A DNA stretch of 64,000 bases from Candidatus Omnitrophota bacterium. GTDB lineage: Bacteria; Omnitrophota; Gorgyraeia; Gygaellales; Profunditerraquicolaceae. The notes under the pieces were generated by a model. The model was given only the letters and a program-made list of their open reading frames with translations, did not search any database and was not told the origin of the DNA. The translations under genes and the position numbers were made by a program. Positions 1-64,000 of the stretch are shown piece by piece. How positions within the stretch are numbered: position 1 is the first letter of the stretch; each line of letters starts with the position of its first letter. The DNA lies in NCBI GenBank assembly GCA_022710715.1, contig JAKLGJ010000003.1, forward strand, positions 25,083 through 89,082, in the 5' to 3' direction.

Positions 1-225
1 TGGTCCCGTCTGCGGTTGCGGATCGTTTTGCTCCTGCACCGCGGGCTTGCGCTTTTGCGGCGCTTGAGGCTTGATCTCTACCGCCTGCGTCTCAAGCTCA
101 TCTTCGCCGGAATCAGCGCTTTCGTTTCCCCGCTCGCTCTGGTTGATCAGAAAATTGATCCCCATCATCACCAGAACGAAGAAAGCGAAACACAACACCA
201 CTATTATAATCTTTTTTTTATCCAT
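1..225 (-). CDS. membrane protein, 3' end cut by window edge
   Basis: Not in the ORF track. ATG at rc 223-225 sits 7 nt after an AAGGTGG SD. It translates MDKKKIIIVVLCFAFFVLVMMGINFL... with one TM helix and stays open to position 1. Confidence 0.4.
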   Translation of the reverse strand, partial: MDKKKIIIVVLCFAFFVLVMMGINFLINQSERGNESADSGEDELETQAVEIKPQAPQKRKPAVQEQNDPQPQTGP

Positions 226-235
226 GGCAACCACC

Positions 236-2098
236 TTATTCGACTTCTCTCCAGTACGTGCGTTTAGTCAAACCGTCCGTCGGTTCGATATACGAAGTAA
301 AATTATCCAGGTACGGGAAATACGGCGGCGCCATCCCCTGCAGCACCCGGTTATCGTAGACAAAATTACGGCCGTAACCGTGAACATTGGTGGTGCCGGA
401 GAATTGCCCGAATGCGCCGTAAAAATCCGTGATCGCTCCGCCCAGAAGCGTAACCACCCCGCGCGGGTCTCCTTCGTCATAATCGGTCACGGTGAATATC
501 CCGTGCGGAGCCATGACCACCCCGTGAATAACCAGATCGTCGGGAGCGCTGGTGCCGATCTCCACATCGCCGCCCCAGGACAATATGCCCAGCAAATTGG
601 TGAAACCGGCGCAGCTCAATTCATTTACGTCCGCGGTTGCGGGATCGTCAGGCGTAAACTCTTCATAGGTCAGATTATCGTCGATCACGATATCGCGCTC
701 CGCGGAAACGGTTACCTGGGTGTCTTTATCCACCACGCCGGACAACCCCTTGATGTCGTCATTAACATAGATGAGTATCCCTTCATCACCGGTTCCGTCG
801 GGAACTCCGGTAAGGATATGGGTACCGGTGGAATCGACCACCGTGGTCTGATTAGTGGTCGTGTTGACGGTAATAGTCGACGTGCTCGCGCCCCGGACGA
901 CGGTATACTGCGGATTGCCGCTGCCGTCGGAACCCAGGGTGATATCCGGGTTATCCGAACTTTGCCCCTGATTCCCCTTGATATAAATGCCTCCGGTCAC
1001 TGCAGTGCCGTCGGCGCACGGAGAAGCGGGATCATACGGCGGCACATAGACGCCATAAGAGCTTGCGCCGGGTTCACTCATCGTTCCCAGAGCCGCGCTC
1101 TTCAATTCATTCTGCGTGATCGAAGACGGCAGATTGATCAGATCTGCGCCGCGGGTAAAGCCGGTGTCGAACGTCGGCAGATCATGACAGTCTTCCCCCT
1201 CGCAACCCACCGGATACCGGTCGGCGTCAACTCGCTTGGAATTACCGTTGTTGTAAAAACGGGCATCGTTAAAATTCTGCGTTACTTCGTCGGTAAAGGT
1301 GCCGGAAGGGTTATTGGCGAAACTGAAGCGCTCATTGGTATGCACCGGGCCGCTGAATCTGGTGTTATTGGTAAACCAGACGGTTGTCCCTGAAGGAGTG
1401 CCGTGATGGCTGGTAAAAAGGGCAAATTTGGCGAAATTATCCCTGCGCACCACGACGTTGAATTCGCTTGACGGCGACAACGCCACGGTACGCGTCAGAT
1501 ACACATCGTCGGCGGTATTGCTGGTATTGTCGGCTCCGTCATTGAGCAACTGCGTTTTGGTCGTGCATTCCACCTTATACCTGAAAGGGAAATCGCAGGT
1601 TTCGGCGACGTTATTGCAGCAGTCGCCGCCGACGCAGGTACCCGGCAACAGAGTGATCGTGGCGCTGATCACCGGCACCAGCCGGGCCTGGCCTCCCGCA
1701 GGAGTGAAATAATCCACCTCCGCGCCCAGATCTTCAGGGGTCATGTTCAAGGTAAGCGTAGCGTTGTTTTCGTTATCCGTAAACGCGGGGCTGCCGGCGA
1801 AGTTCACCACAAAACCGAGCAGATCCGCGCTATACGGCGTATCGAACCGCTGGGTGAACTGATTCTTGGGCACCGCGCTGACATTATCCCGGAGCACCGT
1901 AGTCAGACGGCGACGCATCTCGGCAACCGCGTAATTGGCTCCCGCTTCCGCCAGATTCAGGGACTGGCCGGTATACCGTTCGCTGTTGACGCTGCGCTTT
2001 TCGGAAATGATCGAGCTCAAATACACGCCGGTCAATGCGGCAACCACCGTCATCACCAGAGAGGCGATGACCAGAAGGATACCTTTATTGTTCTTCAT
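236..2098 (-). CDS. type IV pilus assembly protein with PilX-like N-terminal domain (large minor pilin-like)
   Basis: N-terminus MKNNKGILLVIASLVMTVVAALTGVYLSS is PilX_N-like. The likely start is the internal ATG at rc 2096-2098, which has a GGAAGGAG SD 7 nt upstream and overlaps the upstream stop as TAATG. The longer ATG at 2122 lacks an SD. Confidence 0.6.
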   Translation of the reverse strand: MKNNKGILLVIASLVMTVVAALTGVYLSSIISEKRSVNSERYTGQSLNLAEAGANYAVAEMRRRLTTVLRDNVSAVPKNQFTQRFDTPYSADLLGFVVNFAGSPAFTDNENNATLTLNMTPEDLGAEVDYFTPAGGQARLVPVISATITLLPGTCVGGDCCNNVAETCDFPFRYKVECTTKTQLLNDGADNTSNTADDVYLTRTVALSPSSEFNVVVRRDNFAKFALFTSHHGTPSGTTVWFTNNTRFSGPVHTNERFSFANNPSGTFTDEVTQNFNDARFYNNGNSKRVDADRYPVGCEGEDCHDLPTFDTGFTRGADLINLPSSITQNELKSAALGTMSEPGASSYGVYVPPYDPASPCADGTAVTGGIYIKGNQGQSSDNPDITLGSDGSGNPQYTVVRGASTSTITVNTTTNQTTVVDSTGTHILTGVPDGTGDEGILIYVNDDIKGLSGVVDKDTQVTVSAERDIVIDDNLTYEEFTPDDPATADVNELSCAGFTNLLGILSWGGDVEIGTSAPDDLVIHGVVMAPHGIFTVTDYDEGDPRGVVTLLGGAITDFYGAFGQFSGTTNVHGYGRNFVYDNRVLQGMAPPYFPYLDNFTSYIEPTDGLTKRTYWREVE

Positions 2099-2715
2099 TA
2101 GAACTCTCCTTCCTCGGGCCATTCAGGTTCTGCGGTGCCGCTGGTAAACTCATTGCGTAATTCGATATCCGTAGTGACATTGTATTCCTGAAACTCGACC
2201 TCATCATCATTTGTTCTCACTACCAGCGCGAACCGTACGCGCGGGCAGGTCGTACTTACCGTAGTAGATCCGAACGTAGCGCAATCGCTGCTGGCAAACC
2301 ACTGCGCGTTCTCCACGTTATCGATAAGCGTCGAATAAACCAACTCCCCCTGCTCTCTTTTGAGCAGCTGATTGTTCACCTCGTCGAAGCGGTAGACCAC
2401 CCAGCTGGTGCCGGTATAATTCCCGTCAGCGTCGAACAACGGCCGGTAGAACAGGGTGTAATCGGAAGAATTGCCCAGATCCGTGTTCGAGATACGCACC
2501 CAGCTGGCCTTGGACTGGCGCATCTGCTTGGCCAGATCGATAATGGCCACGCGCGCCTTTGCCTGATAATCGATCTTGGCCTGCCCCCTGGTCCAGTACG
2601 TGTCGGAATGCATGAGAATGAAGAGCATGGCGCTAAGTATCCCCGTGAACAACAGCACCACCATCATCATTTCCACCAGCGTAACGCCTTTTTTCTTTCG
2701 AGCGCGCTTATTCAT
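2098..2715 (-). CDS. prepilin-type N-terminal cleavage/methylation domain protein (minor pilin / pseudopilin)
   Basis: KGVTLVEMMMVVLLFTGILSA matches the G-[FV]-T-L-[IV]-E prepilin motif followed by a hydrophobic helix. Confidence 0.65.
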   Translation of the reverse strand: MNKRARKKKGVTLVEMMMVVLLFTGILSAMLFILMHSDTYWTRGQAKIDYQAKARVAIIDLAKQMRQSKASWVRISNTDLGNSSDYTLFYRPLFDADGNYTGTSWVVYRFDEVNNQLLKREQGELVYSTLIDNVENAQWFASSDCATFGSTTVSTTCPRVRFALVVRTNDDEVEFQEYNVTTDIELRNEFTSGTAEPEWPEEGEF

Positions 2716-2717
2716 GT

Positions 2718-3290
2718 TTAATCCGTATAATTCGCCACCAGCGTGGCGGTCTCCACCTGGGAATTCAGGCGGCCGTTAATACCGCCGTACATCGCGTCAT
2801 CTTCCCCGCTATCCAGGACGCCGTTAAGATTCTGGTCTTCCCCGAATACGCGGTTGCGACTGCGAAACGCGACTGCCGCGCGGACATTTTTCAGATCGGT
2901 AAACGCCGTCGCGCCAATAGTGGCGTTGCTGATCTCCAGTACGCCGACCATAGTGCCGGAAGAGAACGTAGAGCCGTTATAAAAACACTGATTCGAACAA
3001 CTGCACGCGCAGGTGCAGGCCGAAACATTGCTTAAAGAACAATCCGGACAGCCGGTTGCCGGCGTCGCGCACGTATTTAACCGGTTGAACGGGGTAGCTT
3101 TCACCTCTTCGATCTTGGACATAAGCAATCCGTTGGACCGGGCAAGATCGCGGGAAAGATCGGTCATGGTCAGCATATTAGTATACGTCAGCAGCATTCC
3201 CGACAACGCGATCGCCAGGATGACGGCGGCGATCATCACCTCCACCAGCGTAAACCCTTTTTCCGATCGTGCAGCCTTTTTTCGGCGCAT
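2718..3290 (-). CDS. prepilin-type minor pilin (PilV-like)
   Basis: KGFTLVEVMIAAVILAIALSG is a prepilin N-terminus. Cys-rich C-terminal half. Confidence 0.65.
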   Translation of the reverse strand: MRRKKAARSEKGFTLVEVMIAAVILAIALSGMLLTYTNMLTMTDLSRDLARSNGLLMSKIEEVKATPFNRLNTCATPATGCPDCSLSNVSACTCACSCSNQCFYNGSTFSSGTMVGVLEISNATIGATAFTDLKNVRAAVAFRSRNRVFGEDQNLNGVLDSGEDDAMYGGINGRLNSQVETATLVANYTD

Positions 3291-3301
3291 CCGTCAACCC
3301 C

Positions 3302-3718
3302 TTATTCCTTCTTATCGCAATCCTCGGACACGATTACCCCGCCGGTGGTAACGGTAAATTGTTTCGTCCCGCTTAACTGGCATTTTACCGGCTCCGCATA
3401 ACAACTGTATCCCGAAGTCTCCAGCCGCGGGCAACTGAAGCTGTACCCTTTAACCACCGATTCGGAAACGTAGTCCTTATCTATGTACGCCGGCTCGCTT
3501 TTTAACAACATCGAAATAGACGAGGGATACGAACTCAAATGATCCCGCGAGTAATTCTCGATAGCCGTAGACATCAATTTCAATGTTTCAAGAGCGTTCG
3601 CCTCATTCTGCGCGCTGTTGATACGTATGATCTGAACGATAAAAAAACGCAAAAAAAGAGCGATACACGCAATAATCAGTATGAAAGTAAGAAAGCCTTT
3701 GCCGCTTTGTCCGCTCAT
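3302..3718 (-). CDS. pilin-like protein with degenerate prepilin N-terminus
   Basis: GKGFLTFILIIACIALF is followed by a NSAQNEANALETLK segment that resembles the post-helix region of the adjacent pilin. There is no Glu at position +5. Confidence 0.4.
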   Translation of the reverse strand: MSGQSGKGFLTFILIIACIALFLRFFIVQIIRINSAQNEANALETLKLMSTAIENYSRDHLSSYPSSISMLLKSEPAYIDKDYVSESVVKGYSFSCPRLETSGYSCYAEPVKCQLSGTKQFTVTTGGVIVSEDCDKKE

Positions 3719-3744
3719 CTATGGTACTCTACTCTAAAGCCGTT

Positions 3745-3788
3745 ATTAAAAAACTACCCGCACCGGTGTGGTCAGGTGCGGGTAGTTT
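3745..3788 (-). terminator. intrinsic terminator after the major pilin gene
   Basis: Perfect 14-bp stem AAACTACCCGCACC / GGTGCGGGTAGTTT with a 10-nt loop. It is followed on the minus strand by UUUUUU. Confidence 0.6.
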
Positions 3789-3808
3789 GTCTTCACAGAT
3801 GCATGCGT

Positions 3809-4279
3809 TTACTCAATCGGATCCTCGGCTGAACCGTCCCAGGGAACAGCAGTCTGGGCTCCGGGATCAGCTGCGCGGAGAACTCCCGATGTGTCGACAT
3901 AGAAGCACCTGACGCCGGTTGTACCCCAGGTGACCGGACAGGATGAAGCCGTGAATCCCTGCCAGTTGCCTGCGCCTACCGTAGCTTCGTCAATACCGGT
4001 AAGTTCGAAGTTGTAACCCTGTTTGGTACCGGCAGCCAGAATACTGTCGATGTACGGAGGTGTATCGTCGTCAAGAATAGCCAGATTGGTCGGGTATCCC
4101 TGATGCGAAGAACGATACGTATGAGCGCCGGATGAGATCGTCTTGAGTGCTGCGATCGCTGCCGATTCATTCGCCGCCAAACGGGCTCTAAGCAAGTTGG
4201 GAATTGCTATAGCCGCCAGCAACGCGATGATCGCCACAACGATCATGATTTCCACGAGCGTAAAACCTTTCCTATTCAT
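3809..4279 (-). CDS. major type IV pilin / type II secretion pseudopilin G-like protein
   Basis: MNRKGFTLVEIMIVVAIIALLAAIAIPNLLRARLAANESAAIAALK is a canonical PilA/PulG N-terminus. Confidence 0.8.
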   Translation of the reverse strand: MNRKGFTLVEIMIVVAIIALLAAIAIPNLLRARLAANESAAIAALKTISSGAHTYRSSHQGYPTNLAILDDDTPPYIDSILAAGTKQGYNFELTGIDEATVGAGNWQGFTASSCPVTWGTTGVRCFYVDTSGVLRAADPGAQTAVPWDGSAEDPIE

Positions 4280-4407
4280 GTTTCTTCCCCCTTTCTAAGA
4301 TATGATTACAGGTTGCTGCTTCTCTATAACCTTTTGTCTAATAGACAGATGACTTACAATGCCGTAGCTCGGTAGAGGTTATACAGCAGCATGAACACCT
4401 TGACTCT

Positions 4408-4436
4408 TTTATATCACCCCCTTTCCGTTTTGTCAA
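4408..4436 (-). promoter_or_regulatory. sigma70-type promoter of the pilin gene
   Basis: The minus strand reads TTGACA, then 17 nt, then TATAAA (rc of plus tgtcaa 4431-4436 and tttata 4408-4413). It lies about 125 nt upstream of the pilin ATG. Confidence 0.5.
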
Positions 4437-4582
4437 GGAAAATATGTTTGGTTTCAACAACTTAAGATATAAATTTGTTTAATTTCCTCAACACTGCTCC
4501 CCTCCGGTCAAACCGGAGGGGTTCGCTGGAAACAAAACGGCCTTAAGGTAAAACCTTAAGGCCATCTTAATAGTTTTACCCT

Positions 4583-4720
4583 CTTTGGCGGCTAGGCTAT
4601 CCGTATGCGCGAATACCAGGCGCATATGGATCCTTCGGCTTTGCTCCGTAGCCGGCCTTCGGCCGGATACGAACCCGCCAGTCTACGGCGGGGTCGCCCG
4701 ATTACTCGGGTTTTGCCTTT
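4583..4720 (+). ncRNA. candidate structured small RNA (unidentified family)
   Basis: GC-rich multi-hairpin region in a 650-bp gene-free gap. It has two cUUCGg tetraloop hairpins that are stable only in the plus-strand sense, an 11-bp stem AUCCGUAUGCG/CGCAUAUGGAU, and a closing helix UGGCGG...CCGCCA. It ends in a terminator-like CCCGAUUACUCGGG followed by UUUUGCCUUU. Confidence 0.35.
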
Positions 4721-4933
4721 ATCAGTAGGATAAAGATCTTTCTAGCTAAGCATAGCACATTCTACCCCGTTTGTCAAAGATCGAACCTCTTGATCGTCGA
4801 GCTTTAAACAAAAGAAAACATTCGCTACTCATGGTGAGAGGGTCAGTCTCAAACAAAGCATACCATAATTTTAGCCCTTTGTCAACTCATTGTTGATTTT
4901 TTATCAATTGCGATTAGAATACTTCAGGCGGGT

Positions 4934-7111
4934 TTAATTAGCGCCGGACTGACGCCTTTTATAACTTTGTGAAATGCTGAACTCGGTTTCGGGGAAAGCC
5001 TTAAGCCGGAAGATCAACCAGATAGAACTTCCTTCGTCACGATCAACGCTATACGAAACATCCATCAACCAGCAATGCAGATCACGGGATAAAGTGAATT
5101 CCTGTTCGCCGAATCCTTTCTCCAGCGAATCGGTATCGCGCAACTGATAACGCTGATACATAAAAAACTTCCATTTGGGGGTCAACCGGTAATTAAAACT
5201 GCCGGTGATCTCATTGCCCCCCTTGCGTTGATAACGCTGTCCGATCCCAACGGAACGCTCCGGGCCGAAATCATAATAAAAATCGTAGTTGGCGCCGGAA
5301 AAATAATCATACCGGTGGGAATAGGTCGCGTCGGCATCAAAACGCACACGCGTATACGGCTTTATTTCCAGGTCGCCCGTAATATCGCCGAGATAACTGC
5401 CGGCTAGACCGCCGGATTTAAAAAAGTACTGGCTGGCGAGTTTAAAGTACGCTAAATCCACGGTGGATTTGTTGCGTTTGGTCTGCAATCGGTTATCCAG
5501 CTCCAGCAACGCGGAGTTGCTTCCGGCGATAGCGTCAACTGCGTCGAGCTGCTTTAACCGGCTGGTCGGTTCAGTCGGCGTATGAAGATAGTTATAGCCG
5601 ACGGTAGGCGTGATCACATGGCGCAATCCGTTGATATCCAGACCGAAGGCGTTGCTCTGCACGTCGAAAATCCGGTAAAATTTCGTGCTGACATCGGCCC
5701 CGGTAAGGAACTGATTACGCGGCGACGCCCACATATCCCGGTTGTCGATATCGCGGTCATACAGCGTCTGGCGCATACCCGCATACGGAGTGAGGTTGAA
5801 AAAAGCCACCCGCGACGGCAAAGAAAGTTTGTTCGTGGTATCCAGCCGGTTCATGCTCACGTCCGCGCTCGCCGGAGAAGGAACCGCGTTTTTATAATTC
5901 AGGCTGGAAAAAGAACTGGAATCGCTGAAATAAAACGGGGTCTGCCCCAGCTGGATACTGGGCAGGCTGTAGTTGACTTCCGGCAGCTTCTCCAGCTGGC
6001 TGTACCAGCGGTTGACGCGTTTCTGCACCACCGTGTCGATGGTAGAATAACCGAAGGACTGATGCAGCTGCGTGTAGGATAACGGCAACGCATCCTTCTC
6101 GTATTCCCGGTAAAAATAATCCTTGAGAAAATTATGCTCGCTGCCCAGATTCGCGCGTTTGGAGTCGGTGATCCGATAAAACTCGGTAGTCAAGCTGGTG
6201 GAATCGGCTATCTGCCATTGATGACGCAACCGCACCAGGGAGCGTTCGAATTCTCCGGGCTGGTTCTCAAGCAATTCCCGGTCGCGTTCCTGGGTATAAT
6301 AAAATTTGTAATCGCCTTTGCCGTAATCTTCGGTGCGGAAATTCGCGCCCACGCCTTCCGACATACCCAGGCGGCTGCGGTAATCGAGATAGATCCTGGC
6401 GTCAAGACCGGGCATCAGGTTCGACCGCCAGGCGGAAAGCAGGTATTCGCCCCAGTCCTTGCTGCGCCCGGGCACGAATCGCACATGCATAAAAGGATCT
6501 TTCAAACTCTGGCTGTAATAAGGCAGATACGCGATCGGCAGGTTTTTGATCCGCACCGTGTCGGAATAGGTCTGGATCTTCTCCTGCGGGAGTATGCGCA
6601 CCCGCTTCATCCGAATGCGGTAATCCGGCTTGTCCATGGAGCAGGAAGAGACATAGCCGTCGTAGGCGATGAATTCGTCTTCGTTGACCATCTTGATCTC
6701 GCGGGCTATCCCGTAAAACGGATCCGACACAAAGGTGCCGTCGATCGCCTTGCCGCTTTTAGTGTTCAGATTGTAATACACCTGGCTGCCTTCCAGACGG
6801 GCCTGGGGATTCTCGATGCGCACCGTTCCTTCGGCAGTGACGTCCTTGGTTTGGGTATCCACGGTAATCTTATCGCTGGTCAGGGTGGAATCCCCATATT
6901 TGACCACCACATTGCCGGTAGCCGAAACGTGCTGCTGATCGGTCGAGTATTCCACGGTGTCGCCGTTGACGGTAACCGGTTGTTCCAGCCGGCCGGCGCC
7001 TTTGTTAACGTCCGCGGCAAAACTCGAACGAACGGCGCTCTCCCCGATGCAGAACGCCATGAGAATAGCGATTGAAAGCGTGCGAAACAGATGAGTGTAG
7101 TGTGTGGGCAT
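4934..7111 (-). CDS. lptD: LPS-assembly outer membrane protein LptD (OstA)
   Basis: Signal peptide followed by an OstA-like N-terminal domain (VTVNGDTVEYSTDQQHVSATGNVVVKYGDSTLTSDKITVD...). The long C-terminal region is beta-barrel-like, aromatic-rich and ends in an aromatic residue. Confidence 0.7.
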   Translation of the reverse strand: MPTHYTHLFRTLSIAILMAFCIGESAVRSSFAADVNKGAGRLEQPVTVNGDTVEYSTDQQHVSATGNVVVKYGDSTLTSDKITVDTQTKDVTAEGTVRIENPQARLEGSQVYYNLNTKSGKAIDGTFVSDPFYGIAREIKMVNEDEFIAYDGYVSSCSMDKPDYRIRMKRVRILPQEKIQTYSDTVRIKNLPIAYLPYYSQSLKDPFMHVRFVPGRSKDWGEYLLSAWRSNLMPGLDARIYLDYRSRLGMSEGVGANFRTEDYGKGDYKFYYTQERDRELLENQPGEFERSLVRLRHQWQIADSTSLTTEFYRITDSKRANLGSEHNFLKDYFYREYEKDALPLSYTQLHQSFGYSTIDTVVQKRVNRWYSQLEKLPEVNYSLPSIQLGQTPFYFSDSSSFSSLNYKNAVPSPASADVSMNRLDTTNKLSLPSRVAFFNLTPYAGMRQTLYDRDIDNRDMWASPRNQFLTGADVSTKFYRIFDVQSNAFGLDINGLRHVITPTVGYNYLHTPTEPTSRLKQLDAVDAIAGSNSALLELDNRLQTKRNKSTVDLAYFKLASQYFFKSGGLAGSYLGDITGDLEIKPYTRVRFDADATYSHRYDYFSGANYDFYYDFGPERSVGIGQRYQRKGGNEITGSFNYRLTPKWKFFMYQRYQLRDTDSLEKGFGEQEFTLSRDLHCWLMDVSYSVDRDEGSSIWLIFRLKAFPETEFSISQSYKRRQSGAN

Positions 7112-7120
7112 ACCCGTGAA

Positions 7121-7765
7121 TTATTTCGGGACTTTTTTCCAGTCTTCCAGGAACCGCTGCACCCCGATATCGGTTAAGGGATGCTTGATCAACTGCTCGA
7201 TCACCGCGAACGGGATAGTGGCGATATCCGCGCCGATCTTCGCGGCATCCGCCACGTGCACCGGATTGCGCACCGAGGCGACGATGATCTCGGTCTTGAA
7301 CCGGTAATTCGCGTAAATCTGCTTGATATCCCGGATCAGGTCCATCCCGGTCTGACTGATATCGTCAAGGCGGCCGATGAACGGGGAAATATAATCCGCG
7401 CCGGCCTTAGCCGCCAGCAAAGCCTGCGTGGCGGAAAAACACAAAGTAACGTTGGTTTTGATCTTTTTCGCCGCAAGCACGCGCACGGCCTTCAATCCCT
7501 CCCTGATCAGAGGGATCTTGATCACGATATTCGGGGCGATCTTCGCCAGTTCCGCGGCTTCTTTGCACATCCCGTCAGCCTCAAGACTGATCACTTCCGC
7601 GCTGACCGGCCCCTCCACCAGCGAGCAGATCTCTTTGAGCAACGCCTGCGCCGGACGGTTTTCTTTGGCGATCAGGGTAGGATTGGTGGTTACACCGTCT
7701 ATCACCCCCAGGAGCACCGCTTCCTTTATCTGCGCCACATTCGCCGTATCGATAAATATTTTCAT
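7121..7765 (-). CDS. tal: transaldolase / fructose-6-phosphate aldolase family (short Tal/Fsa type)
   Basis: [10 protein letters not shown]...GVTTNPTL...IKIP... matches the 215-aa Fsa/TalC family. Confidence 0.8.
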
Positions 7766-7767
7766 GG

Positions 7768-8685
7768 TTAGCCTCTTTCGAACAATAAAGCCGCTCCGAT
7801 CATGCCGGCCTCGTTACCCAGTTTAGCCTTGACCACTTTCACCTGTTTTGCCTGCACGATCATAGCCCGGATATAAATCGTCTCTTTGATGGTATCGAAC
7901 AGAATTTTTCCCGCGTTAGCCACGCCGCCGCCGATAACGATGCAATCGGGATTCAAAAGATTCACCACTCCCGTCAGCGCCACTCCCAGCTTCAGGCCGA
8001 CTTCCGACCACAAAGCGATGGCTTTACGGTCGCCCCGCTGCGCCCGGCGGCTCAACTCTTCCAAAGAAATCTGACGCTTGAAAACGCGTCTCGCCCGGGA
8101 CAGGATCCGTTTGTTGCCCACGTACGCCTCCAGACACCCGCTGCCGCCGCAATTACAATCCGGCCCTTCCTCGTTCACCGGCATATGGCCGATCTCGCCG
8201 GCGGCAAATCCCGAACCGCGGTACAGCGCCCCGTCGATGATCAACCCTCCGCCCACGCCGGTACCCAGCGTGATACAGACGGCGTTACGGCTGCCGCGGG
8301 CCGCGCCGCGCTTGAATTCCGCCAGGGCCATGACATTCGCGTCGTTATCGATGCGCACCGGCAACTGCAACGCCTTTTCCAGTATCCGCTCCAGAGCCAC
8401 ATCCTTCCAGCCGGGTATATTCGGAAAGAAATGCACCACGCCTTTTTCCACGTCGATCGGCCCGGGAAGCCCCATCCCCACGCCGACAACCTGCTCGCGG
8501 GAAATGCGATTCCGGGCGAGTATAGCCCGCACGGAACCGATTATCGCGGCGATAAGCGCATCTTTATTCCCCAGCGCAGTGGTGCTTAAAATATGACGGT
8601 TGATACAGCGAAGGTTTTTATTGAAGAGGGCGATTTTAAGATTGGTCCCGCCGAGATCGATACCGATGGTAAAAGTTTTAGCCAT
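7768..8685 (-). CDS. ROK family sugar kinase (glucokinase-like)
   Basis: [13 protein letters not shown] matches the ATP-binding motif. The ROK zinc motif [12 protein letters not shown] is also present. Confidence 0.75.
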
Positions 8686-8814
8686 GCACTAATTGTATAG
8701 TAGAGTCGGTTTTTTTGCAAGCATTAAATCGCGACAAACAAAAAAATGCTTGTGCCTTTCGGGTAAACCATGTTATTATTTACCCGTTAATAGCACAACC
8801 ACCAAGGAGACCCC

Positions 8815-9354
8815 ATGCGCATACACGTGCCACTCTGTTTACTGTTGATTTTAGTGTCAGCGACTTCCGCTTGTGCCGCGGCGAAAAATGAGGAAACAGT
8901 CACCATTACCACGTACTATCCCTCCCCTTATGGAGTGTATAACGTCATCCGTCTGCATCCTGACACCAAAGCCGAAGGTTCGGAATGCAAAACCGGTGAA
9001 TTATACTACGAGAACATGGGGACCTCTACCCGTCCGACCGGATTGTATTTCTGCAACGACACCGAACGCTGGGAACGCTTAAACTATAAACCCCAGTTCG
9101 AGCTGGGCGGAATGTATCAAAACGGTGAATATCCATCCGCCACATCGACCAACTGTCCAAAAGGTCCGGCGCAAAATTCCTTCACTCCGTCTCGCAACCC
9201 TTGTTGCGAACACGTCAATCCATTGAACAACAACCAATGCGGCTGCCCGGAAGGATACATTGCGGTGTGCATGGACGACGCGATCGAACCACAGGACACT
9301 GACGGACGCGACCGGCGCGACGAGACCTGCTACTGCTACAAAAAGAACTTCTAA
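8815..9354 (+). CDS. secreted Cys-rich hypothetical protein
   Basis: Signal peptide MRIHVPLCLLLILVSATSACAA, about 10 Cys, GGAGA SD upstream. Confidence 0.55.
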   Translation: MRIHVPLCLLLILVSATSACAAAKNEETVTITTYYPSPYGVYNVIRLHPDTKAEGSECKTGELYYENMGTSTRPTGLYFCNDTERWERLNYKPQFELGGMYQNGEYPSATSTNCPKGPAQNSFTPSRNPCCEHVNPLNNNQCGCPEGYIAVCMDDAIEPQDTDGRDRRDETCYCYKKNF

Positions 9355-9484
9355 ACAGAAAGCGCTTCCAAACCGAACCGTCTCTAACTGACTGATAAAA
9401 TTAGAGTTACATCACGGCTTGTTAACAAAGTCAATATCTGGCTTCCAGGCCTTGAATTCCTTCTTTCCCCCTGTTACACTTAAT

Positions 9485-9622
9485 TGGAGTTAAAGTATTC
9501 TTATCGAAAAGGGCTCCGGGGGGATTACTGGGGGCCAAAGCCACGGATCGGTAAGCATTATTCTTTTATGCGTTTCGATAACCGGGTTGCCGAAATAAGA
9601 ATCAGCGGCGACGCGGTTTTTT
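9485..9622 (+). promoter_or_regulatory. conserved structured 5' leader with intrinsic terminator (possible divergent c-di-GMP-I/GEMM-like riboswitch)
   Basis: Contains CAAAGCCACGGAUCGGUAAG and UUUCGAUAACCGGGUUGCC...GGCGACGCGGUUUUUU. Both blocks are shared with the two minus-strand leaders at 31.7 and 34.2 kb. It ends 40 nt before the ATG at 9664. Confidence 0.45.
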
Positions 9623-9663
9623 CATTTCTTACACAACAGCTCATCTACCTGGGGGGGGGAACG

Positions 9664-12600
9664 ATGCTGACACGCTGCCTGAAATTTCTTTCTGCTTTCC
9701 TTATTATCTTCAATCTGGCAATTCCGGCAAGTTACGCTGATTTCGCGGTAGCGCCGTATAAACGCTATCCGCTGGCTTCAGGCCGCTCCGCTGCGCCGGC
9801 AACTCCAACTACTCAACAACCGGCCAACGCTGTGACACCTGCGGTAACTCCCGCTGCGACCCCGGCGCAATCAACGCCGGCAGCGCGGACAAGTACGCCT
9901 TTTGTGCGCTCAACCCCCTTGCAGACGAAACAGCCCGCGACTACGACCGCTCCGGCGGCTTCAAAATCGTCCACTTCACCGGCGCCGGTTGTAACTCCCG
10001 CGACGCCCCCGGCGCAGTCAACGCCGGCAGTGCGAAGAACCACTCCATTCGTGCGCTCCACTCCCTTGCAGACTAAACAACCCGCGACCACGGCCGCTCC
10101 GACTACTCAACAACCGTCCAGCACTCCTGCGCCTGCGGCAACTTCGGCACAGACAACTCCGGTAGCACGGACAAGCACGCCTTTTGTGCGCTCGACTCCC
10201 TTGCAGACGAAACAGCCCGCTACCACGGCCGCTCCGGCAGCCCAACAGCCAGCGGTGACTCCGGCGCAGACAGTTCCGGCGGTTACTCCCGCAGCAGCGC
10301 CAGCCACACCGGCTGTCGCGGCTAATCCGGTATCCCTGATCCCCGCTTATCAAAACCCGACTCCGGCATTCGGAACCAGACATACAACTGCTGCAACTAC
10401 AGCTACCAGCCTGGCGCAGATGAGCCCGGAGCAACAGGCCAGTCATATCAACTCTTTATCCGGATATGACGCCGCCCAGATGCTTGCCCGGCTCGACCAG
10501 AACCAGCTCAAACAGGTCATGGCCCAGCCCGGACTGAAGACCGACCTGCTTTCTAAAGTCAGCCCGTTCATTACCCCTGCTTCTTTTGCCGGGCTCACTC
10601 AATCCATGAACGCCGAGCAGATTTCCGCAGCCCTTTCCGCTGCGCCGCTGAACGCGGAAACTTACGCAAAAATACTGGAAAACTGCCCCCAGGCCGCGAC
10701 TGGAATGAAAACATTGATCAAGTCAGACCCGAATAAAGCTTTAAGCGCCATTACGGGGATGAGCGTAAACAAACAGGGCGAAGTATTCAGCCAGCTCGAC
10801 AGCAAAGATATCGCCGCACTGTTCAATGCCCGGACTTCCGACGGCTCGGACCCCAGGGACAACTCCGATCTTTTCGCCCGGCTTTCCCCGGACCAGCAAA
10901 ACAGCGTGTTGAAGGAATTGAGCGCGGTTAACCCGGCGCTGGCCCAGAAATACCTGTACGCGACCACCCAGTCCCTTACCAGAGGCACCAGCGAAGACGC
11001 AAAAGCCAAGCTTTCCGGCGACAGCGCATCTTCCGTTGACCATCCCGGATTGCTGGTAAACGATATGAACCCGGATCAACTTAAAGCGCTTCTGGGCGTG
11101 TGTCAGCCCGGAACTCTCGGCGCGATCCTGGCGGACAGCAAACTGAATACGGCGACCCGCAAACGCATCCTGGATATCATGAAAACCAGCTTCGAGAAAG
11201 CCGGGAATATCGAACAGACCGTGCTCTCTGCCAATGCCAACAAAGTTCCGCAGGACCCGCAACAGTACCTTTTCGATCTGGCCTGGACAACCTACTCCAC
11301 GCTCGATCCGGAAGGCGCTAAGGAAGATTTGAACTCGATCCAGTCCGCGGTAACCGGCTACAACCAGCGCCGCCAGGAATCGGTATTGAAACAGATCGCC
11401 GGAATGGATACCTCACGGGCAGGCGAGCTTCTGGCGCAAACCGACATTTCGGTAGCCCAGACCGCGCAGTTGATCATGTCCGCCTCCGGAGAGCAGAAAG
11501 CGAAGCTGCTGTCCGCGCTGGAACAATCCGATCCGGAGAAGGCAAAAGAAACCAAAACCATGATCAGCCGGATCGAGGAAAACAACCGCAAAGCCGCGCA
11601 GATAGAGAAAAACAACGAACAGGTGCGCAGCACCCTGAAGAAAGTCGGGCCGTCACCGGTAGCCGACTATTTCATCCGGAAAGGCAGTTCCGAACAGACT
11701 ATCGGGGAGCTGGCCCTGATGGACCAGAAATTCATCGACCAGACCCTGTCTTTGATCGAAAAGAAATCGCCCAAGACTGCCGCGCAGGTGCGCAAAGACC
11801 TGGCCGCATACCGGCAAAAAGCTTCTGCTTCGACCACCGTAGATCAACACCTGGACAATCTGGTGAAAGGCTCGGCGCAGGATGCGGCGCTTTTCATTGC
11901 CGCGCAGACTCCGGCAAACGCTAAGAATATTCTTTCGGAACTGGCCAAACGCAACGCATCGTTTGCGGAAGCAACCCTGGCGCAGCTCAAGAAGGTTGAC
12001 TACCAGCTTGCCGACGAAACCCAGAAAAAAGACACCCGCCGCCTGACCAAGAACGAACTGGGGCAACCCATCATTATCGACGGAGAGAACGTCTATCAAG
12101 TGGAAGAGCTTTCCGACGGCACCATCCTCACCCACAGGAGCACCGGAACGGTCAACAACACGAATCTCGGTAAGATCAACGATTCTCCGCAGAATACCGA
12201 GCTGGCCGCGGGCGTTAAGCCAGTCGATATCGACCTGCAGAAGCCCAGGATATACCTTACCGGACAAACCGCCACCGATAACAGCGTAACGATCACCCCG
12301 GGTTCCGGCAGCTCTACTCCCAAGGACGCCTGGTACGATCCGGTGAACAAGCGCTACGGCGACAGCACCAGCATCGGCAGCACGCCCAAGCCGGAATGGA
12401 ATATCAAACGGGAAATAACCTATGACGGGATCGGCAAGCTGACCTTCAAAGGTCAGCTTGACCCGCAAACAGGCGCGCCCCTCGACGGAACAGAGATGAC
12501 CGACGAGAAAGGGCACATCTTCACCGCGGTCACCAAAACCAGCCCGACTTCAGACAAACAGGTCGCCATCCCCGTGCAGACAACCTACCATGCCGGGGAC

Positions 12601-13023
12601 AATCTAACTCTGACTGACGGAACCGAATTGACTTTCAAGAGAGATACCCGGGTGAACCCGGGAATCGGAGAACTGCCGGCAGGCACGGAATTAACCGACA
12701 AAAAAGGCCGGCTGTTCGCTGTGGCGCCGGTCACCAATCCGGCCACAGGCAACCAGGTCTTCACCTACCAGCAGATAAGCTATAACGCCGGAGACACCGT
12801 TGAACTGAAAGACGGGACCACATTGACCTTCAAACAGGACACGATAGCCGACCCGAACACCCTGAAGTTCAAAACCAATGCAATACTCACGGATAAGGAC
12901 GGAAACTACTGGGAAGCCTTCGGAACTGTGACCAGCTTGCAATTCAAACAAATCAATCCAGCGACAGTTGAAAAAGACTGGAAGGTGTTCGACCCGGCAA
13001 CCGGACGTTTAGCCGGTAAATAA
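9664..13023 (+). CDS. giant secreted repeat protein (Pro/Thr/Ala-rich tandem repeats, helical middle, C-terminal beta repeats)
   Basis: The start is moved to ATG 9664 (MLTRCLKFLSAFLIIFNLAIPASYA signal peptide, G-rich SD). The track's longer N-terminus translates the upstream leader RNA. The protein has 3.5 tandem repeats of about 45 aa (STPFVRSTPLQTKQPATTAAP). At the C-terminus LTLTDGTELTFKRDT and VELKDGTTLTFKQDT are duplicated. Confidence 0.6.
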   Translation: MLTRCLKFLSAFLIIFNLAIPASYADFAVAPYKRYPLASGRSAAPATPTTQQPANAVTPAVTPAATPAQSTPAARTSTPFVRSTPLQTKQPATTTAPAASKSSTSPAPVVTPATPPAQSTPAVRRTTPFVRSTPLQTKQPATTAAPTTQQPSSTPAPAATSAQTTPVARTSTPFVRSTPLQTKQPATTAAPAAQQPAVTPAQTVPAVTPAAAPATPAVAANPVSLIPAYQNPTPAFGTRHTTAATTATSLAQMSPEQQASHINSLSGYDAAQMLARLDQNQLKQVMAQPGLKTDLLSKVSPFITPASFAGLTQSMNAEQISAALSAAPLNAETYAKILENCPQAATGMKTLIKSDPNKALSAITGMSVNKQGEVFSQLDSKDIAALFNARTSDGSDPRDNSDLFARLSPDQQNSVLKELSAVNPALAQKYLYATTQSLTRGTSEDAKAKLSGDSASSVDHPGLLVNDMNPDQLKALLGVCQPGTLGAILADSKLNTATRKRILDIMKTSFEKAGNIEQTVLSANANKVPQDPQQYLFDLAWTTYSTLDPEGAKEDLNSIQSAVTGYNQRRQESVLKQIAGMDTSRAGELLAQTDISVAQTAQLIMSASGEQKAKLLSALEQSDPEKAKETKTMISRIEENNRKAAQIEKNNEQVRSTLKKVGPSPVADYFIRKGSSEQTIGELALMDQKFIDQTLSLIEKKSPKTAAQVRKDLAAYRQKASASTTVDQHLDNLVKGSAQDAALFIAAQTPANAKNILSELAKRNASFAEATLAQLKKVDYQLADETQKKDTRRLTKNELGQPIIIDGENVYQVEELSDGTILTHRSTGTVNNTNLGKINDSPQNTELAAGVKPVDIDLQKPRIYLTGQTATDNSVTITPGSGSSTPKDAWYDPVNKRYGDSTSIGSTPKPEWNIKREITYDGIGKLTFKGQLDPQTGAPLDGTEMTDEKGHIFTAVTKTSPTSDKQVAIPVQTTYHAGDNLTLTDGTELTFKRDTRVNPGIGELPAGTELTDKKGRLFAVAPVTNPATGNQVFTYQQISYNAGDTVELKDGTTLTFKQDTIADPNTLKFKTNAILTDKDGNYWEAFGTVTSLQFKQINPATVEKDWKVFDPATGRLAGK
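9840..10270. repeat. imperfect tandem DNA repeats (about 135-147 bp period) inside the giant secreted protein gene
   Basis: cttgcagac(g/t)aaaca(g/a)cccgc recurs at 9918, 10065 and 10200. Confidence 0.7.
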
Positions 13024-14004
13024 TTCCACTTTATTGCGCCCGGATTTTTTGGCCTGATACAACGCTTTGTCCGCGTTATCCAGCAATCCCGCCAGCTCTT
13101 TACCCTGCTGCGGGAACAATGAGATCCCGACACTCACCGTGACGTCTATCCGCTCGTCATATGCCACTACCGGTTTGCTCTGTATGCCCGCGCGGATACG
13201 CTCCGCCACGAACAACGCCCCCTCTTTATTGGTTTCGGTCAAGAGAATGGCGAACTCCTCCCCCCCGTATTTACCGATAAGATCGACCTGACGGATGTGC
13301 GCTTTGATCCGCTGCGCGACTTCCTTGAGTATCGCGTCCCCTACCAGATGGCCGTAATGATCGTTGATATCCTTGAAATGGTCGACATCAAGCATCAAAC
13401 AGGCGCAGGCATAATTAAAAGCCCTGGAACGGGATAATTCCTCCGACGAACGCCCCCACCAGTACCTGCGCGCCGATACCTGGGTCAGTCCGTCGATAGT
13501 GGCCATCTCCTGCACTTTCTGATACAGAATGGCGCGTTTCATTCCCAGCAGGAATTGCTGGGAAAGAATGGTGAATTTATCCCGGTCTTCCCGGCGTACC
13601 GGCGCGACGACCAGATAATTCATCAGCTGGTCTTCCAGCCGCAGAGGCACTATCGCGTATTCCTTGAACGCCGCCAGATCGGCGTCCGCGGGAACGAACC
13701 GGCAGTCTTCGACAGCCAGCATTTTGTGCAGCTTCTCCTTAAAAACCGAAAACACCTTATCCTGATCGAGATGGCTGCACAATTCCCGGGTGATATCGTA
13801 TAAGGTCATGGTCTGCTCCAGCCGGTTGCGTAAATCCATGTTCTGCCCGGTAAGCTGATCGTATTCCTGCAGCAGCCGCTGATAATCAGCCTGACGCAGC
13901 TTCCCTTCGCGCTGCGCCGACAGCACGCGCCTGGCGAAAAACCGCTCCAGCCTGAAATAGAGAAGCATGGTGAGCAAAACAAGGATCGCAATCTGGATAA
14001 ACAT
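13009..14004 (-). CDS. membrane-anchored diguanylate cyclase (GGDEF domain)
   Basis: N-terminal TM helix. C-terminal motifs are RYGGEEFAILL (GGEEF active site) and DVDHFKDINDHYGH. Confidence 0.8.
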   Translation of the reverse strand: MFIQIAILVLLTMLLYFRLERFFARRVLSAQREGKLRQADYQRLLQEYDQLTGQNMDLRNRLEQTMTLYDITRELCSHLDQDKVFSVFKEKLHKMLAVEDCRFVPADADLAAFKEYAIVPLRLEDQLMNYLVVAPVRREDRDKFTILSQQFLLGMKRAILYQKVQEMATIDGLTQVSARRYWWGRSSEELSRSRAFNYACACLMLDVDHFKDINDHYGHLVGDAILKEVAQRIKAHIRQVDLIGKYGGEEFAILLTETNKEGALFVAERIRAGIQSKPVVAYDERIDVTVSVGISLFPQQGKELAGLLDNADKALYQAKKSGRNKVELFTG

Positions 14005-14005
14005 G

Positions 14006-15178
14006 CTAAGCTCCGATCACCAAATTCCTGCCCTTACTTTTGGCTTCATACAGGGCGCGGTCCGCTTTCATAAGCAACTCGATCTCTTCCTGCGCGTCAT
14101 GGGGAAATTCCGCTACACCCACGGAGATAGTGCACTGATTACGCTGCCTGCGCAATAAGAGCTCCCTGGCGGCAACCGCTTTGCGCAGGTTTTCCGCGAT
14201 CTTCAACCCGGTATTCTTATCGGTATCCGGCAGCAATACGCAAAACTCTTCTCCGCCGAACCGGCAGACTACGGCGGGTATCTGCGCGAGAGCCTCGCTC
14301 ACCGCTTTACTGATGGTTACCAGCACGATATCCCCCGCGGCGTGACCGAACGTATCGTTGAGTTTCTTGAAATTATCGATATCCAGCATCAGCAGGCAGA
14401 GCGAGCGCGGATGCCGGTACGTTCTTCGGCATTCGGTCTTAAGCATCTCCAGAAAATACCCTTTATTGAACAACCCGGTCAATCCGTCATGAATGGCCAT
14501 GGTCCGCGCGTCCTTGTACAGCTGCGCATTCTCCAGAGAAACCGCTCCCAGCTCCGCGATGGTCATGAAGAAACGCAGATCGTCCTGGGCGAAGAAACGC
14601 TTGTGCTGATGCTCAAGACGGATCAAACCAATGACCTTTCCCCCGCTGATCAGCGGCACTTCGATCAACGAAGCGATCGGGCGCGGGTCGGCGCGGCGCA
14701 CTTTATCAGCGTCGAAGCGGAAATCCTTGGAGATATCCTCGACCAGCAGCGGACTGGCGTGGCGCAGCACCCAGTGATCGAAACTGTCCCCCTCCTTGGC
14801 TTTGATCACGATCGCGCGTTCGTCTTTAAGTGTCTTGAAGAGGACTAACTTCTGGGTTGAACCGTCGAGCAGATATAACAGGCACTCTCCCTGATTATCG
14901 GCCAGCAGGAAGAACGAAATTGCGCAGAGCTGCTCGGCAACCGCATCCAGGGAAAGCTCCTGGTTCAGCAGTTCGATGATACGTTTAAGATTTTCGTAGC
15001 GTTCGATGCGCCGCTGCAGGAACTGGGTGTTCGCGCGCTCCTGCTGATTGGATGCCGACTGAACATTGATGTTCTCCTGAACGCCGTCACCGTCGAGTTT
15101 GAGCTTATAGAGTTGCCGGGAATTTCGCTGGGCGAGCCAGATGACCGCGGGGAGATTGCCCAGATAAAAAACCGCCAA
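14006..15178 (-). CDS. GAF-domain diguanylate cyclase (GGDEF)
   Basis: TM N-terminus, central GAF-like region, then RFGGEEFCVLL and DIDNFKKLNDTFGH. Confidence 0.8.
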   Translation of the reverse strand: MAVFYLGNLPAVIWLAQRNSRQLYKLKLDGDGVQENINVQSASNQQERANTQFLQRRIERYENLKRIIELLNQELSLDAVAEQLCAISFFLLADNQGECLLYLLDGSTQKLVLFKTLKDERAIVIKAKEGDSFDHWVLRHASPLLVEDISKDFRFDADKVRRADPRPIASLIEVPLISGGKVIGLIRLEHQHKRFFAQDDLRFFMTIAELGAVSLENAQLYKDARTMAIHDGLTGLFNKGYFLEMLKTECRRTYRHPRSLCLLMLDIDNFKKLNDTFGHAAGDIVLVTISKAVSEALAQIPAVVCRFGGEEFCVLLPDTDKNTGLKIAENLRKAVAARELLLRRQRNQCTISVGVAEFPHDAQEEIELLMKADRALYEAKSKGRNLVIGA

Positions 15179-15294
15179 AATGCCGGGGCGGAAAAAACCG
15201 AATCGAGCGGCAACGACAGGCGCGACGATAAAGAGGATACTAAAGAAAAGCAGGAATGCGACTGTGTGGAGGGATTTTTTATTGATCTTTACAC

Positions 15295-16398
15295 CTAAAC
15301 GATGGTTTCTTCGGTGTCCTTATCAAAAAAATGGACCTTGCTCATGTCGAATACCAGGTCCAGATCTTCGTTCACTTTCGGGCGGTCATGCGCGCCCACC
15401 CGGGCAATAAAGGTATGCTTGCCGGTAGTCAGATAGAGAAAAACTTCCGATCCCATCGGTTCAACCACTTCGCAGGTAACCCGCACGATATTCTCACCGG
15501 GCGCTTCGGAGACGAAGAGCTTGTCGTAAATGTCCTCCGACCGGATGCCGAAAATGATTTCCTTGCCGGCGTACGGCTCCAGGCGTTTAAGCATCTCCTC
15601 AACCACCTGGACTTTCAGCTTTCCTTCGTCGAAATAAACCTTATCCTTGACCCTGACCAGGCGGCCATTCATGAAGTTCATCGGCGGCGTGCCGATGAAT
15701 CCCGCGACGAACTTGTTGCGCGGACGGTCGTAAATGGTAATAGGATCGGCGACCTGCTGGAGCACGCCGCTCTGTATCACCGCGATACGATCGCCCATGG
15801 TCATAGCTTCGGTCTGATCGTGGGTGACATAGATAATGGTGGTCTGCAGACGCTGATGCAGCTTATGGATCTCCGTGCGCATCTGCACGCGCAATTTTGC
15901 GTCCAGATTGCTCAAGGGTTCGTCGAATAAAAAAACCATCGGCTTTCGCACGATGGCACGCCCCACGGCAACCCGCTGACGCTCGCCGCCGGATATTTCC
16001 CGGGGCTTGCGATTCAACAGATGCCTGATCCCCAGAATATCCGCGGCTTCATTGACCCGCTGGAGGATCTCGGCTTTCGGGTACCGGCGCAGTTTCAGGC
16101 CGAAAGCCATATTCTCGAAAACGGTCATGTGCGGATACAAAGCGTAGTTCTGGAAGACCATGGCGATATCGCGGTCTTTCGCCGGCACATCGTTGACCAT
16201 CTTATTACCGATGTAAACTTTTCCCTCGGTGATCTCCTCCAGCCCCGCGATCATGCGCAGGGTGGTGGATTTTCCGCACCCGGACGGTCCGACCAGGACC
16301 ATGAATTCCTTGTTCTCGATGCCGAGATTGAAGTCATGCACGACCTTCATCCCGTTGGCATACACTTTGGATACATTCTGAAGACTTACCTGCGCCAT
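15295..16398 (-). CDS. sugar ABC transporter ATP-binding protein (MalK/UgpC/MsmX family), orphan
   Basis: GPSGCGKSTTLRMIAGLEEIT Walker A. LSGGERQRVAVGRAI signature. C-terminal TOBE-like domain. No permease nearby. Confidence 0.8.
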   Translation of the reverse strand: MAQVSLQNVSKVYANGMKVVHDFNLGIENKEFMVLVGPSGCGKSTTLRMIAGLEEITEGKVYIGNKMVNDVPAKDRDIAMVFQNYALYPHMTVFENMAFGLKLRRYPKAEILQRVNEAADILGIRHLLNRKPREISGGERQRVAVGRAIVRKPMVFLFDEPLSNLDAKLRVQMRTEIHKLHQRLQTTIIYVTHDQTEAMTMGDRIAVIQSGVLQQVADPITIYDRPRNKFVAGFIGTPPMNFMNGRLVRVKDKVYFDEGKLKVQVVEEMLKRLEPYAGKEIIFGIRSEDIYDKLFVSEAPGENIVRVTCEVVEPMGSEVFLYLTTGKHTFIARVGAHDRPKVNEDLDLVFDMSKVHFFDKDTEETIV

Positions 16399-16448
16399 GA
16401 TCTCCTCGCTTCACAATGCACCAGTACCCGGAGAAAAAATCAATACCG

Positions 16449-17288
16449 TCAGCCGGTAAAATCGATCAACTGACCGATGCGCTGCTTCAATTCTTTGCGG
16501 TGGACGATCATATCGATCAATCCGTGCTGCAGCAGGAATTCCGACCGCTGAAAACCGGGCGGCAGCTTCTGGCGGATAGTCTGCTCGATGACGCGCGGCC
16601 CGGCAAAGCCGATCAACGCTTTGGGCTCCGCCATGATCACATCGCCCAATCCGGCAAAAGACGCCATGACCCCGGCCATGGTCGGATTGGTCAACACCGA
16701 CACGTGCAGCAAACCGGCGCGATGATGATATTCCAGAGCCGCCGAAGTCTTGGCCATCTGCATCAGGCTGAACATGCCTTCATACATGCGCGCGCCGCCT
16801 CCGGTGCCGGAAACGATGATCGCCGGAAGCTTCTGTTTGGTGGCGCTTTCGATGGCCCGGGTAACTTTCTCTCCCACCACCGATCCCATAGTGCCCATGA
16901 TAAACCGGGAATCCGTGACCGCGATCACTATCTTTTTGCCGCTTAAAAAACCCTCTCCGCTGATCACCGCATCTTTCAAACCGGTGGCGGCCTGATCCTG
17001 CGACAGCTTTTCCTTATACGTCTTGGGCCCCTTGAAATCGATGGGGTCCCCGGAAATCATATCCTTGTCGTATTCGACAAACGTACCCTCGTCGATAAGC
17101 ATCTTGATCCGCTCCGGCGCGGTGAGCAGGAAATGAAAATCGCATTTCGGGCACACTTTCAGCCCCTCGTCAAGCGCTTTGTTGAAAAGAACTTCCCCGC
17201 AGGATTCGCATTTGGTCCACAATCCGTCGGGGATCTCTTTCTTCTTGACCCGGACGATGGTATATTTGGGCTTACCGAACAGAGCCAT
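16449..17288 (-). CDS. accD: acetyl-CoA carboxylase carboxyltransferase beta subunit
   Basis: CESCGEVLFNKALDEGLKVCPKCDFH zinc ribbon followed by the carboxyltransferase domain. Confidence 0.85.
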   Translation of the reverse strand: MALFGKPKYTIVRVKKKEIPDGLWTKCESCGEVLFNKALDEGLKVCPKCDFHFLLTAPERIKMLIDEGTFVEYDKDMISGDPIDFKGPKTYKEKLSQDQAATGLKDAVISGEGFLSGKKIVIAVTDSRFIMGTMGSVVGEKVTRAIESATKQKLPAIIVSGTGGGARMYEGMFSLMQMAKTSAALEYHHRAGLLHVSVLTNPTMAGVMASFAGLGDVIMAEPKALIGFAGPRVIEQTIRQKLPPGFQRSEFLLQHGLIDMIVHRKELKQRIGQLIDFTG

Positions 17289-17307
17289 ACGTTCGTCTCC
17301 TTACCGT

Positions 17308-18588
17308 TTAATCTTCATGCGGGTTGATCACCAGTCCCGAAATGACTTTGGGATAGAAATACGTCGATTTCGGCGGCATCTTCTCCCCTTTAAGCGCCAC
17401 CGCTACGATCTGTTCCATCTTGGTAGGATTGAGGAAAAAGGCAATAAAGGAAGAATCCGTATCGGCTTTCGTCAGAAGCTCGTCCTTTTCCGGGATAAAC
17501 GCCACGTTGCCTTTTTCCGTGACATCCAGATCAAGGATCCTGCGCAGCACCAGGGAATTAAGGATGGAAACATCCAGAGACCGGTATTCCGGCGGCTTAT
17601 CCGTGATCATCTTGTCCAGGACTTTCACGTTCTTGAGCCGCAACAACCAGTGCCGTTTGTGATTATACATCCCGATCACATGCTCGGAACGCCCCGCCTT
17701 CTCGAGCAGGAAGAAGAATCTGGTGCGGTCCTTGATTTCCTCCACGAAGAAATGCTCGTTGAGCTGCGCGACTATCGCATTCATGTCCGGCCGGGCAGGC
17801 ATCTTTACCAGACGATGGATGGGCAGTATGGTCAACCCCGACGGGTCGATATTAGTAAAATACGCCATGATATAGTTGAACGGCTCTTCGCCTTCGATCT
17901 TTTCGAGATGTTCCTTCATTTCATTACGATAGGTGCTGGCGACCTCATAACGATGATGGCCGTCCGCGATAAACATGTTCTCCTGCTCCATCTGGTCGGA
18001 GATCTTCTTGAGCACGACCGGATCGGTGATCTTCCAGAGCCGGTGCATACTGCGTTCGTCGTCCGCGACTTCGATGAAAGGTTTTTTGCTTTTGACATGC
18101 TTGTCCCAGAGGAACGGCACCAGCCGCTTCTTATCCGCGAAGACGACGAAGATCGGGCTTAAATTAGCTTTCACCTGACGCAGCAGGCGCAGGCGATCCT
18201 CTTTCGGCTCGGTATGAGTATGTTCATGACCGAATACCGACGATTTTTTTTCTTCGAGGCGCAACAGGGCGATAAAACCGAAGCGGACTTTCTTCTCCCG
18301 TTTGATCCAGTATTCATGGCTGTAAAAATACAGAGCCGGTTCAGCCTGGCGCTCCAGGATGCCTTCTTTACGCCATTGTCTGAAGATCTCCCCGGCTTTC
18401 TGGTATTTATCCTCGCCGGGCGCATCCTTGCGCAAAAGAACGTGGATGTAATTCTGGGGGTGACGCTCCAGCAGCGCGTCCTGCTGCCTGGGCGAAATGA
18501 TATCGTAGGGCGGACAAACGACATCGGCGAGAGACTTGATCTTTTCCTGATTGTAAGTTAATGCGCGAAAAGGAGCGACTTTACTCAT
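17308..18588 (-). CDS. DUF1015 family protein
   Basis: FRALTYNQEKIKSLADVVCPPYDIIS is a DUF1015/COG4198 N-terminal signature. Confidence 0.6.
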   Translation of the reverse strand: MSKVAPFRALTYNQEKIKSLADVVCPPYDIISPRQQDALLERHPQNYIHVLLRKDAPGEDKYQKAGEIFRQWRKEGILERQAEPALYFYSHEYWIKREKKVRFGFIALLRLEEKKSSVFGHEHTHTEPKEDRLRLLRQVKANLSPIFVVFADKKRLVPFLWDKHVKSKKPFIEVADDERSMHRLWKITDPVVLKKISDQMEQENMFIADGHHRYEVASTYRNEMKEHLEKIEGEEPFNYIMAYFTNIDPSGLTILPIHRLVKMPARPDMNAIVAQLNEHFFVEEIKDRTRFFFLLEKAGRSEHVIGMYNHKRHWLLRLKNVKVLDKMITDKPPEYRSLDVSILNSLVLRRILDLDVTEKGNVAFIPEKDELLTKADTDSSFIAFFLNPTKMEQIVAVALKGEKMPPKSTYFYPKVISGLVINPHED

Positions 18589-18932
18589 CGCAGGAATAAA
18601 CCTCCAGCCAGGCCGCCCAGGAGAGAACCGATCGTATCGATCGTCAGGTCAAATCCCGAGCAGCTTCTGCTATATACGAAAAGTTGATGAAATTCGTCGG
18701 TTAATCCGTAACCGCCGCCAAAAATGACAGTCAGCACCACCAAGCCGGCGACAGTATAACGGTTGGTCGTACTTTTAAGGGCACGGTAAAAAAAGAGCCC
18801 CAGTAGAAGATAAATTATACCATGAAAGATAATGTCTTGAAAAGAGAATAAACTCGGGATAGACGTACCGGGCAGCGAGGATGCGGTGAAAATCGCGGCC
18901 ATGATCAAAACTACCGGCCCCCAGAAGACCAT
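18585..18932 (-). CDS. VanZ-like family membrane protein
   Basis: Start at the internal MVFWGP to avoid overlap with the fmdB-like gene. Multi-TM with a DEFHQLFVYSRS motif. Confidence 0.5.
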   Translation of the reverse strand: MVFWGPVVLIMAAIFTASSLPGTSIPSLFSFQDIIFHGIIYLLLGLFFYRALKSTTNRYTVAGLVVLTVIFGGGYGLTDEFHQLFVYSRSCSGFDLTIDTIGSLLGGLAGGLFLR

Positions 18933-18972
18933 CCACCAGCCCGCGCCTCTCTGATACGGCTTTACGGCGGTA

Positions 18973-19248
18973 TTACTCTGATTGTTTGCTGCAGCCACGG
19001 CACCCTTCCTTCTGTTTGGGGCAGGATTGGACAGCAGCATCCGCCTGGGCCTTCGTACTTTTAGCGGGCCTCTTGTAATCGGTAGCGTAGAACCCGGAGC
19101 CTTTGAAAATAATCCCCGCGCCGGCGCCGATCAACCGCTTGATCTTGCCCTTGCACTGCGGGCAGCTCTTGAGCGGCTTATCGGTCATGGATTGAAAGGC
19201 CTCGAAAACATGGCCGCATTTCGTGCATTCGTAATCGTAGGTTGGCAT
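18973..19248 (-). CDS. FmdB family zinc-ribbon protein
   Basis: MPTYDYECTKCGHVFE...CPQCKG: CxxC, then 17 residues, then CxxC. Confidence 0.7.
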   Translation of the reverse strand: MPTYDYECTKCGHVFEAFQSMTDKPLKSCPQCKGKIKRLIGAGAGIIFKGSGFYATDYKRPAKSTKAQADAAVQSCPKQKEGCRGCSKQSE

Positions 19249-19275
19249 TGGTTTATCGGGGACGCGCCCCTCTCC

Positions 19276-20442
19276 TTATCTGAATGTTTTCTTGATCTTC
19301 TCGCCGAAACTTTCCCTGGATGCATCTTCTCCGGATAGACGCGCGAAATCTTCGATCAACTTACGCTGTTCGGCAGTCAGCCGGGTAGGAATATCCACTT
19401 CCACCTGAACCAACTCGTCGCCTACCCCGTGGCCGTGCACATCCGGAACGCCTTTTTCCTTGAGCCGGAAAATCTTGCCGCTCTGCGTTCCCGGCGGGAT
19501 CTTCATCGATACTTTCCCCTCCAGAGTGGGCACATCCACGTCAGCCCCCAGGATCGCTTTAGTCACGCTGATCGAAATACGGGTGATCAGGTCGTTGCCG
19601 CGACGCACAAAAACCGAATGCGGCTTAACCTCGATGATCACGTACAGGTCGCCCCGTCCGGCAGTCCCGGCTTCTCCTTCGCCGCGCACGCGCAGATTCG
19701 AACCGTTATCCACTCCCGGCGGCACCTTGACCCGGATAGTGCTGGTTTTACGCTGCCTGCCTTCGCCGCCGCAAGCAGGACACGGTGTCTGGATAAACTC
19801 GCCCTGCCCCCGGCATTTCGGACAGGTCTGCGCCAGCTGAAAGAATCCGCTGGATACGACTACCCGGCCGGACCCTTTACACTGGGTGCAGGTGATCTTT
19901 TTGGAACCGGGTTTAGCGCCGCTGCCGCCGCAGGTCTCGCACATCTCGTACCGCGGCACCGTGATCGATTTCTCCACTCCCCCGGCCGCCTCTTCCAGGG
20001 TGATCGAAACGGTTATCTCCAGATCGCGGCCGCGCCGCGCCCGCGGGTTTTGCCTGCCGCCCGACCGGCTGCTCCCGCCGCCGCCGAAAATATCGAACCC
20101 GAGATCCCCGAAAATATCCTCAAAGATACTCCCGCTGAAACCTCCGCCGCCGCCGAAAACGCTGGAGAAATCCGCGCCTTTGAAAATATCTTCATAGGCG
20201 TATTTCTGGTCGATACCGGAATGACCGTATTGATCGTAGAGCTGGCGCTTCTGGGTATCGGAAAGAACCGCGTACGCTTCCGAGATCTCCTTAAATTTCT
20301 CTTCCGCTTCTTTTTTCTGCGCCGGTTCAACCCGATCCGGATGGAATTTCATCGCCAGCTGACGATAAGCCTTTTTGATCTCATCGACGCTGGCGGACTT
20401 GGCGACGCCCAGCACTTCGTAGTAATCTTTCTTCGTAGACAT
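19276..20442 (-). CDS. dnaJ: molecular chaperone DnaJ
   Basis: J domain KDYYEVLGV...HPDR. G/F-rich linker. Four CxxCxGxG zinc repeats. Start set at MSTKK; the alternative upstream ATG at 20520 has an AAGGA SD. Confidence 0.85.
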   Translation of the reverse strand: MSTKKDYYEVLGVAKSASVDEIKKAYRQLAMKFHPDRVEPAQKKEAEEKFKEISEAYAVLSDTQKRQLYDQYGHSGIDQKYAYEDIFKGADFSSVFGGGGGFSGSIFEDIFGDLGFDIFGGGGSSRSGGRQNPRARRGRDLEITVSITLEEAAGGVEKSITVPRYEMCETCGGSGAKPGSKKITCTQCKGSGRVVVSSGFFQLAQTCPKCRGQGEFIQTPCPACGGEGRQRKTSTIRVKVPPGVDNGSNLRVRGEGEAGTAGRGDLYVIIEVKPHSVFVRRGNDLITRISISVTKAILGADVDVPTLEGKVSMKIPPGTQSGKIFRLKEKGVPDVHGHGVGDELVQVEVDIPTRLTAEQRKLIEDFARLSGEDASRESFGEKIKKTFR

Positions 20443-20574
20443 ATTCTTCACAAGATCAGCTAACAGGCTTTCCGGGGACAGGTTATTACTCGCCCGTTGT
20501 AGACGCGCGGGCGGCGTCATAATCCTTATGTCCCCTGCAAGCCTGTTAGCTGCTCTCCTTAACCTTTATTTGAT

Positions 20575-20634
20575 GGGGACGTTCCCCAAGGTACCACCCC
20601 TGGTTCCAGGGGTGGTACCTTGGGGAACGTCCCC
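20575..20634 (-). promoter_or_regulatory. 29-bp perfect inverted repeat between dnaK and dnaJ
   Basis: ggggacgttccccaaggtaccacccctgg / ccaggggtggtaccttggggaacgtcccc, 5 nt after the dnaK stop. No U tract follows. Confidence 0.6.
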
Positions 20635-20639
20635 GATTT

Positions 20640-22556
20640 TCATTTCTCCTCTTTGAACTCGGCGTCGATGACGTCGTCGCCTTTACCTTTGCTTCCGGCG
20701 CCGGACTGCTGCTGCGGTCCGGATGACTGTTCCGCTTCGGCTGCGCCGCCCGGCTGCGGACCTGCGCCTGCGCCGCCACCGGCTGCGCCGGCCTGCTGTT
20801 TGGCAGCCGCCTGCTTGTAGATCTCTTCAGCCAGCTTATGCGACACTTTGGTCAGCTCTTCCATCTCTTTTTTGATGCGATCGGTATTCTTGTCCTTGAT
20901 CGCGCTCTTGAGATCGTTGAGCTTGGCCTCGATGCTCGCCCGTTCCTCCTGATTCACCTTATCGCCGTAATCCTTCAACGACTTCTCGGTGGCGTACGCG
21001 AGCGTATCGGCCTGATTGACCAATTCCACCTGTTCCTTGCGTTTGACGTCTTCGGAGGCGAATTTCTCCGCATCCTTGACCATCTTGTCGATCTCTTCCT
21101 TGGACAGTTTCTTGGGAGCGGTAATGCGGATGGATTGCTCTTTCCCCGTGCCCAGGTCCTTGGCGGAAACGTGCACAATACCGTTAGCGTCGATATCGAA
21201 GGTCACCTCCACCTGCGGAATGCCGCGGGGCGCCGGAGGAATACCTACCAGGTCGAAACGACCCAGTTCCACATTGTCATCCGCCATCTGGCGCTCGCCC
21301 TGCAGGACCCGGATAGTCACCGCGGTCTGGTTATCGGACGCGGTAGAGAACACCTGGCCCTTGCGGGTAGGAATAGTGGTGTTGCGTTCGATCAAACGGG
21401 TGCAGACGCCGCCCAGGGTTTCAATGCCCAGCGAAAGCGGGGTCACATCCAGAAGCAAAACATCCTTCATCTCGCCCTTGATGATCGCCGCCTGGATCGC
21501 CGCGCCCATAGCCACGCACTCCATGGGATCGATGCCGCGTTCGATCTTCTTGCCCACGTAATCCTCGACGAATTTCTGGACGATAGGCATGCGGGTCGGA
21601 CCGCCGACCAGAATGACCCGGTGCACGTCCGCGGGAGAGAGTTTGGCGTCCTTCAATGCCTCTTCCATGGGCTTGCGGCAGCGCTCGATGATCGGCCCTA
21701 CCAGCTCTTCCACTTTCGCCCGGTTCAAAGACATGGTCAGATGCTTCGGCCCGGTAGCATCGGCAGTGATAAAAGGCAGGTTGATATCCGTAGTTACGCT
21801 CGATGACAATTCGATCTTGGCCTTTTCCGCGCCTTCCTTAAGCCGCATCATCGCCATTTTATCCTTGCGCAGATCGATGCCGGTCTCTTTCTGGAACTGT
21901 CCGGCGATATAGTCGATCAACACATTGTCCATGTCCGTACCGCCCAGCTGCGTGTCGCCGTGGGTGGATTTGACTTCGAAAACGCCTGAAGCCATTTCCA
22001 TGATGGTCACGTCCAGGGTTCCGCCGCCGAGATCGAACACCATGATCTTCTGTTCCTTCTCCGATTTTTCCAACCCGTAGGCAAGACAGGCTGCCGTAGG
22101 TTCGTTGACGATCCTTAGGACCTTCAACCCGGCGATCTCCCCGGCGTCCTTGGTCGCCTGACGCTGGTTATCGTCGAAATACGCCGGACAGGTGATCACC
22201 GCTTCTTCCACCTTGTCGCCCAGGTAGGCTTCGGCATCCTGCTTTATCTTCTGCAGGATAAATGCCGAAATCTGCTGCGGCGTATAATCCTTGCCCATCA
22301 CCTTGAAGTGATAATCCTGCCCCATCTTGCGTTTGGCGGCATAGATCGTGCCTTCAGGATTGATCGCTGCCTGCCTGCGCGCCGGCTCCCCTACCAGCCT
22401 CTGACCATCCTTGGTGAACGCCACATAGGACGGGAATGCCTTTCCCGACGCCACGCCCGCGCCTTCCGCGGAAGGAATGATCACCGGCCTGCCTGCTTCC
22501 ATCACCGATGCCGCTGAATTCGAAGTCCCTAAATCGATTCCGATTACTTTAGCCAT
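20640..22556 (-). CDS. dnaK: molecular chaperone DnaK (Hsp70)
   Basis: GIDLGTSNS...DLGGGTLD...GGTDMD and the full-length Hsp70 architecture. Confidence 0.95.
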
Positions 22557-23160
22557 GGTTAACCTCCTCGTTACCAGCCCCCTCTTGTTTGGGCTGCGTT
22601 TTTTTACGGGACACCTGGACCTTTGCCGTCCGAAGCACCCGGTTACCGATCATATATCCTTTTTGCATCTCCTCCACCACTGTATTTTCAGGCAGGTCAT
22701 CCCGTTCAACCTGCATTAACGCCTCGTGCACATGCGGATCGAAACACTTGCCCTTCGACTCCATGCAACAGACTTTATTCCTGCGCAGCATGTCGTGCAG
22801 CCGCGACAGGATCATTTCCACGCCTTTTAAAAAAGCCGTGAAATCCTCGTGCTTTTGCTGCGACAACTCTATACTGCGTTCCAGATCGTCTATGCTGTTG
22901 AGCATCTCGCAGAGTAATTCCTCATTGGCATAGCGGGTATATTCTTCACGGTCCCGTTCCCAGCGCTTGCGCGCATTCTCGAATTCCGCCTGCAAACGCA
23001 CCAGCTTATCCCAGTTCTCCGCGGCTTTTTGAGACTGCTCTTTCAACTGGTCGTACTCGGCCTGCGTCAGGGTAACCGTTTTCTGCGCTTCGGCGCCGCT
23101 TTTTTTCGCTGCTTCCTGCTCGTCTTTCTGATTTTTCTTATGTTCGTTCATATGCCACAT
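22549..23160 (-). CDS. grpE: nucleotide exchange factor GrpE
   Basis: [19 protein letters not shown] and the C-terminal GrpE fold motifs. Confidence 0.85.
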
Positions 23161-23165
23161 ACCGG

Positions 23166-23906
23166 TTAAAATTCGTCGAGTAACGTATTGAGCGTATTGG
23201 AAATGAACGCAAGCGTGGAAACCGTCTGTTCATAGCTCATCCTGCGCGGCCCCAGCACTGCGATCTTTCCCTTCCCCTTCTTCCCCTTGTGATACGAAGA
23301 AACCACCAGCGAACATTCCTCGCTGATATTCGGACAGGATATCTCTCCGCCTATAAACACGGTCAGCGGCTTATCCTGGTCCTGATTCAACAGATGCAGC
23401 AACTGGCTTTTCTCCTCCAGCAAATGCACCAGAGCCTGCAATTTGGCGTTATCGTGAAACTCCGGTTCCTTGATGATATTGCTCAAGCCGGTGTACAGGA
23501 TGCGATCGCGCCATTCCGAAAAAGAAATGATCGCGGTATAATGGGTCAAACGGGCGATCATCTCCGAGGTCTTCTCCAGGACGTCTTCAAAAGAACTCAA
23601 CCGCTTTTTATACTCCGAAATAATGCTTTCCTTCTGTTCTTCGGACAGGCTGAATTCGCCCATCAGGAAATCCACGTAATAGCGGTACCCTTTGTCGGTA
23701 GGCACCCTGCCCGCGGAAGTGTGCGGCTGATAGAGGTAGCCGTGCTCCTCCAGCTCGGAAAGGATGTTGCGTATAGTGGCCGAACTCAACCCGAAAAAGT
23801 TCATCAAATCGTGCGAACTCACGGGGTTACCGGTCTGAATATACGCGCTCACCGTAGCCGCAAGCACCTGGTTGTTCCTTATGGAATGATCTACTGTCCT
23901 CACCAT
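23166..23906 (-). CDS. hrcA: heat-inducible transcription repressor HrcA (short form)
   Basis: LAATVSAYIQTGNPVSSHDLMNFFGLSSATIRNILSELEEHGYLYQPHTSAGRVPTDKGYRYYVD is the HrcA N-terminal wHTH. Confidence 0.8.
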   Translation of the reverse strand: MVRTVDHSIRNNQVLAATVSAYIQTGNPVSSHDLMNFFGLSSATIRNILSELEEHGYLYQPHTSAGRVPTDKGYRYYVDFLMGEFSLSEEQKESIISEYKKRLSSFEDVLEKTSEMIARLTHYTAIISFSEWRDRILYTGLSNIIKEPEFHDNAKLQALVHLLEEKSQLLHLLNQDQDKPLTVFIGGEISCPNISEECSLVVSSYHKGKKGKGKIAVLGPRRMSYEQTVSTLAFISNTLNTLLDEF

Positions 23907-23929
23907 AACCCTATAATTTTAGCACACAA

Positions 23930-26504
23930 TTACCTGCTGTCAATGGCGATCTCCCCGTTCTTGACCTCAACCGCAACAGCGTCACCGGCTTTGATCTTTC
24001 CTTTAAGCACATCGAGAGCCAGAGCATCAACGATCTTCTTCTGGATCAACCGTTTAAGCGGCCTGGCGCCATAGGCAGGGTCAAACCCTTCCCTGGCCAG
24101 AAACGCCACGGTCTTATCGCTAACCTTCAAAACCACATTGTTGTTTTCCTTGAACCTCCTGGCGATCAACCCCAGCTGGATAGCCACGATTTTTTCCATA
24201 TCCTTCTGGTCCAGATAATTGAATACTACGGTCTCATCGACCCGGTTCAAGAATTCCGGCCGGAAATGAGACTTGAATTCCTGATCGATCTTACGTTCCA
24301 TCACCTCCCTGGGTTCCTCCCGGTTCAAAAGCTGCGTCCCGAGATTGGATGTCATCACTATCACCGTATTCTTGAAATTCACCACCCGGCCCTGCCCGTC
24401 AGTCAATCGGCCGTCGTCGAATATCTGAAGCAGCACATTAAAAACATCCGGATGCGCCTTTTCGATCTCATCGAACAGGATCACTGCGTACGGCCGCCTG
24501 CGCACCGCCTCGGTCAATTGCCCGCCTTCCTCGTAGCCCACGTACCCCGGAGGAGCGCCGATCAATCGTGAAACCGAGTGTTTTTCCATATACTCGGACA
24601 TATCGATGCGTAGCAGCGCCTGTTCATCGTCGAAGAGGAACCAGGCGAGCGATCTGGCCATTTCGGTCTTGCCGACGCCGGTCGGTCCGACAAAAATGAA
24701 GACCCCGGCCGGACGATTCGGATCAGCCAGCCCGCTGCGCGACCTGCGAATGCACGCGGATACCAGCTCTACGGCGTTATCCTGGCCGATCACCCGCTCT
24801 TTAAGCCGGTCTTCCATCTTCAGCAGTTTTTCGGTTTCACCCTCCATCAATTTAGTCAAGGGGATACCGGTCCATTTGGAAACAACCACGGCAATATCGT
24901 CCTCATCCACTTCCTCTTTAAGCAGAGAGCCGTTACGCTGCAGCTGCGCCAGTTTTTCGCCGGAAGCTTTTAACCGCTCTTCCAGTTCCCGGAGCAGTCC
25001 ATACCGTATCTCGGCAACCCTAGCCAGGTTGGCGCCTTTCTCGGCGCTCTTCTCTTCTTTCCTGGCTTCCTCGATCTGTTCCTTGACCCGGCGTACTTCC
25101 AGGATCAGATCTTTCTCTTTGCGCCACTTTTCGGTCAGGTCTTTGCTCTGCTTGCGCAACACATCCAGATCTTCTTCCAGAGCTTTCAAGCGTTCCAGAG
25201 AAGCCTTGTCCTTTTCCTTCTTAAGCGCCTGACGCTCGATCTCCAGCTGCATGATCCTGCGATCGATTTCGTCGAGCTCCTGCGGCTTGGAATCAATCTC
25301 CATGCGCAAACGGCTGGCCGATTCATCGACCAGATCAATAGCTTTGTCCGGCAGGAAACGATCGGCAATATAGCGGGCGGAAAGCCGGGCTGCGGCGATC
25401 AACGCCCCGTCCTTGATCCTTACGCCGTGATATAATTCATAGCGTTCTTTCAACCCGCGCAAAATGCCTATAGTATCTTCCACCGACGGCTGGTCGACGT
25501 ACACCTGCTGGAAACGGCGCTCCAGCGCCGCGTCCTTCTCTATATACTTGCGGTATTCGTCCAGGGTAGTCGCGCCGATACAACGCAGCATGCCCCGGGC
25601 TAGCGCCGGTTTGAGCATGTTCGCGGCGTCCACCGCGCCTTCGGCGGCTCCGGCGCCGACCAGAGTGTGCAGTTCATCGATAAACAGGATGATCTGGCCG
25701 TCTTTTGCCTCGACTTCCTTAAGCACGGCTTTCAGACGATCCTCAAATTCTCCCCTGAATTTCGCGCCGGCCACCAGAGCGCCCATGTCCAGAGCGATAA
25801 TGCGTTTATTCTTCAACCCTTCCGGCACGTCTTTCTGGGCAATACGTTGCGCCAGGCCTTCCACTATCGCCGTCTTGCCGACGCCTGCCTCGCCGATCAA
25901 CACCGGATTATTCTTGGTCCGCCGCAGTATCACCTGGATCACCCTGCGGATCTCATCATCGCGCCCGATCACCGGGTCCAGCTTACCCCGGTTCGCCATT
26001 TCCGTCAGATCGCGGCCGAATTTTTCCAGCGGCTTGTATTTTTCCTCCGGATTGGCGTCGGTAACGTGCTGCGCTCCGCGAATTTTGGCCAGCGCGGTCA
26101 GCACTGCATCCTTTCCTATATTCTGTTGCTTAAAAACCTGCGCAACTGCGCCGCCGCCGTCAAGCTCGGCGAGAAGCACATGCTCGCCGGAAATGAACTC
26201 ATCCTTGAGCTGCCGCGCCTCATGCTCGGCGTCTTTGAATAATTTATTCGTTGCCGGGGATACATACACCTGGTGCGCGCCGCTGACCCGGGTGAATCCG
26301 TTAAGAGCTTCTTCGACTGCCTTAATCAGGCTGAACGAAGATATGCCCAGCTCATCCAGCAGCATCACCAGAACACTCTCGTCCTGGCGCAGCAAAGCGT
26401 AAAACAAATGCTCCGGCTCTACCTGCTGATGCTTCTTTTCTTCAGCCAGGGCGATCGCCTGCTCCACGGCTTCCCGTAATCGTTGAGTCAATTTTTCTAT
26501 CTTC
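23930..26504 (-). CDS. clpB: ATP-dependent chaperone ClpB
   Basis: Two AAA+ modules ([16 protein letters not shown]) and a coiled-coil middle domain. The start is proposed at GTG (rc 26502-26504), 7 nt after a GGAGGG SD. The track's ATG at 26536 lies inside the CIRCE palindrome. Confidence 0.85.
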
Positions 26505-26525
26505 ACCTGGCGTCCCTCCGCAATC

Positions 26526-26552
26526 TTAGCAGTCATATCAAAAGACTGCTAA
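26526..26552 (-). promoter_or_regulatory. CIRCE-like HrcA operator variant (TTAGCAGTC-N9-GACTGCTAA)
   Basis: Perfect 9-N9-9 inverted repeat. It differs from the canonical TTAGCACTC-N9-GAGTGCTAA by a compensated C/G swap at half-site positions 7 and 8. It sits in the clpB 5' UTR, upstream of hrcA in the same strand series. Confidence 0.6.
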
Positions 26553-26569
26553 CAACAAACCAAAAAAAT

Positions 26570-26839
26570 TTAACCCTCGGACTTACTCTCCATCTCTATG
26601 ATCAACTTCACTCCGCTAACATTGACATGCCGGACTTCCATCAGATAATGCACATACTCCAGTTGCCGGACATCGCGATGCGAATACAACCTGATCTTTG
26701 TACCCATCCTTTTCGGTCTGACCACTCCGGCTTTATCCAGCTGGCGTAAGGTCCAAACAGGAAGACCGACCAGCTTGCTTACTACACTGATCACATACAC
26801 AGGTTCATCCGGACTTATACGCACTTCATAGATTCCCAT
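26570..26839 (-). CDS. hspR: MerR-family heat-shock repressor HspR-like
   Basis: YVISVVSKLVGLPVWTLRQLDKAGVVRPKR and VSGVKLIIEME align with HspR ([28 protein letters not shown] and LAGVKRILELE). Confidence 0.65.
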   Translation of the reverse strand: MGIYEVRISPDEPVYVISVVSKLVGLPVWTLRQLDKAGVVRPKRMGTKIRLYSHRDVRQLEYVHYLMEVRHVNVSGVKLIIEMESKSEG

Positions 26840-26867
26840 CTTTCCCCTCTTCTCTTATCACACTAAA

Positions 26868-26896
26868 AGATTATCATGATCTAACTAAATTGTCAA
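26868..26896 (-). promoter_or_regulatory. candidate promoter of hspR with overlapping imperfect palindrome
   Basis: The minus strand reads TTGACA, a 15-17 nt spacer, then GATAAT/TAATCT. AGATTATCATGATCT overlaps the -10 element. A second AGATTATCTAACT copy lies at 26917-26929. Confidence 0.35.
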
Positions 26897-26933
26897 GCAT
26901 TATTTGATAATTTTTATTAGATTATCTAACTGA

Positions 26934-28196
26934 CTAAACGGACTTTATTTCTAAGTCCTTTTCGGAGAGAACTTTATTAAAAAGATGTTTGGGGAGATTT
27001 AATCGAATCTGAACGCCTTTTTGCAGATACTCGACCTCGATCACTTTACCTTGAGTATAAAACCAGTGCACCAGATCCATCCGACCATGAGGCACGACTA
27101 TTTCCAGAGACACCATTTTGGCGGAGAAATGCTTCTGGATCTCCTCCAGCAGCCTGTCGATATGCGCCCCGTTGAGCGCGCTGATGGGAATCGCCTGCTT
27201 GAAATCCTCCTGCAGCCGCAGCAACCAGGCCTGGTCAGCCAGCAGATCTATCTTATTCAGCGCGGTTATCATCGGCTTATCCGCGTAGCCCAACTCCACC
27301 AGCACATTCATCACCGCGGCATAATGCTCATACACCTTAGGATGGTTGACGTCGAGCACATGAATAAGCAGATCGGATTGAGCCACTTCTTCCAGCGTTG
27401 CCTTAAACGCTTCGATCAAACCATGCGGCAGATTATGCAGAAAACCGACCGTGTCCGAGATGACTATCTGGTCGCCGTTAGGCAGCTTGAAACTTTTAGA
27501 AAGCGGATCCAGCGTGGTAAATAAACTCCTGCTTACTTCCTGCCCGGCGTCCGTCAATTTATTCAGCAGCGTCGACTTGCCGGCGCTGGTATAACCTACC
27601 AGAGAAACCGTGGACACCGCGTTTTCCTTGCGCCGCTTGCGCATCAACTCGCGATGCTGCCGCACGCCCCGGAGATCTTCCTTCAACCGTTCGATGCGCT
27701 GCCGGATCCTGCGCCGATCGATCTCCAGCTTCTGCTCGCCGGGACCGCGGGTCCCGATGCCGCCGCCCTGACGGGACAGGATGAGCCCCTTACCCACCAG
27801 CCTGGGCAGTAAATATTGCAGTTGCGCCAGCTCTACCTGCATTTTGCCTTCCGGACTCTTAGCGTGCTGCGCAAAAATATCCAGGATAAGCTGGGTGCGG
27901 TCGATAGTCTTGCAGCCGATCGCTTCTTCCAGATTACGCTGCTGCGTGCCGGAAAGGTCGTGGCTGAAAATCACCGTATCCGCGACCGTCTGGTCGACAA
28001 GCATGCGGATCTCTTCGGCCTTCCCCTTTCCTATAAGCAGGCCGGGCGTGGGACGATCCACCATACATTCCATAGCGCCGGCAATCTCCACGCCGGTAGA
28101 CCGGGCCAGCTCGTCCAGCTCGACAGACAGATCTTCCAGAGACCAGCTGCTCTTCTCCGCTTTCAGCTTCATCGTAACCAGCAATGCTCTTTCCAT
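26934..28196 (-). CDS. hflX: GTPase HflX
   Basis: HflX N-domain, then G-domain motifs GYTSAGKSTLLN, DTVGF, NKID. Start set at the MERALLV Met. Confidence 0.8.
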   Translation of the reverse strand: MERALLVTMKLKAEKSSWSLEDLSVELDELARSTGVEIAGAMECMVDRPTPGLLIGKGKAEEIRMLVDQTVADTVIFSHDLSGTQQRNLEEAIGCKTIDRTQLILDIFAQHAKSPEGKMQVELAQLQYLLPRLVGKGLILSRQGGGIGTRGPGEQKLEIDRRRIRQRIERLKEDLRGVRQHRELMRKRRKENAVSTVSLVGYTSAGKSTLLNKLTDAGQEVSRSLFTTLDPLSKSFKLPNGDQIVISDTVGFLHNLPHGLIEAFKATLEEVAQSDLLIHVLDVNHPKVYEHYAAVMNVLVELGYADKPMITALNKIDLLADQAWLLRLQEDFKQAIPISALNGAHIDRLLEEIQKHFSAKMVSLEIVVPHGRMDLVHWFYTQGKVIEVEYLQKGVQIRLNLPKHLFNKVLSEKDLEIKSV

Positions 28197-28283
28197 GAAG
28201 ATATTATAGCACAAAAAAGTCCCGGGGGGCAGCGAACTGCTCTCCGGGACTTTGAGCAAATGTTTGCGTCGTTAACCGGGCTG

Positions 28284-29537
28284 CTAATTGCCGTTCTGCG
28301 GCCAGACCACAGGTTCCCATTTATTTTCGTTGGTCAGGCCGAGTAGAACATTATTTATCACCTTGTACTGATTGCGGAACTCTTCCCGCATTCCGCCGGG
28401 ACGATACTCCACCGTGTCATCGGCGCTCTTGAACACATCGAAGTATCCGTTGTCGTCGAGATCTATGGCGCCGACGCCGCCATACAGATGATAACCCGCA
28501 TTCCAGTTTATCGCATCCGCCGCGGGCTTGCTCACGGCTGCCGGAACTTCGATGACTGCCTCGCCTGCGTCCGACACAGCATACTCCCCTGCGGTGCGGG
28601 GATTGAAGTTCTCGTTGGGCAGATCGTAGTACGTCCCGGAACCGTCAGGATCCACGGCGATCACCGAGCCCGTGGCGATCATATAATCGTGCGAATTAAG
28701 GACTGCGTTCATATCGCCGTATTTTATCTGCGCCGCCGGATACTGCTTGCCGATGGTATCGAGTATTGCCTTAGCGTCGTCCGGCTGCATCGAATTCAGG
28801 ATATCGTAGGCCTGATCGAGCTGCATGTCTTTCGGATTAGCCAGGATCTGAATTGCCAGGTCCATTCCTCCGCTTGTCGCCTGGCTTTTGTAAATCCCGG
28901 TCATTACCGTCCCCGCCTGTGCGGGGTCCATCGTACCCAGAACCCGGGCGACCTGGCCCACGTCCACTTTGGCCATCGCGCCCATCACCTGCGTCACTTG
29001 AGCGGTATCCATCTGATTGAATATCTGCGCTTTTTCGCCGGCATTAAGATAGGTGCTGCCCATCACCGAGGACAGCTTACCCGTATCCATCTGATTGCCC
29101 ACTATTGCCGCCGCCACCGCAGGCATATTCTTTATGGTATAAGCGGCGCGGTCGGTAGGCAGCGCATTGAATGCGCCCGCAACCAGCGCGGACTTGTTAT
29201 CGGCAACCAGCTGCGTGCTCACCAGGGCATTGACTTTGGTGTCGAGGGTAACCATCAGCCTGGCGGTATCGCCCGCAGTAGTAAAAGCGCTGGCTTTCTG
29301 ATAGGCGTTGCCTGCAGCCAGCTGTTGGCCCGAGCTTAAGGAAGCAGGCGAGGCAAACGTCTTGCTGCCGGTAGACACCTGCTGCTTGCCGCCGCTATCG
29401 ACAGCCTGGCCGGTTTCGGAGCGGGTCCAGACCCCGTTATTCCAGTAATTATAGGCCCAGGCATTCCCGCCTGCGCTTGCCGCTGCCAGGCCGCAGAGCA
29501 CCGCGCAGAGCAATACTACCGAACTGTACTTTTTCAT
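28284..29537 (-). CDS. secreted hypothetical protein
   Basis: Signal peptide MKKYSSVVLLCAVLCGLAAASA. Lies 57 bp downstream of the 29595 gene, so probably co-transcribed. Confidence 0.5.
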   Translation of the reverse strand: MKKYSSVVLLCAVLCGLAAASAGGNAWAYNYWNNGVWTRSETGQAVDSGGKQQVSTGSKTFASPASLSSGQQLAAGNAYQKASAFTTAGDTARLMVTLDTKVNALVSTQLVADNKSALVAGAFNALPTDRAAYTIKNMPAVAAAIVGNQMDTGKLSSVMGSTYLNAGEKAQIFNQMDTAQVTQVMGAMAKVDVGQVARVLGTMDPAQAGTVMTGIYKSQATSGGMDLAIQILANPKDMQLDQAYDILNSMQPDDAKAILDTIGKQYPAAQIKYGDMNAVLNSHDYMIATGSVIAVDPDGSGTYYDLPNENFNPRTAGEYAVSDAGEAVIEVPAAVSKPAADAINWNAGYHLYGGVGAIDLDDNGYFDVFKSADDTVEYRPGGMREEFRNQYKVINNVLLGLTNENKWEPVVWPQNGN

Positions 29538-29594
29538 AACTTCTCCTCTATCGCTGATATACCTGTCGAACTCCTAACCTTAAAGCCGGTAGTA

Positions 29595-31547
29595 TCAACT
29601 CGCTGGATTCAAATCTTTAATATTCACCCTGTAGGGTTCAGCCGGATGATACTGATTCGGCGTCCCGTCTTGATTGTGGATCGAGTAAAACGCATCCTGC
29701 GCCACTTTATTCCATCCGATCAGGGAAGCTTCCCAATTCAACGCGGCATTCCCCATCCCGACACCGACAACCTGCCCCTCGTCATTGACAAACTCCACAT
29801 CGTTGATACCTATAAGACAGGTTGTGTTGATCTGATCCATCGGGAAACCGATCGCGCCTTCTGCCTTATTGAGATCATGTATCCATTGATAGGGATTCGA
29901 CCATTGGCCGAACGGACTGATCGCAGAATTGGTGCCGCAGAGAATGCTGGCGGCGCGGATTTCCGCAGGCGTTTGGCTCAAGGAAGTACCGGTCAGCAAG
30001 GTATTATACCCATTACCCGAGGCAATCTCGAAGTTGCCGTTAAGCAAAGCGACGGGATCAATCCCCCGCATCGCGACATCGCCGGGAGAATCCACATACG
30101 TGACCGGGGTTATATTCCCGGAGGCCATCTCATTTTCGGATAGGTTCTTGGCCGCTACCTGAAACTGCGTACCTGCAGACACATCCTGAATAAGAACAGT
30201 TCCGGTGCCCGGAGTGGTGTAATCCAGCCGCAGGTTGCCTTGCGCATCGGCCGTTGTCGTTCCCATCACCTGTGGCCCAGTACCCTTGCCGTTATCAAAA
30301 CTGACCACAACCTGTCCGCCGGGGGTCAATCCCGCGGCCACGACATTGTAGTTATCCAACCCCGCGCTCAAACAAAGGATATTCGCATTATCTGCCGATT
30401 GGGAAACGCCATTGAGACCTGGCGCCGCCGCCAGGGCATTACCTCCCTGCAAAGTCTGGCTATTGGCTCCCGGAACAACCGTTATCTGTTGCGGCGTGCC
30501 GGTATTGGGATCCTGGCCTGCATATACGGGCGCGAGTTCAGTCATACCTCCCGCTGTGGCAGTCGTGCCGAAAGTCGGGGCGGAAAGAGTGAGCCCGGCA
30601 TTGGCAAAATCCGCCTGGCCGATGCTAAATCCCGGATTCCCGTTATTCGCGCCCGCGGTGACCCCGACCACCTGCCCGTTCTCGAAACTAACGGTTAAAG
30701 GAGCGCCGACAGTGATCCCCAGGCCGTTCTGTCCGGTAGTGGTCTCATTATTGTACATTGACTGGCCCAGTCCTCCGGGAAGCATTGCCTGTACCCCATC
30801 CCCGTAGGAGAATGTTCCGCCGCCGGTATAGCTGGGCGTCGACAGTTGCGCGGAAACCTGGCCGGGAGCGGTCTGTGTGATGGTAGCGAAGGTATTACCG
30901 GTAGTCGGATTGGATAAAGTGATCGAGGTGATATCCCCGTTAGCGGCATAATTGAAATTGCCCGACGAACCCGTGGGCGCGTTCAAATTGCCCATCGTGG
31001 CGGAAATGTTCATGCTGAATGTCGTGCCGCCAGGAGCAGTGGCCGTAGGAGCAGAGGTAAAGCTATTATTCCCGGTGAGCGTGGCTGAAAAAGAACCTGC
31101 GCTGGCTGGGGTGAAACCGAGCAATGAGGAAACGTTGCCCAGCGTACCGGATGACGGCATGGTCAACGAAGAAGAAAATGATCCTGGATTACTGCTGATT
31201 CCGGGCGAATTCATGGAAGAGCTGGAGAAGCTGGGCACGCTCATTCCGGACATCGTTGAAGAAAGGGTAGGATTATTCGCGGCAAAGGAAATTCGCGCGT
31301 CAGCCGCGTGCTGCGAAGCCGAAGGACCGGTCCCCAATCCGGGACTGCCGGAAAAAGAAGCGCTGCTTCCCGGGCTGCTGAAGCTTGGAGATGAACCGCC
31401 GGACATCAGATTACCGCTGGTATCATGCGTCCCGTTGGAAGCAAAAGGACAGGGATCCGAAGCATCCCATACAGCGGCATGAACAGGAACCGCAAACACA
31501 CAAAACAAAACACTTGCTACCAACAACAAACACGCTTTGTTTCTCAT
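29595..31547 (-). CDS. secreted Ser/Gly/Thr-rich large surface protein (adhesin-like)
   Basis: Start at MRNKACLLLVASVLFCVFAVPVHA (signal peptide). Very long low-complexity S/G/T/N tracts. Confidence 0.55.
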   Translation of the reverse strand: MRNKACLLLVASVLFCVFAVPVHAAVWDASDPCPFASNGTHDTSGNLMSGGSSPSFSSPGSSASFSGSPGLGTGPSASQHAADARISFAANNPTLSSTMSGMSVPSFSSSSMNSPGISSNPGSFSSSLTMPSSGTLGNVSSLLGFTPASAGSFSATLTGNNSFTSAPTATAPGGTTFSMNISATMGNLNAPTGSSGNFNYAANGDITSITLSNPTTGNTFATITQTAPGQVSAQLSTPSYTGGGTFSYGDGVQAMLPGGLGQSMYNNETTTGQNGLGITVGAPLTVSFENGQVVGVTAGANNGNPGFSIGQADFANAGLTLSAPTFGTTATAGGMTELAPVYAGQDPNTGTPQQITVVPGANSQTLQGGNALAAAPGLNGVSQSADNANILCLSAGLDNYNVVAAGLTPGGQVVVSFDNGKGTGPQVMGTTTADAQGNLRLDYTTPGTGTVLIQDVSAGTQFQVAAKNLSENEMASGNITPVTYVDSPGDVAMRGIDPVALLNGNFEIASGNGYNTLLTGTSLSQTPAEIRAASILCGTNSAISPFGQWSNPYQWIHDLNKAEGAIGFPMDQINTTCLIGINDVEFVNDEGQVVGVGMGNAALNWEASLIGWNKVAQDAFYSIHNQDGTPNQYHPAEPYRVNIKDLNPAS

Positions 31548-31654
31548 ACAGCCTCCTCGTGGTTTAATCGTTATTCGCATTAGACCTCGAGTAAGGACGG
31601 CCGTTCCCCATCAAACTAAATAAGCCTGATCCCCCCCACAAACGTCTTACTCCC

Positions 31655-31862
31655 CCTTAAAACAAAACAACCGAGTTGCACTATCCAGGCAACCCGGCTA
31701 TCGAATATAATTTATTTCAGGGTTTTTAAAAGACCTTAAAATGAACTCTAACTAATTTCTCCCGTATTTCCCCTGAAACAAACTGCGTGTTACTTTCGAC
31801 CCGTGGCTTTCCGTCCCCGCCTTACGACGGGTTTGGCTTTGTCGTCACAAGTATGCCATATC
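31655..31862 (-). promoter_or_regulatory. c-di-GMP-I (GEMM)-like riboswitch candidate with terminator expression platform
   Basis: The minus-strand RNA reads GACGACAAAGCCAAACCCGUCGUAAGGCGGGGACGGAAAGCCACGGGUCGAAAG. It aligns position by position with the Vc2 GEMM aptamer: GGGCAAACC / hairpin with GNRA loop / GGGACGCAAAGCCUCCGG. It is followed by a 9-bp terminator stem CCGGGUUGC / GCAACUCGG and UUGUUUUGUUUU at 31659-31697. Confidence 0.55.
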
Positions 31863-31950
31863 AACTTCAGAAATTCAAGTCTTTGTTCCCGACTTTTGCT
31901 TCCGTTTACGCTACCAAGATCAAAATCAGGCTCGAACACGCTTATCAATG

Positions 31951-31983
31951 GTCCTGGAGGACAGTTACCTGTCCTCCAGGACC
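31951..31983. promoter_or_regulatory. perfect 14-bp-arm palindrome downstream of the 32064 gene
   Basis: GTCCTGGAGGACAG TTAC CTGTCCTCCAGGAC. No U tract follows. Confidence 0.4.
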
Positions 31984-32063
31984 TTGACCGAACATTCTCT
32001 CGAACGTGCCTGATTGTCTGTTTGCTGCTTTACTTCTCCCCCTCCCTTGTTGTGGTGGTGCGG

Positions 32064-34052
32064 TTAATTCAAAGGTGAAATGCCGATCGTGCTGTACTGG
32101 CCGCCGTAATAGCCGGCCTCAATGATATTATTGTGGTCTCTGACCCGGTCATTCACCACGCCCGAGCCCGAACCCGGTATCATCATACCCATCTCGTCGT
32201 AATGCGCAGTATTGATGGTGAAGAACGGATCCATTACGATATAGTCCTGCAGCTTAGCCGCATCCATCATGCTCCCGGGAAGCGCATTAAAGGAAGCCTG
32301 CATATCCACTTTATCTTCCATAGACAGGCCAAATCCCTTTAAAGCCTCGGTGCTGACATAACCGCAGAACACCTCATCCCAGCGATTATCCACGTAGGTC
32401 AAACCGCCGCTGGGGGTGGTGAACAAGGATCCCTGGCCGATGACCTGCGACCAATTGTTGATCGATACCGGGCCGTAGAGCAAGTTGCTCATATGCTCCT
32501 GGGCCGAGCCGGAAAGATTGGTCACCACCTGCGAGGTAACCTGACCCTGCCCGTACGTTTCCAGAGTAGAGTCGGCAGGAGACACGCCTTTGATATCGTA
32601 GGTCTTGCCGTCGGCAGTCTTCAGATTGTCCACAAAATTCTCGGCAGTGCTGACTTCGTCGATGGAGCGAAAAGCGACCACGCGCTGATTGCCGGCCATA
32701 TCCTCAACCACAGCCCAGACATTATTGCCATAATGCTTGGTCTCGCCCTGATTATTGGGCTGATCTTTCCAGATTCCCGGCAAGGCGCTGATCACCACGC
32801 CATCGGCGGTGGCAAACCACTTCTCCGGGGAAGAGCCGAATATCTGCGCGCCGTCCTCATCATGGAAAGAAAGCACCTTGCTGACTCCGGACAGATACAG
32901 CGTGCCCTGATTGTCGACAATGGTCAAAGGCGCCAATCCCTGCGGCGCTGCCGAAGTCTGCGCGACTGGCTGTTCCTGATCAGAAGCCAGAAGCTGACCT
33001 TGAGCCTGTTCCTGGCCTGAAACTGCCTCTTTGCTGCCAGCCATCGGATCAATGCCTGTTGCCGCCAGGGAACCGGCGATCGGCGTTGCCGCCTGCAACA
33101 GCGCGCTGTCTTCGCCGAAATTCCTGCCGTCAACTACCATCTGGACCAGCTTGCCGTCCTTATAATTCATGGTGAGATCCGAACCGTCTTTAATACCCAG
33201 GGCAGTGGCCACTTCCGACTTATCACCGATGCCTGAAAAGATCATGTATTCGTTATCGTTCATCTTCATCCTGCCGCCTTCGGTAGCTTCGGCTTTCCAG
33301 GTGGAAACCACGCTACCTGACTGGTCGCGGCCGATCGCGCCAACAGACTTGAGATCGCTATTGACAAATGAGATCTCCACGAAGTTATTCCCGCCCACGC
33401 TTGCGCCTTCGGCAGCGCTCATCTGAACGAACACCTTGGTCCCTTCAGTCACTTTTGCCGGGAACGCTCCGTCGAGATTGAAGGTGGCGCTCTGGTTGTT
33501 GAAATCGAAAGTTATCTGATTGGCGCCGTTCCAGACGCCGGTGGCGCCCAGAATGCCGGTGTTGCTGTTATAGAACAACCCCTGGCCGTTGGTAATCGTA
33601 TCGGGACGGGAAGTAGAAATGGAAAAAGTGGGATTATTGAAGAAGCTTCCCACCGCGTTGGAAGAGCTAAGAGCTATGGATTGGGTGCCGAAAGAAGAAC
33701 TGGTGATGGGATTAGTGGTTACGGAAGGAGTCGTACCCCATTGAGCCCAGATGTTGTGATCCGGACCGCCGTAACTCCACATGCCCGTACCGCTGACCAC
33801 CGGACTGGCGCTGATAGCTGCCGCAGGAGTTGACCAGCTGCCGCCTCCTCCGCCGCCGTCAATACTCACTCCGCCGCCGCCAAAAACGCTGCCGCCCATG
33901 GTTTCCGACATACCTGAAGGTGCCAGATCTGCCTGATACGAACCCGGCGCGGACTCCGTAACCCAGCTCGCGCAGACCGGCATACACAGCGGAACAGTCA
34001 AAAGAACAACTGCGAAAAACATACTTCCTGAAGCCAAGGAATGAAATCTCAT
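32064..34052 (-). CDS. large secreted hypothetical protein
   Basis: Signal peptide MRFHSLASGSMFFAVVLLTVPLCMPVCASW. Gly-rich N-terminus. Preceded by the second riboswitch-like leader. Confidence 0.55.
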   Translation of the reverse strand: MRFHSLASGSMFFAVVLLTVPLCMPVCASWVTESAPGSYQADLAPSGMSETMGGSVFGGGGVSIDGGGGGGSWSTPAAAISASPVVSGTGMWSYGGPDHNIWAQWGTTPSVTTNPITSSSFGTQSIALSSSNAVGSFFNNPTFSISTSRPDTITNGQGLFYNSNTGILGATGVWNGANQITFDFNNQSATFNLDGAFPAKVTEGTKVFVQMSAAEGASVGGNNFVEISFVNSDLKSVGAIGRDQSGSVVSTWKAEATEGGRMKMNDNEYMIFSGIGDKSEVATALGIKDGSDLTMNYKDGKLVQMVVDGRNFGEDSALLQAATPIAGSLAATGIDPMAGSKEAVSGQEQAQGQLLASDQEQPVAQTSAAPQGLAPLTIVDNQGTLYLSGVSKVLSFHDEDGAQIFGSSPEKWFATADGVVISALPGIWKDQPNNQGETKHYGNNVWAVVEDMAGNQRVVAFRSIDEVSTAENFVDNLKTADGKTYDIKGVSPADSTLETYGQGQVTSQVVTNLSGSAQEHMSNLLYGPVSINNWSQVIGQGSLFTTPSGGLTYVDNRWDEVFCGYVSTEALKGFGLSMEDKVDMQASFNALPGSMMDAAKLQDYIVMDPFFTINTAHYDEMGMMIPGSGSGVVNDRVRDHNNIIEAGYYGGQYSTIGISPLN

Positions 34053-34117
34053 CTTCCCCCTCCCCGTATTTAAGGGCCCCCCACTTATCCCTTGCGCTCC
34101 GGATTGAGCGACTTAGT

Positions 34118-34370
34118 AGACAACAAAAAAACCGAGTTGCGCTTGTTCGGCAACCCGGCTATCGAATAGATTGTTTGAGGGTTTTAAAAAGAGTTTAAGA
34201 TCAACTCAAAAAAAATTTCTGTTCCCCATTCCCCCAAAACAAATTGTCAGTTACTTTCGACCCGTGGCTTTCCTTCGGCGTGTTCATGCTGCGTTTCAAC
34301 CGAACTCCCGTCTGGGAGGTCCCCGCCTTACGACGAGTTTGGCTTTGTCGTTCAAAGTATGCCATACTTA
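34118..34370 (-). promoter_or_regulatory. second copy of the GEMM-like leader (with ~45-nt hairpin insertion) plus conserved terminator
   Basis: Matches copy 1 (...UAUGGCAUACUU..GACGACAAAGCCAAAC.CGUCGUAAGGCGGGGAC..GGAAAGCCACGGGUCGAAAGUAAC...) except for an inserted CUCCCAGACGGGAGUUCGG...CCGAA block. The terminator CCGGGUUGC / GCAACUCGG followed by UUUUUUUG is at 34121-34158. Confidence 0.45.
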
Positions 34371-34394
34371 ACCGAGGTTTTCAAGAGTCAAAAG

Positions 34395-35318
34395 CTAACT
34401 TTTGTTTCTTTTTACAATTTTTTGCAAAATCACACTTTTAGCAATACCCGGCCCGACCTTCACCCATACAATCCGCCTGTCCTTACGGAACCAGGTCATC
34501 TGCCGGCGGGCGTAGCGGCGGGTATTGCGCTGCATCAATTCTTTTGCGCCCTGCTCATCCAGCCCGCCCTCAAGATAACTTTTAACCTCCTGTATGCCGA
34601 TAGCGCAGGCAGCAGTCCGGCTAAGCTTTTTCTTCAAAAGCCTCTTCACTTCCTTGACCAGCCCCTGATCGAACATTTCCTCTACCCGCCGGTTGATCCG
34701 CTCATACAAAATGTCGCGATCCATATCCAGGCCGATGATCCGGACATCATATTCTTTATCCAATCCTTTGCGGGTTTGCTGCAGCCGGGAGATGGGAACT
34801 CCGGCTACCGCAAAAACCTCCAACGCCCGCACAATACGCTTGGTATCATTGGGATGGATTTTTCGCGCCGCCGGCGGATCGACCTCTTGCAGTCGAGCGT
34901 GCAACGCCGCGCTGCCCTGCTCCCGGGCCTGCTTGAACAACCGCGCCCGCACGCGGGGATCTTCGGTCTTGACTTCAAATATCCCATCCACCACGATCGA
35001 CATATACAATCCGCTGCCTCCCACGAACAACGGGATGCGGCCGAGGTTGATGATCGTTTTGATCGCTTTGAGCGCTCGGCGGCGGTATTCGGAAACATTG
35101 AATTCATCTTCGGGACTGACTATGCCCAGCAGATGATGCGCAACAGCAGCGCGCTGCGCGGCCGTGGGTTTCGAGCTTAAAATATCCATGCCTTTATACA
35201 CCTGCATGGAATCGCAGGAAATGATCTGCGCGCCGATCTTTTTCGCCAGCGGAATGGAAAGACCGGTTTTGCCGACCGCAGTCGGTCCGACCAGAAATAT
35301 GACTTTCGCGCGTTTCAT
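34395..35318 (-). CDS. miaA: tRNA dimethylallyltransferase
   Basis: VIFLVGPTAVGKTGLSIPLAKKIGAQIISCDSMQVYKGMDI is the MiaA P-loop and signature. Confidence 0.85.
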   Translation of the reverse strand: MKRAKVIFLVGPTAVGKTGLSIPLAKKIGAQIISCDSMQVYKGMDILSSKPTAAQRAAVAHHLLGIVSPEDEFNVSEYRRRALKAIKTIINLGRIPLFVGGSGLYMSIVVDGIFEVKTEDPRVRARLFKQAREQGSAALHARLQEVDPPAARKIHPNDTKRIVRALEVFAVAGVPISRLQQTRKGLDKEYDVRIIGLDMDRDILYERINRRVEEMFDQGLVKEVKRLLKKKLSRTAACAIGIQEVKSYLEGGLDEQGAKELMQRNTRRYARRQMTWFRKDRRIVWVKVGPGIAKSVILQKIVKRNKS

Positions 35319-35402
35319 AGGTTATTAACCGGCGACTGAAAGGAGTCCCACGAATAAAAAATTAAAGTGCGGTGGGAGAGCTCCCGGACTGCCTGTGGAT
35401 AA

Positions 35403-36200
35403 CTACGGCAGGATCTTTGTGGGATAGCCTTTTTGTTTGAGCACTTTCTCTGCCGCAACCGCTTCATCCCGGGAAGCATAATTGCCCACCCGGACCTTGA
35501 ATATGTGCCTCGATCCGGATAAAGCTTCCGCCACGATGACCGCGTATCCCTGCCGGCTCAACTTCTCCGCCAGCTTACCGGCATTGATTTTGCTGGTAAA
35601 TGCGCCCACCTGGATCACGAAAACAGGCTTCTTCTCATTTGTTCCCCCAGCGTCCTTGACGGCCTGGGACACGGCCGCCTGAAAATCTTTCTGCATCGCG
35701 GAATTTATCACCTCTTGAGTCACCGCCGGCTGGCTCGTTTTTTCCGCTACCTGTTTTGCCGCTACCTGATCGACGCGCTGCTGAACATCGGCCCTGAACT
35801 TCGTCCGGGGATGCTCCGAGGAAAATTGCTTTAACAATCTGTCCGCCCTGGCATACTCGCCCAGAGCAATGGCCGCGTCAACCGCGCCCAATTGCGACTG
35901 TTCCAGAAACGGGCTGCGTTTGAATTCCTTGCCGATGATATCGAAAATATCCGCGGCGCGCAGCGCGTTGCCGTCCTTGAGATAACACACACCGAGATAA
36001 TAATACAGCTCGTCCAGCCGGGAGCTGCTCTTGCGCGCGCCGGCAAGCAGGCTTTCTCCTTCCCTGATCGCCGCTTTGTATTCCCCCTTAAGAAATGCGA
36101 TCTTGACCTTATCCGGATTCAAACACCAGCCGTTTTGAACCGATAGCACCCATACCAGCGCCAGCAAAACCAAAACGTTCCCAGATCTGCTTGAATTCAT
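35403..36200 (-). CDS. TPR and SPOR domain protein (peptidoglycan-binding, cell-division associated)
   Basis: Signal/TM N-terminus, TPR-like helices, and a C-terminal SPOR-like VFVIQVGAF...KVRVGNYASRDEA. Confidence 0.55.
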   Translation of the reverse strand: MNSSRSGNVLVLLALVWVLSVQNGWCLNPDKVKIAFLKGEYKAAIREGESLLAGARKSSSRLDELYYYLGVCYLKDGNALRAADIFDIIGKEFKRSPFLEQSQLGAVDAAIALGEYARADRLLKQFSSEHPRTKFRADVQQRVDQVAAKQVAEKTSQPAVTQEVINSAMQKDFQAAVSQAVKDAGGTNEKKPVFVIQVGAFTSKINAGKLAEKLSRQGYAVIVAEALSGSRHIFKVRVGNYASRDEAVAAEKVLKQKGYPTKILP

Positions 36201-37429
36201 TTCTTCCTCCTGGAAATTGTTTTCTGCAGGTCCAGTATCAACGCGTGCCTGCGTTCTTTTTCCGCTTGCTCCACGGTATCCGCCCAGGCATACGCCTCGG
36301 AATGCGGGCGCGGAGAGTACTTAAAGATGTACGCCGATTCGAACTCGACATCTCTGACCAGATCGACGGTTTGCTGAAAATCCTCCTGCGTCTCTCCGGG
36401 GAATCCCACGATAATATCCGTGCTTAAAGCGCCGCCGGGGACCAGCTTCCGGTACTGCCGCGCCAGATCGAGATAATACTCGCGGGTATACCCGCGATTC
36501 ATCCGTTTGAGCACCGCATTCGAACCGGCCTGAAAAGGCAGGTGCAGGTACGGCTTGATATTCGCATATTCGGCCATCACGCGGAATATTTCGACCGTGG
36601 TATCCCTGGGATGAGACGTAATGAAACTCAACTCATCCACTCCTTTAAGCTGCGCAACAGTCCGCAGCAGCGCGACAAAATCGCCCTCATCGCCGCGATA
36701 CGCATTGACGTTCTGACCCAGCAGAGTTATCTTGCGCCTGCCGCCGGCAGCCGCCTCCTTGATCTCGCGCACGATCTCTTTATACGGCCGATTGCGCAGG
36801 GCTCCGCGCACGAACGGGACCACGCAATACGCGCACATATTGGAACAGCCTTCGGAAATGACCACATACGCCTGCTCCGGATCCTGGCGGTATCCGGTAT
36901 GGTAGATCTCTTCCGGCCGGGACTCGGCGTCGGTCTCCCAGACCTTGACTTCATATAATGAAGATCCGCCCGATTGCTTCCGCGCGGAAAATAACCGCTC
37001 CAGGATCGCGGGGATTTTGGCGATATCCGCGGGACCGACCACAAAATCCACTGCCGGCGAACGCTCGAACACCGCCTCTTTGTAATTCTGGGCCATACAT
37101 CCCACAAGCCCCACCAGCGGCTTCTGCTTCGGTTTCTTACCGGCCGCGGACTTCCGCTGCGCGCGCGAGCTTTTGGTGAGCCTGCCGATCTCGCTCCAGA
37201 CCTTATCCTCCGCATGCTGGCGCACCGAACAGGTATTGAAGATCACCGCGTCGGCATGCTCGGCGGACTCTGTCAGCGCGTAGCCGGCCTGCTTGAGCAA
37301 CCCGGCGATCACCTCGCTGTCGCGCACATTCATCTGACATCCGAAGGTGCGCAAAAGTATACGCTTTCCATGACCCGGCTTGCCCTCGGATTTGCCTGTA
37401 TTGTCGTCGTTTCGCTCTTTTTCTGCCAT
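36197..37429 (-). CDS. miaB: tRNA-2-methylthio-N6-dimethylallyladenosine synthase
   Basis: TFGCQMN MTTase N-terminus. Radical-SAM CSNMCAYC. TRAM C-terminus. The first 100 nt overlap the recombinase 3' end. Confidence 0.85.
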   Translation of the reverse strand: MAEKERNDDNTGKSEGKPGHGKRILLRTFGCQMNVRDSEVIAGLLKQAGYALTESAEHADAVIFNTCSVRQHAEDKVWSEIGRLTKSSRAQRKSAAGKKPKQKPLVGLVGCMAQNYKEAVFERSPAVDFVVGPADIAKIPAILERLFSARKQSGGSSLYEVKVWETDAESRPEEIYHTGYRQDPEQAYVVISEGCSNMCAYCVVPFVRGALRNRPYKEIVREIKEAAAGGRRKITLLGQNVNAYRGDEGDFVALLRTVAQLKGVDELSFITSHPRDTTVEIFRVMAEYANIKPYLHLPFQAGSNAVLKRMNRGYTREYYLDLARQYRKLVPGGALSTDIIVGFPGETQEDFQQTVDLVRDVEFESAYIFKYSPRPHSEAYAWADTVEQAEKERRHALILDLQKTISRRKK

Positions 37430-39009
37430 TTTAGCCCCTCTTCATAACACATTTTCCAAGGTTCGTTAATCTCGACCTTGACGATCTCTTTGTTTTGAAT
37501 GTAAATGCCCTTGAATATAATCCTCATGAATGTTTTGATGAGATAGTCCATTTTCTCGCTGTTTGGATTGCTCCGCAGGCAAAGCAAAAAGTCCTGCGTT
37601 GCCTTGACCAAATTCACTGCATTGCGCTTTTCAAGAATCTTGATCTGAATCGCCTTCACATCCTGTCGGAGTTTCTTCTCCTCGTTTCTCAAAAGCTCGG
37701 CCCGATCCTTGTAGATATCAATATTGATCTTGTCCTCCGAGAAGACCTCGTAAAGCCCTTTCTGTTTCTCGAGATTTCTGGCAAGATCCTTTTCCTTGCC
37801 ATCCAGCTCTTCAATGATCTTATGCTCCGGCTCGGTGGCGCTAAGTTTGATGACGTCGCTCAATTCTTCAATAACGTGCAGGTTTTTGCTGATAGTGTCA
37901 ATGATATCCCAAACCTGCTTAGTAAGAACATCGGCGCGCACAGCCTTATTCGAACAATTGACATACGATACGCCCAGCGCCGAACACGCATACCACGGCC
38001 TTCTCATTTTGGTGCGGTGATTGCATGTAATCATCAGCCCACGGTAATTGCGGCCGCATTCGTTACATTTAACCACACCGGACAAGTGATACACGTTATT
38101 CCGGAAACGGACAACCGCATTCGTCCGGTTACGCGCTAAAAGTTTCTGCGCGGCATCATGCATCTCTTGCGTGATGATCGGCTCGTGGGCGTTTGGGACC
38201 TCGATCACCTTTGACGGATCATTATTCACGTAGCAATAGCCTTTACCCTCGCCATTCTTCGTCTTGCGCTTCTTATCGTAATGCCGCCGGTTCCACGTGA
38301 TCGTGCCCAAGTAAACCTTGCTATGCAAAATGTCCGAAATAAACTTGCCGTAAAATCTGCCGCCCTGTCTTGCCGAAACTCCAAGATGATAATAATGTCC
38401 GGCGATCTGCGCGGTACTCTTGCCGCCTAAATACTGATCGTAAATGTCCCTGACAATTTTTGCCTCTTCCGGATGAATCTCGAGCTTCTTGGTTTCTTTA
38501 TTGTGGCGATAGCCATACGGCGCAAAGCGTGCGCCTTGCCAGTGGCCGCGCTTAACACCCATGACCATGCCCGGGAATACACGCTCAACCAGACGATTGC
38601 GCTCAAACTCCGCACAAGAACCCAACATTTGAATCGCCATCTTACCGGCGCTGGAAGTCGTATCAAACGGCTCGGTCGCTGATTTATACCCAATGCCGAG
38701 GTTTTCAAACTCTTCGAGCAATCCCAACAAGTCCTTAAGCCGACGACTCAATCGATCCTGCTTATAGACCAAGACCAGATCGAACATCTTATTGCGCGCA
38801 TCGAAAAGAAGCTTTTTTAGCGCTGGCCTGTCCATATTCCCACCGGAAAATCCATCGTCCATGTAAACATCTCTTCCGGAAAGACTGCAAACAACATCCC
38901 AGCCGAAGTTCTTCGCGTATTGCAAAAGATAATTTCTCTGCACCTCCAGCGAAAAACCTTCTCTCGCTTGATCCTCTGTGCTAACTCTCGTATACAATGC
39001 GACTTTCAC
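37330..39009 (-). CDS. large serine recombinase (integrase)
   Basis: (GTG-start) MKVALYTRVSTEDQ...FDLVLVYKQDRLSRR resolvase catalytic domain, then a recombinase domain and a Cys-rich zinc-ribbon region. 559 aa. Confidence 0.85.
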   Translation of the reverse strand: MKVALYTRVSTEDQAREGFSLEVQRNYLLQYAKNFGWDVVCSLSGRDVYMDDGFSGGNMDRPALKKLLFDARNKMFDLVLVYKQDRLSRRLKDLLGLLEEFENLGIGYKSATEPFDTTSSAGKMAIQMLGSCAEFERNRLVERVFPGMVMGVKRGHWQGARFAPYGYRHNKETKKLEIHPEEAKIVRDIYDQYLGGKSTAQIAGHYYHLGVSARQGGRFYGKFISDILHSKVYLGTITWNRRHYDKKRKTKNGEGKGYCYVNNDPSKVIEVPNAHEPIITQEMHDAAQKLLARNRTNAVVRFRNNVYHLSGVVKCNECGRNYRGLMITCNHRTKMRRPWYACSALGVSYVNCSNKAVRADVLTKQVWDIIDTISKNLHVIEELSDVIKLSATEPEHKIIEELDGKEKDLARNLEKQKGLYEVFSEDKINIDIYKDRAELLRNEEKKLRQDVKAIQIKILEKRNAVNLVKATQDFLLCLRSNPNSEKMDYLIKTFMRIIFKGIYIQNKEIVKVEINEPWKMCYEEGLKWQKKSETTTIQANPRASRVMESVYFCAPSDVR

Positions 39010-39188
39010 TATTCTTCCTTTAGCGTCTCACGCCATTCTTTAATCTTGGCGATACACTCGTCCGTAAAAACCGGCCAGTCTTTGTAATCGCGTTTGGGCT
39101 TAACCCAGCCCTTGCGGATCCAATTGATCATGGTCTGCCGGTGAACTCCCAGCACTTTTGCCGTCTCTGTCATGGTGTAAGTTTTCAT
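39009..39188 (-). CDS. excisionase/AlpA-like HTH_17 DNA-binding protein (candidate recombination directionality factor)
   Basis: 59-aa ORF not in the track: MKTYTMTETAKVLGVHRQTMINWIRKGWVKPKRDYKDWPVFTDECIAKIKEWRETLKEE. Its stop overlaps the integrase GTG as TAGTG. Confidence 0.6.
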   Translation of the reverse strand: MKTYTMTETAKVLGVHRQTMINWIRKGWVKPKRDYKDWPVFTDECIAKIKEWRETLKEE

Positions 39189-39235
39189 TTGAATATCCTC
39201 ATCGATTGGGCTTCAGTATACCGTATTATACAACC

Positions 39236-39463
39236 CTATACAAGCGGTTTCTTCTCAAGGTCATAGCAATTTAGGAACATCCGCGACAACAGCTCTATTC
39301 CCTCATCAAACGATTTATGCGCCTCTTGGATTTCAGCACAAGACAGTCCCCGGATCTTTAGCTTTATCTCTAAAGCCTCCCAGCCCCGCGAGGTAACTGC
39401 CTGATCTTTATTCGTGCTTACAACCTTGCTCATCTTCCACTTCCCAATAGGACATTCGGACAT
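39236..39463 (-). CDS. hypothetical small protein
   Basis: 75-aa ORF downstream of regulatory repeat A. Confidence 0.3.
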   Translation of the reverse strand: MSECPIGKWKMSKVVSTNKDQAVTSRGWEALEIKLKIRGLSCAEIQEAHKSFDEGIELLSRMFLNCYDLEKKPLV

Positions 39464-39479
39464 TTTTCGTGTCGTATGA

Positions 39480-39745
39480 TGTCCGGTTTCACTGACATAC
39501 TGACATGACTCGTGTCAGTGAATGTCAGTCAAAACACCCCTCAAAACCCTCGAAATACCCGAAAATTGACGCTTTTTCCGCAAAAAACACCTATTTTGAA
39601 CCCCGTAGACCCTATTTTGACGTTCTCCCAATAGCCACATATGACATGACATCGATTTTTGAAATTTTGTATCACTGACAGAACGCGCCTCGCCCGACCC
39701 TCGGCCGACACCCCCTTCCAAGGACCCGTAGACCAGCATCGAGCT
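39480..39745. repeat. regulatory repeat A (TGACA/TGTCAG palindromes); diverged direct copy of region B at 58.7-58.97 kb
   Basis: Contains ACTGACATACTGACATGACTCGTGTCAGTGAATGTCAGT. The segment gacatgacatcgattttt...cgcctcgcccgaccctc...ccccttccaaggaccc is about 75-80% identical to 58868-58965. Confidence 0.6.
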
Positions 39746-39874
39746 ACCAGTGACAGCAATGACATTTTTTTCCGCACTTAAACTTTTACTTACCACACTC
39801 AATCACCCTGCTCCTTACTCCTAATCTACGAACACAATTAATAAAAAATCCTGTCATAATCGTCATAGCTGTCA

Positions 39875-42004
39875 TTAGAAAGGCCGCTCCGAATAATCAA
39901 CCTCACCCTCCCTGCGGACGCGTATGCCGTCCCACCGGCGAGACGCGCCGCAACGCCCCTTATTGATAGCGGGATATTGACGCAAGAGCTCCCGGCCAAA
40001 CATGATCTTGCTAAGCGGCCGGTACTCGCTCTCCAGACACCATTCCCGGTAAGCCACATACAAAGCATCACTGCCTATATCCGCCTGAGCGTCCAAGACA
40101 CACTGCTCCTCCACAAAGATGATCACGTTATTGTTCTCCTTGCGATAGGCGTCCTTCACGGTCTGCATCGAGGCGCTCTCCTCGAAATACCCGCGCTTCC
40201 TTAAACGCGTAAGGCCGTTAAGCGACCACAAGAAAATGCCGTCCAGCTCACTGGCCACGATCTTATGCTTTAACTTTGGATCGCGTTCCTCTATTGAAAA
40301 CTGCCGGTTAAACGGAAGGATTAAAAGCCGCCGGTAATACCCCTCGGTCTTATCCCCCACGCGCGGCATGTTATTGGTTGAGAAAAGAAGCTTGCAGTAA
40401 GGTTTGAATTGAAACGGCTGGCCGTATTTTTCGTCAGCGGAGATCGTATCGCCGGTCACGATCGCCTTAAACATGTTGTCATAGACATTTGTCTTGGCAT
40501 TGGTTTCAAGACTGATATTGACCAGTTTGTCCCGAAGCCGGGCTATGTAATGGGAATCGTTAAACTTCTCAAGCGGGATGGATGAGCAATTGTCCTTACC
40601 GATAAGCTCCTCGAGCACATACAAAACAACGCTTTTCCCATTGGCCCCCTCGCCAAACAAAAAGAGCGCCTTTTCATAATCATTGTCCCGGGTGAGGCAA
40701 TAGCCGAAATACTCCTGCAAAAGCATGATCCGGGCCGCGTCGCTTTCGAATATCTGATCAAGACTCTTCTGCCACAACAAACACTCGGCGTTTCCGCGAT
40801 ATGTCACATTAAGCTGGTTGATGGAATAGACATCCGCCGAATGCGGCAAGAGCTTCATCTTGTCGATGTCATAAAGCCCGTTTTTGACATTAAAGAGCGT
40901 GATGCCGTTAATGATGTCCGGCTTGATGAAAGTCTCGGTCTTAAGCGCGACAAGAACATTGCGAAGCTTGCTCGCTGAAAACCCGGCCCCGCAAGCATCC
41001 TTGATCCACTTCTGCACCTCCTCAACAAAAAGCGGCCGGTAACACCCGCCTTTGTATTCATAATAGGTGTCAGCGAAATTGATCAACCGATGATGCTTGA
41101 GAATTTCGTCAGCGACCTCATTGGCGTTAACCTTTCTGGCTATAAGCAGGCTTGGCCGCGACGACGCATAAACCTCCCCGCAATCATTCACCGCCTTTTC
41201 GATAACCGATTGGCCATAGGTCCGGCCGTCACCAAAATGCTTCTCATCCCACTTCGGCCGCATGAGGCCTGACTGCCGGAATAACGCGTCCATCTGCCCG
41301 GCGTCTTTGCCTGTCCAGAAGGCTAGCTTATTGCAGAGCGCCAGATCGGCTTCACTTTGAGAGGGATAATCGTTCTGCCATTGGCCGGAATAAAGCCGCT
41401 GAAACCTCTCCGCGTCTTTACTCTTGGCGATTAAGGAAAAGATGTCGTTAGCGGGGGCTTTATCTACAAACCGGCTGAATATGTCTTTAAGCGCATCAGT
41501 GCACTCGTTAAGTTCAGCCGAATAATTTTCAAGGCGTTTACCGGTAACGGTAAAGAATCGGCCCTTGGTATAAATCTCCAAGCCGATCTTTGAAATCTTG
41601 CAGGCCCGGGCGATCTTGCCCTTACAAAGAATATGAATACCTGTGCCGCTTGGCGAATACTCCGAATATGAATCAAGCGCCTTAAGAATCTCAACTGCAT
41701 ACGGCGCGATGGCTCCGTCTTTGACGCAGTGGTCAATATCCACGCCCACATACGGCGGCTGGAATACAAAGCCGACTCCCGCATAGCCGCGCTGAAGCGC
41801 AAGATCGCTTGCGGTCGTAAAGTCCGTCCATGTGCTTGGATCGTTTGTTTTGGCAGGACGTCCGGTAAGGACGTTCATCGGAACCTTGTCGGTGCGGTCT
41901 TTATTGTGCCTGAGCTGATAACCGACCCAACAAGACAGTTTAAGCAATTCCTGAGGAATAACCTCTTCGATCTTTCTCTTCTCTTTTCTTCTCTCGTCTT
42001 CCAT
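39875..42004 (-). CDS. bifunctional prim-pol / P4-type primase-helicase (D5-like NTPase)
   Basis: GVGFVFQPPYVGVDIDHC...SPSGTGIHIL is a prim-pol domain. The C-terminal half has Walker A FGEGANGKSVVL, typical of phage/plasmid primase P4-like proteins. Confidence 0.75.
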   Translation of the reverse strand: MEDERRKEKRKIEEVIPQELLKLSCWVGYQLRHNKDRTDKVPMNVLTGRPAKTNDPSTWTDFTTASDLALQRGYAGVGFVFQPPYVGVDIDHCVKDGAIAPYAVEILKALDSYSEYSPSGTGIHILCKGKIARACKISKIGLEIYTKGRFFTVTGKRLENYSAELNECTDALKDIFSRFVDKAPANDIFSLIAKSKDAERFQRLYSGQWQNDYPSQSEADLALCNKLAFWTGKDAGQMDALFRQSGLMRPKWDEKHFGDGRTYGQSVIEKAVNDCGEVYASSRPSLLIARKVNANEVADEILKHHRLINFADTYYEYKGGCYRPLFVEEVQKWIKDACGAGFSASKLRNVLVALKTETFIKPDIINGITLFNVKNGLYDIDKMKLLPHSADVYSINQLNVTYRGNAECLLWQKSLDQIFESDAARIMLLQEYFGYCLTRDNDYEKALFLFGEGANGKSVVLYVLEELIGKDNCSSIPLEKFNDSHYIARLRDKLVNISLETNAKTNVYDNMFKAIVTGDTISADEKYGQPFQFKPYCKLLFSTNNMPRVGDKTEGYYRRLLILPFNRQFSIEERDPKLKHKIVASELDGIFLWSLNGLTRLRKRGYFEESASMQTVKDAYRKENNNVIIFVEEQCVLDAQADIGSDALYVAYREWCLESEYRPLSKIMFGRELLRQYPAINKGRCGASRRWDGIRVRREGEVDYSERPF

Positions 42005-42006
42005 CG

Positions 42007-42237
42007 TTACACTCCGTTTTGAAATAGATAATCTTTAACCCTTCGGTAACAATCAAACAGCTTGCGCGCCTCTGAATCGGCATAAAAGTCCTCGCAGGCC
42101 TTATGAACAGCCGGGATGTCGTCAAACAAGACACGCTTAAGCCTCCCCGAGCCTTCAATACCCCGCATGGCAAACCCGCAATACAGTAAATACGTAGCCA
42201 AATAGAGATTCCCTGCTTCAAAATGCTTGTTTTTCAT
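42007..42237 (-). CDS. hypothetical small protein upstream of primase
   Basis: 76-aa ORF 3 bp from the primase start. Confidence 0.35.
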   Translation of the reverse strand: MKNKHFEAGNLYLATYLLYCGFAMRGIEGSGRLKRVLFDDIPAVHKACEDFYADSEARKLFDCYRRVKDYLFQNGV

Positions 42238-42249
42238 GTTTTCAATGCC

Positions 42250-42840
42250 TCCTACTAGCTACATACGCAAAGATTTGGAAAACTGACGGAAATATTTTCA
42301 TTTTTTTCGACCCTCTACTAGCTACATACGACGTTTTTTGTAAAACTGCCGGAAATTTCTTCACTTTCTTCACTACTTTCGCTCCCCTAAGCGTATATTC
42401 CGGATTTTTCCGGAAAGTGTCGGGAATATTTGTCCCCTCATAGGTGATTACGCAAAATTTCCAAAAGTGTCGATGCTTTTGGCAAACTTTTTTCACCTTC
42501 CATAGGTAAAGACGACATTTTTTCCAAAGTGTCGGGGCCCTCTACCGTAGGTATTACGTTTTTAGGTCCAAAATTTAGCATGATCCTTCAACTTTCCTTC
42601 CCAAGGCGTATATACAACCTTTTTTGTCAAAGTGTCCCACCCCTCACCGTAGTTATATGCTTTGGAAGGCAAGATTTCGCATCCCCCACATATGAACACG
42701 CAAAAAATCGAAAAGTGTAATACCCCCAAGCCCTCCCATAGGTGATTACAGAAAAAATGCGAAAGTGTAGGGGCCCTCACCTATGTACACGCAATTTTTT
42801 TCAAAGTGTCGAACTACCCTTCTACTAACCCATACAGGAA
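42250..42840. repeat. iteron-like direct repeat array (candidate replication origin)
   Basis: Two 63-bp-spaced copies of ctactagctacatacg...gaaaactg.cggaaat. Then seven degenerate units with an AAAGTGT(C/A) core followed by (C)ATAGGT / CGTAGGT at 40-100 bp spacing, at 42414, 42464, 42526, 42628, 42713, 42763 and 42803. Confidence 0.55.
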
Positions 42841-43125
42841 CTTTCCCGAAACTGGCGTAACTATTTGCGCCTAAAAAAGAAAAAGCCACTTCCGGCCAAT
42901 TGACTGGAAATGGCTTTTCCCGCACAGGCGAAACAGTGATCAGCTGTCTCGTAAGTCTATTTTAATTTTATAACAGCGCGAATCGTTCTCAAGATGGTCG
43001 TTACCAAGATATGGAATAAATCGCGCTTACGATTCCATCATATAACAACGCCAATCTTTCTCAAGGGGGTCGTTACTACAAAATAGCAAAAATTCAGAGA
43101 GGGTTAAAAGCGGGGATTTTGAAAC

Positions 43126-43506
43126 TTAATCTTCATGCTCAAGCGGCTTTTCCGGGATCATATCGTAAACCATGGTCTGGATCTCATATTCAAACCATTC
43201 CTGAAACACCTTCCACGACCTGTCCTTTGGCCACATCTCAGGATCCGTATACCAGCCGCCAAGCTCGTGCTCAAATATTTCTACGCAATGCTTCTTCAGA
43301 AACTTTTCGAACTTCTCATTCTCCTCATAGGCCGGGATCAAATACACATGCTTTGAATCAAAACCGTCGGTCTCAACATCCTCCGGCTTCATCTCATGTT
43401 CCGGCCCGTCATACTCCTTGCTGGTGTAGACCAACCAGTCAATGAAAGGCTTTTTCAGCTTCACGATCAAAGCGGCGCGGTTGATGTCGGGAAAATATTG
43501 TTCCAT
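43126..43506 (-). CDS. hypothetical small acidic protein (last gene of the 13-gene array)
   Basis: 126-aa ORF that directly abuts the stop of the TPR gene. Confidence 0.4.
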   Translation of the reverse strand: MEQYFPDINRAALIVKLKKPFIDWLVYTSKEYDGPEHEMKPEDVETDGFDSKHVYLIPAYEENEKFEKFLKKHCVEIFEHELGGWYTDPEMWPKDRSWKVFQEWFEYEIQTMVYDMIPEKPLEHED

Positions 43507-46362
43507 TTAGCTGATCGGGTAATTTAGTTTTATCCACTGATCAATTTTCTTGTTAACACTATGCATAAGGTGCTCGGCTAAACCAAGTTTCTTAGCAAGG
43601 ACTTGGCCAAACAGCTTGATAATTTTTTGAGGTGATCCACGTTTCGCCAATAATCCTATAATTAGATACAAATATCTATCCTTGATTTCATCGGGCAATG
43701 TCTCAATAAGTATCATCTTCATAAAATCTGTTAACACTGCAAATAACGACTCAACGGATGTTTCCTTGGAATCAAGAACGACGACAGCCATGTCAAATGC
43801 ATTGCCTGACTGTATCTGGAAATTATCTTTTTCTGCATAATAAAAAAGCATTTTTGCGGATATAGAAAGATAAAAATAACCAATCTTCATCAATTCGAGT
43901 ATTTTGTCGCAGTAGTCGTTTTCGGCCAGGGCTCCTTTTTGCAGAGCAACTGCAAGAAAATTCTGAATGCCAAAAGATTCGATTTTATGCTCGTTGCGAA
44001 TTAATTCTCTGAAGAAGACGTCATCACAAAACAATGGTATTTGTTTTTCGACGCACGATTGGATCGAATATATATAGGGCAATCCCAGTATTTTTTCTTT
44101 ACCTTTAAAACTATCATCCAATGGATGCTCTAATCCTATTGTTTTGAAATCCTGCGAATTTCGTATTTTTTCAAGAAAATCAATTTTCATTTTAATATTT
44201 TCAGCAGAGATTTCTTGTCGAAAGGCTTTTCCTTCTCGCGAGAAAATCGTTGTTAGCCCCTCGTCCTTGCTTTTGCTTAACTCCATAATCTCCATATCCA
44301 GCTCATCAAGCGTGGCTTTAAGAACATACACTTCGGAAAACATCTTCAATGGCAAATACAACAAATCCAAAAAGCCTAACGTAAACAATGCGATCGGCTC
44401 AATGATGGCCTTATTAGAATTAAGAACGATCTCCTGCTCTTTTCTTTGCTCAAGAGCACTTCCGTTAGCACAATAAAGCTTAGATCCTTGACCAATAAGT
44501 GCGCCCCAACAGACGAATAGGCTCCTTCCAGAAAAAGCAGAAAGCGCGCCAATGGTAATATTTTTTGATAAATACATTTCCATTATTTTCGTTGATCTGT
44601 CCGATGCTTTACTCAACATATCCTTCAGTCTTTCCGGACTAGCTTCAACTTTCCAAATTGCCTTATTATCAGGGAAAGAAATGTTAAAGTTATCTAAAAT
44701 ATTCTGGAAGGCTTTCACGTATTTACTTTTAATCTCAACTATCTTGATAACGTCATCTGCACCGTATTCATTTTTAACTATTATTTCGTCCATAACCCTT
44801 TTCCCGTAAAGTGCCTTGCCCAAACCGGAATCCTTATATAGCTCGAATTTGGCAATCGACGATTTAGGATTTGCAGTAATCAAGTATTCTTGATCGTGTC
44901 CATTCTTTTTAATCTTCACAAAGAAATTTTCGCGAACAGTTTCGGAATCTAACATTTCGCTCTTTTTATCTTTTCGGCTTGTAAACGTGTAAATATAAAA
45001 CAGTTGGATCTCCGGATTATTGAAATCGATTTCCAACGCTTTAAATAATTGCTTTATAGCTTCGTCATGGTTTTGGATTTTTAAGAATGCTCTCGCCAAA
45101 ATGAGGAAAGAATCCTTGTCTTCAACTTCATCTTTAACCTCAGATAGCAGTTTTATTCCCGCATCCTTTTCCTTTCCTATATCAATCATGACTTTGGCAT
45201 AATTAAGTTTATGACGAATATTCTTTGGCTCACGCTTCGACAGTTCGAGGTATAAAGACATAGCGTCATCTAGTTGATCCATTTCCTCATAAATGGCCGC
45301 TTCCAACTCGAACGTAAAAGGAACAAACTTTCCTGATTTTCTAAGATTTTGGCAAATAGTTAAACATTTCTCGAGGTTCTTGCTTCTATGCTCTTTTGAT
45401 TTGTAAAGACAAATTAAATAATCCCGCAATACATCATCAAACAATGACTCCGAAATAAATGTTTCATATAACGGTATCGCCTTATCATATGCCCCAATAC
45501 TTTTAAAATGCCTCGCTAATTCGATTTCTGCTATGTTTTTTTCTAACCCAACAGAGTTTTGTCTTGCTTCAAGAGACAACTCTTCAAACGCTTTGACATT
45601 TCCTTGGCTTCTTTTCAGTTCTGCCTCTGCCAGCAGAATTCTTGGATTTCTCCCAAACTTTAAATAGAGATTGTCGACTATTTTTTGTGCTTCATCATAA
45701 GCCGCTTTCTTGCTTAAACATTCAATCATGAGTATCCCGGGGATAAGATCCTTTTCAGCCTCACCGTCATAATGCTTTCTTATTGCCTCAATGGCCTCAT
45801 CTACCTTGGAATCAGGACGCTCTAAATAACACGAAACTAAAATCGGAAAGATCTCATCTTTGTTGATACCTTTTTCTATCGCACAAATAAAATCTTTAAT
45901 CGCATCATCTGGTGATTTCCGCAAGGTATTAAGCCGCGCACGATTTGCATAGGCCGCCGCACTATCCGGATTAAGCACGATCGCCGCATTGATATCCTCA
46001 AAAGCTTTTGTAAAATCATCTAATATTATCCTGACGCTGGAGCGATTTATATACGCGTCTTCCAAGACGCCCTTCTTTTCTGAATCTTTTAATAAATCAA
46101 TCCCTTTACTTAATAGCCGTTCCGCCTCTTTCAGCTCTTCTATATGTTCTAGCAAAAGCCCAAATCGCCAAACCCTTTCCTTCATGATTGACTCAAGCAG
46201 ATATGAGCCAAACGAGAAATAGTTTTCGGCAATACCCGGATCAGCATCAATGGCACTTTGAAAATATTGCTTAGCATTTTTCCTATCGCCTTTATCGGCA
46301 TAGGCTATTGCAATATTCAACAATGCTCCGCTATCTTTTTGGAATCTTTTATCTATATTCAT
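43507..46362 (-). CDS. large TPR-repeat protein (951 aa), no NTPase motif seen
   Basis: Many TPR-like helix pairs (AIAYADKGDRKNAKQYFQSAIDADP etc.). Its start overlaps the upstream stop by 4 bp. Confidence 0.55.
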   Translation of the reverse strand: MNIDKRFQKDSGALLNIAIAYADKGDRKNAKQYFQSAIDADPGIAENYFSFGSYLLESIMKERVWRFGLLLEHIEELKEAERLLSKGIDLLKDSEKKGVLEDAYINRSSVRIILDDFTKAFEDINAAIVLNPDSAAAYANRARLNTLRKSPDDAIKDFICAIEKGINKDEIFPILVSCYLERPDSKVDEAIEAIRKHYDGEAEKDLIPGILMIECLSKKAAYDEAQKIVDNLYLKFGRNPRILLAEAELKRSQGNVKAFEELSLEARQNSVGLEKNIAEIELARHFKSIGAYDKAIPLYETFISESLFDDVLRDYLICLYKSKEHRSKNLEKCLTICQNLRKSGKFVPFTFELEAAIYEEMDQLDDAMSLYLELSKREPKNIRHKLNYAKVMIDIGKEKDAGIKLLSEVKDEVEDKDSFLILARAFLKIQNHDEAIKQLFKALEIDFNNPEIQLFYIYTFTSRKDKKSEMLDSETVRENFFVKIKKNGHDQEYLITANPKSSIAKFELYKDSGLGKALYGKRVMDEIIVKNEYGADDVIKIVEIKSKYVKAFQNILDNFNISFPDNKAIWKVEASPERLKDMLSKASDRSTKIMEMYLSKNITIGALSAFSGRSLFVCWGALIGQGSKLYCANGSALEQRKEQEIVLNSNKAIIEPIALFTLGFLDLLYLPLKMFSEVYVLKATLDELDMEIMELSKSKDEGLTTIFSREGKAFRQEISAENIKMKIDFLEKIRNSQDFKTIGLEHPLDDSFKGKEKILGLPYIYSIQSCVEKQIPLFCDDVFFRELIRNEHKIESFGIQNFLAVALQKGALAENDYCDKILELMKIGYFYLSISAKMLFYYAEKDNFQIQSGNAFDMAVVVLDSKETSVESLFAVLTDFMKMILIETLPDEIKDRYLYLIIGLLAKRGSPQKIIKLFGQVLAKKLGLAEHLMHSVNKKIDQWIKLNYPIS

Positions 46363-47336
46363 CTTCCACCCTTCTCGGCATAAAGCTCAATAGCCTCATC
46401 AAGGCGTCCACCGGCTCGCAACAACATGGCTTTAAGATTGATACAGTCATTATTATCCGGTTCCAATGAAATTGCGGCGTCGATAAACGGCAACCCTTCC
46501 AACGGCTTATCATCAAATAGACTTGCAAGCGCTCTATTCTTGCAAGCAATCACGGATTTTTTTCCCAAAATATCAAATGCCAACTTAAAATTAATAGCGG
46601 CAGATTTTCTATCCCCCAACGCCGCTTGACATGCTCCCAAGTTGTTATGAACCTTAAACCTTGCCATAATAGGAACTTGCCCATCAGATTCAAACGCTTT
46701 TAACAGCCCTTCATATATGACCTTTGCCGTACCAAATTTTTCCTTGTCTAATAGGATTTTGGCCTCATCTATGTTTTTCTTATATTTTGAACTGGCTAGT
46801 TCCGCATCGCTATCTATCGCCAAAACTGCCGGTGGTTCTAAAGACGCGCTTTTCTTTGCTTGAGATGCAACGGCGCCTAGAACATTATCCTGTTTGAGTA
46901 TCGACAATATTTCGTTTACACCATTAAGGGTTGCTTCTGAAGTTTGAGCGCTCGAAATAGGAACATTTTCAGATTCAGGTAGCGTTGCGCCAAAGTGCTC
47001 AAGAAATTTTGAAACAATTTTATTAACTGTGGCTTCTGTTTCATTCCCAAAGTCAGCGCCACAATTAATCAGGCTTTGGCGCAGTTCTGCGGTAACAATT
47101 TTAGGATTAGTTCGGTAATTAGTCTTAAGCAATCTAACAAGTTGGCTGTTCTCGCCGAAAGACGATCTCAACAAGTAATCTATCGATTCAATTTGCAAAT
47201 CAATCCCTGTCTTGCTGATTGAAATACTTATGCTCATCAGCAAGGGATCCTTCTTAAAAAGCCACTTTAACGACTTATCTAGCCCATGCTTAATCGCATG
47301 CCCAATAATCAATTGCTGCAACCACAAAAAATTCAT
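46359..47336 (-). CDS. hypothetical protein with C-terminal TPR repeats
   Basis: 325-aa ORF. The C-terminus AKVIYEGLLKAFESDG...AISLEPDNNDCINLKAMLL is TPR-like. Confidence 0.45.
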   Translation of the reverse strand: MNFLWLQQLIIGHAIKHGLDKSLKWLFKKDPLLMSISISISKTGIDLQIESIDYLLRSSFGENSQLVRLLKTNYRTNPKIVTAELRQSLINCGADFGNETEATVNKIVSKFLEHFGATLPESENVPISSAQTSEATLNGVNEILSILKQDNVLGAVASQAKKSASLEPPAVLAIDSDAELASSKYKKNIDEAKILLDKEKFGTAKVIYEGLLKAFESDGQVPIMARFKVHNNLGACQAALGDRKSAAINFKLAFDILGKKSVIACKNRALASLFDDKPLEGLPFIDAAISLEPDNNDCINLKAMLLRAGGRLDEAIELYAEKGGR

Positions 47337-47363
47337 CAGAGTCCTCTTTTATAAAATCCGCGA

Positions 47364-48152
47364 TTATTTTAGTGGCGTGGTACATGTGCCATCGCTATCG
47401 GTACGAAATACCTTAGTGCTATTTGTCCTATATCGCTGAAGGGCTGTGTTACTAGGAAGATTATCAAAAACACCTGACTGAGTTGAAATAATCGTATCTC
47501 TGGGCGATACGGCTTTTATAAAATCCAAATTTGCACCGTTCTCAGAACCATGATGACTTGCACGTAAAACATGGCAATTAGATAGCTTCCAATCGGCCAT
47601 AATGAGTTCGAGCTCAGAATCAGATGCATCTCCGCAGACTAAAAAATTATTGGCAGGACTAGAAACCCAGACGACAAGACTTGCATCATGGCACTCTCGT
47701 GTTTCATTATTATTTACATTCTTTCGTGGCCCCAAGACAAGGAATTCACAGTCGGAAAACTTTTTTCTTACATCTTTCGTGCAAGTAAACCTTTTTTGAT
47801 TATCCGGTACCAGTGCATCCTTCAGCTTGAGGTATTCATTCCAATCATCTAACGACAAGGAATTATCCCCGTGCCTGCGTTGATATGGGGATCCCCAGAA
47901 TTCAGCGACAGTGAAATTACCTACCAAATCCTCCATCCCCAAATAGTGATCGTGATGTGGGTGCGTGATAATCAGCAAATCTATATAAGTTTTCCCGATA
48001 GTCTGTTTTAAATAATTGGCAATGTTTGTTGGTTTTGATGCTCCGTTACTGAAACGTCTATACCCGCAATCTATAACAACAAGATCATTGTCCATCTCAA
48101 AAATTGCGCAATCCGCACACCCGACATTTAAAAAATGAGCTTTAAACGACAC
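47364..48152 (-). CDS. ComEC-type MBL-fold metallo-hydrolase (stand-alone, putative nuclease)
   Basis: ITHPHHDHYLG (HxHxDH) and the ASHHGSENG motif typical of the ComEC/Rec2 beta-lactamase-like domain. Confidence 0.6.
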   Translation of the reverse strand: MSFKAHFLNVGCADCAIFEMDNDLVVIDCGYRRFSNGASKPTNIANYLKQTIGKTYIDLLIITHPHHDHYLGMEDLVGNFTVAEFWGSPYQRRHGDNSLSLDDWNEYLKLKDALVPDNQKRFTCTKDVRKKFSDCEFLVLGPRKNVNNNETRECHDASLVVWVSSPANNFLVCGDASDSELELIMADWKLSNCHVLRASHHGSENGANLDFIKAVSPRDTIISTQSGVFDNLPSNTALQRYRTNSTKVFRTDSDGTCTTPLK

Positions 48153-48155
48153 TTC

Positions 48156-49259
48156 CTATACTCCTATCTTCTTTAATAGGTTTTCAGCATTTGAGTCCAT
48201 GTATACTTTGGGCGTTCCACCAGTGCCCTCAAAAGAAATCAAAATATGATGACCATTTCGCGTGCTTACAGAAAAGCAATCTTCGGTCTCCCCGTCAATA
48301 TCAACGCTTAACCCAGAGGCCCCTTCTGATGATTGGTATCTGCTGTCAATCGATCCATCTTTATCGTCTCCGTGCCGCTTATCAGAAATCACAACCAATG
48401 CAGGTTTATTGTTTTTCATAGAAAGAAACAAGTCTTCAGAAAATCCCGATTCTAATCCGTGATGTGGTGCGATGAGAATTGACAGGCCGTAATCTTTTAG
48501 CAACTTCTTTAATGATGGCTGGTCACCAGAAACAGAGTGCCATTCTGGATGTTCAGAACTTTTTTGCCTGTCGAATATCGTGTAACGCTTTTCAAGCCCT
48601 TTCCCTTCATTTAATAAATGTTTTAGGCAATCAGGTGTTATGTCACCGGGAATCAGCATCGTATGGATTCCATGTCGATAAAAAAGCACTAAGCTCGTCC
48701 CATTTCCATAATCTTGATCATTTTTAGGATGAAGTTCATTTACAACTGGCGGCCTCACATAGAAAAGACCGTACTCGAGATTTGGAACAGACCGCGAAGA
48801 CTCATAACAAATTGTTTGTAGTGGCAATGTCCTAGAAGAATAAAGCTCTTTGTATAGCTTTATATTTTCCTCACTCCCCTCAGGGTTCTTTATTCGCTCC
48901 CAATCAAGCGCCTCGGGTTTTGCGGAACCATCCGTCTTATCATGTGGACAAGTATGGAGAGAAGAATAAAAAAGCGAGTTCTTGCCATCTTTTGATGCAA
49001 GCGAGACTATTTCCGAAATATGATCTGCATGCGGATGCGAAAGAATTGTTTGGGCAACCTTGCATTTTTTGTAATCATCGAGATGCGGGATTACGTGCTT
49101 AGACAGAAATTCGGTGGGGCTGAATTCTTGGCTACACCCAAAATCATATAAGATTCCTTGGTTCAAACCTGTCCGGATAAAAATACTTAATCCACGACCA
49201 ACATTGAATACCCAAATAAAACTTTTGATCGTTTGGGCCCATTGAGGGACTTTTGCCAT
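48156..49259 (-). CDS. ComEC-type MBL-fold metallo-hydrolase paralog
   Basis: SHPHADHISE and LIAPHHGLESG motifs. 367 aa. Confidence 0.6.
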   Translation of the reverse strand: MAKVPQWAQTIKSFIWVFNVGRGLSIFIRTGLNQGILYDFGCSQEFSPTEFLSKHVIPHLDDYKKCKVAQTILSHPHADHISEIVSLASKDGKNSLFYSSLHTCPHDKTDGSAKPEALDWERIKNPEGSEENIKLYKELYSSRTLPLQTICYESSRSVPNLEYGLFYVRPPVVNELHPKNDQDYGNGTSLVLFYRHGIHTMLIPGDITPDCLKHLLNEGKGLEKRYTIFDRQKSSEHPEWHSVSGDQPSLKKLLKDYGLSILIAPHHGLESGFSEDLFLSMKNNKPALVVISDKRHGDDKDGSIDSRYQSSEGASGLSVDIDGETEDCFSVSTRNGHHILISFEGTGGTPKVYMDSNAENLLKKIGV

Positions 49260-49268
49260 ATGCTCACC

Positions 49269-49922
49269 TTATTCCTTGCCAAAAACAGCCGCCGAAGCAG
49301 ATTTATTTTCACGCGAATTTAAATAGCCTATCCCACTGAATAGTTGAATCGCGCAGACCAAAACACACGAAATCGCTATGGTTATTATTGTTTGCCCAGC
49401 GACATATAAAATTACCGCTAATAATGCTGAATTTAGAATTCCCACAAGATACAGCCACCACGATTGAGAACTTAAAATATTGAAGAAAGGCGGCTTTGCG
49501 CAGTTGGTATACATTTTACTTTTGTTCTCAAAACCCAAAGGCTTGGCTGAAAGGAATAATCCCCGCTGTTCGTTGATATACCGCATACAAAAAACAAAAT
49601 AAACCCTATTCCTGACGATCAAAAAGAACATACAAAGACCGAATATAAAAGCAATAGTCAACCCAACAATCAACGCGGCTTTTATATCCAACCCCTTGTC
49701 GATGGAGTACTGATAAAGACCGATCGCGATACCAGCAATTGTCGTATAAAATGTTGCCAGAAATTTAAAAACATCCACTATCTGCGCATCGTAATATCTG
49801 ACTTGGTCAAAGCATTGATTGAAATCATTCTGCAAGAAATCGACGGCCGCTTTCTCCAGCTCCGTATTCTTATCATTGCTCATAACGCCTCCTCTAAATT
49901 TATCCGCGAAAACTTCATACAA
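49269..49922 (-). CDS. membrane protein (about 4 TM)
   Basis: Hydrophobic helices. Its start overlaps the hsdS stop. Confidence 0.45.
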   Translation of the reverse strand: MYEVFADKFRGGVMSNDKNTELEKAAVDFLQNDFNQCFDQVRYYDAQIVDVFKFLATFYTTIAGIAIGLYQYSIDKGLDIKAALIVGLTIAFIFGLCMFFLIVRNRVYFVFCMRYINEQRGLFLSAKPLGFENKSKMYTNCAKPPFFNILSSQSWWLYLVGILNSALLAVILYVAGQTIITIAISCVLVCAIQLFSGIGYLNSRENKSASAAVFGKE

Positions 49923-51252
49923 CCAGCTCCCCGCGGAAGGCTTTGGCTAAAATTGACTGCTCGAGCTTGTCCGTATAGCTTTTTGACTTGATATATCTCT
50001 CGACAAAACCATCAAGCGCACTGAAGCTCGATTTAACTTTACTAACGATCTGATCCTGCTCCGCTTTAGGCGCAAAAACAAAAGGCAATTCTCTGACTCG
50101 TTGACAATTAAGGGCCTGCGGGCCAGACCCACTGCCAAAACTTCTGTTATTTTCATATTGATAATGAAACCAATACCAAAGATATTCGGGATTTACCCGT
50201 CCATGGGCTATTTGAACGGCCGCAATGTTCTGATTTATTGCGGCCTCAATATTAAGAATTGCAGATTGCCCTCTAGTTTTTCCCTCACCTATCATCGCTA
50301 TCAAAACTGTACCCGTAGGAAATAATTTACTTGAGCAGTTATCCAATCCTTCCTGCGTTATCCTTTCGCGAGATGCGCTAATTTTATTATTTCGCACTTC
50401 TCCAGAACTTATCCATGGTATTGAACCATTCCAATATTTGGTAATTTTTCGCGATGGAGTGCTCCCGTTGTTTACAACCCCGATAAACCCGATACAACAC
50501 GCCACCCAAGAAGAAGGAAAATTGAACTGCTCTTCATAGCTCGCTAAAGAAATTTTAGTAATTTCCTCAAAGTTTTTCTTTTCGCGGTTTGTTATTTCTG
50601 ACTTTAGAATAAACTCTCTTATTAAAGCGAGGTCATCTTCAGCGTTTAACGTGTTGTTTTCTATCCTCCACGTCTTCGTCAGCTCACCGGAGAAAGCCGC
50701 GGCAAGGACAGATTGACGAAAACGACTCAAGATCACAGGAATTGTGTCGAGGCGGGATTGGGCGTCTTTGACTTTTGCCAGCAGACTATCGAGCTTGTCT
50801 GCAATGCTCTTTTGTTCTTCTTCATCGGAAGGAAACGAAATCTCGGCAGTCTTAAGGAAATTCTTGTTGATATGCTGAAGCCCTGTACCAGTACTGGTTT
50901 CAAGAATAAAGTTCTTGCTTCTCCGTATAAAATATTCAAGAAACTTGGTATTTAATCCATTTTTAGGCGACAAGACAGCCATTGTGGAGCCAACTGCGCC
51001 AGTCATTCCGCTGGCACATTTGCCTATACTTCCATCCCAAACCAGTAAAACATCCTCTTTTTTTGCTCTGGGTACTTTGGGATCATTGGTAAATGACCGA
51101 GCCGGTTTACCCTCTAATTCATCAATTAAAATATAAGGATCATATCCTTTCTTTTCATGGCTGATGACGGCGGCAGGTTTTTTCCCTTTACGAGAAGAAA
51201 CTACATCCTTTAATGGACTTGAAATCCATCCCTTGGGCAATTTATTCTCCAT
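49915..51252 (-). CDS. hsdS: type I restriction-modification specificity subunit
   Basis: MENKLPKGWISSPLKDVV is an HsdS TRD N-terminus. Two-TRD architecture with conserved central and C-terminal helices. Confidence 0.75.
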   Translation of the reverse strand: MENKLPKGWISSPLKDVVSSRKGKKPAAVISHEKKGYDPYILIDELEGKPARSFTNDPKVPRAKKEDVLLVWDGSIGKCASGMTGAVGSTMAVLSPKNGLNTKFLEYFIRRSKNFILETSTGTGLQHINKNFLKTAEISFPSDEEEQKSIADKLDSLLAKVKDAQSRLDTIPVILSRFRQSVLAAAFSGELTKTWRIENNTLNAEDDLALIREFILKSEITNREKKNFEEITKISLASYEEQFNFPSSWVACCIGFIGVVNNGSTPSRKITKYWNGSIPWISSGEVRNNKISASRERITQEGLDNCSSKLFPTGTVLIAMIGEGKTRGQSAILNIEAAINQNIAAVQIAHGRVNPEYLWYWFHYQYENNRSFGSGSGPQALNCQRVRELPFVFAPKAEQDQIVSKVKSSFSALDGFVERYIKSKSYTDKLEQSILAKAFRGELVV

Positions 51253-52648
51253 TACTCTCCAGCTCCGCTACGATTTCCTTGAGGCTATCAACAACCGTTT
51301 CAAGCTCTGTAATAGCTTCTGATGCCAAGACCTGCGGCTCCGGCAAGTCCTCCGGATCATCTAACGATTCATCCTTTAGCCATGTTATATCCAGTTTATA
51401 ACCTCGATCCTTAATCTCCTTAATATTGAACCGGTGAAAACGGCCATCAACGCCCGAATCTGTTCGCTTGCTTTGGCCGTTGGGATCCGTGCCATAGCAC
51501 TTCTCAAATTCTTTGAAATGTTCAGAGGTAAGCGGCCGGTCTTTTTTGGTAATCCCGGGCACATTGGAACGGCCGTCAAATATCCAGACATTCTCCGTAG
51601 GCAAGCCCTTCTGGAAGAAAATCACGTTCGCCTTGACTCCTTGGCTGTACGGCGTAAATGTTCCTCTGGGCAGGCGCAAAATCGTGTGCAAGTTGCAATC
51701 CTGCGTCAGGATCTCAATCACCTCTCCGGCCTTGTCTTCAAAAAGGCAGTTATCCGGCAAAACCATAGCCGCACGGCCTCCGGGTCGTAGCACATTCACG
51801 ACATGCTGAATAAAGTTGAGCTGTTTGTTGCTCGTTGAAATAGTAAAATCATCTCTCTCCGGAGCTTGATTCGCGCCCTTGGTACCAAACGGTGGATTCG
51901 TAAGAATGCAATCGTATCGTGTTCCTTTTAACGACTCATAAATTGAGTCGCCGAGGTAAATATCCGCGTGAATTCCGTGCAAGTATAAATTCATCAAAGC
52001 AAGGCGGCGCGGCCGGGCAACAAGCTCTGTGCCAGTATAAACTTTCGTTGTGATGCGCTTGGCATCATCCCGCTCAAGACTACCCTTGGTTTGCTCCATC
52101 AACCACTCGTAAGCGCAAACCAAAAAACCCCCGGTGCCTGCCGCGGGGTCATGAATAATAAAATCCTTGGACTTGCGAGGATCCGGCTTCATGCATGTGA
52201 CGATTGACTGAATAAGAACGCGCGGGGTGAAATACTGACCGGCCCCCTTCTTGCCTTCTGATGCGGACTTCTCAAGCAATCCTTCATAAGCGGCCGCTTT
52301 GACATCCACATTCAAACTTGTCCATTCGATCTCATCGATCAGGTTGATAAGCTTCTTTAAGTTGACCGGATTCGCAAATTTCGAGATCGCTCCGGCATAA
52401 ATATCCCCAAGCGTGCCTTTTTGTTTGCCGAGGCCGCGTAAAGCATCCACATAAAAATCAGTTAAATCTGTTCCGGACTTCTCGCGCAAGACTGGCCATG
52501 AATATTCCTTAGGAATATCCGCGCCTTTCTCCTCCGCCATTTTTAAGAACAGCAAATACGTCAGCTGTTCGATATAATCCCCGTAATCCACACCGTCATG
52601 GCGTAGCGTGTGACAAAATCCCCATAATTTTCCGACTACATCGCTCAT
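51242..52648 (-). CDS. hsdM: type I restriction-modification N6-adenine DNA methyltransferase subunit
   Basis: HsdM N-terminal domain, AdoMet motif DPAAGTGGFL, catalytic LTNPPFG. Confidence 0.85.
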   Translation of the reverse strand: MSDVVGKLWGFCHTLRHDGVDYGDYIEQLTYLLFLKMAEEKGADIPKEYSWPVLREKSGTDLTDFYVDALRGLGKQKGTLGDIYAGAISKFANPVNLKKLINLIDEIEWTSLNVDVKAAAYEGLLEKSASEGKKGAGQYFTPRVLIQSIVTCMKPDPRKSKDFIIHDPAAGTGGFLVCAYEWLMEQTKGSLERDDAKRITTKVYTGTELVARPRRLALMNLYLHGIHADIYLGDSIYESLKGTRYDCILTNPPFGTKGANQAPERDDFTISTSNKQLNFIQHVVNVLRPGGRAAMVLPDNCLFEDKAGEVIEILTQDCNLHTILRLPRGTFTPYSQGVKANVIFFQKGLPTENVWIFDGRSNVPGITKKDRPLTSEHFKEFEKCYGTDPNGQSKRTDSGVDGRFHRFNIKEIKDRGYKLDITWLKDESLDDPEDLPEPQVLASEAITELETVVDSLKEIVAELESNGE

Positions 52649-55335
52649 GTAAGCACCGCCTCATTTATCTCTTTTAAGAGTTCATCCAATTTGCCGTCAA
52701 AAAGACGGTTGAGTTTTGAATAATTCATTCCCTGTCTTGTAAAAATGGGCAAAGTATCGATATCATCCTTCTCGATGAGCAAATTAGTCACCAAGTGATA
52801 GCGAATATGCTCAAGCCACGCGCCTTGCGCTTCTGAAAATTGATGCTTGGCTTTTATCTTCGACAAAGCCCGATCAACACGGCTTTCAACGGTTAGAAGC
52901 TCGTCATTTTTAGCCGCATGCCTGATAATAGAAACGATATCGGCGAGCTCCTTGTTATATGCCCGGCGAAGGTTGCGCTCGTTAAACTTATCAACCAGAT
53001 TATCCGGTCTGGTAGCCAGCTTCTCGCGTAACGCTTTAAGCTCATCCGTATGGAATTCTTTTGGCTTATTGAGCAGAATATCTATGGCGTCGATGTGTTC
53101 GGGATTCTTCCGGACAAACTCCTCAAACATCGCCAGATAATCGGCGGGCTTAAGTTCTTTACCGTCAGCCGCCCTGAATGTGACCTCTGAAGTGACAAGA
53201 TCCTCTGCAGTTTCCGCGATGACAAATTCTCGCTTGGGCCTCTGGTAATTTTCGCAGATATGAAGAAACGCTTCGCCCTGAAGAATCTTGATCGTCCCTG
53301 CCCAATTCTTGGAGAGTTTATCCTCCAGAGTCATGGCAAAATCAGCGATGTCTTCACCGATGATATAGTTGAATTCGTTCCTGCTCTCTTGCGTAATGTT
53401 CTTTGAAATACGCTGGAGCCGCTTGGATAAAACCTTGATGTTATACGCCCGGTTTTGATTATCGGCGATCGCCTGCACGATTTCGCGGATGGTTTTTGAG
53501 GGCTTAACCGGAGCTTCAGCAGTGATGCTGGTTGTCTTCTTAAAATACTCAAGCAACGTACCGCCAAAGCAATCAAAAACGGTGAAATGGGTTTTATTGA
53601 TCTCCGGGCATAGACGGGTGCCGCGGCCCATCATCTGCTCAAAGAGGATTCTTGATTTTACGGGACGCAAAAAAACAATATTTTCTATCTTCGGCACATC
53701 AACGCCGGTCGAAAGCATATCAACAGTCACAACAATGCCGGGATTCTGTCTGTTTCTAAACTCCCTGATGCGCTGAAGTGGCCTGTCAACTGTTGGACTG
53801 CCGGTTATCTTCTGAACAAATGAATCGCCACGGTTAAATTCATCCCGTAATATCTCAATCAATTGGTCGCAATGTGACGTATGCGGTAAATCATTGTCCG
53901 CGAAAATTAAGGTTTTGGGGAAATGCCCGATAGATGCTTCTTGAGCCAACAGGTATTTTTTGAGCTCCTGTACGATCTTTTTATTTCTGTCGGGCGCCGT
54001 CCACTCTGCCTCGTTACTTTCAGGCGCAAGGACACGCTCATCCTCGAGCACATCGAAAACCAACTGGCCGGTCTTAGTGTCTTTTAGCCCGACCTCTTCG
54101 CCTTCCTTTAAGAAGGCCCCGTTGAATGTAATATCGGATTTGATCGCAACCGCATCATAATCAACCAAGAAGCCTTCCTTTACAGCGCGTTCATATTCGT
54201 AGCGGAAAACAACTTCCTTGAAGAAGGCGGTTGTATGCGCCGCGGGCGTAGCAGTTAACCCAATCCTAATGCCATCGAAATGCTTCAAAGCTTCGCGCCA
54301 TTTGCTTTCTTCCTGCGCGGTATAGCCACGATGGCACTCATCGGCTATCACCACATCAAAAGCATGAATCGGGATATCCAGCTTTTCATCCGCGTCAGAT
54401 TCATCATCTAAATCGCCGGTTGATTGCCCAAACATACCGTCTTTACCGAAAAGATTAATGCCCATGCGCTGAATGGTACAGACATATACAAAGCTATCTC
54501 GACTTTTCGGATCTACCAGATACTCGGTAGGTAAAACTTTGGGATCATATTTGAGATCCTCATCCAGATCCTCGCGTCTGAAACGTTGGCTGTAAACCTC
54601 ATAACATTTGTCAAACTTGAGTCCCGGCTCTGCCTCAAAGCTCGCAAGCGCGGTCACCGCCTGAGCCGCCAGCGCGCGCCTATCCACAAGGAACAAAATG
54701 CGCTTAGCCAGTTTTGACTTCATCAGCCGGTATATCAGATTAATAATCGTGAATGTCTTGCCTGTGCCAGTTGCCATGGCAACAAGCATGTTGCGTTTTC
54801 GGTCAGCAATAGCCTGTTCAATCGCTGAAATGGCTTCAATCTGATATGGCCGCAAAAAGCGATTGTCTATTGCGTTGCTCTTGAGCCACGCTTTTGCGGC
54901 ATCTTCGTCCCTTGAAAGTAATTCCTCTAAAGCATTAGGCGTGTGAATCGCAGTAATCTCGCGGGAGCGGTTCAACGGATGGCGCAAATCCTGAAACCAA
55001 ATGATCTTGCCATTCGTGGAATAGATAAACGGAAGATGATACTCGCCAAATGTAAAAGGACTATTTTGAAATCCCCGGGCATATCGCTGTGCCTGTTGAA
55101 GCACATTTTGAGGCCCAACCGAAACTTTTTTCCCTTCGACCGCCGCCAAAGGACGCTTGTCATGAAAGAGAGCATAATCACAAGGGCCTGTTTGCGTAGG
55201 ATATTCCTCGACAGAGCCATGCCCATAATGCTTGCCTTCTTCAAAAGGAACGATCGGCCCCCACTTTGAATTGAGCAGGAGCTTGTCGATATATTGTTTT
55301 CTTGTTCTATGTTCGTTCCAATTTTGTTCAGACAT
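52645..55335 (-). CDS. hsdR: type I restriction endonuclease R subunit
   Basis: HsdR N-terminal nuclease domain. Helicase motifs LVAMATGTGKT and IADECHRG. 896 aa. Confidence 0.85.
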   Translation of the reverse strand: MSEQNWNEHRTRKQYIDKLLLNSKWGPIVPFEEGKHYGHGSVEEYPTQTGPCDYALFHDKRPLAAVEGKKVSVGPQNVLQQAQRYARGFQNSPFTFGEYHLPFIYSTNGKIIWFQDLRHPLNRSREITAIHTPNALEELLSRDEDAAKAWLKSNAIDNRFLRPYQIEAISAIEQAIADRKRNMLVAMATGTGKTFTIINLIYRLMKSKLAKRILFLVDRRALAAQAVTALASFEAEPGLKFDKCYEVYSQRFRREDLDEDLKYDPKVLPTEYLVDPKSRDSFVYVCTIQRMGINLFGKDGMFGQSTGDLDDESDADEKLDIPIHAFDVVIADECHRGYTAQEESKWREALKHFDGIRIGLTATPAAHTTAFFKEVVFRYEYERAVKEGFLVDYDAVAIKSDITFNGAFLKEGEEVGLKDTKTGQLVFDVLEDERVLAPESNEAEWTAPDRNKKIVQELKKYLLAQEASIGHFPKTLIFADNDLPHTSHCDQLIEILRDEFNRGDSFVQKITGSPTVDRPLQRIREFRNRQNPGIVVTVDMLSTGVDVPKIENIVFLRPVKSRILFEQMMGRGTRLCPEINKTHFTVFDCFGGTLLEYFKKTTSITAEAPVKPSKTIREIVQAIADNQNRAYNIKVLSKRLQRISKNITQESRNEFNYIIGEDIADFAMTLEDKLSKNWAGTIKILQGEAFLHICENYQRPKREFVIAETAEDLVTSEVTFRAADGKELKPADYLAMFEEFVRKNPEHIDAIDILLNKPKEFHTDELKALREKLATRPDNLVDKFNERNLRRAYNKELADIVSIIRHAAKNDELLTVESRVDRALSKIKAKHQFSEAQGAWLEHIRYHLVTNLLIEKDDIDTLPIFTRQGMNYSKLNRLFDGKLDELLKEINEAVLT

Positions 55336-55343
55336 ACTTTCCC

Positions 55344-56054
55344 TTATTTGTAAGCGACCAGCTCGCCGCTATCAGCGAAGCTGTGATACTGGTTATCCCC
55401 TATAATTAAGTGATCGAGCACTTTGACCTGCATCACATTGCCTGCCTGACAAAGCTCCCTTGTAAAATCTCTGTCTTCCTTGCTGGGTTTCGGATCCCCG
55501 GAGGGGTGATTATGCAGGCAGATGATTGACACAGCGAACTTCTGCAGAGCGCAGTGAATAATCTCTCTAACTATCGGCATCGCACGGTTAACTGTTCCGG
55601 ACGCCGTATCTGTGATGTCTATAATCCGATTGTTTGAATCGAGACAGACGACCTTGAAGACCTCTGTTTTGAGGTCGCGAAGCTGTGGCATGACGATATC
55701 CACAACATCCTTGGCAGAGGCGATCTTCTGCTTCCCGGTGGACACATCATCCTGTCGATAGCGCCGCCCGATTTCAAGCGCGGCCTGAATATGGGCGATC
55801 TTGGCCCCGCCTAAGCCCTTGAACTCCTTCCAGTCCCGGGCGTCGGTGTGAGCCATGTTGCGAAATGTACTGAATTTCTTGAGTATCTTGCGGGCGAGGT
55901 CAATGGCGCTGGTGCCAGCGGTGCCGGTACGAAGAAGAATGGCCAGAAGCTCTGAATTACTCAAAGCCCCCGCACCCTTTTTGAGGAGTTTTTCTCTCGG
56001 CCTGTCATCCTCCGGCCAAGACTTTATGCCTGATATTTTTCTTTCCTTCACCAT
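55344..56054 (-). CDS. RadC-like JAB/MPN domain protein
   Basis: WPEDDRPREKLLKKG HhH N-terminus and the JAMM motif HNHPSGDPKPSKED. Start set at the internal Met with a purine-rich SD. Confidence 0.7.
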   Translation of the reverse strand: MVKERKISGIKSWPEDDRPREKLLKKGAGALSNSELLAILLRTGTAGTSAIDLARKILKKFSTFRNMAHTDARDWKEFKGLGGAKIAHIQAALEIGRRYRQDDVSTGKQKIASAKDVVDIVMPQLRDLKTEVFKVVCLDSNNRIIDITDTASGTVNRAMPIVREIIHCALQKFAVSIICLHNHPSGDPKPSKEDRDFTRELCQAGNVMQVKVLDHLIIGDNQYHSFADSGELVAYK

Positions 56055-56110
56055 TCTTCTCTTCTCTGTTCTTCTCTTGAAGATTCCGCACACACTGTGT
56101 GCAGAATTTT

Positions 56111-56824
56111 TTATAACTGATTCGGCAATCCACCGTATAAATCCTTTGATAACTCCGATTGCCAGTATTCTTTTGTATCAACATCCATAATCGTCAGCTT
56201 GCCCGACCATCCTGCGCCGGTGTCCAAATCCCACACATTGCAAACATGAATCGGCTCAAGCGTTCTATAAAGCTCTGTTGTCGTATGTCCGATAAAAATG
56301 TCGTCATATTTTGTGATCTGGGCTTCCCGTCTATAATTAGCCGCCTCCCAAGCGTCTTTGAGTAAATCCCTGTCCCACACAAGTACCTGAGCGCTATTTT
56401 GTTCCAATGGCAAATCCGGCACAAAACCAGCGTGGACAAAAAGCTTATTCCCGACCTCCAACCAAAGATGTCCGCTTTTTAGGAAGTCGATATGCGTCTG
56501 CGGCATAGGCCCGCTGTTATACGAAGCCATGGTCCGGTCACCGCCTTGCTTCGTCCATATCTCCGGCTTGTCGCCTCTTAAGGCCCAGTCCAGCGCCCAC
56601 TGATCATGGTTGCCAATGATCAGATCGCAATACTTGATCTTTAATAACTCATCGATGCACTGCCTGACATCCGGATACCCATCGCAAACATCGCCCATCA
56701 CGATCAGGCGGTCTTTCTTATAATCGAACTTTGAGCGCTCAAAGCACTGCATCATCGCCTTGTAGGCGCCGTGGATGTCACCGATGGCATAGGTCTTCAT
56801 TCCCATCCCTTCGGAGATGTCCAT
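56111..56824 (-). CDS. PPP-family metallophosphoesterase (Ser/Thr phosphatase / ApaH-like)
   Basis: GDIHG ... GDVCDGY ... GNHD phosphoesterase motifs. Confidence 0.7.
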   Translation of the reverse strand: MDISEGMGMKTYAIGDIHGAYKAMMQCFERSKFDYKKDRLIVMGDVCDGYPDVRQCIDELLKIKYCDLIIGNHDQWALDWALRGDKPEIWTKQGGDRTMASYNSGPMPQTHIDFLKSGHLWLEVGNKLFVHAGFVPDLPLEQNSAQVLVWDRDLLKDAWEAANYRREAQITKYDDIFIGHTTTELYRTLEPIHVCNVWDLDTGAGWSGKLTIMDVDTKEYWQSELSKDLYGGLPNQL

Positions 56825-57711
56825 GTCTTATCAAACGCGACATTCTCACTAATCGCTATAACGGGCTCGATAAGGAAACGCTCTATTTCTTTGGCTGTAG
56901 CCGATAATGTTTCCGGCGCGTGTTGGATATCTCCCTTTTTCACAAAAGCGTTCCAGAGCGTCTGCCTGTCGGATTTCTCATCGTAAATCTCATCAGCAAA
57001 CAAAGGTTTATCATTAGGGATATCCGTCTTTCGATTGTTAAAGGTTTTCTTTATCGCGCTGGCGATACTTGCCCCCTTAAATTCAAATTGCCTCGTCATA
57101 AGCCAGATATCATAAAAGTCTTTCATTCTACTATTCAACAACCCGAGCTTGATCATGGCTTCAAATTTTTCACTGATCACGCTCTCTTGAGGGTATCCGT
57201 TTAAGTGCGGTTTTGGAAAATCCAAAATTACCGGATAATCAATGACCTTGGTTTTTGGATACACGATATCGCCAAAACCCACGTCAATCTGCATTGGGAT
57301 TTCCGCACGATCTAAAAAGCCTGTGAATTTCACGCGCACCCCTTCATAGTCCGCGTCTTCCTTAATCTTCACCCCTTTGACTGTTTGGGAATCAAACTTA
57401 AGCCCATCAGGATCCACGCTTGTTTCGCACACGTCTTTCATCACTTTTTCGATGGTTGCAACCTCGTTATCAAAACGGGCTAAGAAATCAATATCAAGAG
57501 TTGTGCGCCTGTCAGGTATCTGCCATACAGCGAACAAAAGCGCGCCCTTCAGGATAAATTTATCAGCATATTTTGATTTGCTGAACCGGTAGAGAAATCT
57601 TTCCATGCCGTAATACTGCATTACTTCCGCGAAAGGTCGATTTGTTTCCTGCGCTTTATTTTTAAGCCGAGCCTTGATTGAGGCTTCGATATTTTTTAAT
57701 TCTTTTTTCAT
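56797..57711 (-). CDS. nucleotidyltransferase AbiEii/AbiGii toxin family (type IV TA / abortive infection)
   Basis: FILKGALLFAVWQ...TTLDIDFLARF resembles the DUF1814 GG..L...DID signature. Overlaps the abiEi stop by 4 bp. Confidence 0.65.
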   Translation of the reverse strand: MKKELKNIEASIKARLKNKAQETNRPFAEVMQYYGMERFLYRFSKSKYADKFILKGALLFAVWQIPDRRTTLDIDFLARFDNEVATIEKVMKDVCETSVDPDGLKFDSQTVKGVKIKEDADYEGVRVKFTGFLDRAEIPMQIDVGFGDIVYPKTKVIDYPVILDFPKPHLNGYPQESVISEKFEAMIKLGLLNSRMKDFYDIWLMTRQFEFKGASIASAIKKTFNNRKTDIPNDKPLFADEIYDEKSDRQTLWNAFVKKGDIQHAPETLSATAKEIERFLIEPVIAISENVAFDKTWTSPKGWE

Positions 57712-58310
57712 AACATGGTCTCAAGTATAGGTTTAATAATTCTGTCAACGCGGCAAATTTTAGCATACTCCATAATATCCTTAGGTTTGACATGTTTCTC
57801 GGAAACAGCTATCTTAAGCGCTTCTCGGGCCACATTTGTTCCAATTCGGTTGCGAAACTTGAAACAATCGGCCACGGTCTTCGCAAGACTGTAAATCTTA
57901 ACTGGGTGCCCTTCAATCTCGTGTTTCTCCACGCCCGCCTTCCATGTGTCGGGTGAAAAGCTATAGAATTTTACAGGGGGATATTTTATTCTGTTCGCGC
58001 GTGATCCTGTGGGAATAGCTATATCCACAAACCGAGGTATTTCATTGGTCGCCCTATGGAAATATAGCGCGGATACGAGACAAATCACGCCCTTTGAGGT
58101 TTGAAGCGATGCGATGACATAATCTGGGTGAGATCCGATAGTATCCCCCACGAGCCTATACAGCCCCTTTCCTATTTTCTCAATCTTCTTTTCTTTTTCA
58201 TTTTTCTTGATTACATCGGGATGAAATCCAGCTTTTCGAATTGAAGAAAAGCGGGCCACTCCCCCATGTATCTTGAAATATTCAATTATTGTGTCTGTCT
58301 TTTCTCTCAT
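57708..58310 (-). CDS. AbiEi-family antitoxin / transcriptional regulator
   Basis: 200 aa with an N-terminal wHTH (IIEYFKIHGGVARFSSIRKAGFHPDVIKK), immediately upstream of the AbiEii gene. Confidence 0.6.
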   Translation of the reverse strand: MREKTDTIIEYFKIHGGVARFSSIRKAGFHPDVIKKNEKEKKIEKIGKGLYRLVGDTIGSHPDYVIASLQTSKGVICLVSALYFHRATNEIPRFVDIAIPTGSRANRIKYPPVKFYSFSPDTWKAGVEKHEIEGHPVKIYSLAKTVADCFKFRNRIGTNVAREALKIAVSEKHVKPKDIMEYAKICRVDRIIKPILETML

Positions 58311-58535
58311 TATGCCTCCGTACTTTATGTCAGCAGATGTGCATAAGTATATACATTTAGTCCGCTATTGTCAATGATTTTCTCAAGCCTTAAAAACATT
58401 ATCTAACTATGGATGTGGAATTTGCCGCGCCGATTGGCAAGGAATAAATTGGAGTTGCGAGCCTACCCCTCCCACATCAATAATATGCCATAACATGATT
58501 TAATGCAGATAGTTACAGATAATTTTTGAAGGCTA

Positions 58536-58965
58536 TTTTGTCACAAATACTATATACTTTTTGTGACAAGATCTTGAGGCTTAATGTTCACTGTTTAGTG
58601 AACATTAGGGCCTGAGTGAACATTAACGCTGGGCAGGTTTATTACATTTCTTGTAACATTCGCGCAGATTAAATGTCCACCGGGCTGAAATGTCTACTAT
58701 TTACGAGACATTTCGATTTAGTGGACATTTACGTGTCCATCCATGTCCATCAAAATGCCCTTTTTGGACCCTCCCGGACGCCCGCAGGATACCCCTAAAA
58801 CCGCCCATTTTCCGACGCTGGGCGCTTATTTAGGCCGGGTTAACCACTTATGCCCAAACCCTAAAAGTGATGGACATGGACATCGATTTTTTTGACCACT
58901 ATCACTGGCTCCTTGCGCCTCGCCCGACCCTCACCCAAACCCCCCTCCAAGGACCCGGAACCGCC
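58536..58965. promoter_or_regulatory. regulatory region B: operator-like palindromes plus diverged copy of repeat A
   Basis: TTGTCACAAA-N12-TTTGTGACAA at 58538-58569. AATGTTCACT-GTTT-AGTGAACATT at 58582-58605. GGACATTTACGTGTCC at about 58725. Then the roughly 200-bp homologue of 39540-39745. Confidence 0.5.
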
Positions 58966-59026
58966 TCCAAACATAAAAAAACCCTATGACCTCGCTTTTT
59001 AAAACGACCATAGGGATGAGTTGTTA

Positions 59027-59815
59027 TTACAACAGGTTTTGAGACTTAAAGACGCTCTCTATGATCGTCCGGGCAGTCTTGCCCGATGGATTATCGCCTC
59101 CGATAATATTACACGCGAAAACGTAGGTCGTACCGTTATGCTCAAGAAAGCCTATAAACCAGCCCAAGTTCCATTTCCCATCCGGCCCCATGTCAGAGCC
59201 GGTCTTGCCATAAAGCGTTCCTTTATCGGTCTTCTCTGCCTGCATAACATCGCGCAGTATTGCGATATTCTTCTCAGAGAATGGAAGCTGACCGTCCAAA
59301 AGCTTATTCAAAAGAGCAACCTGCTCATCCGCGCTGATCTTGATGGATGTAGTATCCGGACGCGGAAGCCAGAAAATATCGATCCCTGATGAAATATCCT
59401 GTGAGCCGTAGCCGATCTTTTCAATATATTCCTTCATCCGGGCTTCGCCTATTTCCCGCGCCAATATCTGATATGCAGGAACGGCCGACACCCGAAACGC
59501 CTCACGTAGCGTTAAGTCCTGATTCCACCCTTCTATATCACGCTTCACCTCATCCCACTTATACCACGGCTCATCAGCGTCCTTGATAAGCCCGAGCTCC
59601 AGCCCGATAAGAGTGTTGTAAATCTTGAATGTCGAACAGGGCGCAAGGCGCTGGTTAGCGCGCGCGGGATTAATATTGACCATCTCACCGGTTGCGCGAT
59701 TATAGATCACTAGAGCCGCGTCATATCCCTGTAAAAGAGACCTGTCGATCTCTTGAGCAAACGCAACCGCGCTCATAAGCAAAAATCCAACGATCAAAGC
59801 GAATTTTTTCATCAT
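59027..59815 (-). CDS. class D (OXA-type) beta-lactamase
   Basis: Signal peptide. Active-site STFK, SAV (SxV), YGS (YGN-like), KTG and WNLG motifs in the expected order and spacing. Confidence 0.75.
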   Translation of the reverse strand: MMKKFALIVGFLLMSAVAFAQEIDRSLLQGYDAALVIYNRATGEMVNINPARANQRLAPCSTFKIYNTLIGLELGLIKDADEPWYKWDEVKRDIEGWNQDLTLREAFRVSAVPAYQILAREIGEARMKEYIEKIGYGSQDISSGIDIFWLPRPDTTSIKISADEQVALLNKLLDGQLPFSEKNIAILRDVMQAEKTDKGTLYGKTGSDMGPDGKWNLGWFIGFLEHNGTTYVFACNIIGGDNPSGKTARTIIESVFKSQNLL

Positions 59816-59921
59816 GCCCTTTTATTCCCCGACTACCGCCTCTGCCAAGCTCCTCATCGCATTACTATAATCCTGCCACCGGCCAGCCGAACGTATGGAT
59901 ATAAACTTTTCTCAACATACT

Positions 59922-60356
59922 CTACAGAATCTGCTCAAGTATCTCTGCCGCGTCTTTTACGAGCTTCGGGCAAATAGTACCGACAAGTTTTTTCTCTTTT
60001 ATGGCGTTCATTCCTTCGGGAGTACTCATATCATACCCCAGCAGTTCCTTGCAGACGATAGATCTGTTGCGAGCCTTAAAACCATCTACAAATTCTTTAA
60101 CCACCGCATAAACTTTATCCTTGGAGTTCTTGTCTACCGCATATTTAAGCCCGATCACCATAAATGCGCCGGTTACAGCTCCGCAAGTTTCGCCCATCCT
60201 GGCCATCCCGCCGCCAAAGGCCGAAGCGATTTTAAGCGCGGTTTTATTATCTATCCCCAATTCCTTGCCGTATGCAGAAAGTATCGCCTGCGAGCAGCTG
60301 AATCCCTCCTTAAAACAAAAAACCGCATCATCAACCTTTTTCATATCATGCCTCAT
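59922..60356 (-). CDS. C_GCAxxG_C_C family putative redox-active protein
   Basis: FSCSQAILSAYG ... ETCGAVTGAFMVIG ... C ... C pattern. Confidence 0.6.
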   Translation of the reverse strand: MRHDMKKVDDAVFCFKEGFSCSQAILSAYGKELGIDNKTALKIASAFGGGMARMGETCGAVTGAFMVIGLKYAVDKNSKDKVYAVVKEFVDGFKARNRSIVCKELLGYDMSTPEGMNAIKEKKLVGTICPKLVKDAAEILEQIL

Positions 60357-60360
60357 TGCT

Positions 60361-61266
60361 TCATTTCTTTAGCTTTGTCTCCGCAAGGATACTTTTGATC
60401 ATCCGCTCCAGCAGCACATTAAACTGATCAGGGGCTTCCAGCATGATGAAATGGCCATATCCCTTCATCAACGACATTTCGTATGACGGCACAAGTTTTT
60501 TGTTGCCGTCGACATTGGTCGGCCACAGGTCGGCATTCACGCTTTTCAGCGGCACGGTCAGACCTTTAATCAGCTCCGGATCCGACACCTTGAAATATTC
60601 CTTCATCGAGCTCAACGCCACCGTTTGCGGAGCCGATGACATATCCCGGGCGATTGTGTCGACCAGAGCTTTATCGGCGTTGGCCGGGAACATGCTGCGG
60701 ACAAATTCCTGCACTTTCGGCACGAAATCCGCGGCGATCGGCTCATAAATACTGTTTTTCACTTCGTCTGGATACACCTTGCCCAGGTCCTCAAGGGTAT
60801 CGACCCCGACCAGACCGATCACCCTTTCAGGCGAGATCTTAGCCGCATACAGTATGACCTCGCCTCCCATGGAATGCCCGACCAGAACCGCTTGCTTCAC
60901 ATCGAGTTGCTGCAATACTGCAGCCACGTCCCGGCCGAATGCTTCCGTGGTATAGACCTGCCTGCCGAAACCGGAATTGCCGTGACCGGCCAGATCGACG
61001 GTGATCACCCGGTATTTCTTCGAGAAATACGGGATTTGATTGTGCCAGTATCGGCTGTCGCAGCTCCACCCGTGCACAAAGACCACCGCCGGGTCAGTTG
61101 CCGGACCGTACACCGCATAGGCGATCGGCACGTTGTCCGCGGAAAGAACATTGGCCATCGGCTGCGTACGCGCAAGAGGCTCACAACCGCACGTGCACAA
61201 AGCAATGATAAGAACCATAATCATATAACGAGCGAACCTGATCATATGCGTTACTCCTTTTTTCAT
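60361..61266 (-). CDS. alpha/beta hydrolase fold protein (secreted)
   Basis: VVFVHGWSCDSRYW and nucleophile elbow GHSMGG. N-terminal signal peptide. Confidence 0.75.
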   Translation of the reverse strand: MKKGVTHMIRFARYMIMVLIIALCTCGCEPLARTQPMANVLSADNVPIAYAVYGPATDPAVVFVHGWSCDSRYWHNQIPYFSKKYRVITVDLAGHGNSGFGRQVYTTEAFGRDVAAVLQQLDVKQAVLVGHSMGGEVILYAAKISPERVIGLVGVDTLEDLGKVYPDEVKNSIYEPIAADFVPKVQEFVRSMFPANADKALVDTIARDMSSAPQTVALSSMKEYFKVSDPELIKGLTVPLKSVNADLWPTNVDGNKKLVPSYEMSLMKGYGHFIMLEAPDQFNVLLERMIKSILAETKLKK

Positions 61267-61307
61267 TGTTTCCTCATGTTTTGTTTTTGGTAATCCCTGG
61301 CGGCGAG

Positions 61308-62099
61308 CTATTGGATCGAAAAACCGCCGTCAATCACCAATTCCGCACCGGTTACATACCCGGATTCATCCGCAGCCAGGTAAAGAATCCCCGCAGCGAT
61401 CTCTTCCGGCTTAGCCATCCGTTTTAACGGCGAATTCTTAGCCATAATCTCCATCGCTTTTTCGTCGCCCCCGTGGGCGCGAGAAAATTCATTCCACCAG
61501 TTCGATTTCTTCCAGATCGGCGTATCCACGGCTGCAGGATGCACCGAATTGATCCTGATGCCGTCGCCGGCCGCAGCAGATTCCAATGCGGCTGACTTCG
61601 TCAAAAGGCGTATCCCGGCCTTGCTGGCGCAATATGCCGCGGCCCCGGGAGCAGCGACAATCCCCGCCACGGAAGACACATTAATGATTGCGCCGCCCCG
61701 CCCGGCCTTCCTCATCATTTCCAGAGAATATTTCAATCCGAGAAAAACGCTATCCAGATTAATCCTCATCACCGTCTGCCATTCCGCATAAGACATCTCC
61801 GTTATCGTCCCGGCAAATCCGATGCCGGCATTATTCACCAGCACATCCAACCTACCGTATTCTTTTTCGACTTCCGCAATTAACGCTCTCCAGGAATCTT
61901 CGCTTGTCACGTCGTGCTTAATGAACCTGCTCACGCCGCCTTTATGCGCAATGGAATCCGAGACCCTCTTGCCATTCTCCATATCGATATCCGCGATTAT
62001 GACCGAACACCCTTCCCGAGCGAAAAGAACTGACGTTGCTTCGCCGATTCCGGAAGCTCCTCCGGTAATAATGCACGCCTTTTCGGCAAATTTACCCAT
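61308..62099 (-). CDS. SDR family NAD(P)-dependent oxidoreductase
   Basis: ITGGASGIGEA cofactor motif, NNAG, and a YxxxK-like YCASKAG. Confidence 0.85.
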   Translation of the reverse strand: MGKFAEKACIITGGASGIGEATSVLFAREGCSVIIADIDMENGKRVSDSIAHKGGVSRFIKHDVTSEDSWRALIAEVEKEYGRLDVLVNNAGIGFAGTITEMSYAEWQTVMRINLDSVFLGLKYSLEMMRKAGRGGAIINVSSVAGIVAAPGAAAYCASKAGIRLLTKSAALESAAAGDGIRINSVHPAAVDTPIWKKSNWWNEFSRAHGGDEKAMEIMAKNSPLKRMAKPEEIAAGILYLAADESGYVTGAELVIDGGFSIQ

Positions 62100-62128
62100 T
62101 ATCTCTTCTTTTCTTTTTCTTTCATTGT

Positions 62129-62821
62129 TTACTTAGCGGCCAACAGGTTCAGTATCTCTTTTTCCCCCGCCTTTTTCAATCCTTCGATAACTTTCTTTTG
62201 CCATTTCGGAATCATGGAATTAAACATCCGTTGAATAATCGCTGCGTCACCTTTATGCAACAATGCCTTCAAAATATCCACAGCTGTATTCCTGTCTTTT
62301 ATCGCTTTTTCCTCCTTAAATCTGCGCTGGGAAATAATAAGCTTATGGAGAGCAAAAATGGCAGGATGGGGCATTGAGATATGAAAATCCTCGACTTTGA
62401 TTGTAATTAAATTATCTGCGAGCAGATTCAAGAATCTTAGCGCAACTGCATTCATGCCCAACTTTTCCAACAAAACCGGCTTGTCCGTACCTTTGCCTCT
62501 TTCCGGAACGAGGAACTCAAGCAACAAATCAGGATGATCAAGCTTGATATAGCCTTCGCTCCCTTTTAAAATCGTCACAAAGCCTAAATCTTTTAGAAGC
62601 TCGGGAACATTTACGGCGTGCTTTATCTTAGAGGGATTATCGATTAGAAAATCGATATCTCGAGTTCGCATGGCGGCTTGATCAATGTAAGGCACGTTAT
62701 TAAAATACTCTTTATAGAAATACACGCACCAGCTGCCGATAAGAATCAGCTCGTCTAAAATTCCTTCCTTATGAAATCTTTTTAAAATTTCAAAGCATAA
62801 ATCAGATTGCTTCTTTTCCAC
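62129..62821 (-). CDS. nucleotidyltransferase-fold protein (AbiEii/Lnu-like GS...DIDF motif), possible TA/defence toxin
   Basis: LILIGSWCVYFY...MRTRDIDFLI resembles the GG..(D/R)DIDF motif of the AbiEii and Lnu NTases. Confidence 0.35.
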   Translation of the reverse strand: MEKKQSDLCFEILKRFHKEGILDELILIGSWCVYFYKEYFNNVPYIDQAAMRTRDIDFLIDNPSKIKHAVNVPELLKDLGFVTILKGSEGYIKLDHPDLLLEFLVPERGKGTDKPVLLEKLGMNAVALRFLNLLADNLITIKVEDFHISMPHPAIFALHKLIISQRRFKEEKAIKDRNTAVDILKALLHKGDAAIIQRMFNSMIPKWQKKVIEGLKKAGEKEILNLLAAK

Positions 62822-63134
62822 GTAAGGAACTCCTTAAAAATCTTATTTGTTTTTTGACTTGAGCTAATAATTTCTTGTACTTCGCCCTTAGCTCTTTAGC
62901 TTCTCCATATTTCTTTTTTTCTTCTTCAGATATTTTTCCCTTATAGATATACTTGACCTTTCTGTCTATCCTTTTTACTAAATAATAATACTCGTGCCCC
63001 CTGATTCTTCTTATTGCAAGGCACCCCTTGGGCAATCCACTCAATGCCGCTTCATATTCCTTCTTCATACGAAGAGAATTTTCAAGCTCTTCTGCCAATA
63101 CACCTTTTATCACGCCTCTCATAATTCCTCCCAT
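62802..63134 (-). CDS. small basic hypothetical protein, partner of the NTase (overlaps by 20 nt)
   Basis: 110 aa and Lys-rich. Its stop overlaps the start of the downstream NTase gene. Confidence 0.35.
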   Translation of the reverse strand: MGGIMRGVIKGVLAEELENSLRMKKEYEAALSGLPKGCLAIRRIRGHEYYYLVKRIDRKVKYIYKGKISEEEKKKYGEAKELRAKYKKLLAQVKKQIRFLRSSLRGKEAI

Positions 63135-63286
63135 TACCCAACAGACTACGTTAGAATATAACTTGTTGGGTAACCGATGTCAAGAAAAAAATTACCCAAC
63201 GAACGGCGATATTGCGCATTCTGTTGGGTAACAAATATGCATTTGTAAAATCCTCTTTTCATGCCACTGTACTCCATTGCGCTCCG

Positions 63287-64000
63287 CTATTTTTCCGCGA
63301 CCACGAGCATTTCGAAATCTTCCGGGGTCAGCTTGTCTTTCCTCGAAAAAGCCCCGAGTTTCGCGCCGAAGATGTCGATTTTCTTGAACCCGAGCGCTTT
63401 TAAAAGCCACGCTATCTCGCTGGGCACGTAATAACGCTCGTTACACGTAAGCTCCCTTTTATTGCCGGAATCGTCCTCAAAAACAACGGTGTTATGATCC
63501 CGGAAAGTCATCAGATCAAAGGAGCACTCCTTACACTGGGACTGGCCTTCTTTCTGCGCCGACTTATAGAAATCATTGACCGAATGGAACAGCGGAAACA
63601 ACCCGTTTAACGTAGTAAATATGAATTTGCCTTTTTCTTTCAACGCCTTCGTCGCGTTTCTAAGTATCTCGAAATTCATCTCATCTGTTTCCATAAGAGA
63701 AAACCCGCCTTCGCACAACATAATCGCCAGATCAAATTCACCGTCAAACGGAAGATTGCGGGCATCTTGTGTTTGGAAGTCGATGGTCAAGCCTGTCTCC
63801 TGTGCTTTTTCCCGTGCCCTTTTGATCTGATTCTCGGAAAGGTCAACGCCGGTAACGTTGTATCCCCTTTTCGTAAGTTCAATCGAATGCCTGCCTGTCC
63901 CGCATCCGACATCAAGTATTCTTACATTTTTGTTATGCTTTAACTCCTGTTCAATAAAATCGCATTCCCCAAGTGTCCCCTGAACAAAACACTCTTTATC
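63287..64000 (-). CDS. class I SAM-dependent methyltransferase, 5' end beyond window
   Basis: The reading frame is open to the window edge. Upstream in-frame translation gives RILDVGCGTGRHSIELTKRGYNVTGVDLS (motif I). The track's TTG start at 63790 is internal. Confidence 0.6.
   Translation of the reverse strand, partial: DKECFVQGTLGECDFIEQELKHNKNVRILDVGCGTGRHSIELTKRGYNVTGVDLSENQIKRAREKAQETGLTIDFQTQDARNLPFDGEFDLAIMLCEGGFSLMETDEMNFEILRNATKALKEKGKFIFTTLNGLFPLFHSVNDFYKSAQKEGQSQCKECSFDLMTFRDHNTVVFEDDSGNKRELTCNERYYVPSEIAWLLKALGFKKIDIFGAKLGAFSRKDKLTPEDFEMLVVAEK

Follow-up and report, generated by a model that had tools for sequence, protein, structure and literature searches.

A GEMM-I riboswitch leader whose P2 helix is probably elaborated into a four-way junction by two inserted hairpins

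The minus-strand intergenic region between miaA and an open reading frame of 662 aa holds a sigma-70-like promoter, a GEMM-I-like aptamer, a GC-rich hairpin with a U-tract and a Shine-Dalgarno sequence. This leader (copy 2) is probably a working c-di-GMP-I (GEMM-I) ON riboswitch, in which P2 has been elaborated, and not lesioned, by the insertion of two hairpins. A paralogous leader (copy 1) in the same window, which is the whole 64-kb stretch of DNA analysed, carries the same aptamer without the insertion in P2 and was used as a natural insert-free control. The coordinates of these and other features are given in Table 1. The two promoters are laid out alike, TTGAAA-N17-CATACT in copy 2 and TTGAAT-N17-CATACT in copy 1, and we infer that transcription of copy 2 starts near 34349-34352, on the 5′ border of the aptamer.

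Pairwise alignment of the leaders revealed copy 2 to be copy 1 with a single 45-nt block added (34274-34318, minus strand). The block, CTCCCAGACGGGAGTTCGGTTGAAACGCAGCATGAACACGCCGAA, lies exactly between GGGGAC and GGAAAGCC of copy 2 and faces the one 45-nt gap in copy 1; the insertion of a hairpin pair, placed between the same two motifs by an earlier note on this DNA, was thus confirmed. The leader with what that note had called an aptamer-like block is supported, by the Rfam and pairwise alignments, as a GEMM-I type leader and a paralogue of copy 1. The further description of copy 2 as an almost exact repeat of copy 1 holds for the aptamer core, with 75 of 76 positions identical, and does not hold for the leader as a whole, where column identity is 79%. 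Within the core, the segment of P1, J1/2, P2 and GAC is identical at 31/32 positions, that of the closing pair, J2/3 and the P3 5′ strand at 24/24, and that of the P3 3′ strand and J3/1 at 20/20. The P2 hairpins differ by one C-to-U change that keeps the pair (C-G to U.G), and P1 of copy 2 is only ~2 bp long. Outside the core, the terminator 3′ arm with the U-tract is identical at 19/21 positions, distal P3 at 53/79 and the terminator loop at 2/8. Copies 1 and 2 share the terminator stem CCGGGUUGC/GCAACUCGG but not its loop, just as the earlier reading had it. The identity of the two cores also fits a recent insertion or gene conversion, which counts against regarding copy 2 as a working switch; counting for it is the fact that the core was kept while distal P3 and the terminator loop diverged.

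Table 1. Features of the copy-2 leader and of related loci in the window.
Feature	Position	Strand	Basis or remark
Copy-2 -35 hexamer, TTGAAA	34379..34384	-	Directly after the miaA stop codon; consensus match only
Copy-2 -10 hexamer, CATACT	34356..34361	-	Block TATGGCATACTT identical in copies 1 and 2
Copy-2 GEMM-I (c-di-GMP-I type) aptamer, full Rfam-aligned extent	34145..34352	-	RF03167, 31.0 bits, E 1.2e-4
Copy 1, same aptamer without the P2 insertion	31684..31846	-	RF03167, 61.0 bits, gathering score 59
Copy-2 P2 hairpin CUCGUC-GUAA-GGCGGG, GNRA (GYRA) tetraloop	34322..34337	-	Rfam alignment, folding
Conserved GAC, P2 internal loop; C34319 = C44 equivalent	34319..34321	-	Numbering after PMC4744006
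Inserted hairpin A, CUCCC-AGAC-GGGAG	34305..34318	-	In MFE and centroid folds
Inserted hairpin B, UUCGG(U)...(G)CCGAA, loop ~19-21 nt	34274..34304	-	Alignment, folding
GG of the two closing pairs of P2, partners CC 34341-34342	34272..34273	-	Insertion stops directly 5′ of GG
P3 extension of ~90 nt, in both copies	34164..34258	-	88 nt assigned to the P3 loop by Rfam; long irregular hairpin predicted
Intrinsic terminator CCGGGUUGC(C)-loop-GCAACUCGG, then U-tract	34122..34158	-	5′ arm is the P3 3′ strand; formed in the MFE fold
Third GEMM-I-like aptamer (copy 3)	about 4583..4726	-	R1 match 4637-4720, 46.3 bits, E 1e-10
Predicted regulated gene, 662-aa orphan protein	32064..34052	-	N-terminal hydrophobic signal-like segment
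miaA	34395-35318		Pfam IPPT; followed by the minus-strand leader
Two GGDEF diguanylate cyclase genes	13009-14004, 14006-15178		Same window
hflX	26934-28259		In the window, apart from miaA

The helix named P2 here is P1 in the 2007 nomenclature. The insertion had been placed in J1/2; the Rfam alignment with Vc2/Vc1 numbering (PMC4744006) corrects this, since the site belongs to the P2 3′ strand. It falls between the C44 equivalent, which is the last nucleotide of the conserved GAC, and the closing pairs of G45/G46, 2 nt upstream of the A47 equivalent, and leaves the G20 equivalent of J1/2 and its flanks unaffected. In the Vibrio cholerae type structure, Vc2, the ligand is contacted by G20, A47 and C92 (PMC4744006, PMC5888326), and the interhelical Watson-Crick pair, C44-G83 in Vc2 and C36-G90 in Vc1, is universally conserved (PMC4744006). 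By the cmscan alignment and direct reading, the equivalents of all three contacts are present in copy 2 as G34343 (G20), A34271 (A47) and C34150 (C92). Both nucleotides of the interhelical pair are also present, namely C34319 of GAC and G34159 (the G83 equivalent), which sits in the AG bulge on the 3′ side of P3. The linker GG-AAA-GCC is there, and P3 pairs as in the model apart from its ~90-nt extension. The elements of P2, namely the CC/GG closing pairs, the AAA/GAC loop, the 6-bp stem and the GUAA loop, are all there, but the two extra hairpins split the 3′ side of the internal loop, and in this respect the helix departs from its published form. In the description of GEMM, this helix ('P1' there) has a 2-bp and a 6-bp stem, a 3-nt internal loop and a GNRA cap in a highly conserved architecture, and GEMM is credited with variable-length stems and not with modular stems (PMC1950547). 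Two hairpins standing back to back between GAC and the closing pairs would convert this 2-bp/3-nt loop/6-bp helix into a four-way junction, whose arms would be the closing helix, P2, hairpin A and hairpin B. All known ligand-contacting and tertiary-contact nucleotides stay in place.

At gathering thresholds, copy 1 was the sole Rfam match in the whole window. Copy 2, at 31.0 against the 59 bits of RF03167, was matched only with relaxed thresholds, over 80 of 80 model positions. Rfam charged it with two large insertions, one of 61 nt replacing the 16-nt P2 hairpin and one of 88 nt inside P3; these, and not core mismatches, cause the shortfall in score. Of the Rfam models, RF03167 scored highest on copies 1, 2 and 3 (61, 31 and 24 bits). 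Its consensus, GACGCGAA, differs from that of RF01051, GACGCAAA, at one position after the P2 closing pair, which is G in the former and A in the latter. All three window copies have A at this position (GACGGAAA / GAGCAAA) and are, by that criterion, canonical c-di-GMP-I aptamers and not the GGC variant. The two consensus lines suggest that the name 'GGC' refers to G20/G47/C92. Assignment of copies 1 and 2 to the c-di-GMP-I-GGC variant (RF03167), for which the best score would speak, was thus rejected on the diagnostic position. A c-AMP-GMP (GEMM-Ib) identity was likewise rejected for copy 2, in which the position-20 equivalent is G34343 and not A; the key change in GEMM-Ib is reportedly A at position 20 (Kellenberger 2015, Nelson 2015). 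The 3′3′-cGAMP variants are described as set apart by subtle changes to pocket nucleotides (PMC7266159).

Copy 2 shares with Vc2 and RF01051 (clan CL00126) the J1/2 AAAG with the G20 equivalent, the 2-bp closing helix, the AAA/GAC internal loop, the 6-bp P2 with its GNRA loop, the AAA linker (A47), the AG bulge of P3 (G83) and the GC of J3/1 (C92). It differs from them in the 45-nt two-hairpin insert, by which P2 becomes a four-way junction, in the ~90-nt extension of P3 and in having no 11-nt tetraloop receptor (GYRA-loop type). The Geobacter 3′3′-cGAMP (GEMM-Ib) switches resemble copy 2 in fold, in their frequent ON-type terminator platforms and in a deltaproteobacterial-style P3 without the 11-nt receptor. 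Unlike copy 2 with its G34343, they are said to have A at position 20.

The proposed mechanism follows from the expression platform. Transcription would proceed from the leader's own sigma-70-like promoter just 3′ of miaA. Without ligand, the P3 3′ strand CCGGGUUGC would pair with GCAACUCGG to give the intrinsic terminator; this terminator was formed in the ligand-free MFE fold, and its 5′ arm CCGGGUUGC is shared with the P3 3′ strand. Binding of c-di-GMP at the P1/P2/P3 junction would keep CCGGGUUGC in P3, the terminator would not form, and read-through into the gene of the 662-aa secreted orphan protein would follow (ON). As the P3 3′ strand doubles as the terminator 5′ arm, an ON switch is predicted, and a terminator competing with the P3 3′ strand was found in 78 of 322 GEMM RNAs (PMC1950547).

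The reality and inheritance of the insert were addressed by comparison of contigs. The window belongs to a JGI metagenome contig of 1.62 Mb, and a second contig, assembled independently from another sample, carries the leader with 100% identity, insert included. Orthologous leaders were gathered via the neighbouring miaA, because a search of 5.8 billion proteins with the 662-aa protein returned the protein itself alone. By this route the insert was also found in an orthologous leader, that of a relative whose MiaA, at 95% identity, is the closest homologue and which is represented by an NCBI and a JGI contig (L242, L243). Four substitutions distinguish the relative's insert, all of them outside the 5-bp stem cores and in the hairpin-B loop region, while hairpin A and the UUCGG/CCGAA stem are invariant. 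One of the four changes the sixth pair of hairpin B from U.G to C-G and gives a 6-bp stem, and the remaining three are in the loop. The earlier note had proposed a comparison of homologues for compensatory changes, and this U.G to C-G change, next to invariant stems, is what the one relative provided. Elsewhere in the relative's leader, the U.G pair of P2 in copy 2 is U-A, and a G.U pair of the terminator stem is G-C. Its core carries two substitutions (U.G to U-A and GAC to GGC), both of kinds seen in other aptamers. With 6.3% divergence at four-fold sites of miaA and 2/76 differences in the aptamer core, the pair is too similar to test purifying selection. The comparison with the relative shows, at the level of sequence, that the insert was inherited. 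The identity between two samples' contigs, together with the point differences in the relative's NCBI and JGI contigs, shows that the insert is not an assembly artefact; an assembly or chimera artefact, which the earlier note had named as a way for its reading to fail, is exceedingly improbable. No second copy of the insert was found in a scan of the 64-kb window, and an origin as a mobile repeat was set aside since the insert is single-copy there.

Folding calculations were less informative on the insert. The insert has a z-score of −1.5, and P2 together with the insert one of −0.3, the latter no better than shuffled sequence; neither is significant, and the insert of copy 2 has no thermodynamic support by this measure. 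Hairpin B is thermodynamically weak, and hairpin A appears in the centroid fold. The MFE fold contains an alternative hairpin B′, GUUCGGUUG/CAGCAUGAAC, which was rejected because the relative's substitutions break one B′ pair and lengthen the UUCGG/CCGAA stem.

Similar insertions were sought in sequence collections with the pattern AAAGSCAAAC...GSRAAGCCACGG. A scan of GTDB genomes with a P2 interval of 11-71 nt gave at least 120 matches of 39-42 nt; those listed are all canonical, with no insert-bearing aptamer among the 120. Among these listed GEMM-I matches the closing pair covaries (GC/GC versus CC/GG), the CC/GG type being typical of Thermodesulfobacteriota and related MAGs. In a scan of metagenomes with an interval of 26-86 nt, at least 119 stretches were found, of which at least ~95 are real aptamers with the order P2, GAC, hairpin A, hairpin B and closing pair. 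These environmental aptamers have complete P3, J3/1 and expression platforms. Their main class (L124-L238), in which the matches span 90-102 nt, has at least 77 distinct sequences, and 12 of the 15 members tested reach the RF01051 gathering score, at 35-42 bits.

Covariation was analysed in a MAFFT alignment of 61 distinct main-class members. The proposed structure is 93.4% paired over these sequences, and 17 of its 27 pairs change on both sides. For the added helices the corresponding figures are 6/10 pairs in hairpin A and 7/9 in hairpin B (13/19 jointly). None of 500 shuffles reached the observed values, and sliding the partners by 1-3 columns lowered the pairing to 41-59%. In a smaller class (L142, L202, L169, L241) and in the singletons L226 and L209, the layout recurs with hairpins of unrelated sequence. 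Across the classes the layout is constant, in that GAC is always present and hairpin B adjoins its neighbours on either side without a linker nucleotide, while stems (5 to ~12 bp) and loops vary; main-class hairpin A loops are often GNRA-like (GUAAC, GAAAU). A constant junction layout combined with variable hairpin lengths and loops suggests a modular scaffold or folding aid and not a new binding site. The extra hairpins may accordingly serve in scaffolding or folding, or be a tolerated expansion, in preference to forming a sequence-specific new site. Modular or optional stems occur in other riboswitch classes.

Copy 2 agrees with the environmental two-hairpin aptamers in the insertion point, the abutting hairpins, the lack of linkers and the otherwise canonical aptamer. 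Its hairpins are shorter (5-6 bp versus 9-12 bp), its hairpin B loop is large, and neither hairpin has sequence similarity to the main class. The platforms differ as well, those of the main class being mostly OFF-type, with an anti-terminator that pairs with the P3 5′ strand, and that of copy 2 being ON-type. Since the copy-2 hairpins have no sequence in common with the covarying class, the evidence from covariation comes from analogues and not from proven homologues. A covariance model built from the main class (R1) aligned the outer pairs of copy-2 hairpin A with those of main-class hairpin A, and scored copy 2, with outer hairpin pairs aligned, at 30.9 bits versus 27.2 bits for the insert-free copy 1. 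On the GTDB loci listed, R1 found canonical aptamers only, with the same P2 sequence. With regard to taxonomy, the conserved protein Prs, encoded on one main-class contig (L132), shares 81-82% identity with proteins from Deltaproteobacteria/Thermodesulfobacteriota MAGs, and the P2 sequence and OFF-type platform of the main class match canonical aptamers of Thermodesulfobacteriota-type MAGs. The named relatives of the window MiaA are Candidatus Omnitrophota (57-67% identity). An Omnitrophota window and a Thermodesulfobacteriota-like main-class contig place the elaboration in at least two phyla.

The third aptamer of the window (copy 3) has two hairpins inserted at the site used in copy 2 (48 nt, 4645-4692, z −3.8), and reaches only 24 bits in Rfam. 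It has a promoter of its own (TTGACA-N17-TATGCT) and lies upstream of a pilin-like operon encoding proteins with prepilin N-terminal methylation motifs (N_methyl). Hairpin B starts with UUCG and ends with CGRA in both copies 2 and 3, which hints at common ancestry within the lineage. The occurrence of this second two-hairpin aptamer in the same genome, and of c-di-GMP metabolism in the window in the form of two GGDEF genes, counts for copy 2 being a working switch.

The gene downstream of copy 2 had been described as encoding a secreted protein, and the signal-like hydrophobic N-terminus of the putative 662-aa product agrees with this. No Pfam family matched the 662-aa protein. The products of both putatively riboswitch-controlled genes, copies 1 and 2, are of ~660 aa with signal-like N-termini, and for the two of them no Pfam match, no mutual similarity and no relatives in the protein databases were detected. 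In a more distant relative, whose MiaA is 67% identical, hflX directly follows miaA, whereas in the window the two genes are separated by the two cassettes and a gene with an MgtE_N domain; the cassettes are thus specific to the lineage of the window.

The earlier note had left the choice between a structural variant and a degenerated riboswitch. The structural variant is favoured by the intact core and by the recurrence of covarying two-hairpin insertions, and the degenerate reading is disfavoured despite the 31 versus 59 bits. According to the latter, the 45-nt insertion abolished c-di-GMP binding, and the leader is a constitutive or otherwise controlled attenuator with an aptamer relic. The fall of the Rfam score from 61 bits in copy 1 to 31 bits in copy 2, under both gathering scores, would agree with such a loss, as would the place of the insertion, which follows immediately on the C of the interhelical pair and is 2 nt away from the A47 equivalent; hairpin B is also thermodynamically marginal, and a relative with 95% identical MiaA is too close to reveal purifying selection. 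Yet the core remains identical to copy 1 at 75/76 positions while unconstrained parts of the leader diverged by 33-75%, and the relative's two core substitutions, U.G to U-A and GAC to GGC, are of kinds seen in other aptamers. Two-hairpin insertions at the same site and with zero linkers covary in many GEMM-I aptamers that pass the Rfam threshold, and the third window copy is a second such aptamer in the same genome. We therefore regard degeneration as unlikely. That the insertion is a neutral passenger, a short palindromic or slippage product tolerated at a sterically permissive point, with hairpins that only prevent interference by misfolding, is highly improbable. It would account for hairpins that vary greatly in sequence and length across lineages, and for the coexistence of canonical and insert-bearing aptamers with identical P2 sequences in the same lineages; a two-hairpin, zero-linker layout in unrelated sequence families is, however, unexpected from random insertions, and the insert sequence is not repeated in the 64-kb window.

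Conversely, the insertion might do more than elaborate the helix. The two-hairpin, four-way-junction aptamers of Thermodesulfobacteriota and Omnitrophota, window copies 2 and 3 included, could form a distinct functional subclass, in which the junction alters specificity or affinity, admits a second input (protein, RNA or ligand) or changes folding kinetics, so that adjacent paralogues respond differently. Of two neighbouring genes, one does bear the switch with the insert and the other the same switch without it, the layout persists in two phyla, and the often GNRA-like loops of main-class hairpin A could make a tertiary contact; moreover, only ~10 nt separate the C92 equivalent from the terminator 3′ arm, and the kinetics of pre-organisation could thus matter. 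The specificity positions are nevertheless canonical (G20, A47, C92), the lack of conservation between classes in hairpin length (5 to ~12 bp) and loops speaks against a specific docking or binding site, and the downstream genes (pilin-like and secreted proteins) are usual for c-di-GMP control. A separate subclass thus appears doubtful, and a c-di-GMP-I ON switch with an elaborated P2 remains our preferred reading of copy 2.

The c-di-GMP-I riboswitches are among the most abundant and best-studied riboswitch classes. A literature search for a four-way-junction or insertion variant of GEMM-I found no description, which is no proof of absence from the literature, and the present case is apparently an undescribed, recurrent four-way-junction elaboration of a well-known class. 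The modular insertion next to the pocket shows at which point the fold can accommodate elaboration or turn it to use. It also explains why real switches may lie at or below Rfam thresholds, window copies 2 and 3 having been missed at gathering thresholds. Copies 1 and 2 constitute a natural matched pair for the effects of peripheral helices on affinity and co-transcriptional switching. If the subclass were real, the added helices would change affinity, specificity or switching kinetics, or give a second docking site, and one genome could run canonical and elaborated c-di-GMP switches with different response thresholds. For this Omnitrophota-like lineage, putative control by c-di-GMP riboswitches would extend to orphan secreted proteins and pilin-like operons.

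In the two paralogous GEMM-I leaders, copies 1 and 2, P3 contains an AU-rich extension that is unusually long for the class. It is predicted to fold into a long irregular hairpin, paired through UCGAA/UUCGA and then GUUUGUUUCAGGGG/CCCUGAAAUAAAU, and because of its placement just some 10 nt separate the 3′ strand of P3 from the 3′ arm of the terminator. Copy 1 (31684-31846, minus strand) is named c-di-GMP-I-GGC by Rfam. This automatic label is probably misleading, as copy 1 has A, not G, at the position where the consensus of that model departs from RF01051, the c-di-GMP-I model.

A third GEMM-I-like aptamer was missed by Rfam because its score of 24 bits lies below the gathering threshold. Its stable P2 insert occupies the same P2 site as the insertion of copy 2. 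The base of its P3 is imperfectly paired, AGCC facing AGCC. The operon downstream encodes prepilin-type (N_methyl) proteins (3809-4279 and 2718-3290) and a DUF4900 protein (236-2122). One of the two GGDEF genes of the window also has a GAF domain.

Coordinates of the leader features and diguanylate cyclase genes in the window
Feature	Position	Strand	Remark
Third GEMM-I-like aptamer	4583-4726	minus	
P2 insert of third aptamer	4645-4692	minus	two hairpins, 48 nt
Promoter of third aptamer	4749-4777	minus	
Terminator of third aptamer	about 4530-4565	minus	
GGDEF diguanylate cyclase genes	13009-15178	minus	two, neighbouring
P3-internal extension, copy 1	31700-31795	minus	about 90 nt
P3-internal extension, copy 2	34164-34258	minus	about 90 nt

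Within 28284-34400, two riboswitch-controlled orphan secreted-protein genes and a gene with an MgtE_N domain separate miaA from hflX. For the two 660-aa riboswitch-controlled proteins, no relatives were detectable in the protein database, nor was any mutual similarity when they were compared with each other. Since miaA and hflX adjoin in a relative with a 67%-identical MiaA (L245, 6001-8265), the intervening block looks like a lineage-specific insertion.

Repeats were also observed elsewhere. Tandem repeats of 135-147 nt with 71-78% identity (9788-10266, plus strand) fall within a 1179-aa ORF (9484-13023). Imperfect direct repeats cluster at 42250-42810, where a 37-nt unit ending in AAAGTGT occurs five times at irregular spacing, alongside two 57-nt copies; the cluster borders a low-GC stretch, GC being 0.39-0.46 across 40-52 kb versus 0.54 elsewhere.

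In the small insert-bearing class of metagenome loci (L142, L202, L211, L215, L169), the P3 3′ segment is duplicated ahead of the terminator, GATAGCCGGGTTGYCGCACACGAAATATGG...GATAGCCGGGTTRCCGAAG, which may represent a tandem or alternative P3 arrangement. Four metagenome GEMM-I aptamers (L165, L236, L218, L168) have a branched distal P2, with a three-way junction instead of a simple 6-bp stem; in an Rfam scan covering the first three, these pass RF01051 at 47-59 bits. P2 elaboration in GEMM-I is thus not confined to a single site.

Follow-up and report, generated by a model that had tools for sequence, protein, structure and literature searches.

The window, the whole stretch of 64,000 nucleotides of Omnitrophota DNA that was analyzed, holds an integrative genomic island of ~25.9 kb (about 37,339 to about 63,240). 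The reading that we favor, with a probability of roughly 0.85, is that a satellite- or prophage-like defence island was inserted into the 5' coding region of miaB by its own serine integrase and that a surrogate start restored the target gene. The anatomy of the island is established, as are the chimeric 5' end of miaB, the four types of attachment site in relatives, and the conservation across the integrase family.

In the proposed mechanism, a backbone of DUF5659, primase-helicase, small HTH, and large serine integrase genes carries defence genes as cargo. The 3' end of the integrase gene would contain attP, whose left arm would mimic miaB as far as the crossover point and would follow a Shine-Dalgarno sequence, an ATG, and a low-complexity linker of 21-39 codons. 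By recombination, the start and promoter native to miaB would end up at the int-distal end of the island, and the surrogate start of the element would be fused to the body of miaB, giving a full-length MiaB with all cluster cysteines retained. miaB would then depend on transcription from inside the element, probably on transcripts of the xis-int operon that read through into it. In the same step, the miaB Met-Asn codons (A-TGA-A) would be placed in the integrase frame and provide the integrase stop codon. The features at the integrase-proximal end are as follows.

36197..37429, minus strand, miaB, 410 aa counted from the ATG that the element supplies; chimeric gene
37330..39009, minus strand, large serine recombinase (integrase), 559 aa, GTG start; from Pfam domains
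37331..37345, minus strand, att identity block TTCGGATGTCAGATG, encoding F-G-C-Q-M of MiaB; from the four-site comparison
37364..37443, minus strand, element-supplied miaB translation start (Shine-Dalgarno, ATG, and low-complexity N-terminal extension of 22 codons)
39009..39188, minus strand, MerR/excisionase-like winged-HTH gene, 59 aa; candidate RDF or regulator

The integrase, its HTH partner, and the miaB gene

The domains of the integrase are those of a large serine recombinase, the last two listed here being above their Pfam cutoffs: an N-terminal resolvase-type catalytic domain (Resolvase, PF00239, residues 3-156, E 1.2e-33), Recombinase (PF07508, residues 180-294, 73.7 bits, E 2e-20), and a zinc beta-ribbon (Zn_ribbon_recom, PF13408, residues 309-368, 35.5 bits, E 1e-8). 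The motif YTRVSTEDQ (residues 6-14) is kept in all aligned relatives. The nearest NCBIfam models, CcrB, CcrC, and XisF, all score far under their cutoffs, and a designation as Ccr was rejected (CcrB 200.6 bits and CcrC 175.7 bits versus equivalog cutoffs of 900). At E<1e-40, the family counts 489 homologues; of those that are named or binned, nearly all belong to Omnitrophota. An earlier note had placed the end of the 559-aa recombinase at 37330 and the miaB start at 37429; both coordinates were confirmed, and the int/miaB overlap is exactly 100 nt (37330-37429). The overlap might translationally couple int to miaB, an essential-like host gene.

Judged by sequence comparison, codons 1 to about 30 of miaB are element-derived, and the remaining codons are host-derived. 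The conserved core begins about 23 residues after the ATG, as the earlier note had it: the UPF0004 match (Pfam, found together with Radical_SAM) starts at residue 23 and that of the NCBIfam profile TIGR01574 at residue 25, so that the first 22 residues (MAEKERNDDNTGKSEGKPGHGK), which lie ahead of this core, are an extension. With the TIGR01574 MiaB equivalog, the protein scored 377.9 bits versus a cutoff of 355.3 and covered positions 3-372 of the 437 in the profile. All three cluster cysteines, C31, C67, and C111, are encoded in the 410-aa translation, and its radical-SAM CxxxCxxC motif reads CSNMCAYC. No TRAM domain was found in MiaB by Pfam search, and its relatives fall in the same length class as this TRAM-less protein. 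miaA is located two genes downstream of miaB. Reading of the sequence revealed a Shine-Dalgarno motif, GAGGGG, at 37435-37440, 5 nt upstream of the ATG at 37427-37429, and the stretch 37364..37443 doubles, in the +1 frame, as coding sequence for the C-terminal tail of Int. A sequence scan between xis, int, and miaB yielded no consensus promoter and no terminator, so that the miaB promoter itself went undetected. Because the nearest upstream host DNA is 26 kb away and the genes of the island are all co-directional, the geometry suggests that the element supplies this promoter.

The TAG stop of the HTH gene and the GTG start of the integrase gene have the G at 39009 in common (TAGTG). This overlap and the 59-aa ORF itself stand as first described, but membership of an HTH_17/excisionase family was borne out only in part. 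HTH_17 (26.0 bits) stayed narrowly under the Pfam cutoff of 27.0 and TIGR01764 'excise' (20.7 bits) under its cutoff of 28.8, the N-terminal half of the profile being the only part matched in both cases, whereas the top PHROG matches are excisionase families (E about 1e-5). Close relatives numbered only 24; their names are 'HTH domain-containing protein' or, in one case from JGI, 'predicted site-specific integrase-resolvase'. Weak profile hits taken together with conserved synteny, each full element examined having an HTH homologue immediately upstream of int, characterize the protein as excisionase-like, and it may serve as the excision factor (candidate RDF).

Alternatively, the protein could be no RDF at all but either control the xis-int-miaB transcript as a MerR-type transcriptional regulator or serve as an accessory DNA-binding subunit related to the N-terminal HTH of IS607-type serine recombinases, a proposal to which we would give somewhat less than even odds. 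MerR_1 is the sole family to pass its curated cutoff, albeit marginally (22.3 versus 21.6 bits, residues 4-57), and weak matches to HspR and IS607 models (NCBIfam) as well as the name chosen by JGI point the same way, as do longer solitary HTH homologues that adjoin miaB at integrase-less loci. To our knowledge, moreover, HTH proteins are unusual among the RDFs described for serine integrases. Against a role other than RDF speak the excisionase matches in PHROG, the weak similarity to HTH_17 and TIGR01764, and the close translational coupling with int that all full elements show; there is also the precedent of PhiRv1, whose serine integrase uses a small Xis-type RDF. The diversity of the RDFs of serine integrases has been treated elsewhere (PMC12286644).

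Attachment sites and the integrase stop codon

A comparison of related loci, which the earlier note had recommended for locating the att core, yielded all four site types, attP-type, attL-type, attR-type, and attB, drawn from different genomes and elements and not from one matched set. Common to all of them is a 15-bp identity block, TTCGGNTGYCARATG, that encodes the Fe-S cysteine motif FGCQM. In the attP-type site of locus L101, the int 3' end is followed by TTCGGATGTCAGATGG and ACAAATTGTTACACTCGGATTTTACAC. The displaced junction in L053 consists of a native miaB 5' sequence (MNRKIFLKTFGCQM), the L101 core, and the L101 P' arm, with near-identity to the latter over more than 55 nt. The junction in the window joins an L101-type P arm and the core to miaB, and empty sites combine a native 5' end, the core, and miaB. 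Displaced native miaB 5' ends were seen in L053, L044, L050, and L018, and L056 carries a displaced relic of the window type. Sites of the attP type occur in the family, including beside integrases 97-98% identical to that of the window.

The DNA coding for the highly conserved MiaB residues T-F-G-C-Q-M-N, ACCTTCGGNTGYCARATGAAY, which contain the first Fe-S cluster cysteine motif, is the putative attB, and TTCGGATGTCAGATGAATG is the predicted center of the miaB recombination site. The crossover dinucleotide is most likely the TG of the Cys codon (37338-37339). Strand exchange further to the right is excluded because the attP-type sites diverge after TTCGGATG, where they continue with ACGAT, ACCGC, or GCCGA. 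Dyad symmetry of the attP-type sites peaks at this TG, weakly (5.2/10 pairs); for attB, the best center lies 9 nt to the right, and there is no peak at the TG.

The stop codon of int, TGA at 37330-37332, is built from the host Met-Asn codons of miaB. Int ends at the same TGA in 9/9 loci with integrases 41-89% identical, and at unrecombined sites the same frame has TGG and reads on for 2-45 more codons. The predicted +1-frame reading of the core forms the C-terminal end in 102 of the 122 full-length members of the integrase family; about 19/122 read through into related tails (R-W-x-x-Y...), and what follows these forms downstream is cargo, not miaB. One read-through form resides on an IMG/VR contig together with a terminase small subunit. 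Others lie on large contigs, which reach 448 kb in the P0131 cluster, for example, and these forms may represent hybrids from tandem accretion instead of free attP sites. The Int of a free element would carry a tail encoded by P', and that of the integrated state would be cut short at the stop donated by miaB. If recombination rewrites the C terminus in this way, the two isoforms might conceivably differ in stability, activity, or directionality and act as a sensor of the integration state, a speculative and rather improbable idea that resembles the integration-dependent immunity of mycobacteriophages or the sib retroregulation of lambda.

Extent, cargo, and mobility of the island

GC content is 36-50% across 37.4-63.3 kb as compared with about 55% in the flanks, and host genes start again at a methyltransferase beyond the island. 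The remaining features of the island and its far boundary are listed below.

39236..42237, minus strand, element backbone (small ORF, primase-helicase, and DUF5659 gene)
39236..39463, minus strand, small backbone ORF
39875..42004, minus strand, PrimPol/D5-type primase-helicase; Pfam NrS1-1_pol-like_HBD, D5_N, DUF5906, Pox_D5
about 42007..42237, minus strand, DUF5659 gene; call carried over from L081
43126..58310, minus strand, defence cargo; Pfam, and PADLOC for the MBL-fold pair
43507..46362, minus strand, TPR-GreABC-PIN protein; Pfam
within 43126..58310, minus strand, TPR protein and two MBL-fold proteins; Pfam
49915..55335, minus strand, type I R-M genes hsdS/hsdM/hsdR; Pfam
within 43126..58310, minus strand, RadC and metallophosphoesterase; Pfam
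56797..58310, minus strand, AbiEii/AbiEi; Pfam
59027..63134, minus strand, distal cargo; Pfam and sequence reading
within 59027..63134, minus strand, class-D (OXA-like) beta-lactamase-like gene, C_GCAxxG_C_C protein, alpha/beta hydrolase, and SDR
62129..63134, minus strand, DUF6788 and NTP_transf_8 pair with its own promoter and operator repeats
63228..63286, minus strand, far (int-distal) junction interval between the stop of the host methyltransferase gene and the first operon of the island
63287..64000 (window end), minus strand, SAM-dependent methyltransferase of the host, complete in the full contig (253 aa); stop at 63287-63289

The primase-helicase matched the PHROG DNA primase with E 1e-164, and an identical type of backbone occurs with other cargo in L102/L103 and L097. 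In PADLOC, the models matched by the MBL-fold pair were PDC-M48B and LmuA-like ones. The methyltransferase is the native upstream neighbor of miaB, from which it is separated by 26 kb in the window: a SAM-methyltransferase gene abuts miaB at the empty sites of five other species (L003, L044, L058, L063, and L064), and L093/L094 contain the complete gene and more host genes upstream.

The far junction is degenerate and was placed to the interval 63228..63286, not to a single nucleotide. The candidate reads '...GGATTTTACAAA-TG-CATATTTGTTACCC...' with the TG at 63240-63241, its TTGTTAC motif being also present in the P' arms of L101 and L053. The displaced native miaB 5' fragment that the model predicts is absent or degenerate here, no second GCQMN-coding copy occurs within the window, and similarity of the far junction to the extension was not significant (p 0.02-0.06). 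The sequence of the junction is identical in the four other conspecific contigs examined.

The island is probably fixed, since its far junction is degenerate and all 11 of the 11 conspecific contigs carry it. In addition, the copy in the window has presumably become unable to excise because its far junction lost the host half-site: the host-side half contains no sequence resembling TTCGG/ACCTTCGGA. Neither an empty site nor an excised form of the exact element was found in the 11 conspecific contigs, which come from several samples, by exact-protein look-ups, or in two metagenome scans; within the integrase family, no circular contig was encountered, nor was the attP of the exact element. The same anatomy could nevertheless belong to a copy that is still mobile, in which the far junction would function as attL and excision would follow expression of the 59-aa protein. 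The integrase and HTH ORFs are intact, the integrases 97-98% identical in other contexts (L102 and L105) imply recent activity of the lineage, and the junction keeps a TG-N5-TTG-TTAC pattern similar to that of P' arms. Given the missing half-site and the failure to find an empty site or a circle, we regard continued mobility as unlikely, at perhaps a one-in-four level of belief.

Related miaB loci and the origin of the overlap

The comparison set consisted of 80 miaB loci from other Omnitrophota species. Integrases, edge-truncated integrases, or relics were present at about 18/80 of these species-level loci. The int-miaB overlap is not a chance feature: it is found again in nine further species whose integrases are no more than 41-89% identical. 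All integrase-bearing loci exhibit a long low-complexity MiaB extension, and integrase-less loci have short native N termini, e.g. MKKVFIRTFGCQMN. The earlier note had attributed the extension to the inserted element and had named a native overlap as the finding that would overturn this; in the 80 loci, the extension was confined to integrase-bearing or relic loci. One of the latter, L076, lacks the integrase and retains ~135 bp nearly identical to window positions 37333..37470, although its MiaB is only 41% identical. Since this near-identity persists despite such divergence of MiaB, the extension, the Shine-Dalgarno sequence, and the ATG are element DNA.

One could instead regard the overlap as an ancestral Omnitrophota feature and not as the edge of a mobile element, with a domesticated developmental or regulatory recombinase (XisF- or SpoIVCA-like) controlling miaB by excision or inversion. 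This would agree with the retention of the overlap across many species, with XisF being among the nearest NCBIfam models, with L017, where int and xis are flanked by an inverted duplicate of the 5' region of miaB, and with the presence of the island in all conspecific contigs. It is very improbable in view of about 60/80 species with no recombinase and a short MiaB N terminus, of completely different cargo in elements with 97%-identical integrases, and of L071, where integrase identity (89%) is decoupled from that of the host MiaB (45%). The existence of attP-type sites and of a viral contig and the foreign GC content of the island likewise contradict it.

Equally hard to credit is a reading without functional overlap, in which MiaB would start at the ATG inside GCQMN (378 aa), int and miaB would merely abut (by 4 nt), and what looks like an 'extension' would be the 3' sequence of the integrase gene, left untranslated. 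Gene callers chose this start on every public contig, but of the three cluster cysteines at the N terminus the 378-aa form lacks the first, as it lacks the first UPF0004 beta-strand. Alignment to Pfam and TIGR01574 sets in at residues 23-25 of the 410-aa form, GAGGGG precedes the ATG at 37429, and every lineage of the element, and even the relic in L076, has retained the in-frame start and extension. Insertion of a mobile island with a surrogate start thus remains the preferred explanation.

Significance and comparison with known systems

The integrases constitute a natural family of hundreds of members with about 40-98% identity and a deducible, highly conserved attB, and the examples of attP-type, attL-type, attR-type, and attB sites are material for integrase engineering and for the study of co-evolution of att specificity. 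The arrangement illustrates how an element can parasitize a housekeeping gene safely, at the very codons that are best conserved, by means of a surrogate ribosome-binding site, start codon, and linker that keep the gene functional. In public Omnitrophota MAGs, MiaB is mis-annotated, the 378-aa calls omitting the first cluster cysteine. The miaB 5' end is a hotspot of gene flux in a poorly known phylum, receiving defence, metal-stress, and resistance-like cargo as well as nested relics. The concept as such is not new, as islands that restore the 5' end of their target and serine-integrase islands are both known already.

The earlier note had called the arrangement typical of serine-integrase elements that integrate into gene 5' ends, but 5'-end replacement is better documented for tyrosine-integrase islands such as the dusA-specific islands and prophages (Farrugia et al. 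2015; PMC4482086). Like these, the island of the window sits in the 5' end of a tRNA-modification gene, replaces this end with element sequence while leaving the gene intact, has its integrase gene beside the junction, and belongs to a group with many host species and variable cargo. The dusA islands are proteobacterial and rely on tyrosine recombinases, whereas the present island belongs to Omnitrophota and uses a large serine recombinase; it also differs in its target, the Fe-S cysteine motif of miaB, and in that attP is crossed by the integrase ORF. SXT/R391 ICEs are said to occupy the 5' end of prfC (Hochhut and Waldor, 1999). They resemble the present case in that an interrupted housekeeping gene receives a new promoter (a probable one here) and N-terminal coding sequence; they differ in being conjugative elements with a tyrosine integrase, whereas the window island shows no conjugation genes.

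Elements with large serine integrases reside inside ORFs in the cases of A118 in comK, SPbeta in spsM, and skin in sigK. The enzyme class is shared with the miaB island, and so, it appears, are an attB within coding sequence, a short core, and the lack of long direct repeats; in those systems, however, the target is split and inactive until excision, whereas miaB is kept functional by the surrogate 5' end. The biochemistry of the A118 integrase has been described (PMC3556126). SCCmec with its Ccr proteins also combines a large serine recombinase with a cargo island that occupies one end of a conserved gene for RNA modification (rlmH/orfX) and spares that gene, but SCC lies at the 3' end of its target and the ccr genes are internal to the cassette.

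Mycobacteriophages reportedly exhibit integration-dependent immunity (Broussard et al., 2013). In these phages and in the archaeal elements with SSV-type integrases, whose attP is inside the int ORF (PMC7253208), attP lies within coding sequence and integration alters the encoded C-terminal part, as it does here. The outcome differs: integration of SSV splits and inactivates int, and in the mycobacteriophages it is the repressor that is affected and loses a degradation tag, whereas in the miaB island Int itself changes, only in its last codons and stop, with read-through tails of 2-45 aa.

Reading frames at the integrase end of the island

The reading frames at the integrase-proximal end of the island are as follows.

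36197..37429, minus strand: miaB, 410 aa; match to the MiaB equivalog TIGR01574
37330..39009, minus strand: large serine recombinase (integrase), 559 aa, GTG start; Resolvase, Recombinase and Zn_ribbon_recom domains
39009..39188, minus strand: 59-aa HTH ORF; the last base of its TAG stop doubles as the G that opens the integrase GTG

An earlier note on this DNA, part of a Candidatus Omnitrophota MAG, had described an integrase gene overlapping the 5' end of miaB, and both ORFs were recovered exactly, the 3' end of the integrase gene lying 100 nt within the 410-aa miaB ORF. The latter scored 377.9 bits with TIGR01574 (NCBIfam; cutoff, 355.3 bits). Profile matches to MiaB started at residues 23-25, in agreement with the note's placement of the conserved core about 23 residues past the ATG, and residues 1-22 (MAEKERNDDNTGKSEGKPGHGK) are therefore an addition. 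The ATG at 37429 is preceded, 5 nt upstream, by the Shine-Dalgarno sequence GAGGGG. The miaB stop overlaps the start of a downstream SPOR-domain gene (36197-36200). A TRAM domain was not found in MiaB (36197-37429), and the TIGR01574 match stops at profile position 372 of 437; the Omnitrophota relatives that were read fall in the same length class (387-414 aa). All public gene calls (L081-L092) begin miaB at an internal Met (37333, the ATG of GCQ-M-N). The resulting 378-aa call, probably an artefact of gene callers avoiding overlaps, begins 4 nt into the integrase stop and loses the first Fe-S cluster cysteine.

The 59-aa ORF, likewise announced with its TAGTG overlap of the integrase start, is present. 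Its excisionase-like identity was borne out in part: the best PHROG matches were excisionases (E about 1e-5) and MerR_1 scored slightly over its cutoff, but HTH_17 fell slightly under and TIGR01764 under theirs. On these marginal scores the ORF is a putative HTH protein of the MerR/excisionase type. Longer Xis-like HTH homologues (95-130 aa) were seen directly upstream of miaB in seven loci without integrase (L023, L025, L028, L048, L056, L068, and L069), where the MiaB N terminus is short and native-like. The HTH gene of L056 lies within a 3.6-kb insert that lacks an integrase, encodes RhuM-like, MORC-like ATPase, and HTH proteins, and has displaced an older window-type junction.

Origin of the miaB start and extent of the island

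Eighty Omnitrophota miaB loci, one per species, were compared. Recombinase-free loci encode short MiaB N termini, e.g. MKKVFIRTFGCQMN or MNKKVFIQTFGCQMN. About 18 of the 80 had either a relic or an integrase, the latter complete or truncated at the contig end, and every recombinase-bearing locus encodes a low-complexity MiaB extension of 21-39 residues. In locus L071, the integrase is 89% identical to that of the window and the adjoining MiaB 45%. Locus L076 lacks an integrase and contains ~135 bp nearly identical to window positions 37333..37470 (Shine-Dalgarno sequence, ATG, and extension, up to CAGATGAAT); both flanks of this stretch are unrelated or weakly related to the window, and MiaB is 41% identical. 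The short N termini without a recombinase, the extension with one, and the relic in L076 together show that the extension and translation start of miaB are mobile DNA and not native. The proposal that the element supplies the N-terminal extension was thus upheld; a native overlap, which would be shared by relatives lacking the element, is contradicted by the short N termini of the recombinase-free loci.

At five empty sites (L003, L044, L058, L063, and L064), the gene for a SAM-methyltransferase lies directly against the start of miaB or overlaps it. In the window, the homologous gene ends at 63287, which is 26 kb upstream of miaB, and ordinary host genes lie beyond; this arrangement fixes the extent of the island. 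Between about 37.4 kb and about 63.3 kb, the GC content is 36-50%, compared with ~55% outside, and all genes are on the minus strand, that of miaB. A frameshifted, displaced miaB 5' fragment with a P' arm was observed upstream of the methyltransferase of L044 (3070-3140); hence, the methyltransferase neighboring miaB in the "empty" sites and the window may have arrived as cargo of an ancient element. L017 (1-5200) has the miaB 5' region twice, in inverted copies identical for 40 nt upstream, with a reverse-oriented int and xis segment between them; this could be due either to inversion by the integrase or to a chimeric assembly.

Because the 26 kb upstream of miaB consist of island DNA alone, miaB transcription must start within the element. 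A consensus scan found neither a promoter meeting its criteria near miaB, including the inside of int, nor a terminator between xis, int, and miaB. As the simplest inference, miaB would be transcribed by read-through from the xis-int transcript.

Attachment sites and the integrase C terminus

Direct repeats longer than 13 nt were absent from the two island ends, in keeping with a serine integrase. Displaced miaB 5' fragments occur upstream of an intact miaB in other loci, and some integrase family ORFs run past ...PSDVR* instead of stopping there. From these displaced fragments and read-through members, four site types were assembled across different loci.

Site types of the integrase family
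attP-type, locus L101: ...CTTTTGCGCACC TTCGGATGTCAGATGG ACAAATTGTTACACTCGGATTTTACAC...
attL-type, locus L053: native start ATGAATCGCAAAATTTTCCTAAAAACT TTCGGTTGCCAGATGG, then the L101 right arm for >55 nt
attR-type, window: L101-type left arm, TTCGGATGTCAGATGA, miaB body
attB, loci L003, L063, and L058: native start, TTCGGNTGYCARATGA, miaB body
attB stretch in miaB: …GCGCACCTTCGGATGTCAGATGAATGTGCGCGAC…

The identity block is TTCGGNTGYCARATG, the codons for F-G-C-Q-M. Neither a further GCQMN-coding stretch nor a further P arm was found in the window. Some attP-type sites read TTCGGATG-ACGAT-TGG (L100), TTCGGATG-GCCGA-TGT (L102), or TTCGGATG-ACCGC-TGG (L056 junction), and exchange to the right of the first TG in sites of these types would give a stop within miaB. 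This places the crossover at the Cys-codon TG (window 37338-37339) or just left of it, if the position is common to the family. We hold this assignment with somewhat better than even confidence because, in a dyad-symmetry scan, attP-type sites favored the Cys-codon TG weakly (5.2 of 10 pairs) and attB did not.

In all nine integrase-bearing loci (integrases 41-89% identical to that of the window), the integrase occupies the +1 frame of the extension and stops at the same TGA, formed from the invariant Met-Asn codons of miaB. The exact predicted +1 reading of the core is the C terminus of 102 of 122 full-length family members; about 19 of the 122 read through with related tails (R-W-x-x-Y-...). 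From the common stop at miaB loci and the read-through forms elsewhere, it follows that integration creates the integrase stop codon (TGG to TGA). The genes 3' of read-through integrases are cargo, not miaB, and one such integrase shares an IMG/VR contig with genes for a terminase small subunit and a replication initiator. The viral contig L108 (IMGVR_UViG_3300029286_003022) encodes a serine integrase (74% identical) reading through an attP-type site, together with a terminase small subunit and, at 15112-15681, a fragment of a tyrosine integrase. Some read-through forms reside on large, apparently chromosomal contigs, and in L056 and L053 older junctions were displaced by later integrase-less insertions. 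Thus, some "attP-type" sites are probably tandem-accretion hybrids at the miaB-proximal junction. No terminal overlap indicating circularity was detected for L100 and L101.

Selection for an integrase frame open to the core was considered and dropped, as all three frames of the T-poor window extension remain open for ~29 codons. Nine integrase tails (P0001, P0002, P0010, P0011, P0012, P0022, P0028, P0033, and P0133) contain in-frame inserts of 16-35 aa with the motifs xDxRFRGxD or HSEPKAKNL, just upstream of the miaB start. These look like translated miniature (MITE-like) repeat elements that keep the frame open, suggesting that the tail tolerates change.

Far junction, cargo, and relation to known systems

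The far junction falls between the methyltransferase stop and the first island operon. The remaining island features are as follows.

63287-63289: methyltransferase stop
63240-63241: TG of the best far-junction candidate, ...GGATTTTACAAA-TG-CATATTTGTTACCC...
minus strand, backbone: PrimPol/D5 primase-helicase and DUF5659 protein
minus strand, cargo: TPR-GreABC-PIN protein and two MBL-fold proteins
minus strand, cargo: type I restriction-modification system
minus strand, cargo: RadC, metallophosphoesterase, AbiEi/AbiEii
minus strand, cargo: class-D beta-lactamase-like protein, hydrolase, SDR
minus strand, cargo: DUF6788/nucleotidyltransferase pair

The candidate junction has a TTGTTAC motif in common with other P' arms. 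Its host-side arm contains no recognizable miaB 5' sequence; derivation of the left arm from a decayed window-type extension was discarded, the local alignment not being significant (p = 0.06 with shuffled sequences and 0.02 with random segments of the window as background). The far junction is identical in four other conspecific contigs examined, the locus is identical in GCA_035390565.1 and several ENA, JGI, and Logan assemblies, and the island is present in 11 of 11 conspecific contigs. Neither exact look-ups (integrase, SPOR protein, last island gene) nor two metagenome pattern scans yielded an empty site or attP of the species. The Logan contig L090, which breaks within the extension, was rejected as a polymorphism since it does not differ in sequence from the window. 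We consider it fairly probable that the window copy is fixed. Integrases 97-98% identical occur in other contexts beside metal and oxidative-stress cargo; the lineage itself has been active recently.

No capsid or conjugation genes were found in the island, and its backbone is read as satellite- or prophage-like. Internal relic junctions and second int/xis copies were likewise absent from it. Most of the cargo proteins tested with PADLOC gave no match, the TPR-GreABC-PIN protein among them. In the region 43507-49259 (minus strand), a 951-aa TPR protein with GreA/B-C and PIN-TPR-GreABC domains precedes another TPR protein and then two MBL-fold proteins matching the PADLOC candidate models PDC-M48B and LmuA-like; this run may be a composite defense module. 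A 262-aa protein (59027-59815, minus strand) with Transpeptidase and Beta-lactamase2 matches and STFK and KTG motifs is predicted to be class-D (OXA-like) beta-lactamase-like. The leader of the distal DUF6788 and NTP_transf_8 operon (63150-63230, minus strand) contains a promoter-like TTGACA-17-TATATT and four copies of GTTACCCAACA, direct and inverted, that resemble operator repeats. In contigs L102/L103 and L097/L098, the backbone of the island (primase-helicase, HTH, and an integrase with up to 97% identity) is combined with other cargo (Fur, ferritin, SOD, P-type ATPase, pyridine-nucleotide disulfide oxidoreductase, and SIR2). The element family is modular.

These results support an integrative island that restores its target gene and is driven by a large serine integrase. 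Its architecture is conserved and the integrase family phylum-wide, and gene-restoring integrative islands are an already known kind. The literature searched contained no description of miaB-targeting serine integrases, and the searched text of a recent Omnitrophota preprint did not contain miaB. When serine-integrase elements insert into ORFs, as A118 does in comK, SPbeta in spsM, and skin in sigK, the target gene is usually split. SXT in prfC, with a tyrosine integrase, is similar to the dusA-specific islands. The latter insert at the 5' end of a gene for tRNA modification, which receives a replacement 5' end from the element (PMC4482086). They are the closest functional analogue of the miaB island, but the dusA enzyme is a tyrosine integrase, whereas the miaB enzyme is a large serine integrase. 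Nearest to the window integrase in profile matches, with scores far under cutoff, are the Ccr enzymes of SCCmec. The location of attP inside an ORF recalls integration-dependent immunity. It also recalls the SSV integrases, in which attP lies inside the ORF (PMC7253208).

Follow-up and report, generated by a model that had tools for sequence, protein, structure and literature searches.

Two putative lambda-type cos packaging sites in a phage satellite-like island of an Omnitrophota bacterium

The window (the whole stretch of 64,000 nucleotides analysed here) contains two related sequence modules that are probably packaging sites of the lambda cos type, each arranged as cosQ-cosN-cosB and each with its own motif for a small terminase, in an island that would live as a parasite of phages. 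We read both copies as cos sites because their relatives stand in a terminase-operon context, because cosQ keeps the spacing it has in lambda, and because hexamers in cosB co-vary with the small terminase (TerS). The island combines an integrase, a replicase and defence cargo and lacks capsid, tail, lysis and terminase genes, which by analogy points to a PICI-like phage satellite. Omnitrophota is a phylum of ultra-small, partly predatory bacteria. A literature search found no earlier description of phage satellites in Omnitrophota, and the island family appears to be the first.

The island and its repeat pair

The island, with an estimated length of ~21.6 kb counted from its mapped left junction, is inserted where a MiaB-like radical-SAM gene has its 5' end. 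Because every gene here runs on the minus strand, the modules have to be read as reverse complements, and every feature below is a minus-strand feature in window coordinates. The integrase is a large serine recombinase (37330..39009) with Resolvase, Recombinase and Zn_ribbon_recom domains and a PHROG integrase match at 1.5e-107. Its junction with the host radical-SAM gene is at ~37366, where one contig breaks, and at least 10 genomes besides the window's have a serine recombinase beside this radical-SAM gene. The sequence CCGGGTC is common to this left junction and to the flank of the cosQ of cos B. A metagenome scan for the 5' end of the radical-SAM gene returned only island-bearing or decayed alleles and no empty site. 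Locus L056 diverges from the window only in its own last 30 nt and gives no information on the right end.

Next to the integrase are an excisionase-like 59-aa HTH_17 protein (39009..39188; Pfam and PHROG scans) and a 75-aa gene (39236..39463), which directly follows cos A and would encode 65 aa if started at the second ATG. The 75-aa family is restricted to Omnitrophota. The protein, considered as a possible Rpp-like redirecting factor, is predicted to form a two-helix hairpin (pLDDT 82). Neither Pfam nor PHROG gave a match for it, and a fold search of the PDB found nothing better than E above 3; its model contains neither a winged helix-turn-helix nor a recognisable DNA-binding fold. Cos A lies between this gene and that of the island replicase, a primase-helicase (39875..42004) with NrS-1 pol HBD, D5_N, DUF5906 and Pox_D5 domains. 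The cargo between the cos sites (43126..58310) comprises a TPR-GreAB-C-PIN protein, two MBL-fold proteins, a type I R-M system (hsdS/M/R), RadC, a metallophosphoesterase and AbiEii/AbiEi. No virion, lysis or terminase genes were found in the island by Pfam and PHROG scans of the submitted ORFs, the PHROG scan covering all but p84 and p217; the island has the make-up of a satellite, with its own replication module and without virion or lysis genes. Searches of the window for ParB-methylase, TerS and phage replication proteins found none, and a tRNA scan of the window was empty. The related island of Velamenicoccus LiM, fully visible at 11.5 kb, has no virion or lysis genes among its ORF translations.

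An earlier note on this DNA had described the two copies as direct repeats of about 250 bp with 75-80% identity. The direct repeat, ~19.2 kb apart, is real (E ~1e-11; z = 23 against dinucleotide shuffles), but the significant similarity is limited to ~88 bp (39643-39728 versus 58873-58957), with 75% identity by blastn and Smith-Waterman. The full span aligns at 59% identity, and its left 160 bp (39480-39640 versus 58690-58870) has no significance alone in the alignment test (z = 1.0). The strings gacatcgattttt, cgcctcgcccgaccctc and ccaaggaccc that the note had quoted are all present in the window. Its observation that the half-sites differ systematically holds: copy A has TGACA/TGTCA (ATGTCATGTCAT at 39641-39652; CTGACAttcaCTGACAc...aTGTCAGtaTGTCAG at 39492-39528) and copy B has GGACA/TGTCC (ATGTCCATGTCC at 58870-58883; GGACAtggatGGACAcgtaaaTGTCC at 58723-58748), and the difference is kept in related islands. 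Copy A additionally has a TGTCC-type set at 39450-39484, absent from the note.

Conservation in related elements, which the note had named as a check, is evident: A and B modules, palindromes included, are kept across species. Other species have orthologous islands whose cos A is 71-87% identical in nucleotides; in L081 the module is more similar than the adjacent integrase gene (87% versus 74%), as is likewise the case in L085. Copy B is 86-93% identical to island B-sites in seven other genomes. The findings support the view of both copies as functional, conserved elements and not chance similarities. Five further genomes have the B-to-A pair as well, with 8-19 kb between the sites and invariably in direct orientation and in this order. 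The proposed duplication within the element followed by drift is contradicted by orthology, since A and B correspond to the A-type and B-type copies of other species, respectively; copy B has 80% identity to the cos of phage L010 over 236 nt versus 67% to copy A.

Module anatomy and relatives in phages

About 140 instances of the module were found, spread over prophages of Omnitrophota, phage contigs of IMG/VR, and islands; the phages are from anaerobic digesters and groundwaters. In ~38 IMG/VR contigs and ~27 genome loci (~65 phage or prophage loci) it stands upstream of the terminase operon, 100-215 bp from a ParB_N+N6_N4_Mtase gene that is followed by TerS, TerL, portal, protease and capsid genes; in L071 it is directly upstream of TerS. 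The phage TerL matches GpA_ATPase (5e-78) and GpA_nuclease (3e-68), and the phage TerS matches PHROG 57 (terminase small subunit) at 3e-16. The family is therefore adjacent to terminase genes as a lambda-type cos is, while the window copies lie in an island without terminase, as in PICIs. Searching 50,697 GenBank phages by blastn with either module gave no match at E <= 1; cultured phages have no member of the family. Several contigs end in or close to the module, and these ends were considered as genome termini and rejected: they fall at differing positions or show 55-nt overlaps typical of assembly breaks at repeats, and are k-mer repeat breaks.

Cos A (39450..39727), conserved in orthologous islands, is a complete lambda-type cos-like module with cosQ, a cosN-like core and cosB; cos B (58671..58956) is the second. 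The cosQ-like heptamer GGGTCCT (39721..39727 in cos A and, on the same evidence, 58950..58956 in cos B) is identical to lambda bp 48473-48479 and to N15 and phi80. Of 127 unique modules, 114 have it 28-31 nt ahead of the core, and one more has it at 25 nt. In lambda, N15 and phi80 the stretch TTTACGGGTCCTTTCCGG, which precedes the nick by 30 nt, matches TTTACGGGTCCTTCCGG of the module, and the phi80 record annotates the heptamer stretch as cosQ.

The cosN-like core GAGGGTCGGGCGAGGCGC (39685..39702 in cos A, 58915..58932 in cos B) is identical in both copies. Aligned with lambda, it reads GAG|GGTCGGGCGAGG|CGC versus ACG|GGGCGGCGACCT|CGC, the bars marking the nick positions predicted from this alignment; the putative 12-nt cohesive end GGTCGGGCGAGG would span 39688-39699 in cos A and 58918-58929 in cos B. 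The two-fold symmetry of the predicted cosN, read from the sequence, is 8/16 bp, weaker than the 10/16 bp of lambda cosN (PMC9026076). Core and annotated P2 cosL have GGCGAGGCG in common. The core also has G-quadruplex potential. Origin, sigma-54 and ECF promoter ideas for the core were tried and found no supporting motif. In a MAFFT alignment lambda cos is colinear with the module, with cosN over the core and R3 (lambda bp 50-65; PMC9026076) over the tandem hexamers. The similarity is short, so that bare local alignment to lambda gives a modest z = 3.3 for copy A and a non-significant z = 1.6 for copy B. Conservation of lambda cosQ and of the cos layout appears to extend far beyond the Proteobacteria.

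Downstream of the core, an invariant AGTGAT (39671..39676 in cos A) lies exactly 8 nt past it, at the position of lambda I2, with a spacing that is constant in all modules seen. In the A-type cosB the tandem repeat ATGTCATGTCAT (39641..39652) is at the R3 position, ~47-58 nt from the predicted nick. This repeat has 0 matches in IMG/VR and is present only at island A-sites; a search of IMG/VR for a phage with an A-type cosB likewise found none. The distal repeats CTGACAttcaCTGACAc gagtc aTGTCAGtaTGTCAG (39492..39528), seen earlier as a CTGACA-N7-TGTCAG palindrome, are kept in L102, L159, L141, L081/L124, L085 and L150. The TGTCC-type sites at the end of cos A (GGACAt...aTGTCCgaaTGTCC; 39450..39484) are conserved in orthologous A-sites.

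The B-type cosB has the tandem hexamers ATGTCCATGTCCAT at the R3 position (58870..58883), a motif common to 14 phage loci, among them the resident prophage of Velamenicoccus archaeovorus LiM; the small-terminase helix is SPRMIRRY in 14/14 of these loci. The distal repeats GGACAtggatGGACAcgtaaaTGTCC (58723..58748), which are the GGACA-N6-TGTCC palindrome noted earlier, are kept in island B-sites, and their phage form GGACATGAGCGGACAT stands immediately before the ParB-methylase start codon. Cos B would be a mimic of the cos found in GGACAT-type phages. Immediately upstream of cos B is a hairpin, CCCTATGG...CATAGGG, followed by a T-run (58975..59015), which may be a terminator or a recombinase site; a comparable hairpin and T-run precede the B-type cos in most genomes, whatever the upstream gene.

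The six hexamer types map one-to-one onto variants of the TerS recognition helix (44 phage loci); the GTGTCA type, for instance, goes with SERTVYRW. Among phage pairs with ParB-methylase identity of at least 85%, the median TerS identity is 93% for pairs with the same hexamer but 72%, with a maximum of 75%, for pairs with different hexamers. Hexamers at the R3 position whose type tracks the TerS helix within bands of overall relatedness are what a cosB would be expected to show, and the idea that the varying half-sites determine the specificity of a sequence-specific DNA-binding protein gains support from this co-variation with the small-terminase helix-turn-helix. We propose a code in which the TGTC-NN hexamer pairs with one residue stretch of that helix. 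The pattern mirrors that of lambda versus phage 21, in which cosQ and cosN are identical but cosB and TerS differ (PMC4669245). In the islands L082, L129 and L148 a full TerS gene (PHROG 57, 2e-20) lies immediately after the A-site module, which has its own hexamer type. With two cos-like modules, of which B is 80% identical to a phage cos, and with TerS in some relatives, the island seems to carry packaging signals through which a helper terminase could be hijacked.

Alternative readings

The modules could be operator/promoter cassettes, as the earlier note had favoured, with a promoter and repressor operators for the 75-aa, xis and int genes at A and for the abiE array at B; we consider this quite unlikely. 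Both modules do lie upstream of co-directional genes, their repeated and inverted half-sites are operator-like, there is an overlap between the TGTCC-type set (39450-39484) and the first ATG of the 75-aa ORF, and the distal repeats of the phage modules directly adjoin the ParB-methylase ribosome-binding site, which makes a secondary regulatory role possible. However, neither module has a sigma-70-like promoter on the gene strand, and abiE has its own sigma-70 promoter with its own palindromes (TTGACA-17-TATACT, 58374-58346, 11/12 consensus), ~320 bp downstream of copy B. The promoter-proximal end of copy B is >350 bp from the abiEi start; the claim that each copy sits upstream of a transcription unit is thus right about co-directional genes downstream but not about copy B being directly upstream of abiEi. 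Moreover, the invariant partner of the module in the ~65 phage loci is the terminase operon, and the hexamers track TerS and not any repressor. The excisionase-like HTH protein does not co-vary with them: the 59-aa protein is 81-98% conserved whatever the hexamer type of the neighbouring cos, and is for that reason unlikely to read the hexamers.

Another reading is that the modules are leftovers of decayed prophages in a defence island, with no present role. Consistent with it, terminase and structural genes are missing from the window, islands in decay are found elsewhere (xis and integrase fragments in L166; deletion remnants in L099/L103), and in L130 and L152 the B-type cos has a ~50-nt insertion after AGTGAT. 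Against it, cosQ, the core and every repeat set are intact in both window copies, and so is the exact spacing to AGTGAT. Orthologous copies are 71-93% identical, the A module exceeds the integrase coding sequence in L081 and L085, and the B-to-A architecture occurs in six genomes with different cargo. We regard this reading as very unlikely.

More improbable still is that the modules are replication origins, in which iterons and an A/T-rich spacer would be read by the primase-helicase as in the pri-rep-ori of SaPIs and copy B would be an orphan second origin. Copy A is directly downstream of the primase-helicase gene, tandem short repeats adjoin an A/T-rich stretch, and many phage modules follow replication genes (a primase-helicase or an HTH_36/DnaD-like protein). 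In the phages, however, it is the downstream terminase operon that is the conserved neighbour, and the type of the upstream replication gene changes while the hexamer type does not. The invariant core matches lambda cosQ and cosN and no known origin element, the island B-sites are 8-19 kb from the replicase, and a better candidate for an origin is found at 42240-42810, where seven or more 37-nt repeats lie upstream of the replicase operon.

Serine-recombinase att sites are ~40-50 bp long and lie at element boundaries, next to the recombinase. That the modules are such sites, as the earlier note had allowed, or a structured non-coding RNA, is extremely unlikely, even though they are direct repeats in an element with a serine recombinase and their core is strand-asymmetric and G-rich: the integrase junction at ~37366 is 2.3 kb from A, phage modules are 3-9 kb from the serine recombinase, Rfam scans with gathering and E-value thresholds are empty at E <= 1, and RNAalifold gives -4.4 kcal/mol without covariation.

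Proposed packaging and comparison with known systems

If the two modules are cos sites, we infer the following scheme. Each would present GGGTCCT as cosQ, the G-rich cosN-like core ~28 nt later, AGTGAT, and a cosB of short TerS-binding repeats, with a tandem pair at the lambda R3 position and an inverted set 130-150 bp further. A helper phage with a gpA-type terminase would recognise the island cos through TerS binding to cosB; the terminase would nick cosN and package leftwards in window coordinates, which is the direction of transcription, until it ends at a later cosQ/cosN. Because cosQ and cosN are common to both modules, ends cut at A or at B would be compatible. Cos B would copy the cosB of GGACAT-type phages (TerS helix SPRMIRRY), whereas cos A would have a TGTCA-based cosB found in islands only. 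With shared cosQ and cosN and different cosB, the pair probably widens the range of terminases that can be exploited, or of start and stop points. Dependence on a helper is suggested by Velamenicoccus LiM, in which an island with a B-type cos co-occurs with a prophage of the same cosB type; a search for a helper prophage in the window's own genome found none. Cos B probably lies inside the excising unit, to judge by the island of LiM and by the repeated finding of the pair in other genomes.

A more speculative extension, which we find rather doubtful, is a deliberate "cos-to-cos cassette" made up of the two sites in direct orientation, in which a helper terminase would start at B and stop at A. 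A stop at cos A would be feasible because cosQ and cosN suffice for termination, in which cosB plays no part (PMC4669245). In one version the replicon and defence cargo, a segment of 19.2 kb here and 8-9 kb in other genomes, would be cut from the chromosome or from concatemers and the integrase module left behind. In another, the unequal spacing would add places to stop, which would let a small island fill a helper-sized head as multimers; on a concatemer started at B, successive cos sites would be met at 19.2, 21.6, 40.8 and 43.2 kb. Either version, if true, would be new among the packaging strategies described for satellites and would give Omnitrophota a dedicated defence-spreading route.

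The cos reading itself has several implications. For a whole group of uncultured Omnitrophota phages, sequence alone could reveal the cohesive ends and the packaging specificity code. One conserved insertion gene, together with R-M, AbiE and PIN-TPR genes between packaging sites, makes the islands a likely vehicle for the phage-mediated spread of defence genes. Satellites with two cos sites are already known (EcCICFT073 of E. coli), and the conserved pair of a helper-mimicking and an island-specific cosB offers a natural system for asking why EcCICFT073-like satellites keep two cos sites.

Among known systems, lambda cos (with those of N15, phi80 and 21) has the same order and spacing of sub-sites; the module is ~200-280 bp long and lambda cos spans ~200 bp (PMC4669245). 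The cosQ heptamer and its flanks are identical, with the G-rich core ~28-30 nt downstream in the module; TerS-binding repeats start ~45-50 nt after the predicted nick and are followed by an inverted distal set; and the large terminase is of the gpA family. As in lambda, cosQ and cosN are conserved while cosB and the TerS helix-turn-helix vary, which would set packaging specificity. Complex and simple (R3-only) cosB both exist, L017, L022 and L143 resembling N15. The module differs from lambda in its core (GGTCGGGCGAGG versus GGGCGGCGACCT), in having tandem 5-6-mers instead of 16-bp R sites, in distal repeats that are further out (~180-205 nt), in the ParB-methylase gene that in most phages lies between cos and terS, in its Omnitrophota hosts, and in that its ends are predicted.

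Satellite P4 of P2 resembles the island in its D5-type primase-helicase replicase and in a cos site copied from its helper, and the module core has GGCGAGGCG in common with P2 cosL. P4-like elements are described as holding defence hotspots (PMC9122126). Unlike the island, P4 has a single cos and a tyrosine integrase, and no homologues of its psu, sid, delta or epsilon are found here. SaPIs are similar in that they have a helper-like cos, sometimes two packaging signals, and in some cases their own small terminase. Quiles-Puchalt et al. in 2014 reportedly described SaPIbov5 with a cos site plus its own TerS/pac. SaPIbov4 has two putative cos sites, and satellites with a helper-like cos are on record (PMC6092414). 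SaPIs nevertheless differ in being Gram-positive elements whose integrases are of the tyrosine type and which carry an Stl repressor and genes for capsid remodelling, and they have no sequence relation to this island.

A further counterpart is EcCICFT073, an E. coli PICI with two cos sites that are both functional (PMC6092414). It, too, is an integrative island with a replicase and without virion genes, whose cosQ and cosN are like those of the helper phage and whose cosB is different. In PICIs the first gene after the island cos occupies the position of phage terS (PMC9026076), and here the 75-aa gene directly follows the island cos in the same way. The differences are that the present island has a large serine recombinase instead of a tyrosine integrase, that no Rpp homologue or AlpA was identified in it, that one of its cos sites fully mimics a helper cosB with all repeat sets whereas the PICI cos has no recognisable R repeats, that some of its relatives encode their own TerS, and that its cargo consists mostly of defence systems. 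With a serine recombinase, an excisionase-like HTH_17 protein and no winged helix-turn-helix in the 75-aa protein after cos A, it falls outside the Gram-negative PICIs sensu Fillol-Salom. By analogy, then, the island would work like a PICI while standing outside that lineage.

The repeat and its gene surroundings

An earlier note described 39480-39745 and 58690-58965 as direct repeats of 75-80% identity. The repeat is real, but its significant part is short. Using blastn and local alignment against dinucleotide shuffles, we found a single significant segment, 39643-39728 versus 58873-58957, with 75% identity (E ~1e-11, z = 23). The other 160 bp of the reported span are not significant by themselves (z = 1), and identity across the whole span is 59%. 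The half-sites do differ as described, being TGTCA/TGACA in copy A (39450-39727, minus strand) and TGTCC/GGACA in copy B (58671-58956, minus strand), and the palindromes are kept in both lineages. A second, TGTCC-type set lies within copy A at 39450-39484. Since every gene between 35 and 59 kb is on the minus strand, both copies were read as reverse complements.

The surrounding genes were called with Pfam and PHROGs and are given in transcription order, from high to low coordinates, all on the minus strand. A class-D-like transpeptidase gene (59027-59815) precedes copy B, which is followed by AbiEi/AbiEii, a metallophosphoesterase and RadC, a type I R-M system (hsdR, hsdM, hsdS), two MBL-fold proteins and a TPR-GreAB-C-PIN protein. 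Beyond a stretch rich in repeats come DUF5659, a D5/NrS-1-type primase-helicase (39875-42004) and copy A. Copy A is followed by the genes for a 75-aa protein and for an excisionase-like HTH_17 protein of 59 aa, then by a large serine recombinase gene (37330-39009) and lastly by a MiaB-like radical-SAM gene, the first 21 codons of which lie over the 3' end of the recombinase gene. Pfam and PHROG scans of the submitted window ORFs turned up no genes for virion, lysis or terminase functions.

The left junction of this putative island is marked by a same-species Logan contig whose start is exactly window 37366; a search for the right junction and for an empty attachment site found neither. The 100-nt overlap at 37330-37429 seems to give the interrupted radical-SAM host gene a new start and 21 N-terminal codons (MAEKERNDDNTG...) of island origin, an extension kept in the islands of other species. 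A decayed island at the same site (L166, metagenome contig Ga0172375_10007334) retains only a C-terminal fragment of the excisionase-like gene and the last ~37 recombinase codons, and carries an inserted GIY-YIG nuclease gene with REP-like hairpins on both flanks.

Several other features were observed in the window. The repeat-rich stretch (42240-42810), non-coding and upstream of the DUF5659/primase-helicase operon, has on its minus strand at least 7 copies of a ~37-nt unit ((G/T)ACACTTT, an A/T run, ...TA.A..GGRRGG) and two 57-nt copies besides; the array also occurs in three related islands (L085, L102, L159, through matches to ORF 'p84') and may serve as a replication origin (iterons) or as an array of promoters. 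The abiE control region (58311-58700) contains the palindromes TTGTCACAAA...TTTGTGACAA and AATGTTCACT-gttt-AGTGAACATT (~58530-58610) and a third, AAATGTCT...AGACATTT, at 58688-58713, which are likely AbiEi operators, separate from the putative cos repeats. Two c-di-GMP-I-GGC riboswitch-like elements (minus strand) lie upstream of paralogous 661/662-aa genes, with 85-92% identity between segments of their leaders. The element at 31684-31846 scores 61 bits, above the Rfam gathering score, and the one at 34145-34352 just 31 bits (E = 1.4e-5); as the latter spans 208 nt, it appears to hold an insertion. A perfect 29-nt inverted repeat with a 2-nt spacer (GGGGACGTTCCCCAAGGTACCACCCCTGG / complement) lies between two minus-strand genes at 20575-20634, and tandem 135-147-nt repeats, 71-78% identical, occupy 9788-10266 within a 1179-aa ORF (9484-13023).

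A module family in phages and islands

The 16-mer GCCTCGCCCGACCCTC matched 44 IMG/VR contigs, about 40 of which have the whole module. In the species-representative genome set a stricter pattern had 106 matches, of which 102 are true modules; nearly all belong to Candidatus Omnitrophota or to 'Planctomycetales' MAGs that are mislabelled. The 75-aa protein family, too, is restricted to Omnitrophota. In gene orientation the consensus is TTTACGGGTCCTT(C/G)(C/G)..GGGGG..GGGCGAGGGTCGGGCGAGGCGC-N8-AGTGAT, followed by 12-20 A/T-rich nt, two tandem TGTCNN hexamers and, distally, about 100 nt with A-tracts, an inverted hexamer pair and a ribosome-binding site. In the phage contigs, replication genes of varying type lie upstream of the module. 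The first gene after it encodes a ParB_N+N6_N4_Mtase (ParB-methylase) and the next a 208-242-aa HTH protein matching PHROG 57, the terminase small subunit (TerS; 3e-16). The large terminase (TerL) follows, with GpA_ATPase (5e-78) and GpA_nuclease (3e-68) domains, and then genes which, by reading of translations only, resemble a gpW-like protein, lambda-type portal, protease, decoration and major capsid proteins.

Genome modules occur in three contexts. In prophages the order is module, ParB-methylase, TerS, TerL. At island A-sites, orthologous to copy A (at least 11 loci), DUF5659 and the primase-helicase precede the module, and the 75-aa, excisionase-like, serine recombinase and radical-SAM genes follow. 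At B-sites, orthologous to copy B (at least 12 loci), the module is followed by 2-3 kb of variable genes and then RadC and R-M systems. Three A-site loci (L082, L129, L148) have a full-length TerS gene directly after the module (PHROG 57, 2e-20) and a distinct hexamer type. Where both sites share a contig they are always direct, with B upstream, spaced by 19,230 bp in the window, 19,280 bp in CAYQUS010000001, 18,549 bp in CAKKRH010000023, 8,704 bp in JAQUSB010000011, 8,893 bp in Velamenicoccus archaeovorus LiM and 8,087 bp in DJVT01000009. The LiM island can be seen in full: after host genes come the putative cos B (<200 bp from the last host-like gene), type III R-M, primase-helicase, the putative cos A, 75-aa, xis and integrase, with no structural genes by reading of ORF translations. 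A LiM prophage has a putative cos of the same ATGTCC type and a TerS that shares 100% identity with the GGACAT-type TerS of IMG/VR.

The identity values place A and B in separate lineages. Window B shares 86-93% identity with the B-sites of seven other genomes and 80% with the cos of phage locus L010, but only 67% with window A. Identity between window A and other A-sites is 71-87%, and between the adjoining integrase genes 73-90% (nucleotide); at island locus L081 the module reaches 87% versus 74% for the integrase.

In most genomes a hairpin, CCCTATGG-N15-19-CCATAGGG with a T-run, precedes the B-type cos (window 58975-59015; loci L060-L160), often directly 3' of the stop codon of another, ~38-55% identical serine recombinase (L139, L093, L110). 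From this position, the islands may be arrayed in tandem, or the hairpin may be a target of the recombinase and not just a terminator.

Correspondence with lambda cos

The lambda right end is ...CACTTTACGGGTCCTTTCCGGTGATCCGACAGGTTACG and its left end GGGCGGCGACCTCGCGGG...; N15 and phi80 have the same (A/G)CGGGTCCTTTCCGG as lambda 30 nt before the nick, a stretch labelled 'cosQ; aka R4 region' in the phi80 record. The lambda cosQ is reportedly the exact heptamer GGGTCCT (lambda 48473-48479; Wieczorek and Feiss 2001). Of 127 unique modules, 114 have GGGTCCT 28-31 nt ahead of GTCGGGCGAGG and one more has it 25 nt ahead; cosQ is 7 bp long and highly conserved (PMC4669245). MAFFT aligned lambda cos colinearly with the module, placing cosQ on cosQ, ACG|GGGCGGCGACCT|CGC on GAG|GGTCGGGCGAGG|CGC, and R3 on the tandem hexamers. 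These lie at about nt 47-58 from the predicted nick, compared with R3 at bp 50-65 in lambda and 48-60 in N15 (PMC9026076). The annotated cosL of P2 has GGCGAGGCG in common with the module core. Bare pairwise local alignments to lambda are short (copy A, z = 3.3; copy B, z = 1.6; L027, a further module locus, z = 4.6), so the case for cos is built on position, spacing and recurrence rather than score. Three loci (L017, L022, L143) with the R3-position pair alone parallel the 'simple' cosB of N15.

Variant sites were also seen. Two loci (L145, L134) keep the core and hexamers and lack the cosQ heptamer; if they work as lambda cos does, such sites could start packaging and not terminate it. Two B-type sites beside a blaD-like gene (L130, L152) have a ~50-nt insertion between AGTGAT and the R3-position repeats, which should break the cosN-to-cosB spacing and may have inactivated them.

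Hexamer type matched the TerS recognition helix with zero exceptions in 44 phage loci: ATGTCC with SPRMIRRY, ATGTCA(A) with S(T/P)RMVRRY, GTGTCAG with SERTVYRW, GTGTCAtGGTCA with SYRTVYRW, TGTCGT/GGTCG with (S/T)xRTVQRW, and TGTCGG with DKRT(V/I)ERW. Because relatedness alone could give such a match, phage pairs were sorted into bins of ParB-methylase identity. At 85-100%, median TerS identity was 93% for same-type pairs, versus 72% (maximum 75%) for the 34 different-type pairs, indicating that TerS and hexamers switch together in otherwise close phages. The hexamers thus appear to behave as cosB. The pattern matches that of lambda and phage 21, in which cosQ and cosN are identical, cosB and TerS differ, and packaging preference exceeds 1000-fold (PMC4669245).

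The A-type R3 motif ATGTCATGTCAT had 0 matches in IMG/VR and was seen in islands only, and the window has no TerS gene. Among candidate readers, the excisionase-like protein is 81-98% conserved irrespective of hexamer type, and the 75-aa protein is confidently predicted to form a two-helix hairpin, without a fold match.

Two probable cos sites in a putative satellite

Taken together, both repeats are probably lambda-type cos sites within a PICI-like satellite. On this comparative evidence, cos B would reproduce the cos of a helper phage in full, and cos A would combine cosQ and cosN as in the helper with an island-type cosB. The distal repeats may have a secondary regulatory role, as they abut the ParB-methylase ribosome-binding site in phages and overlap the 75-aa ORF start in copy A. 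The operator/promoter cassette proposed in the earlier note is less well supported, as no promoter-like site lies on the gene strand of either module and abiE has its own sigma-70 promoter (11/12) at 58374-58346. The same holds for att sites, given the left junction at 37366, and for a replication origin, an RNA or dead relics.

For the two putative cos sites, the A and B cores are identical, so ends cut at either would anneal. Lambda termination requires cosQ, cosN and I2 and not cosB (PMC4669245), so either site could act as a stop. The two sites may provide two helper specificities, extra stops to fill a large head, or cos-to-cos cargo excision.

Neither Omnitrophota satellites nor this Omnitrophota cos family had a prior description in the literature searched. 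In the cos of E. coli PICIs, cosQ and cosN are like those of the helper, and cosB differs and is read via the island protein Rpp (PMC9026076; PMC6739421); cos A is alike in its helper-like cosQ/cosN and non-helper cosB. Two functional cos sites are documented in EcCICFT073 and two are suspected in SaPIbov4 (PMC6092414), and with these precedents the two-cos arrangement would be a variant of a known theme.
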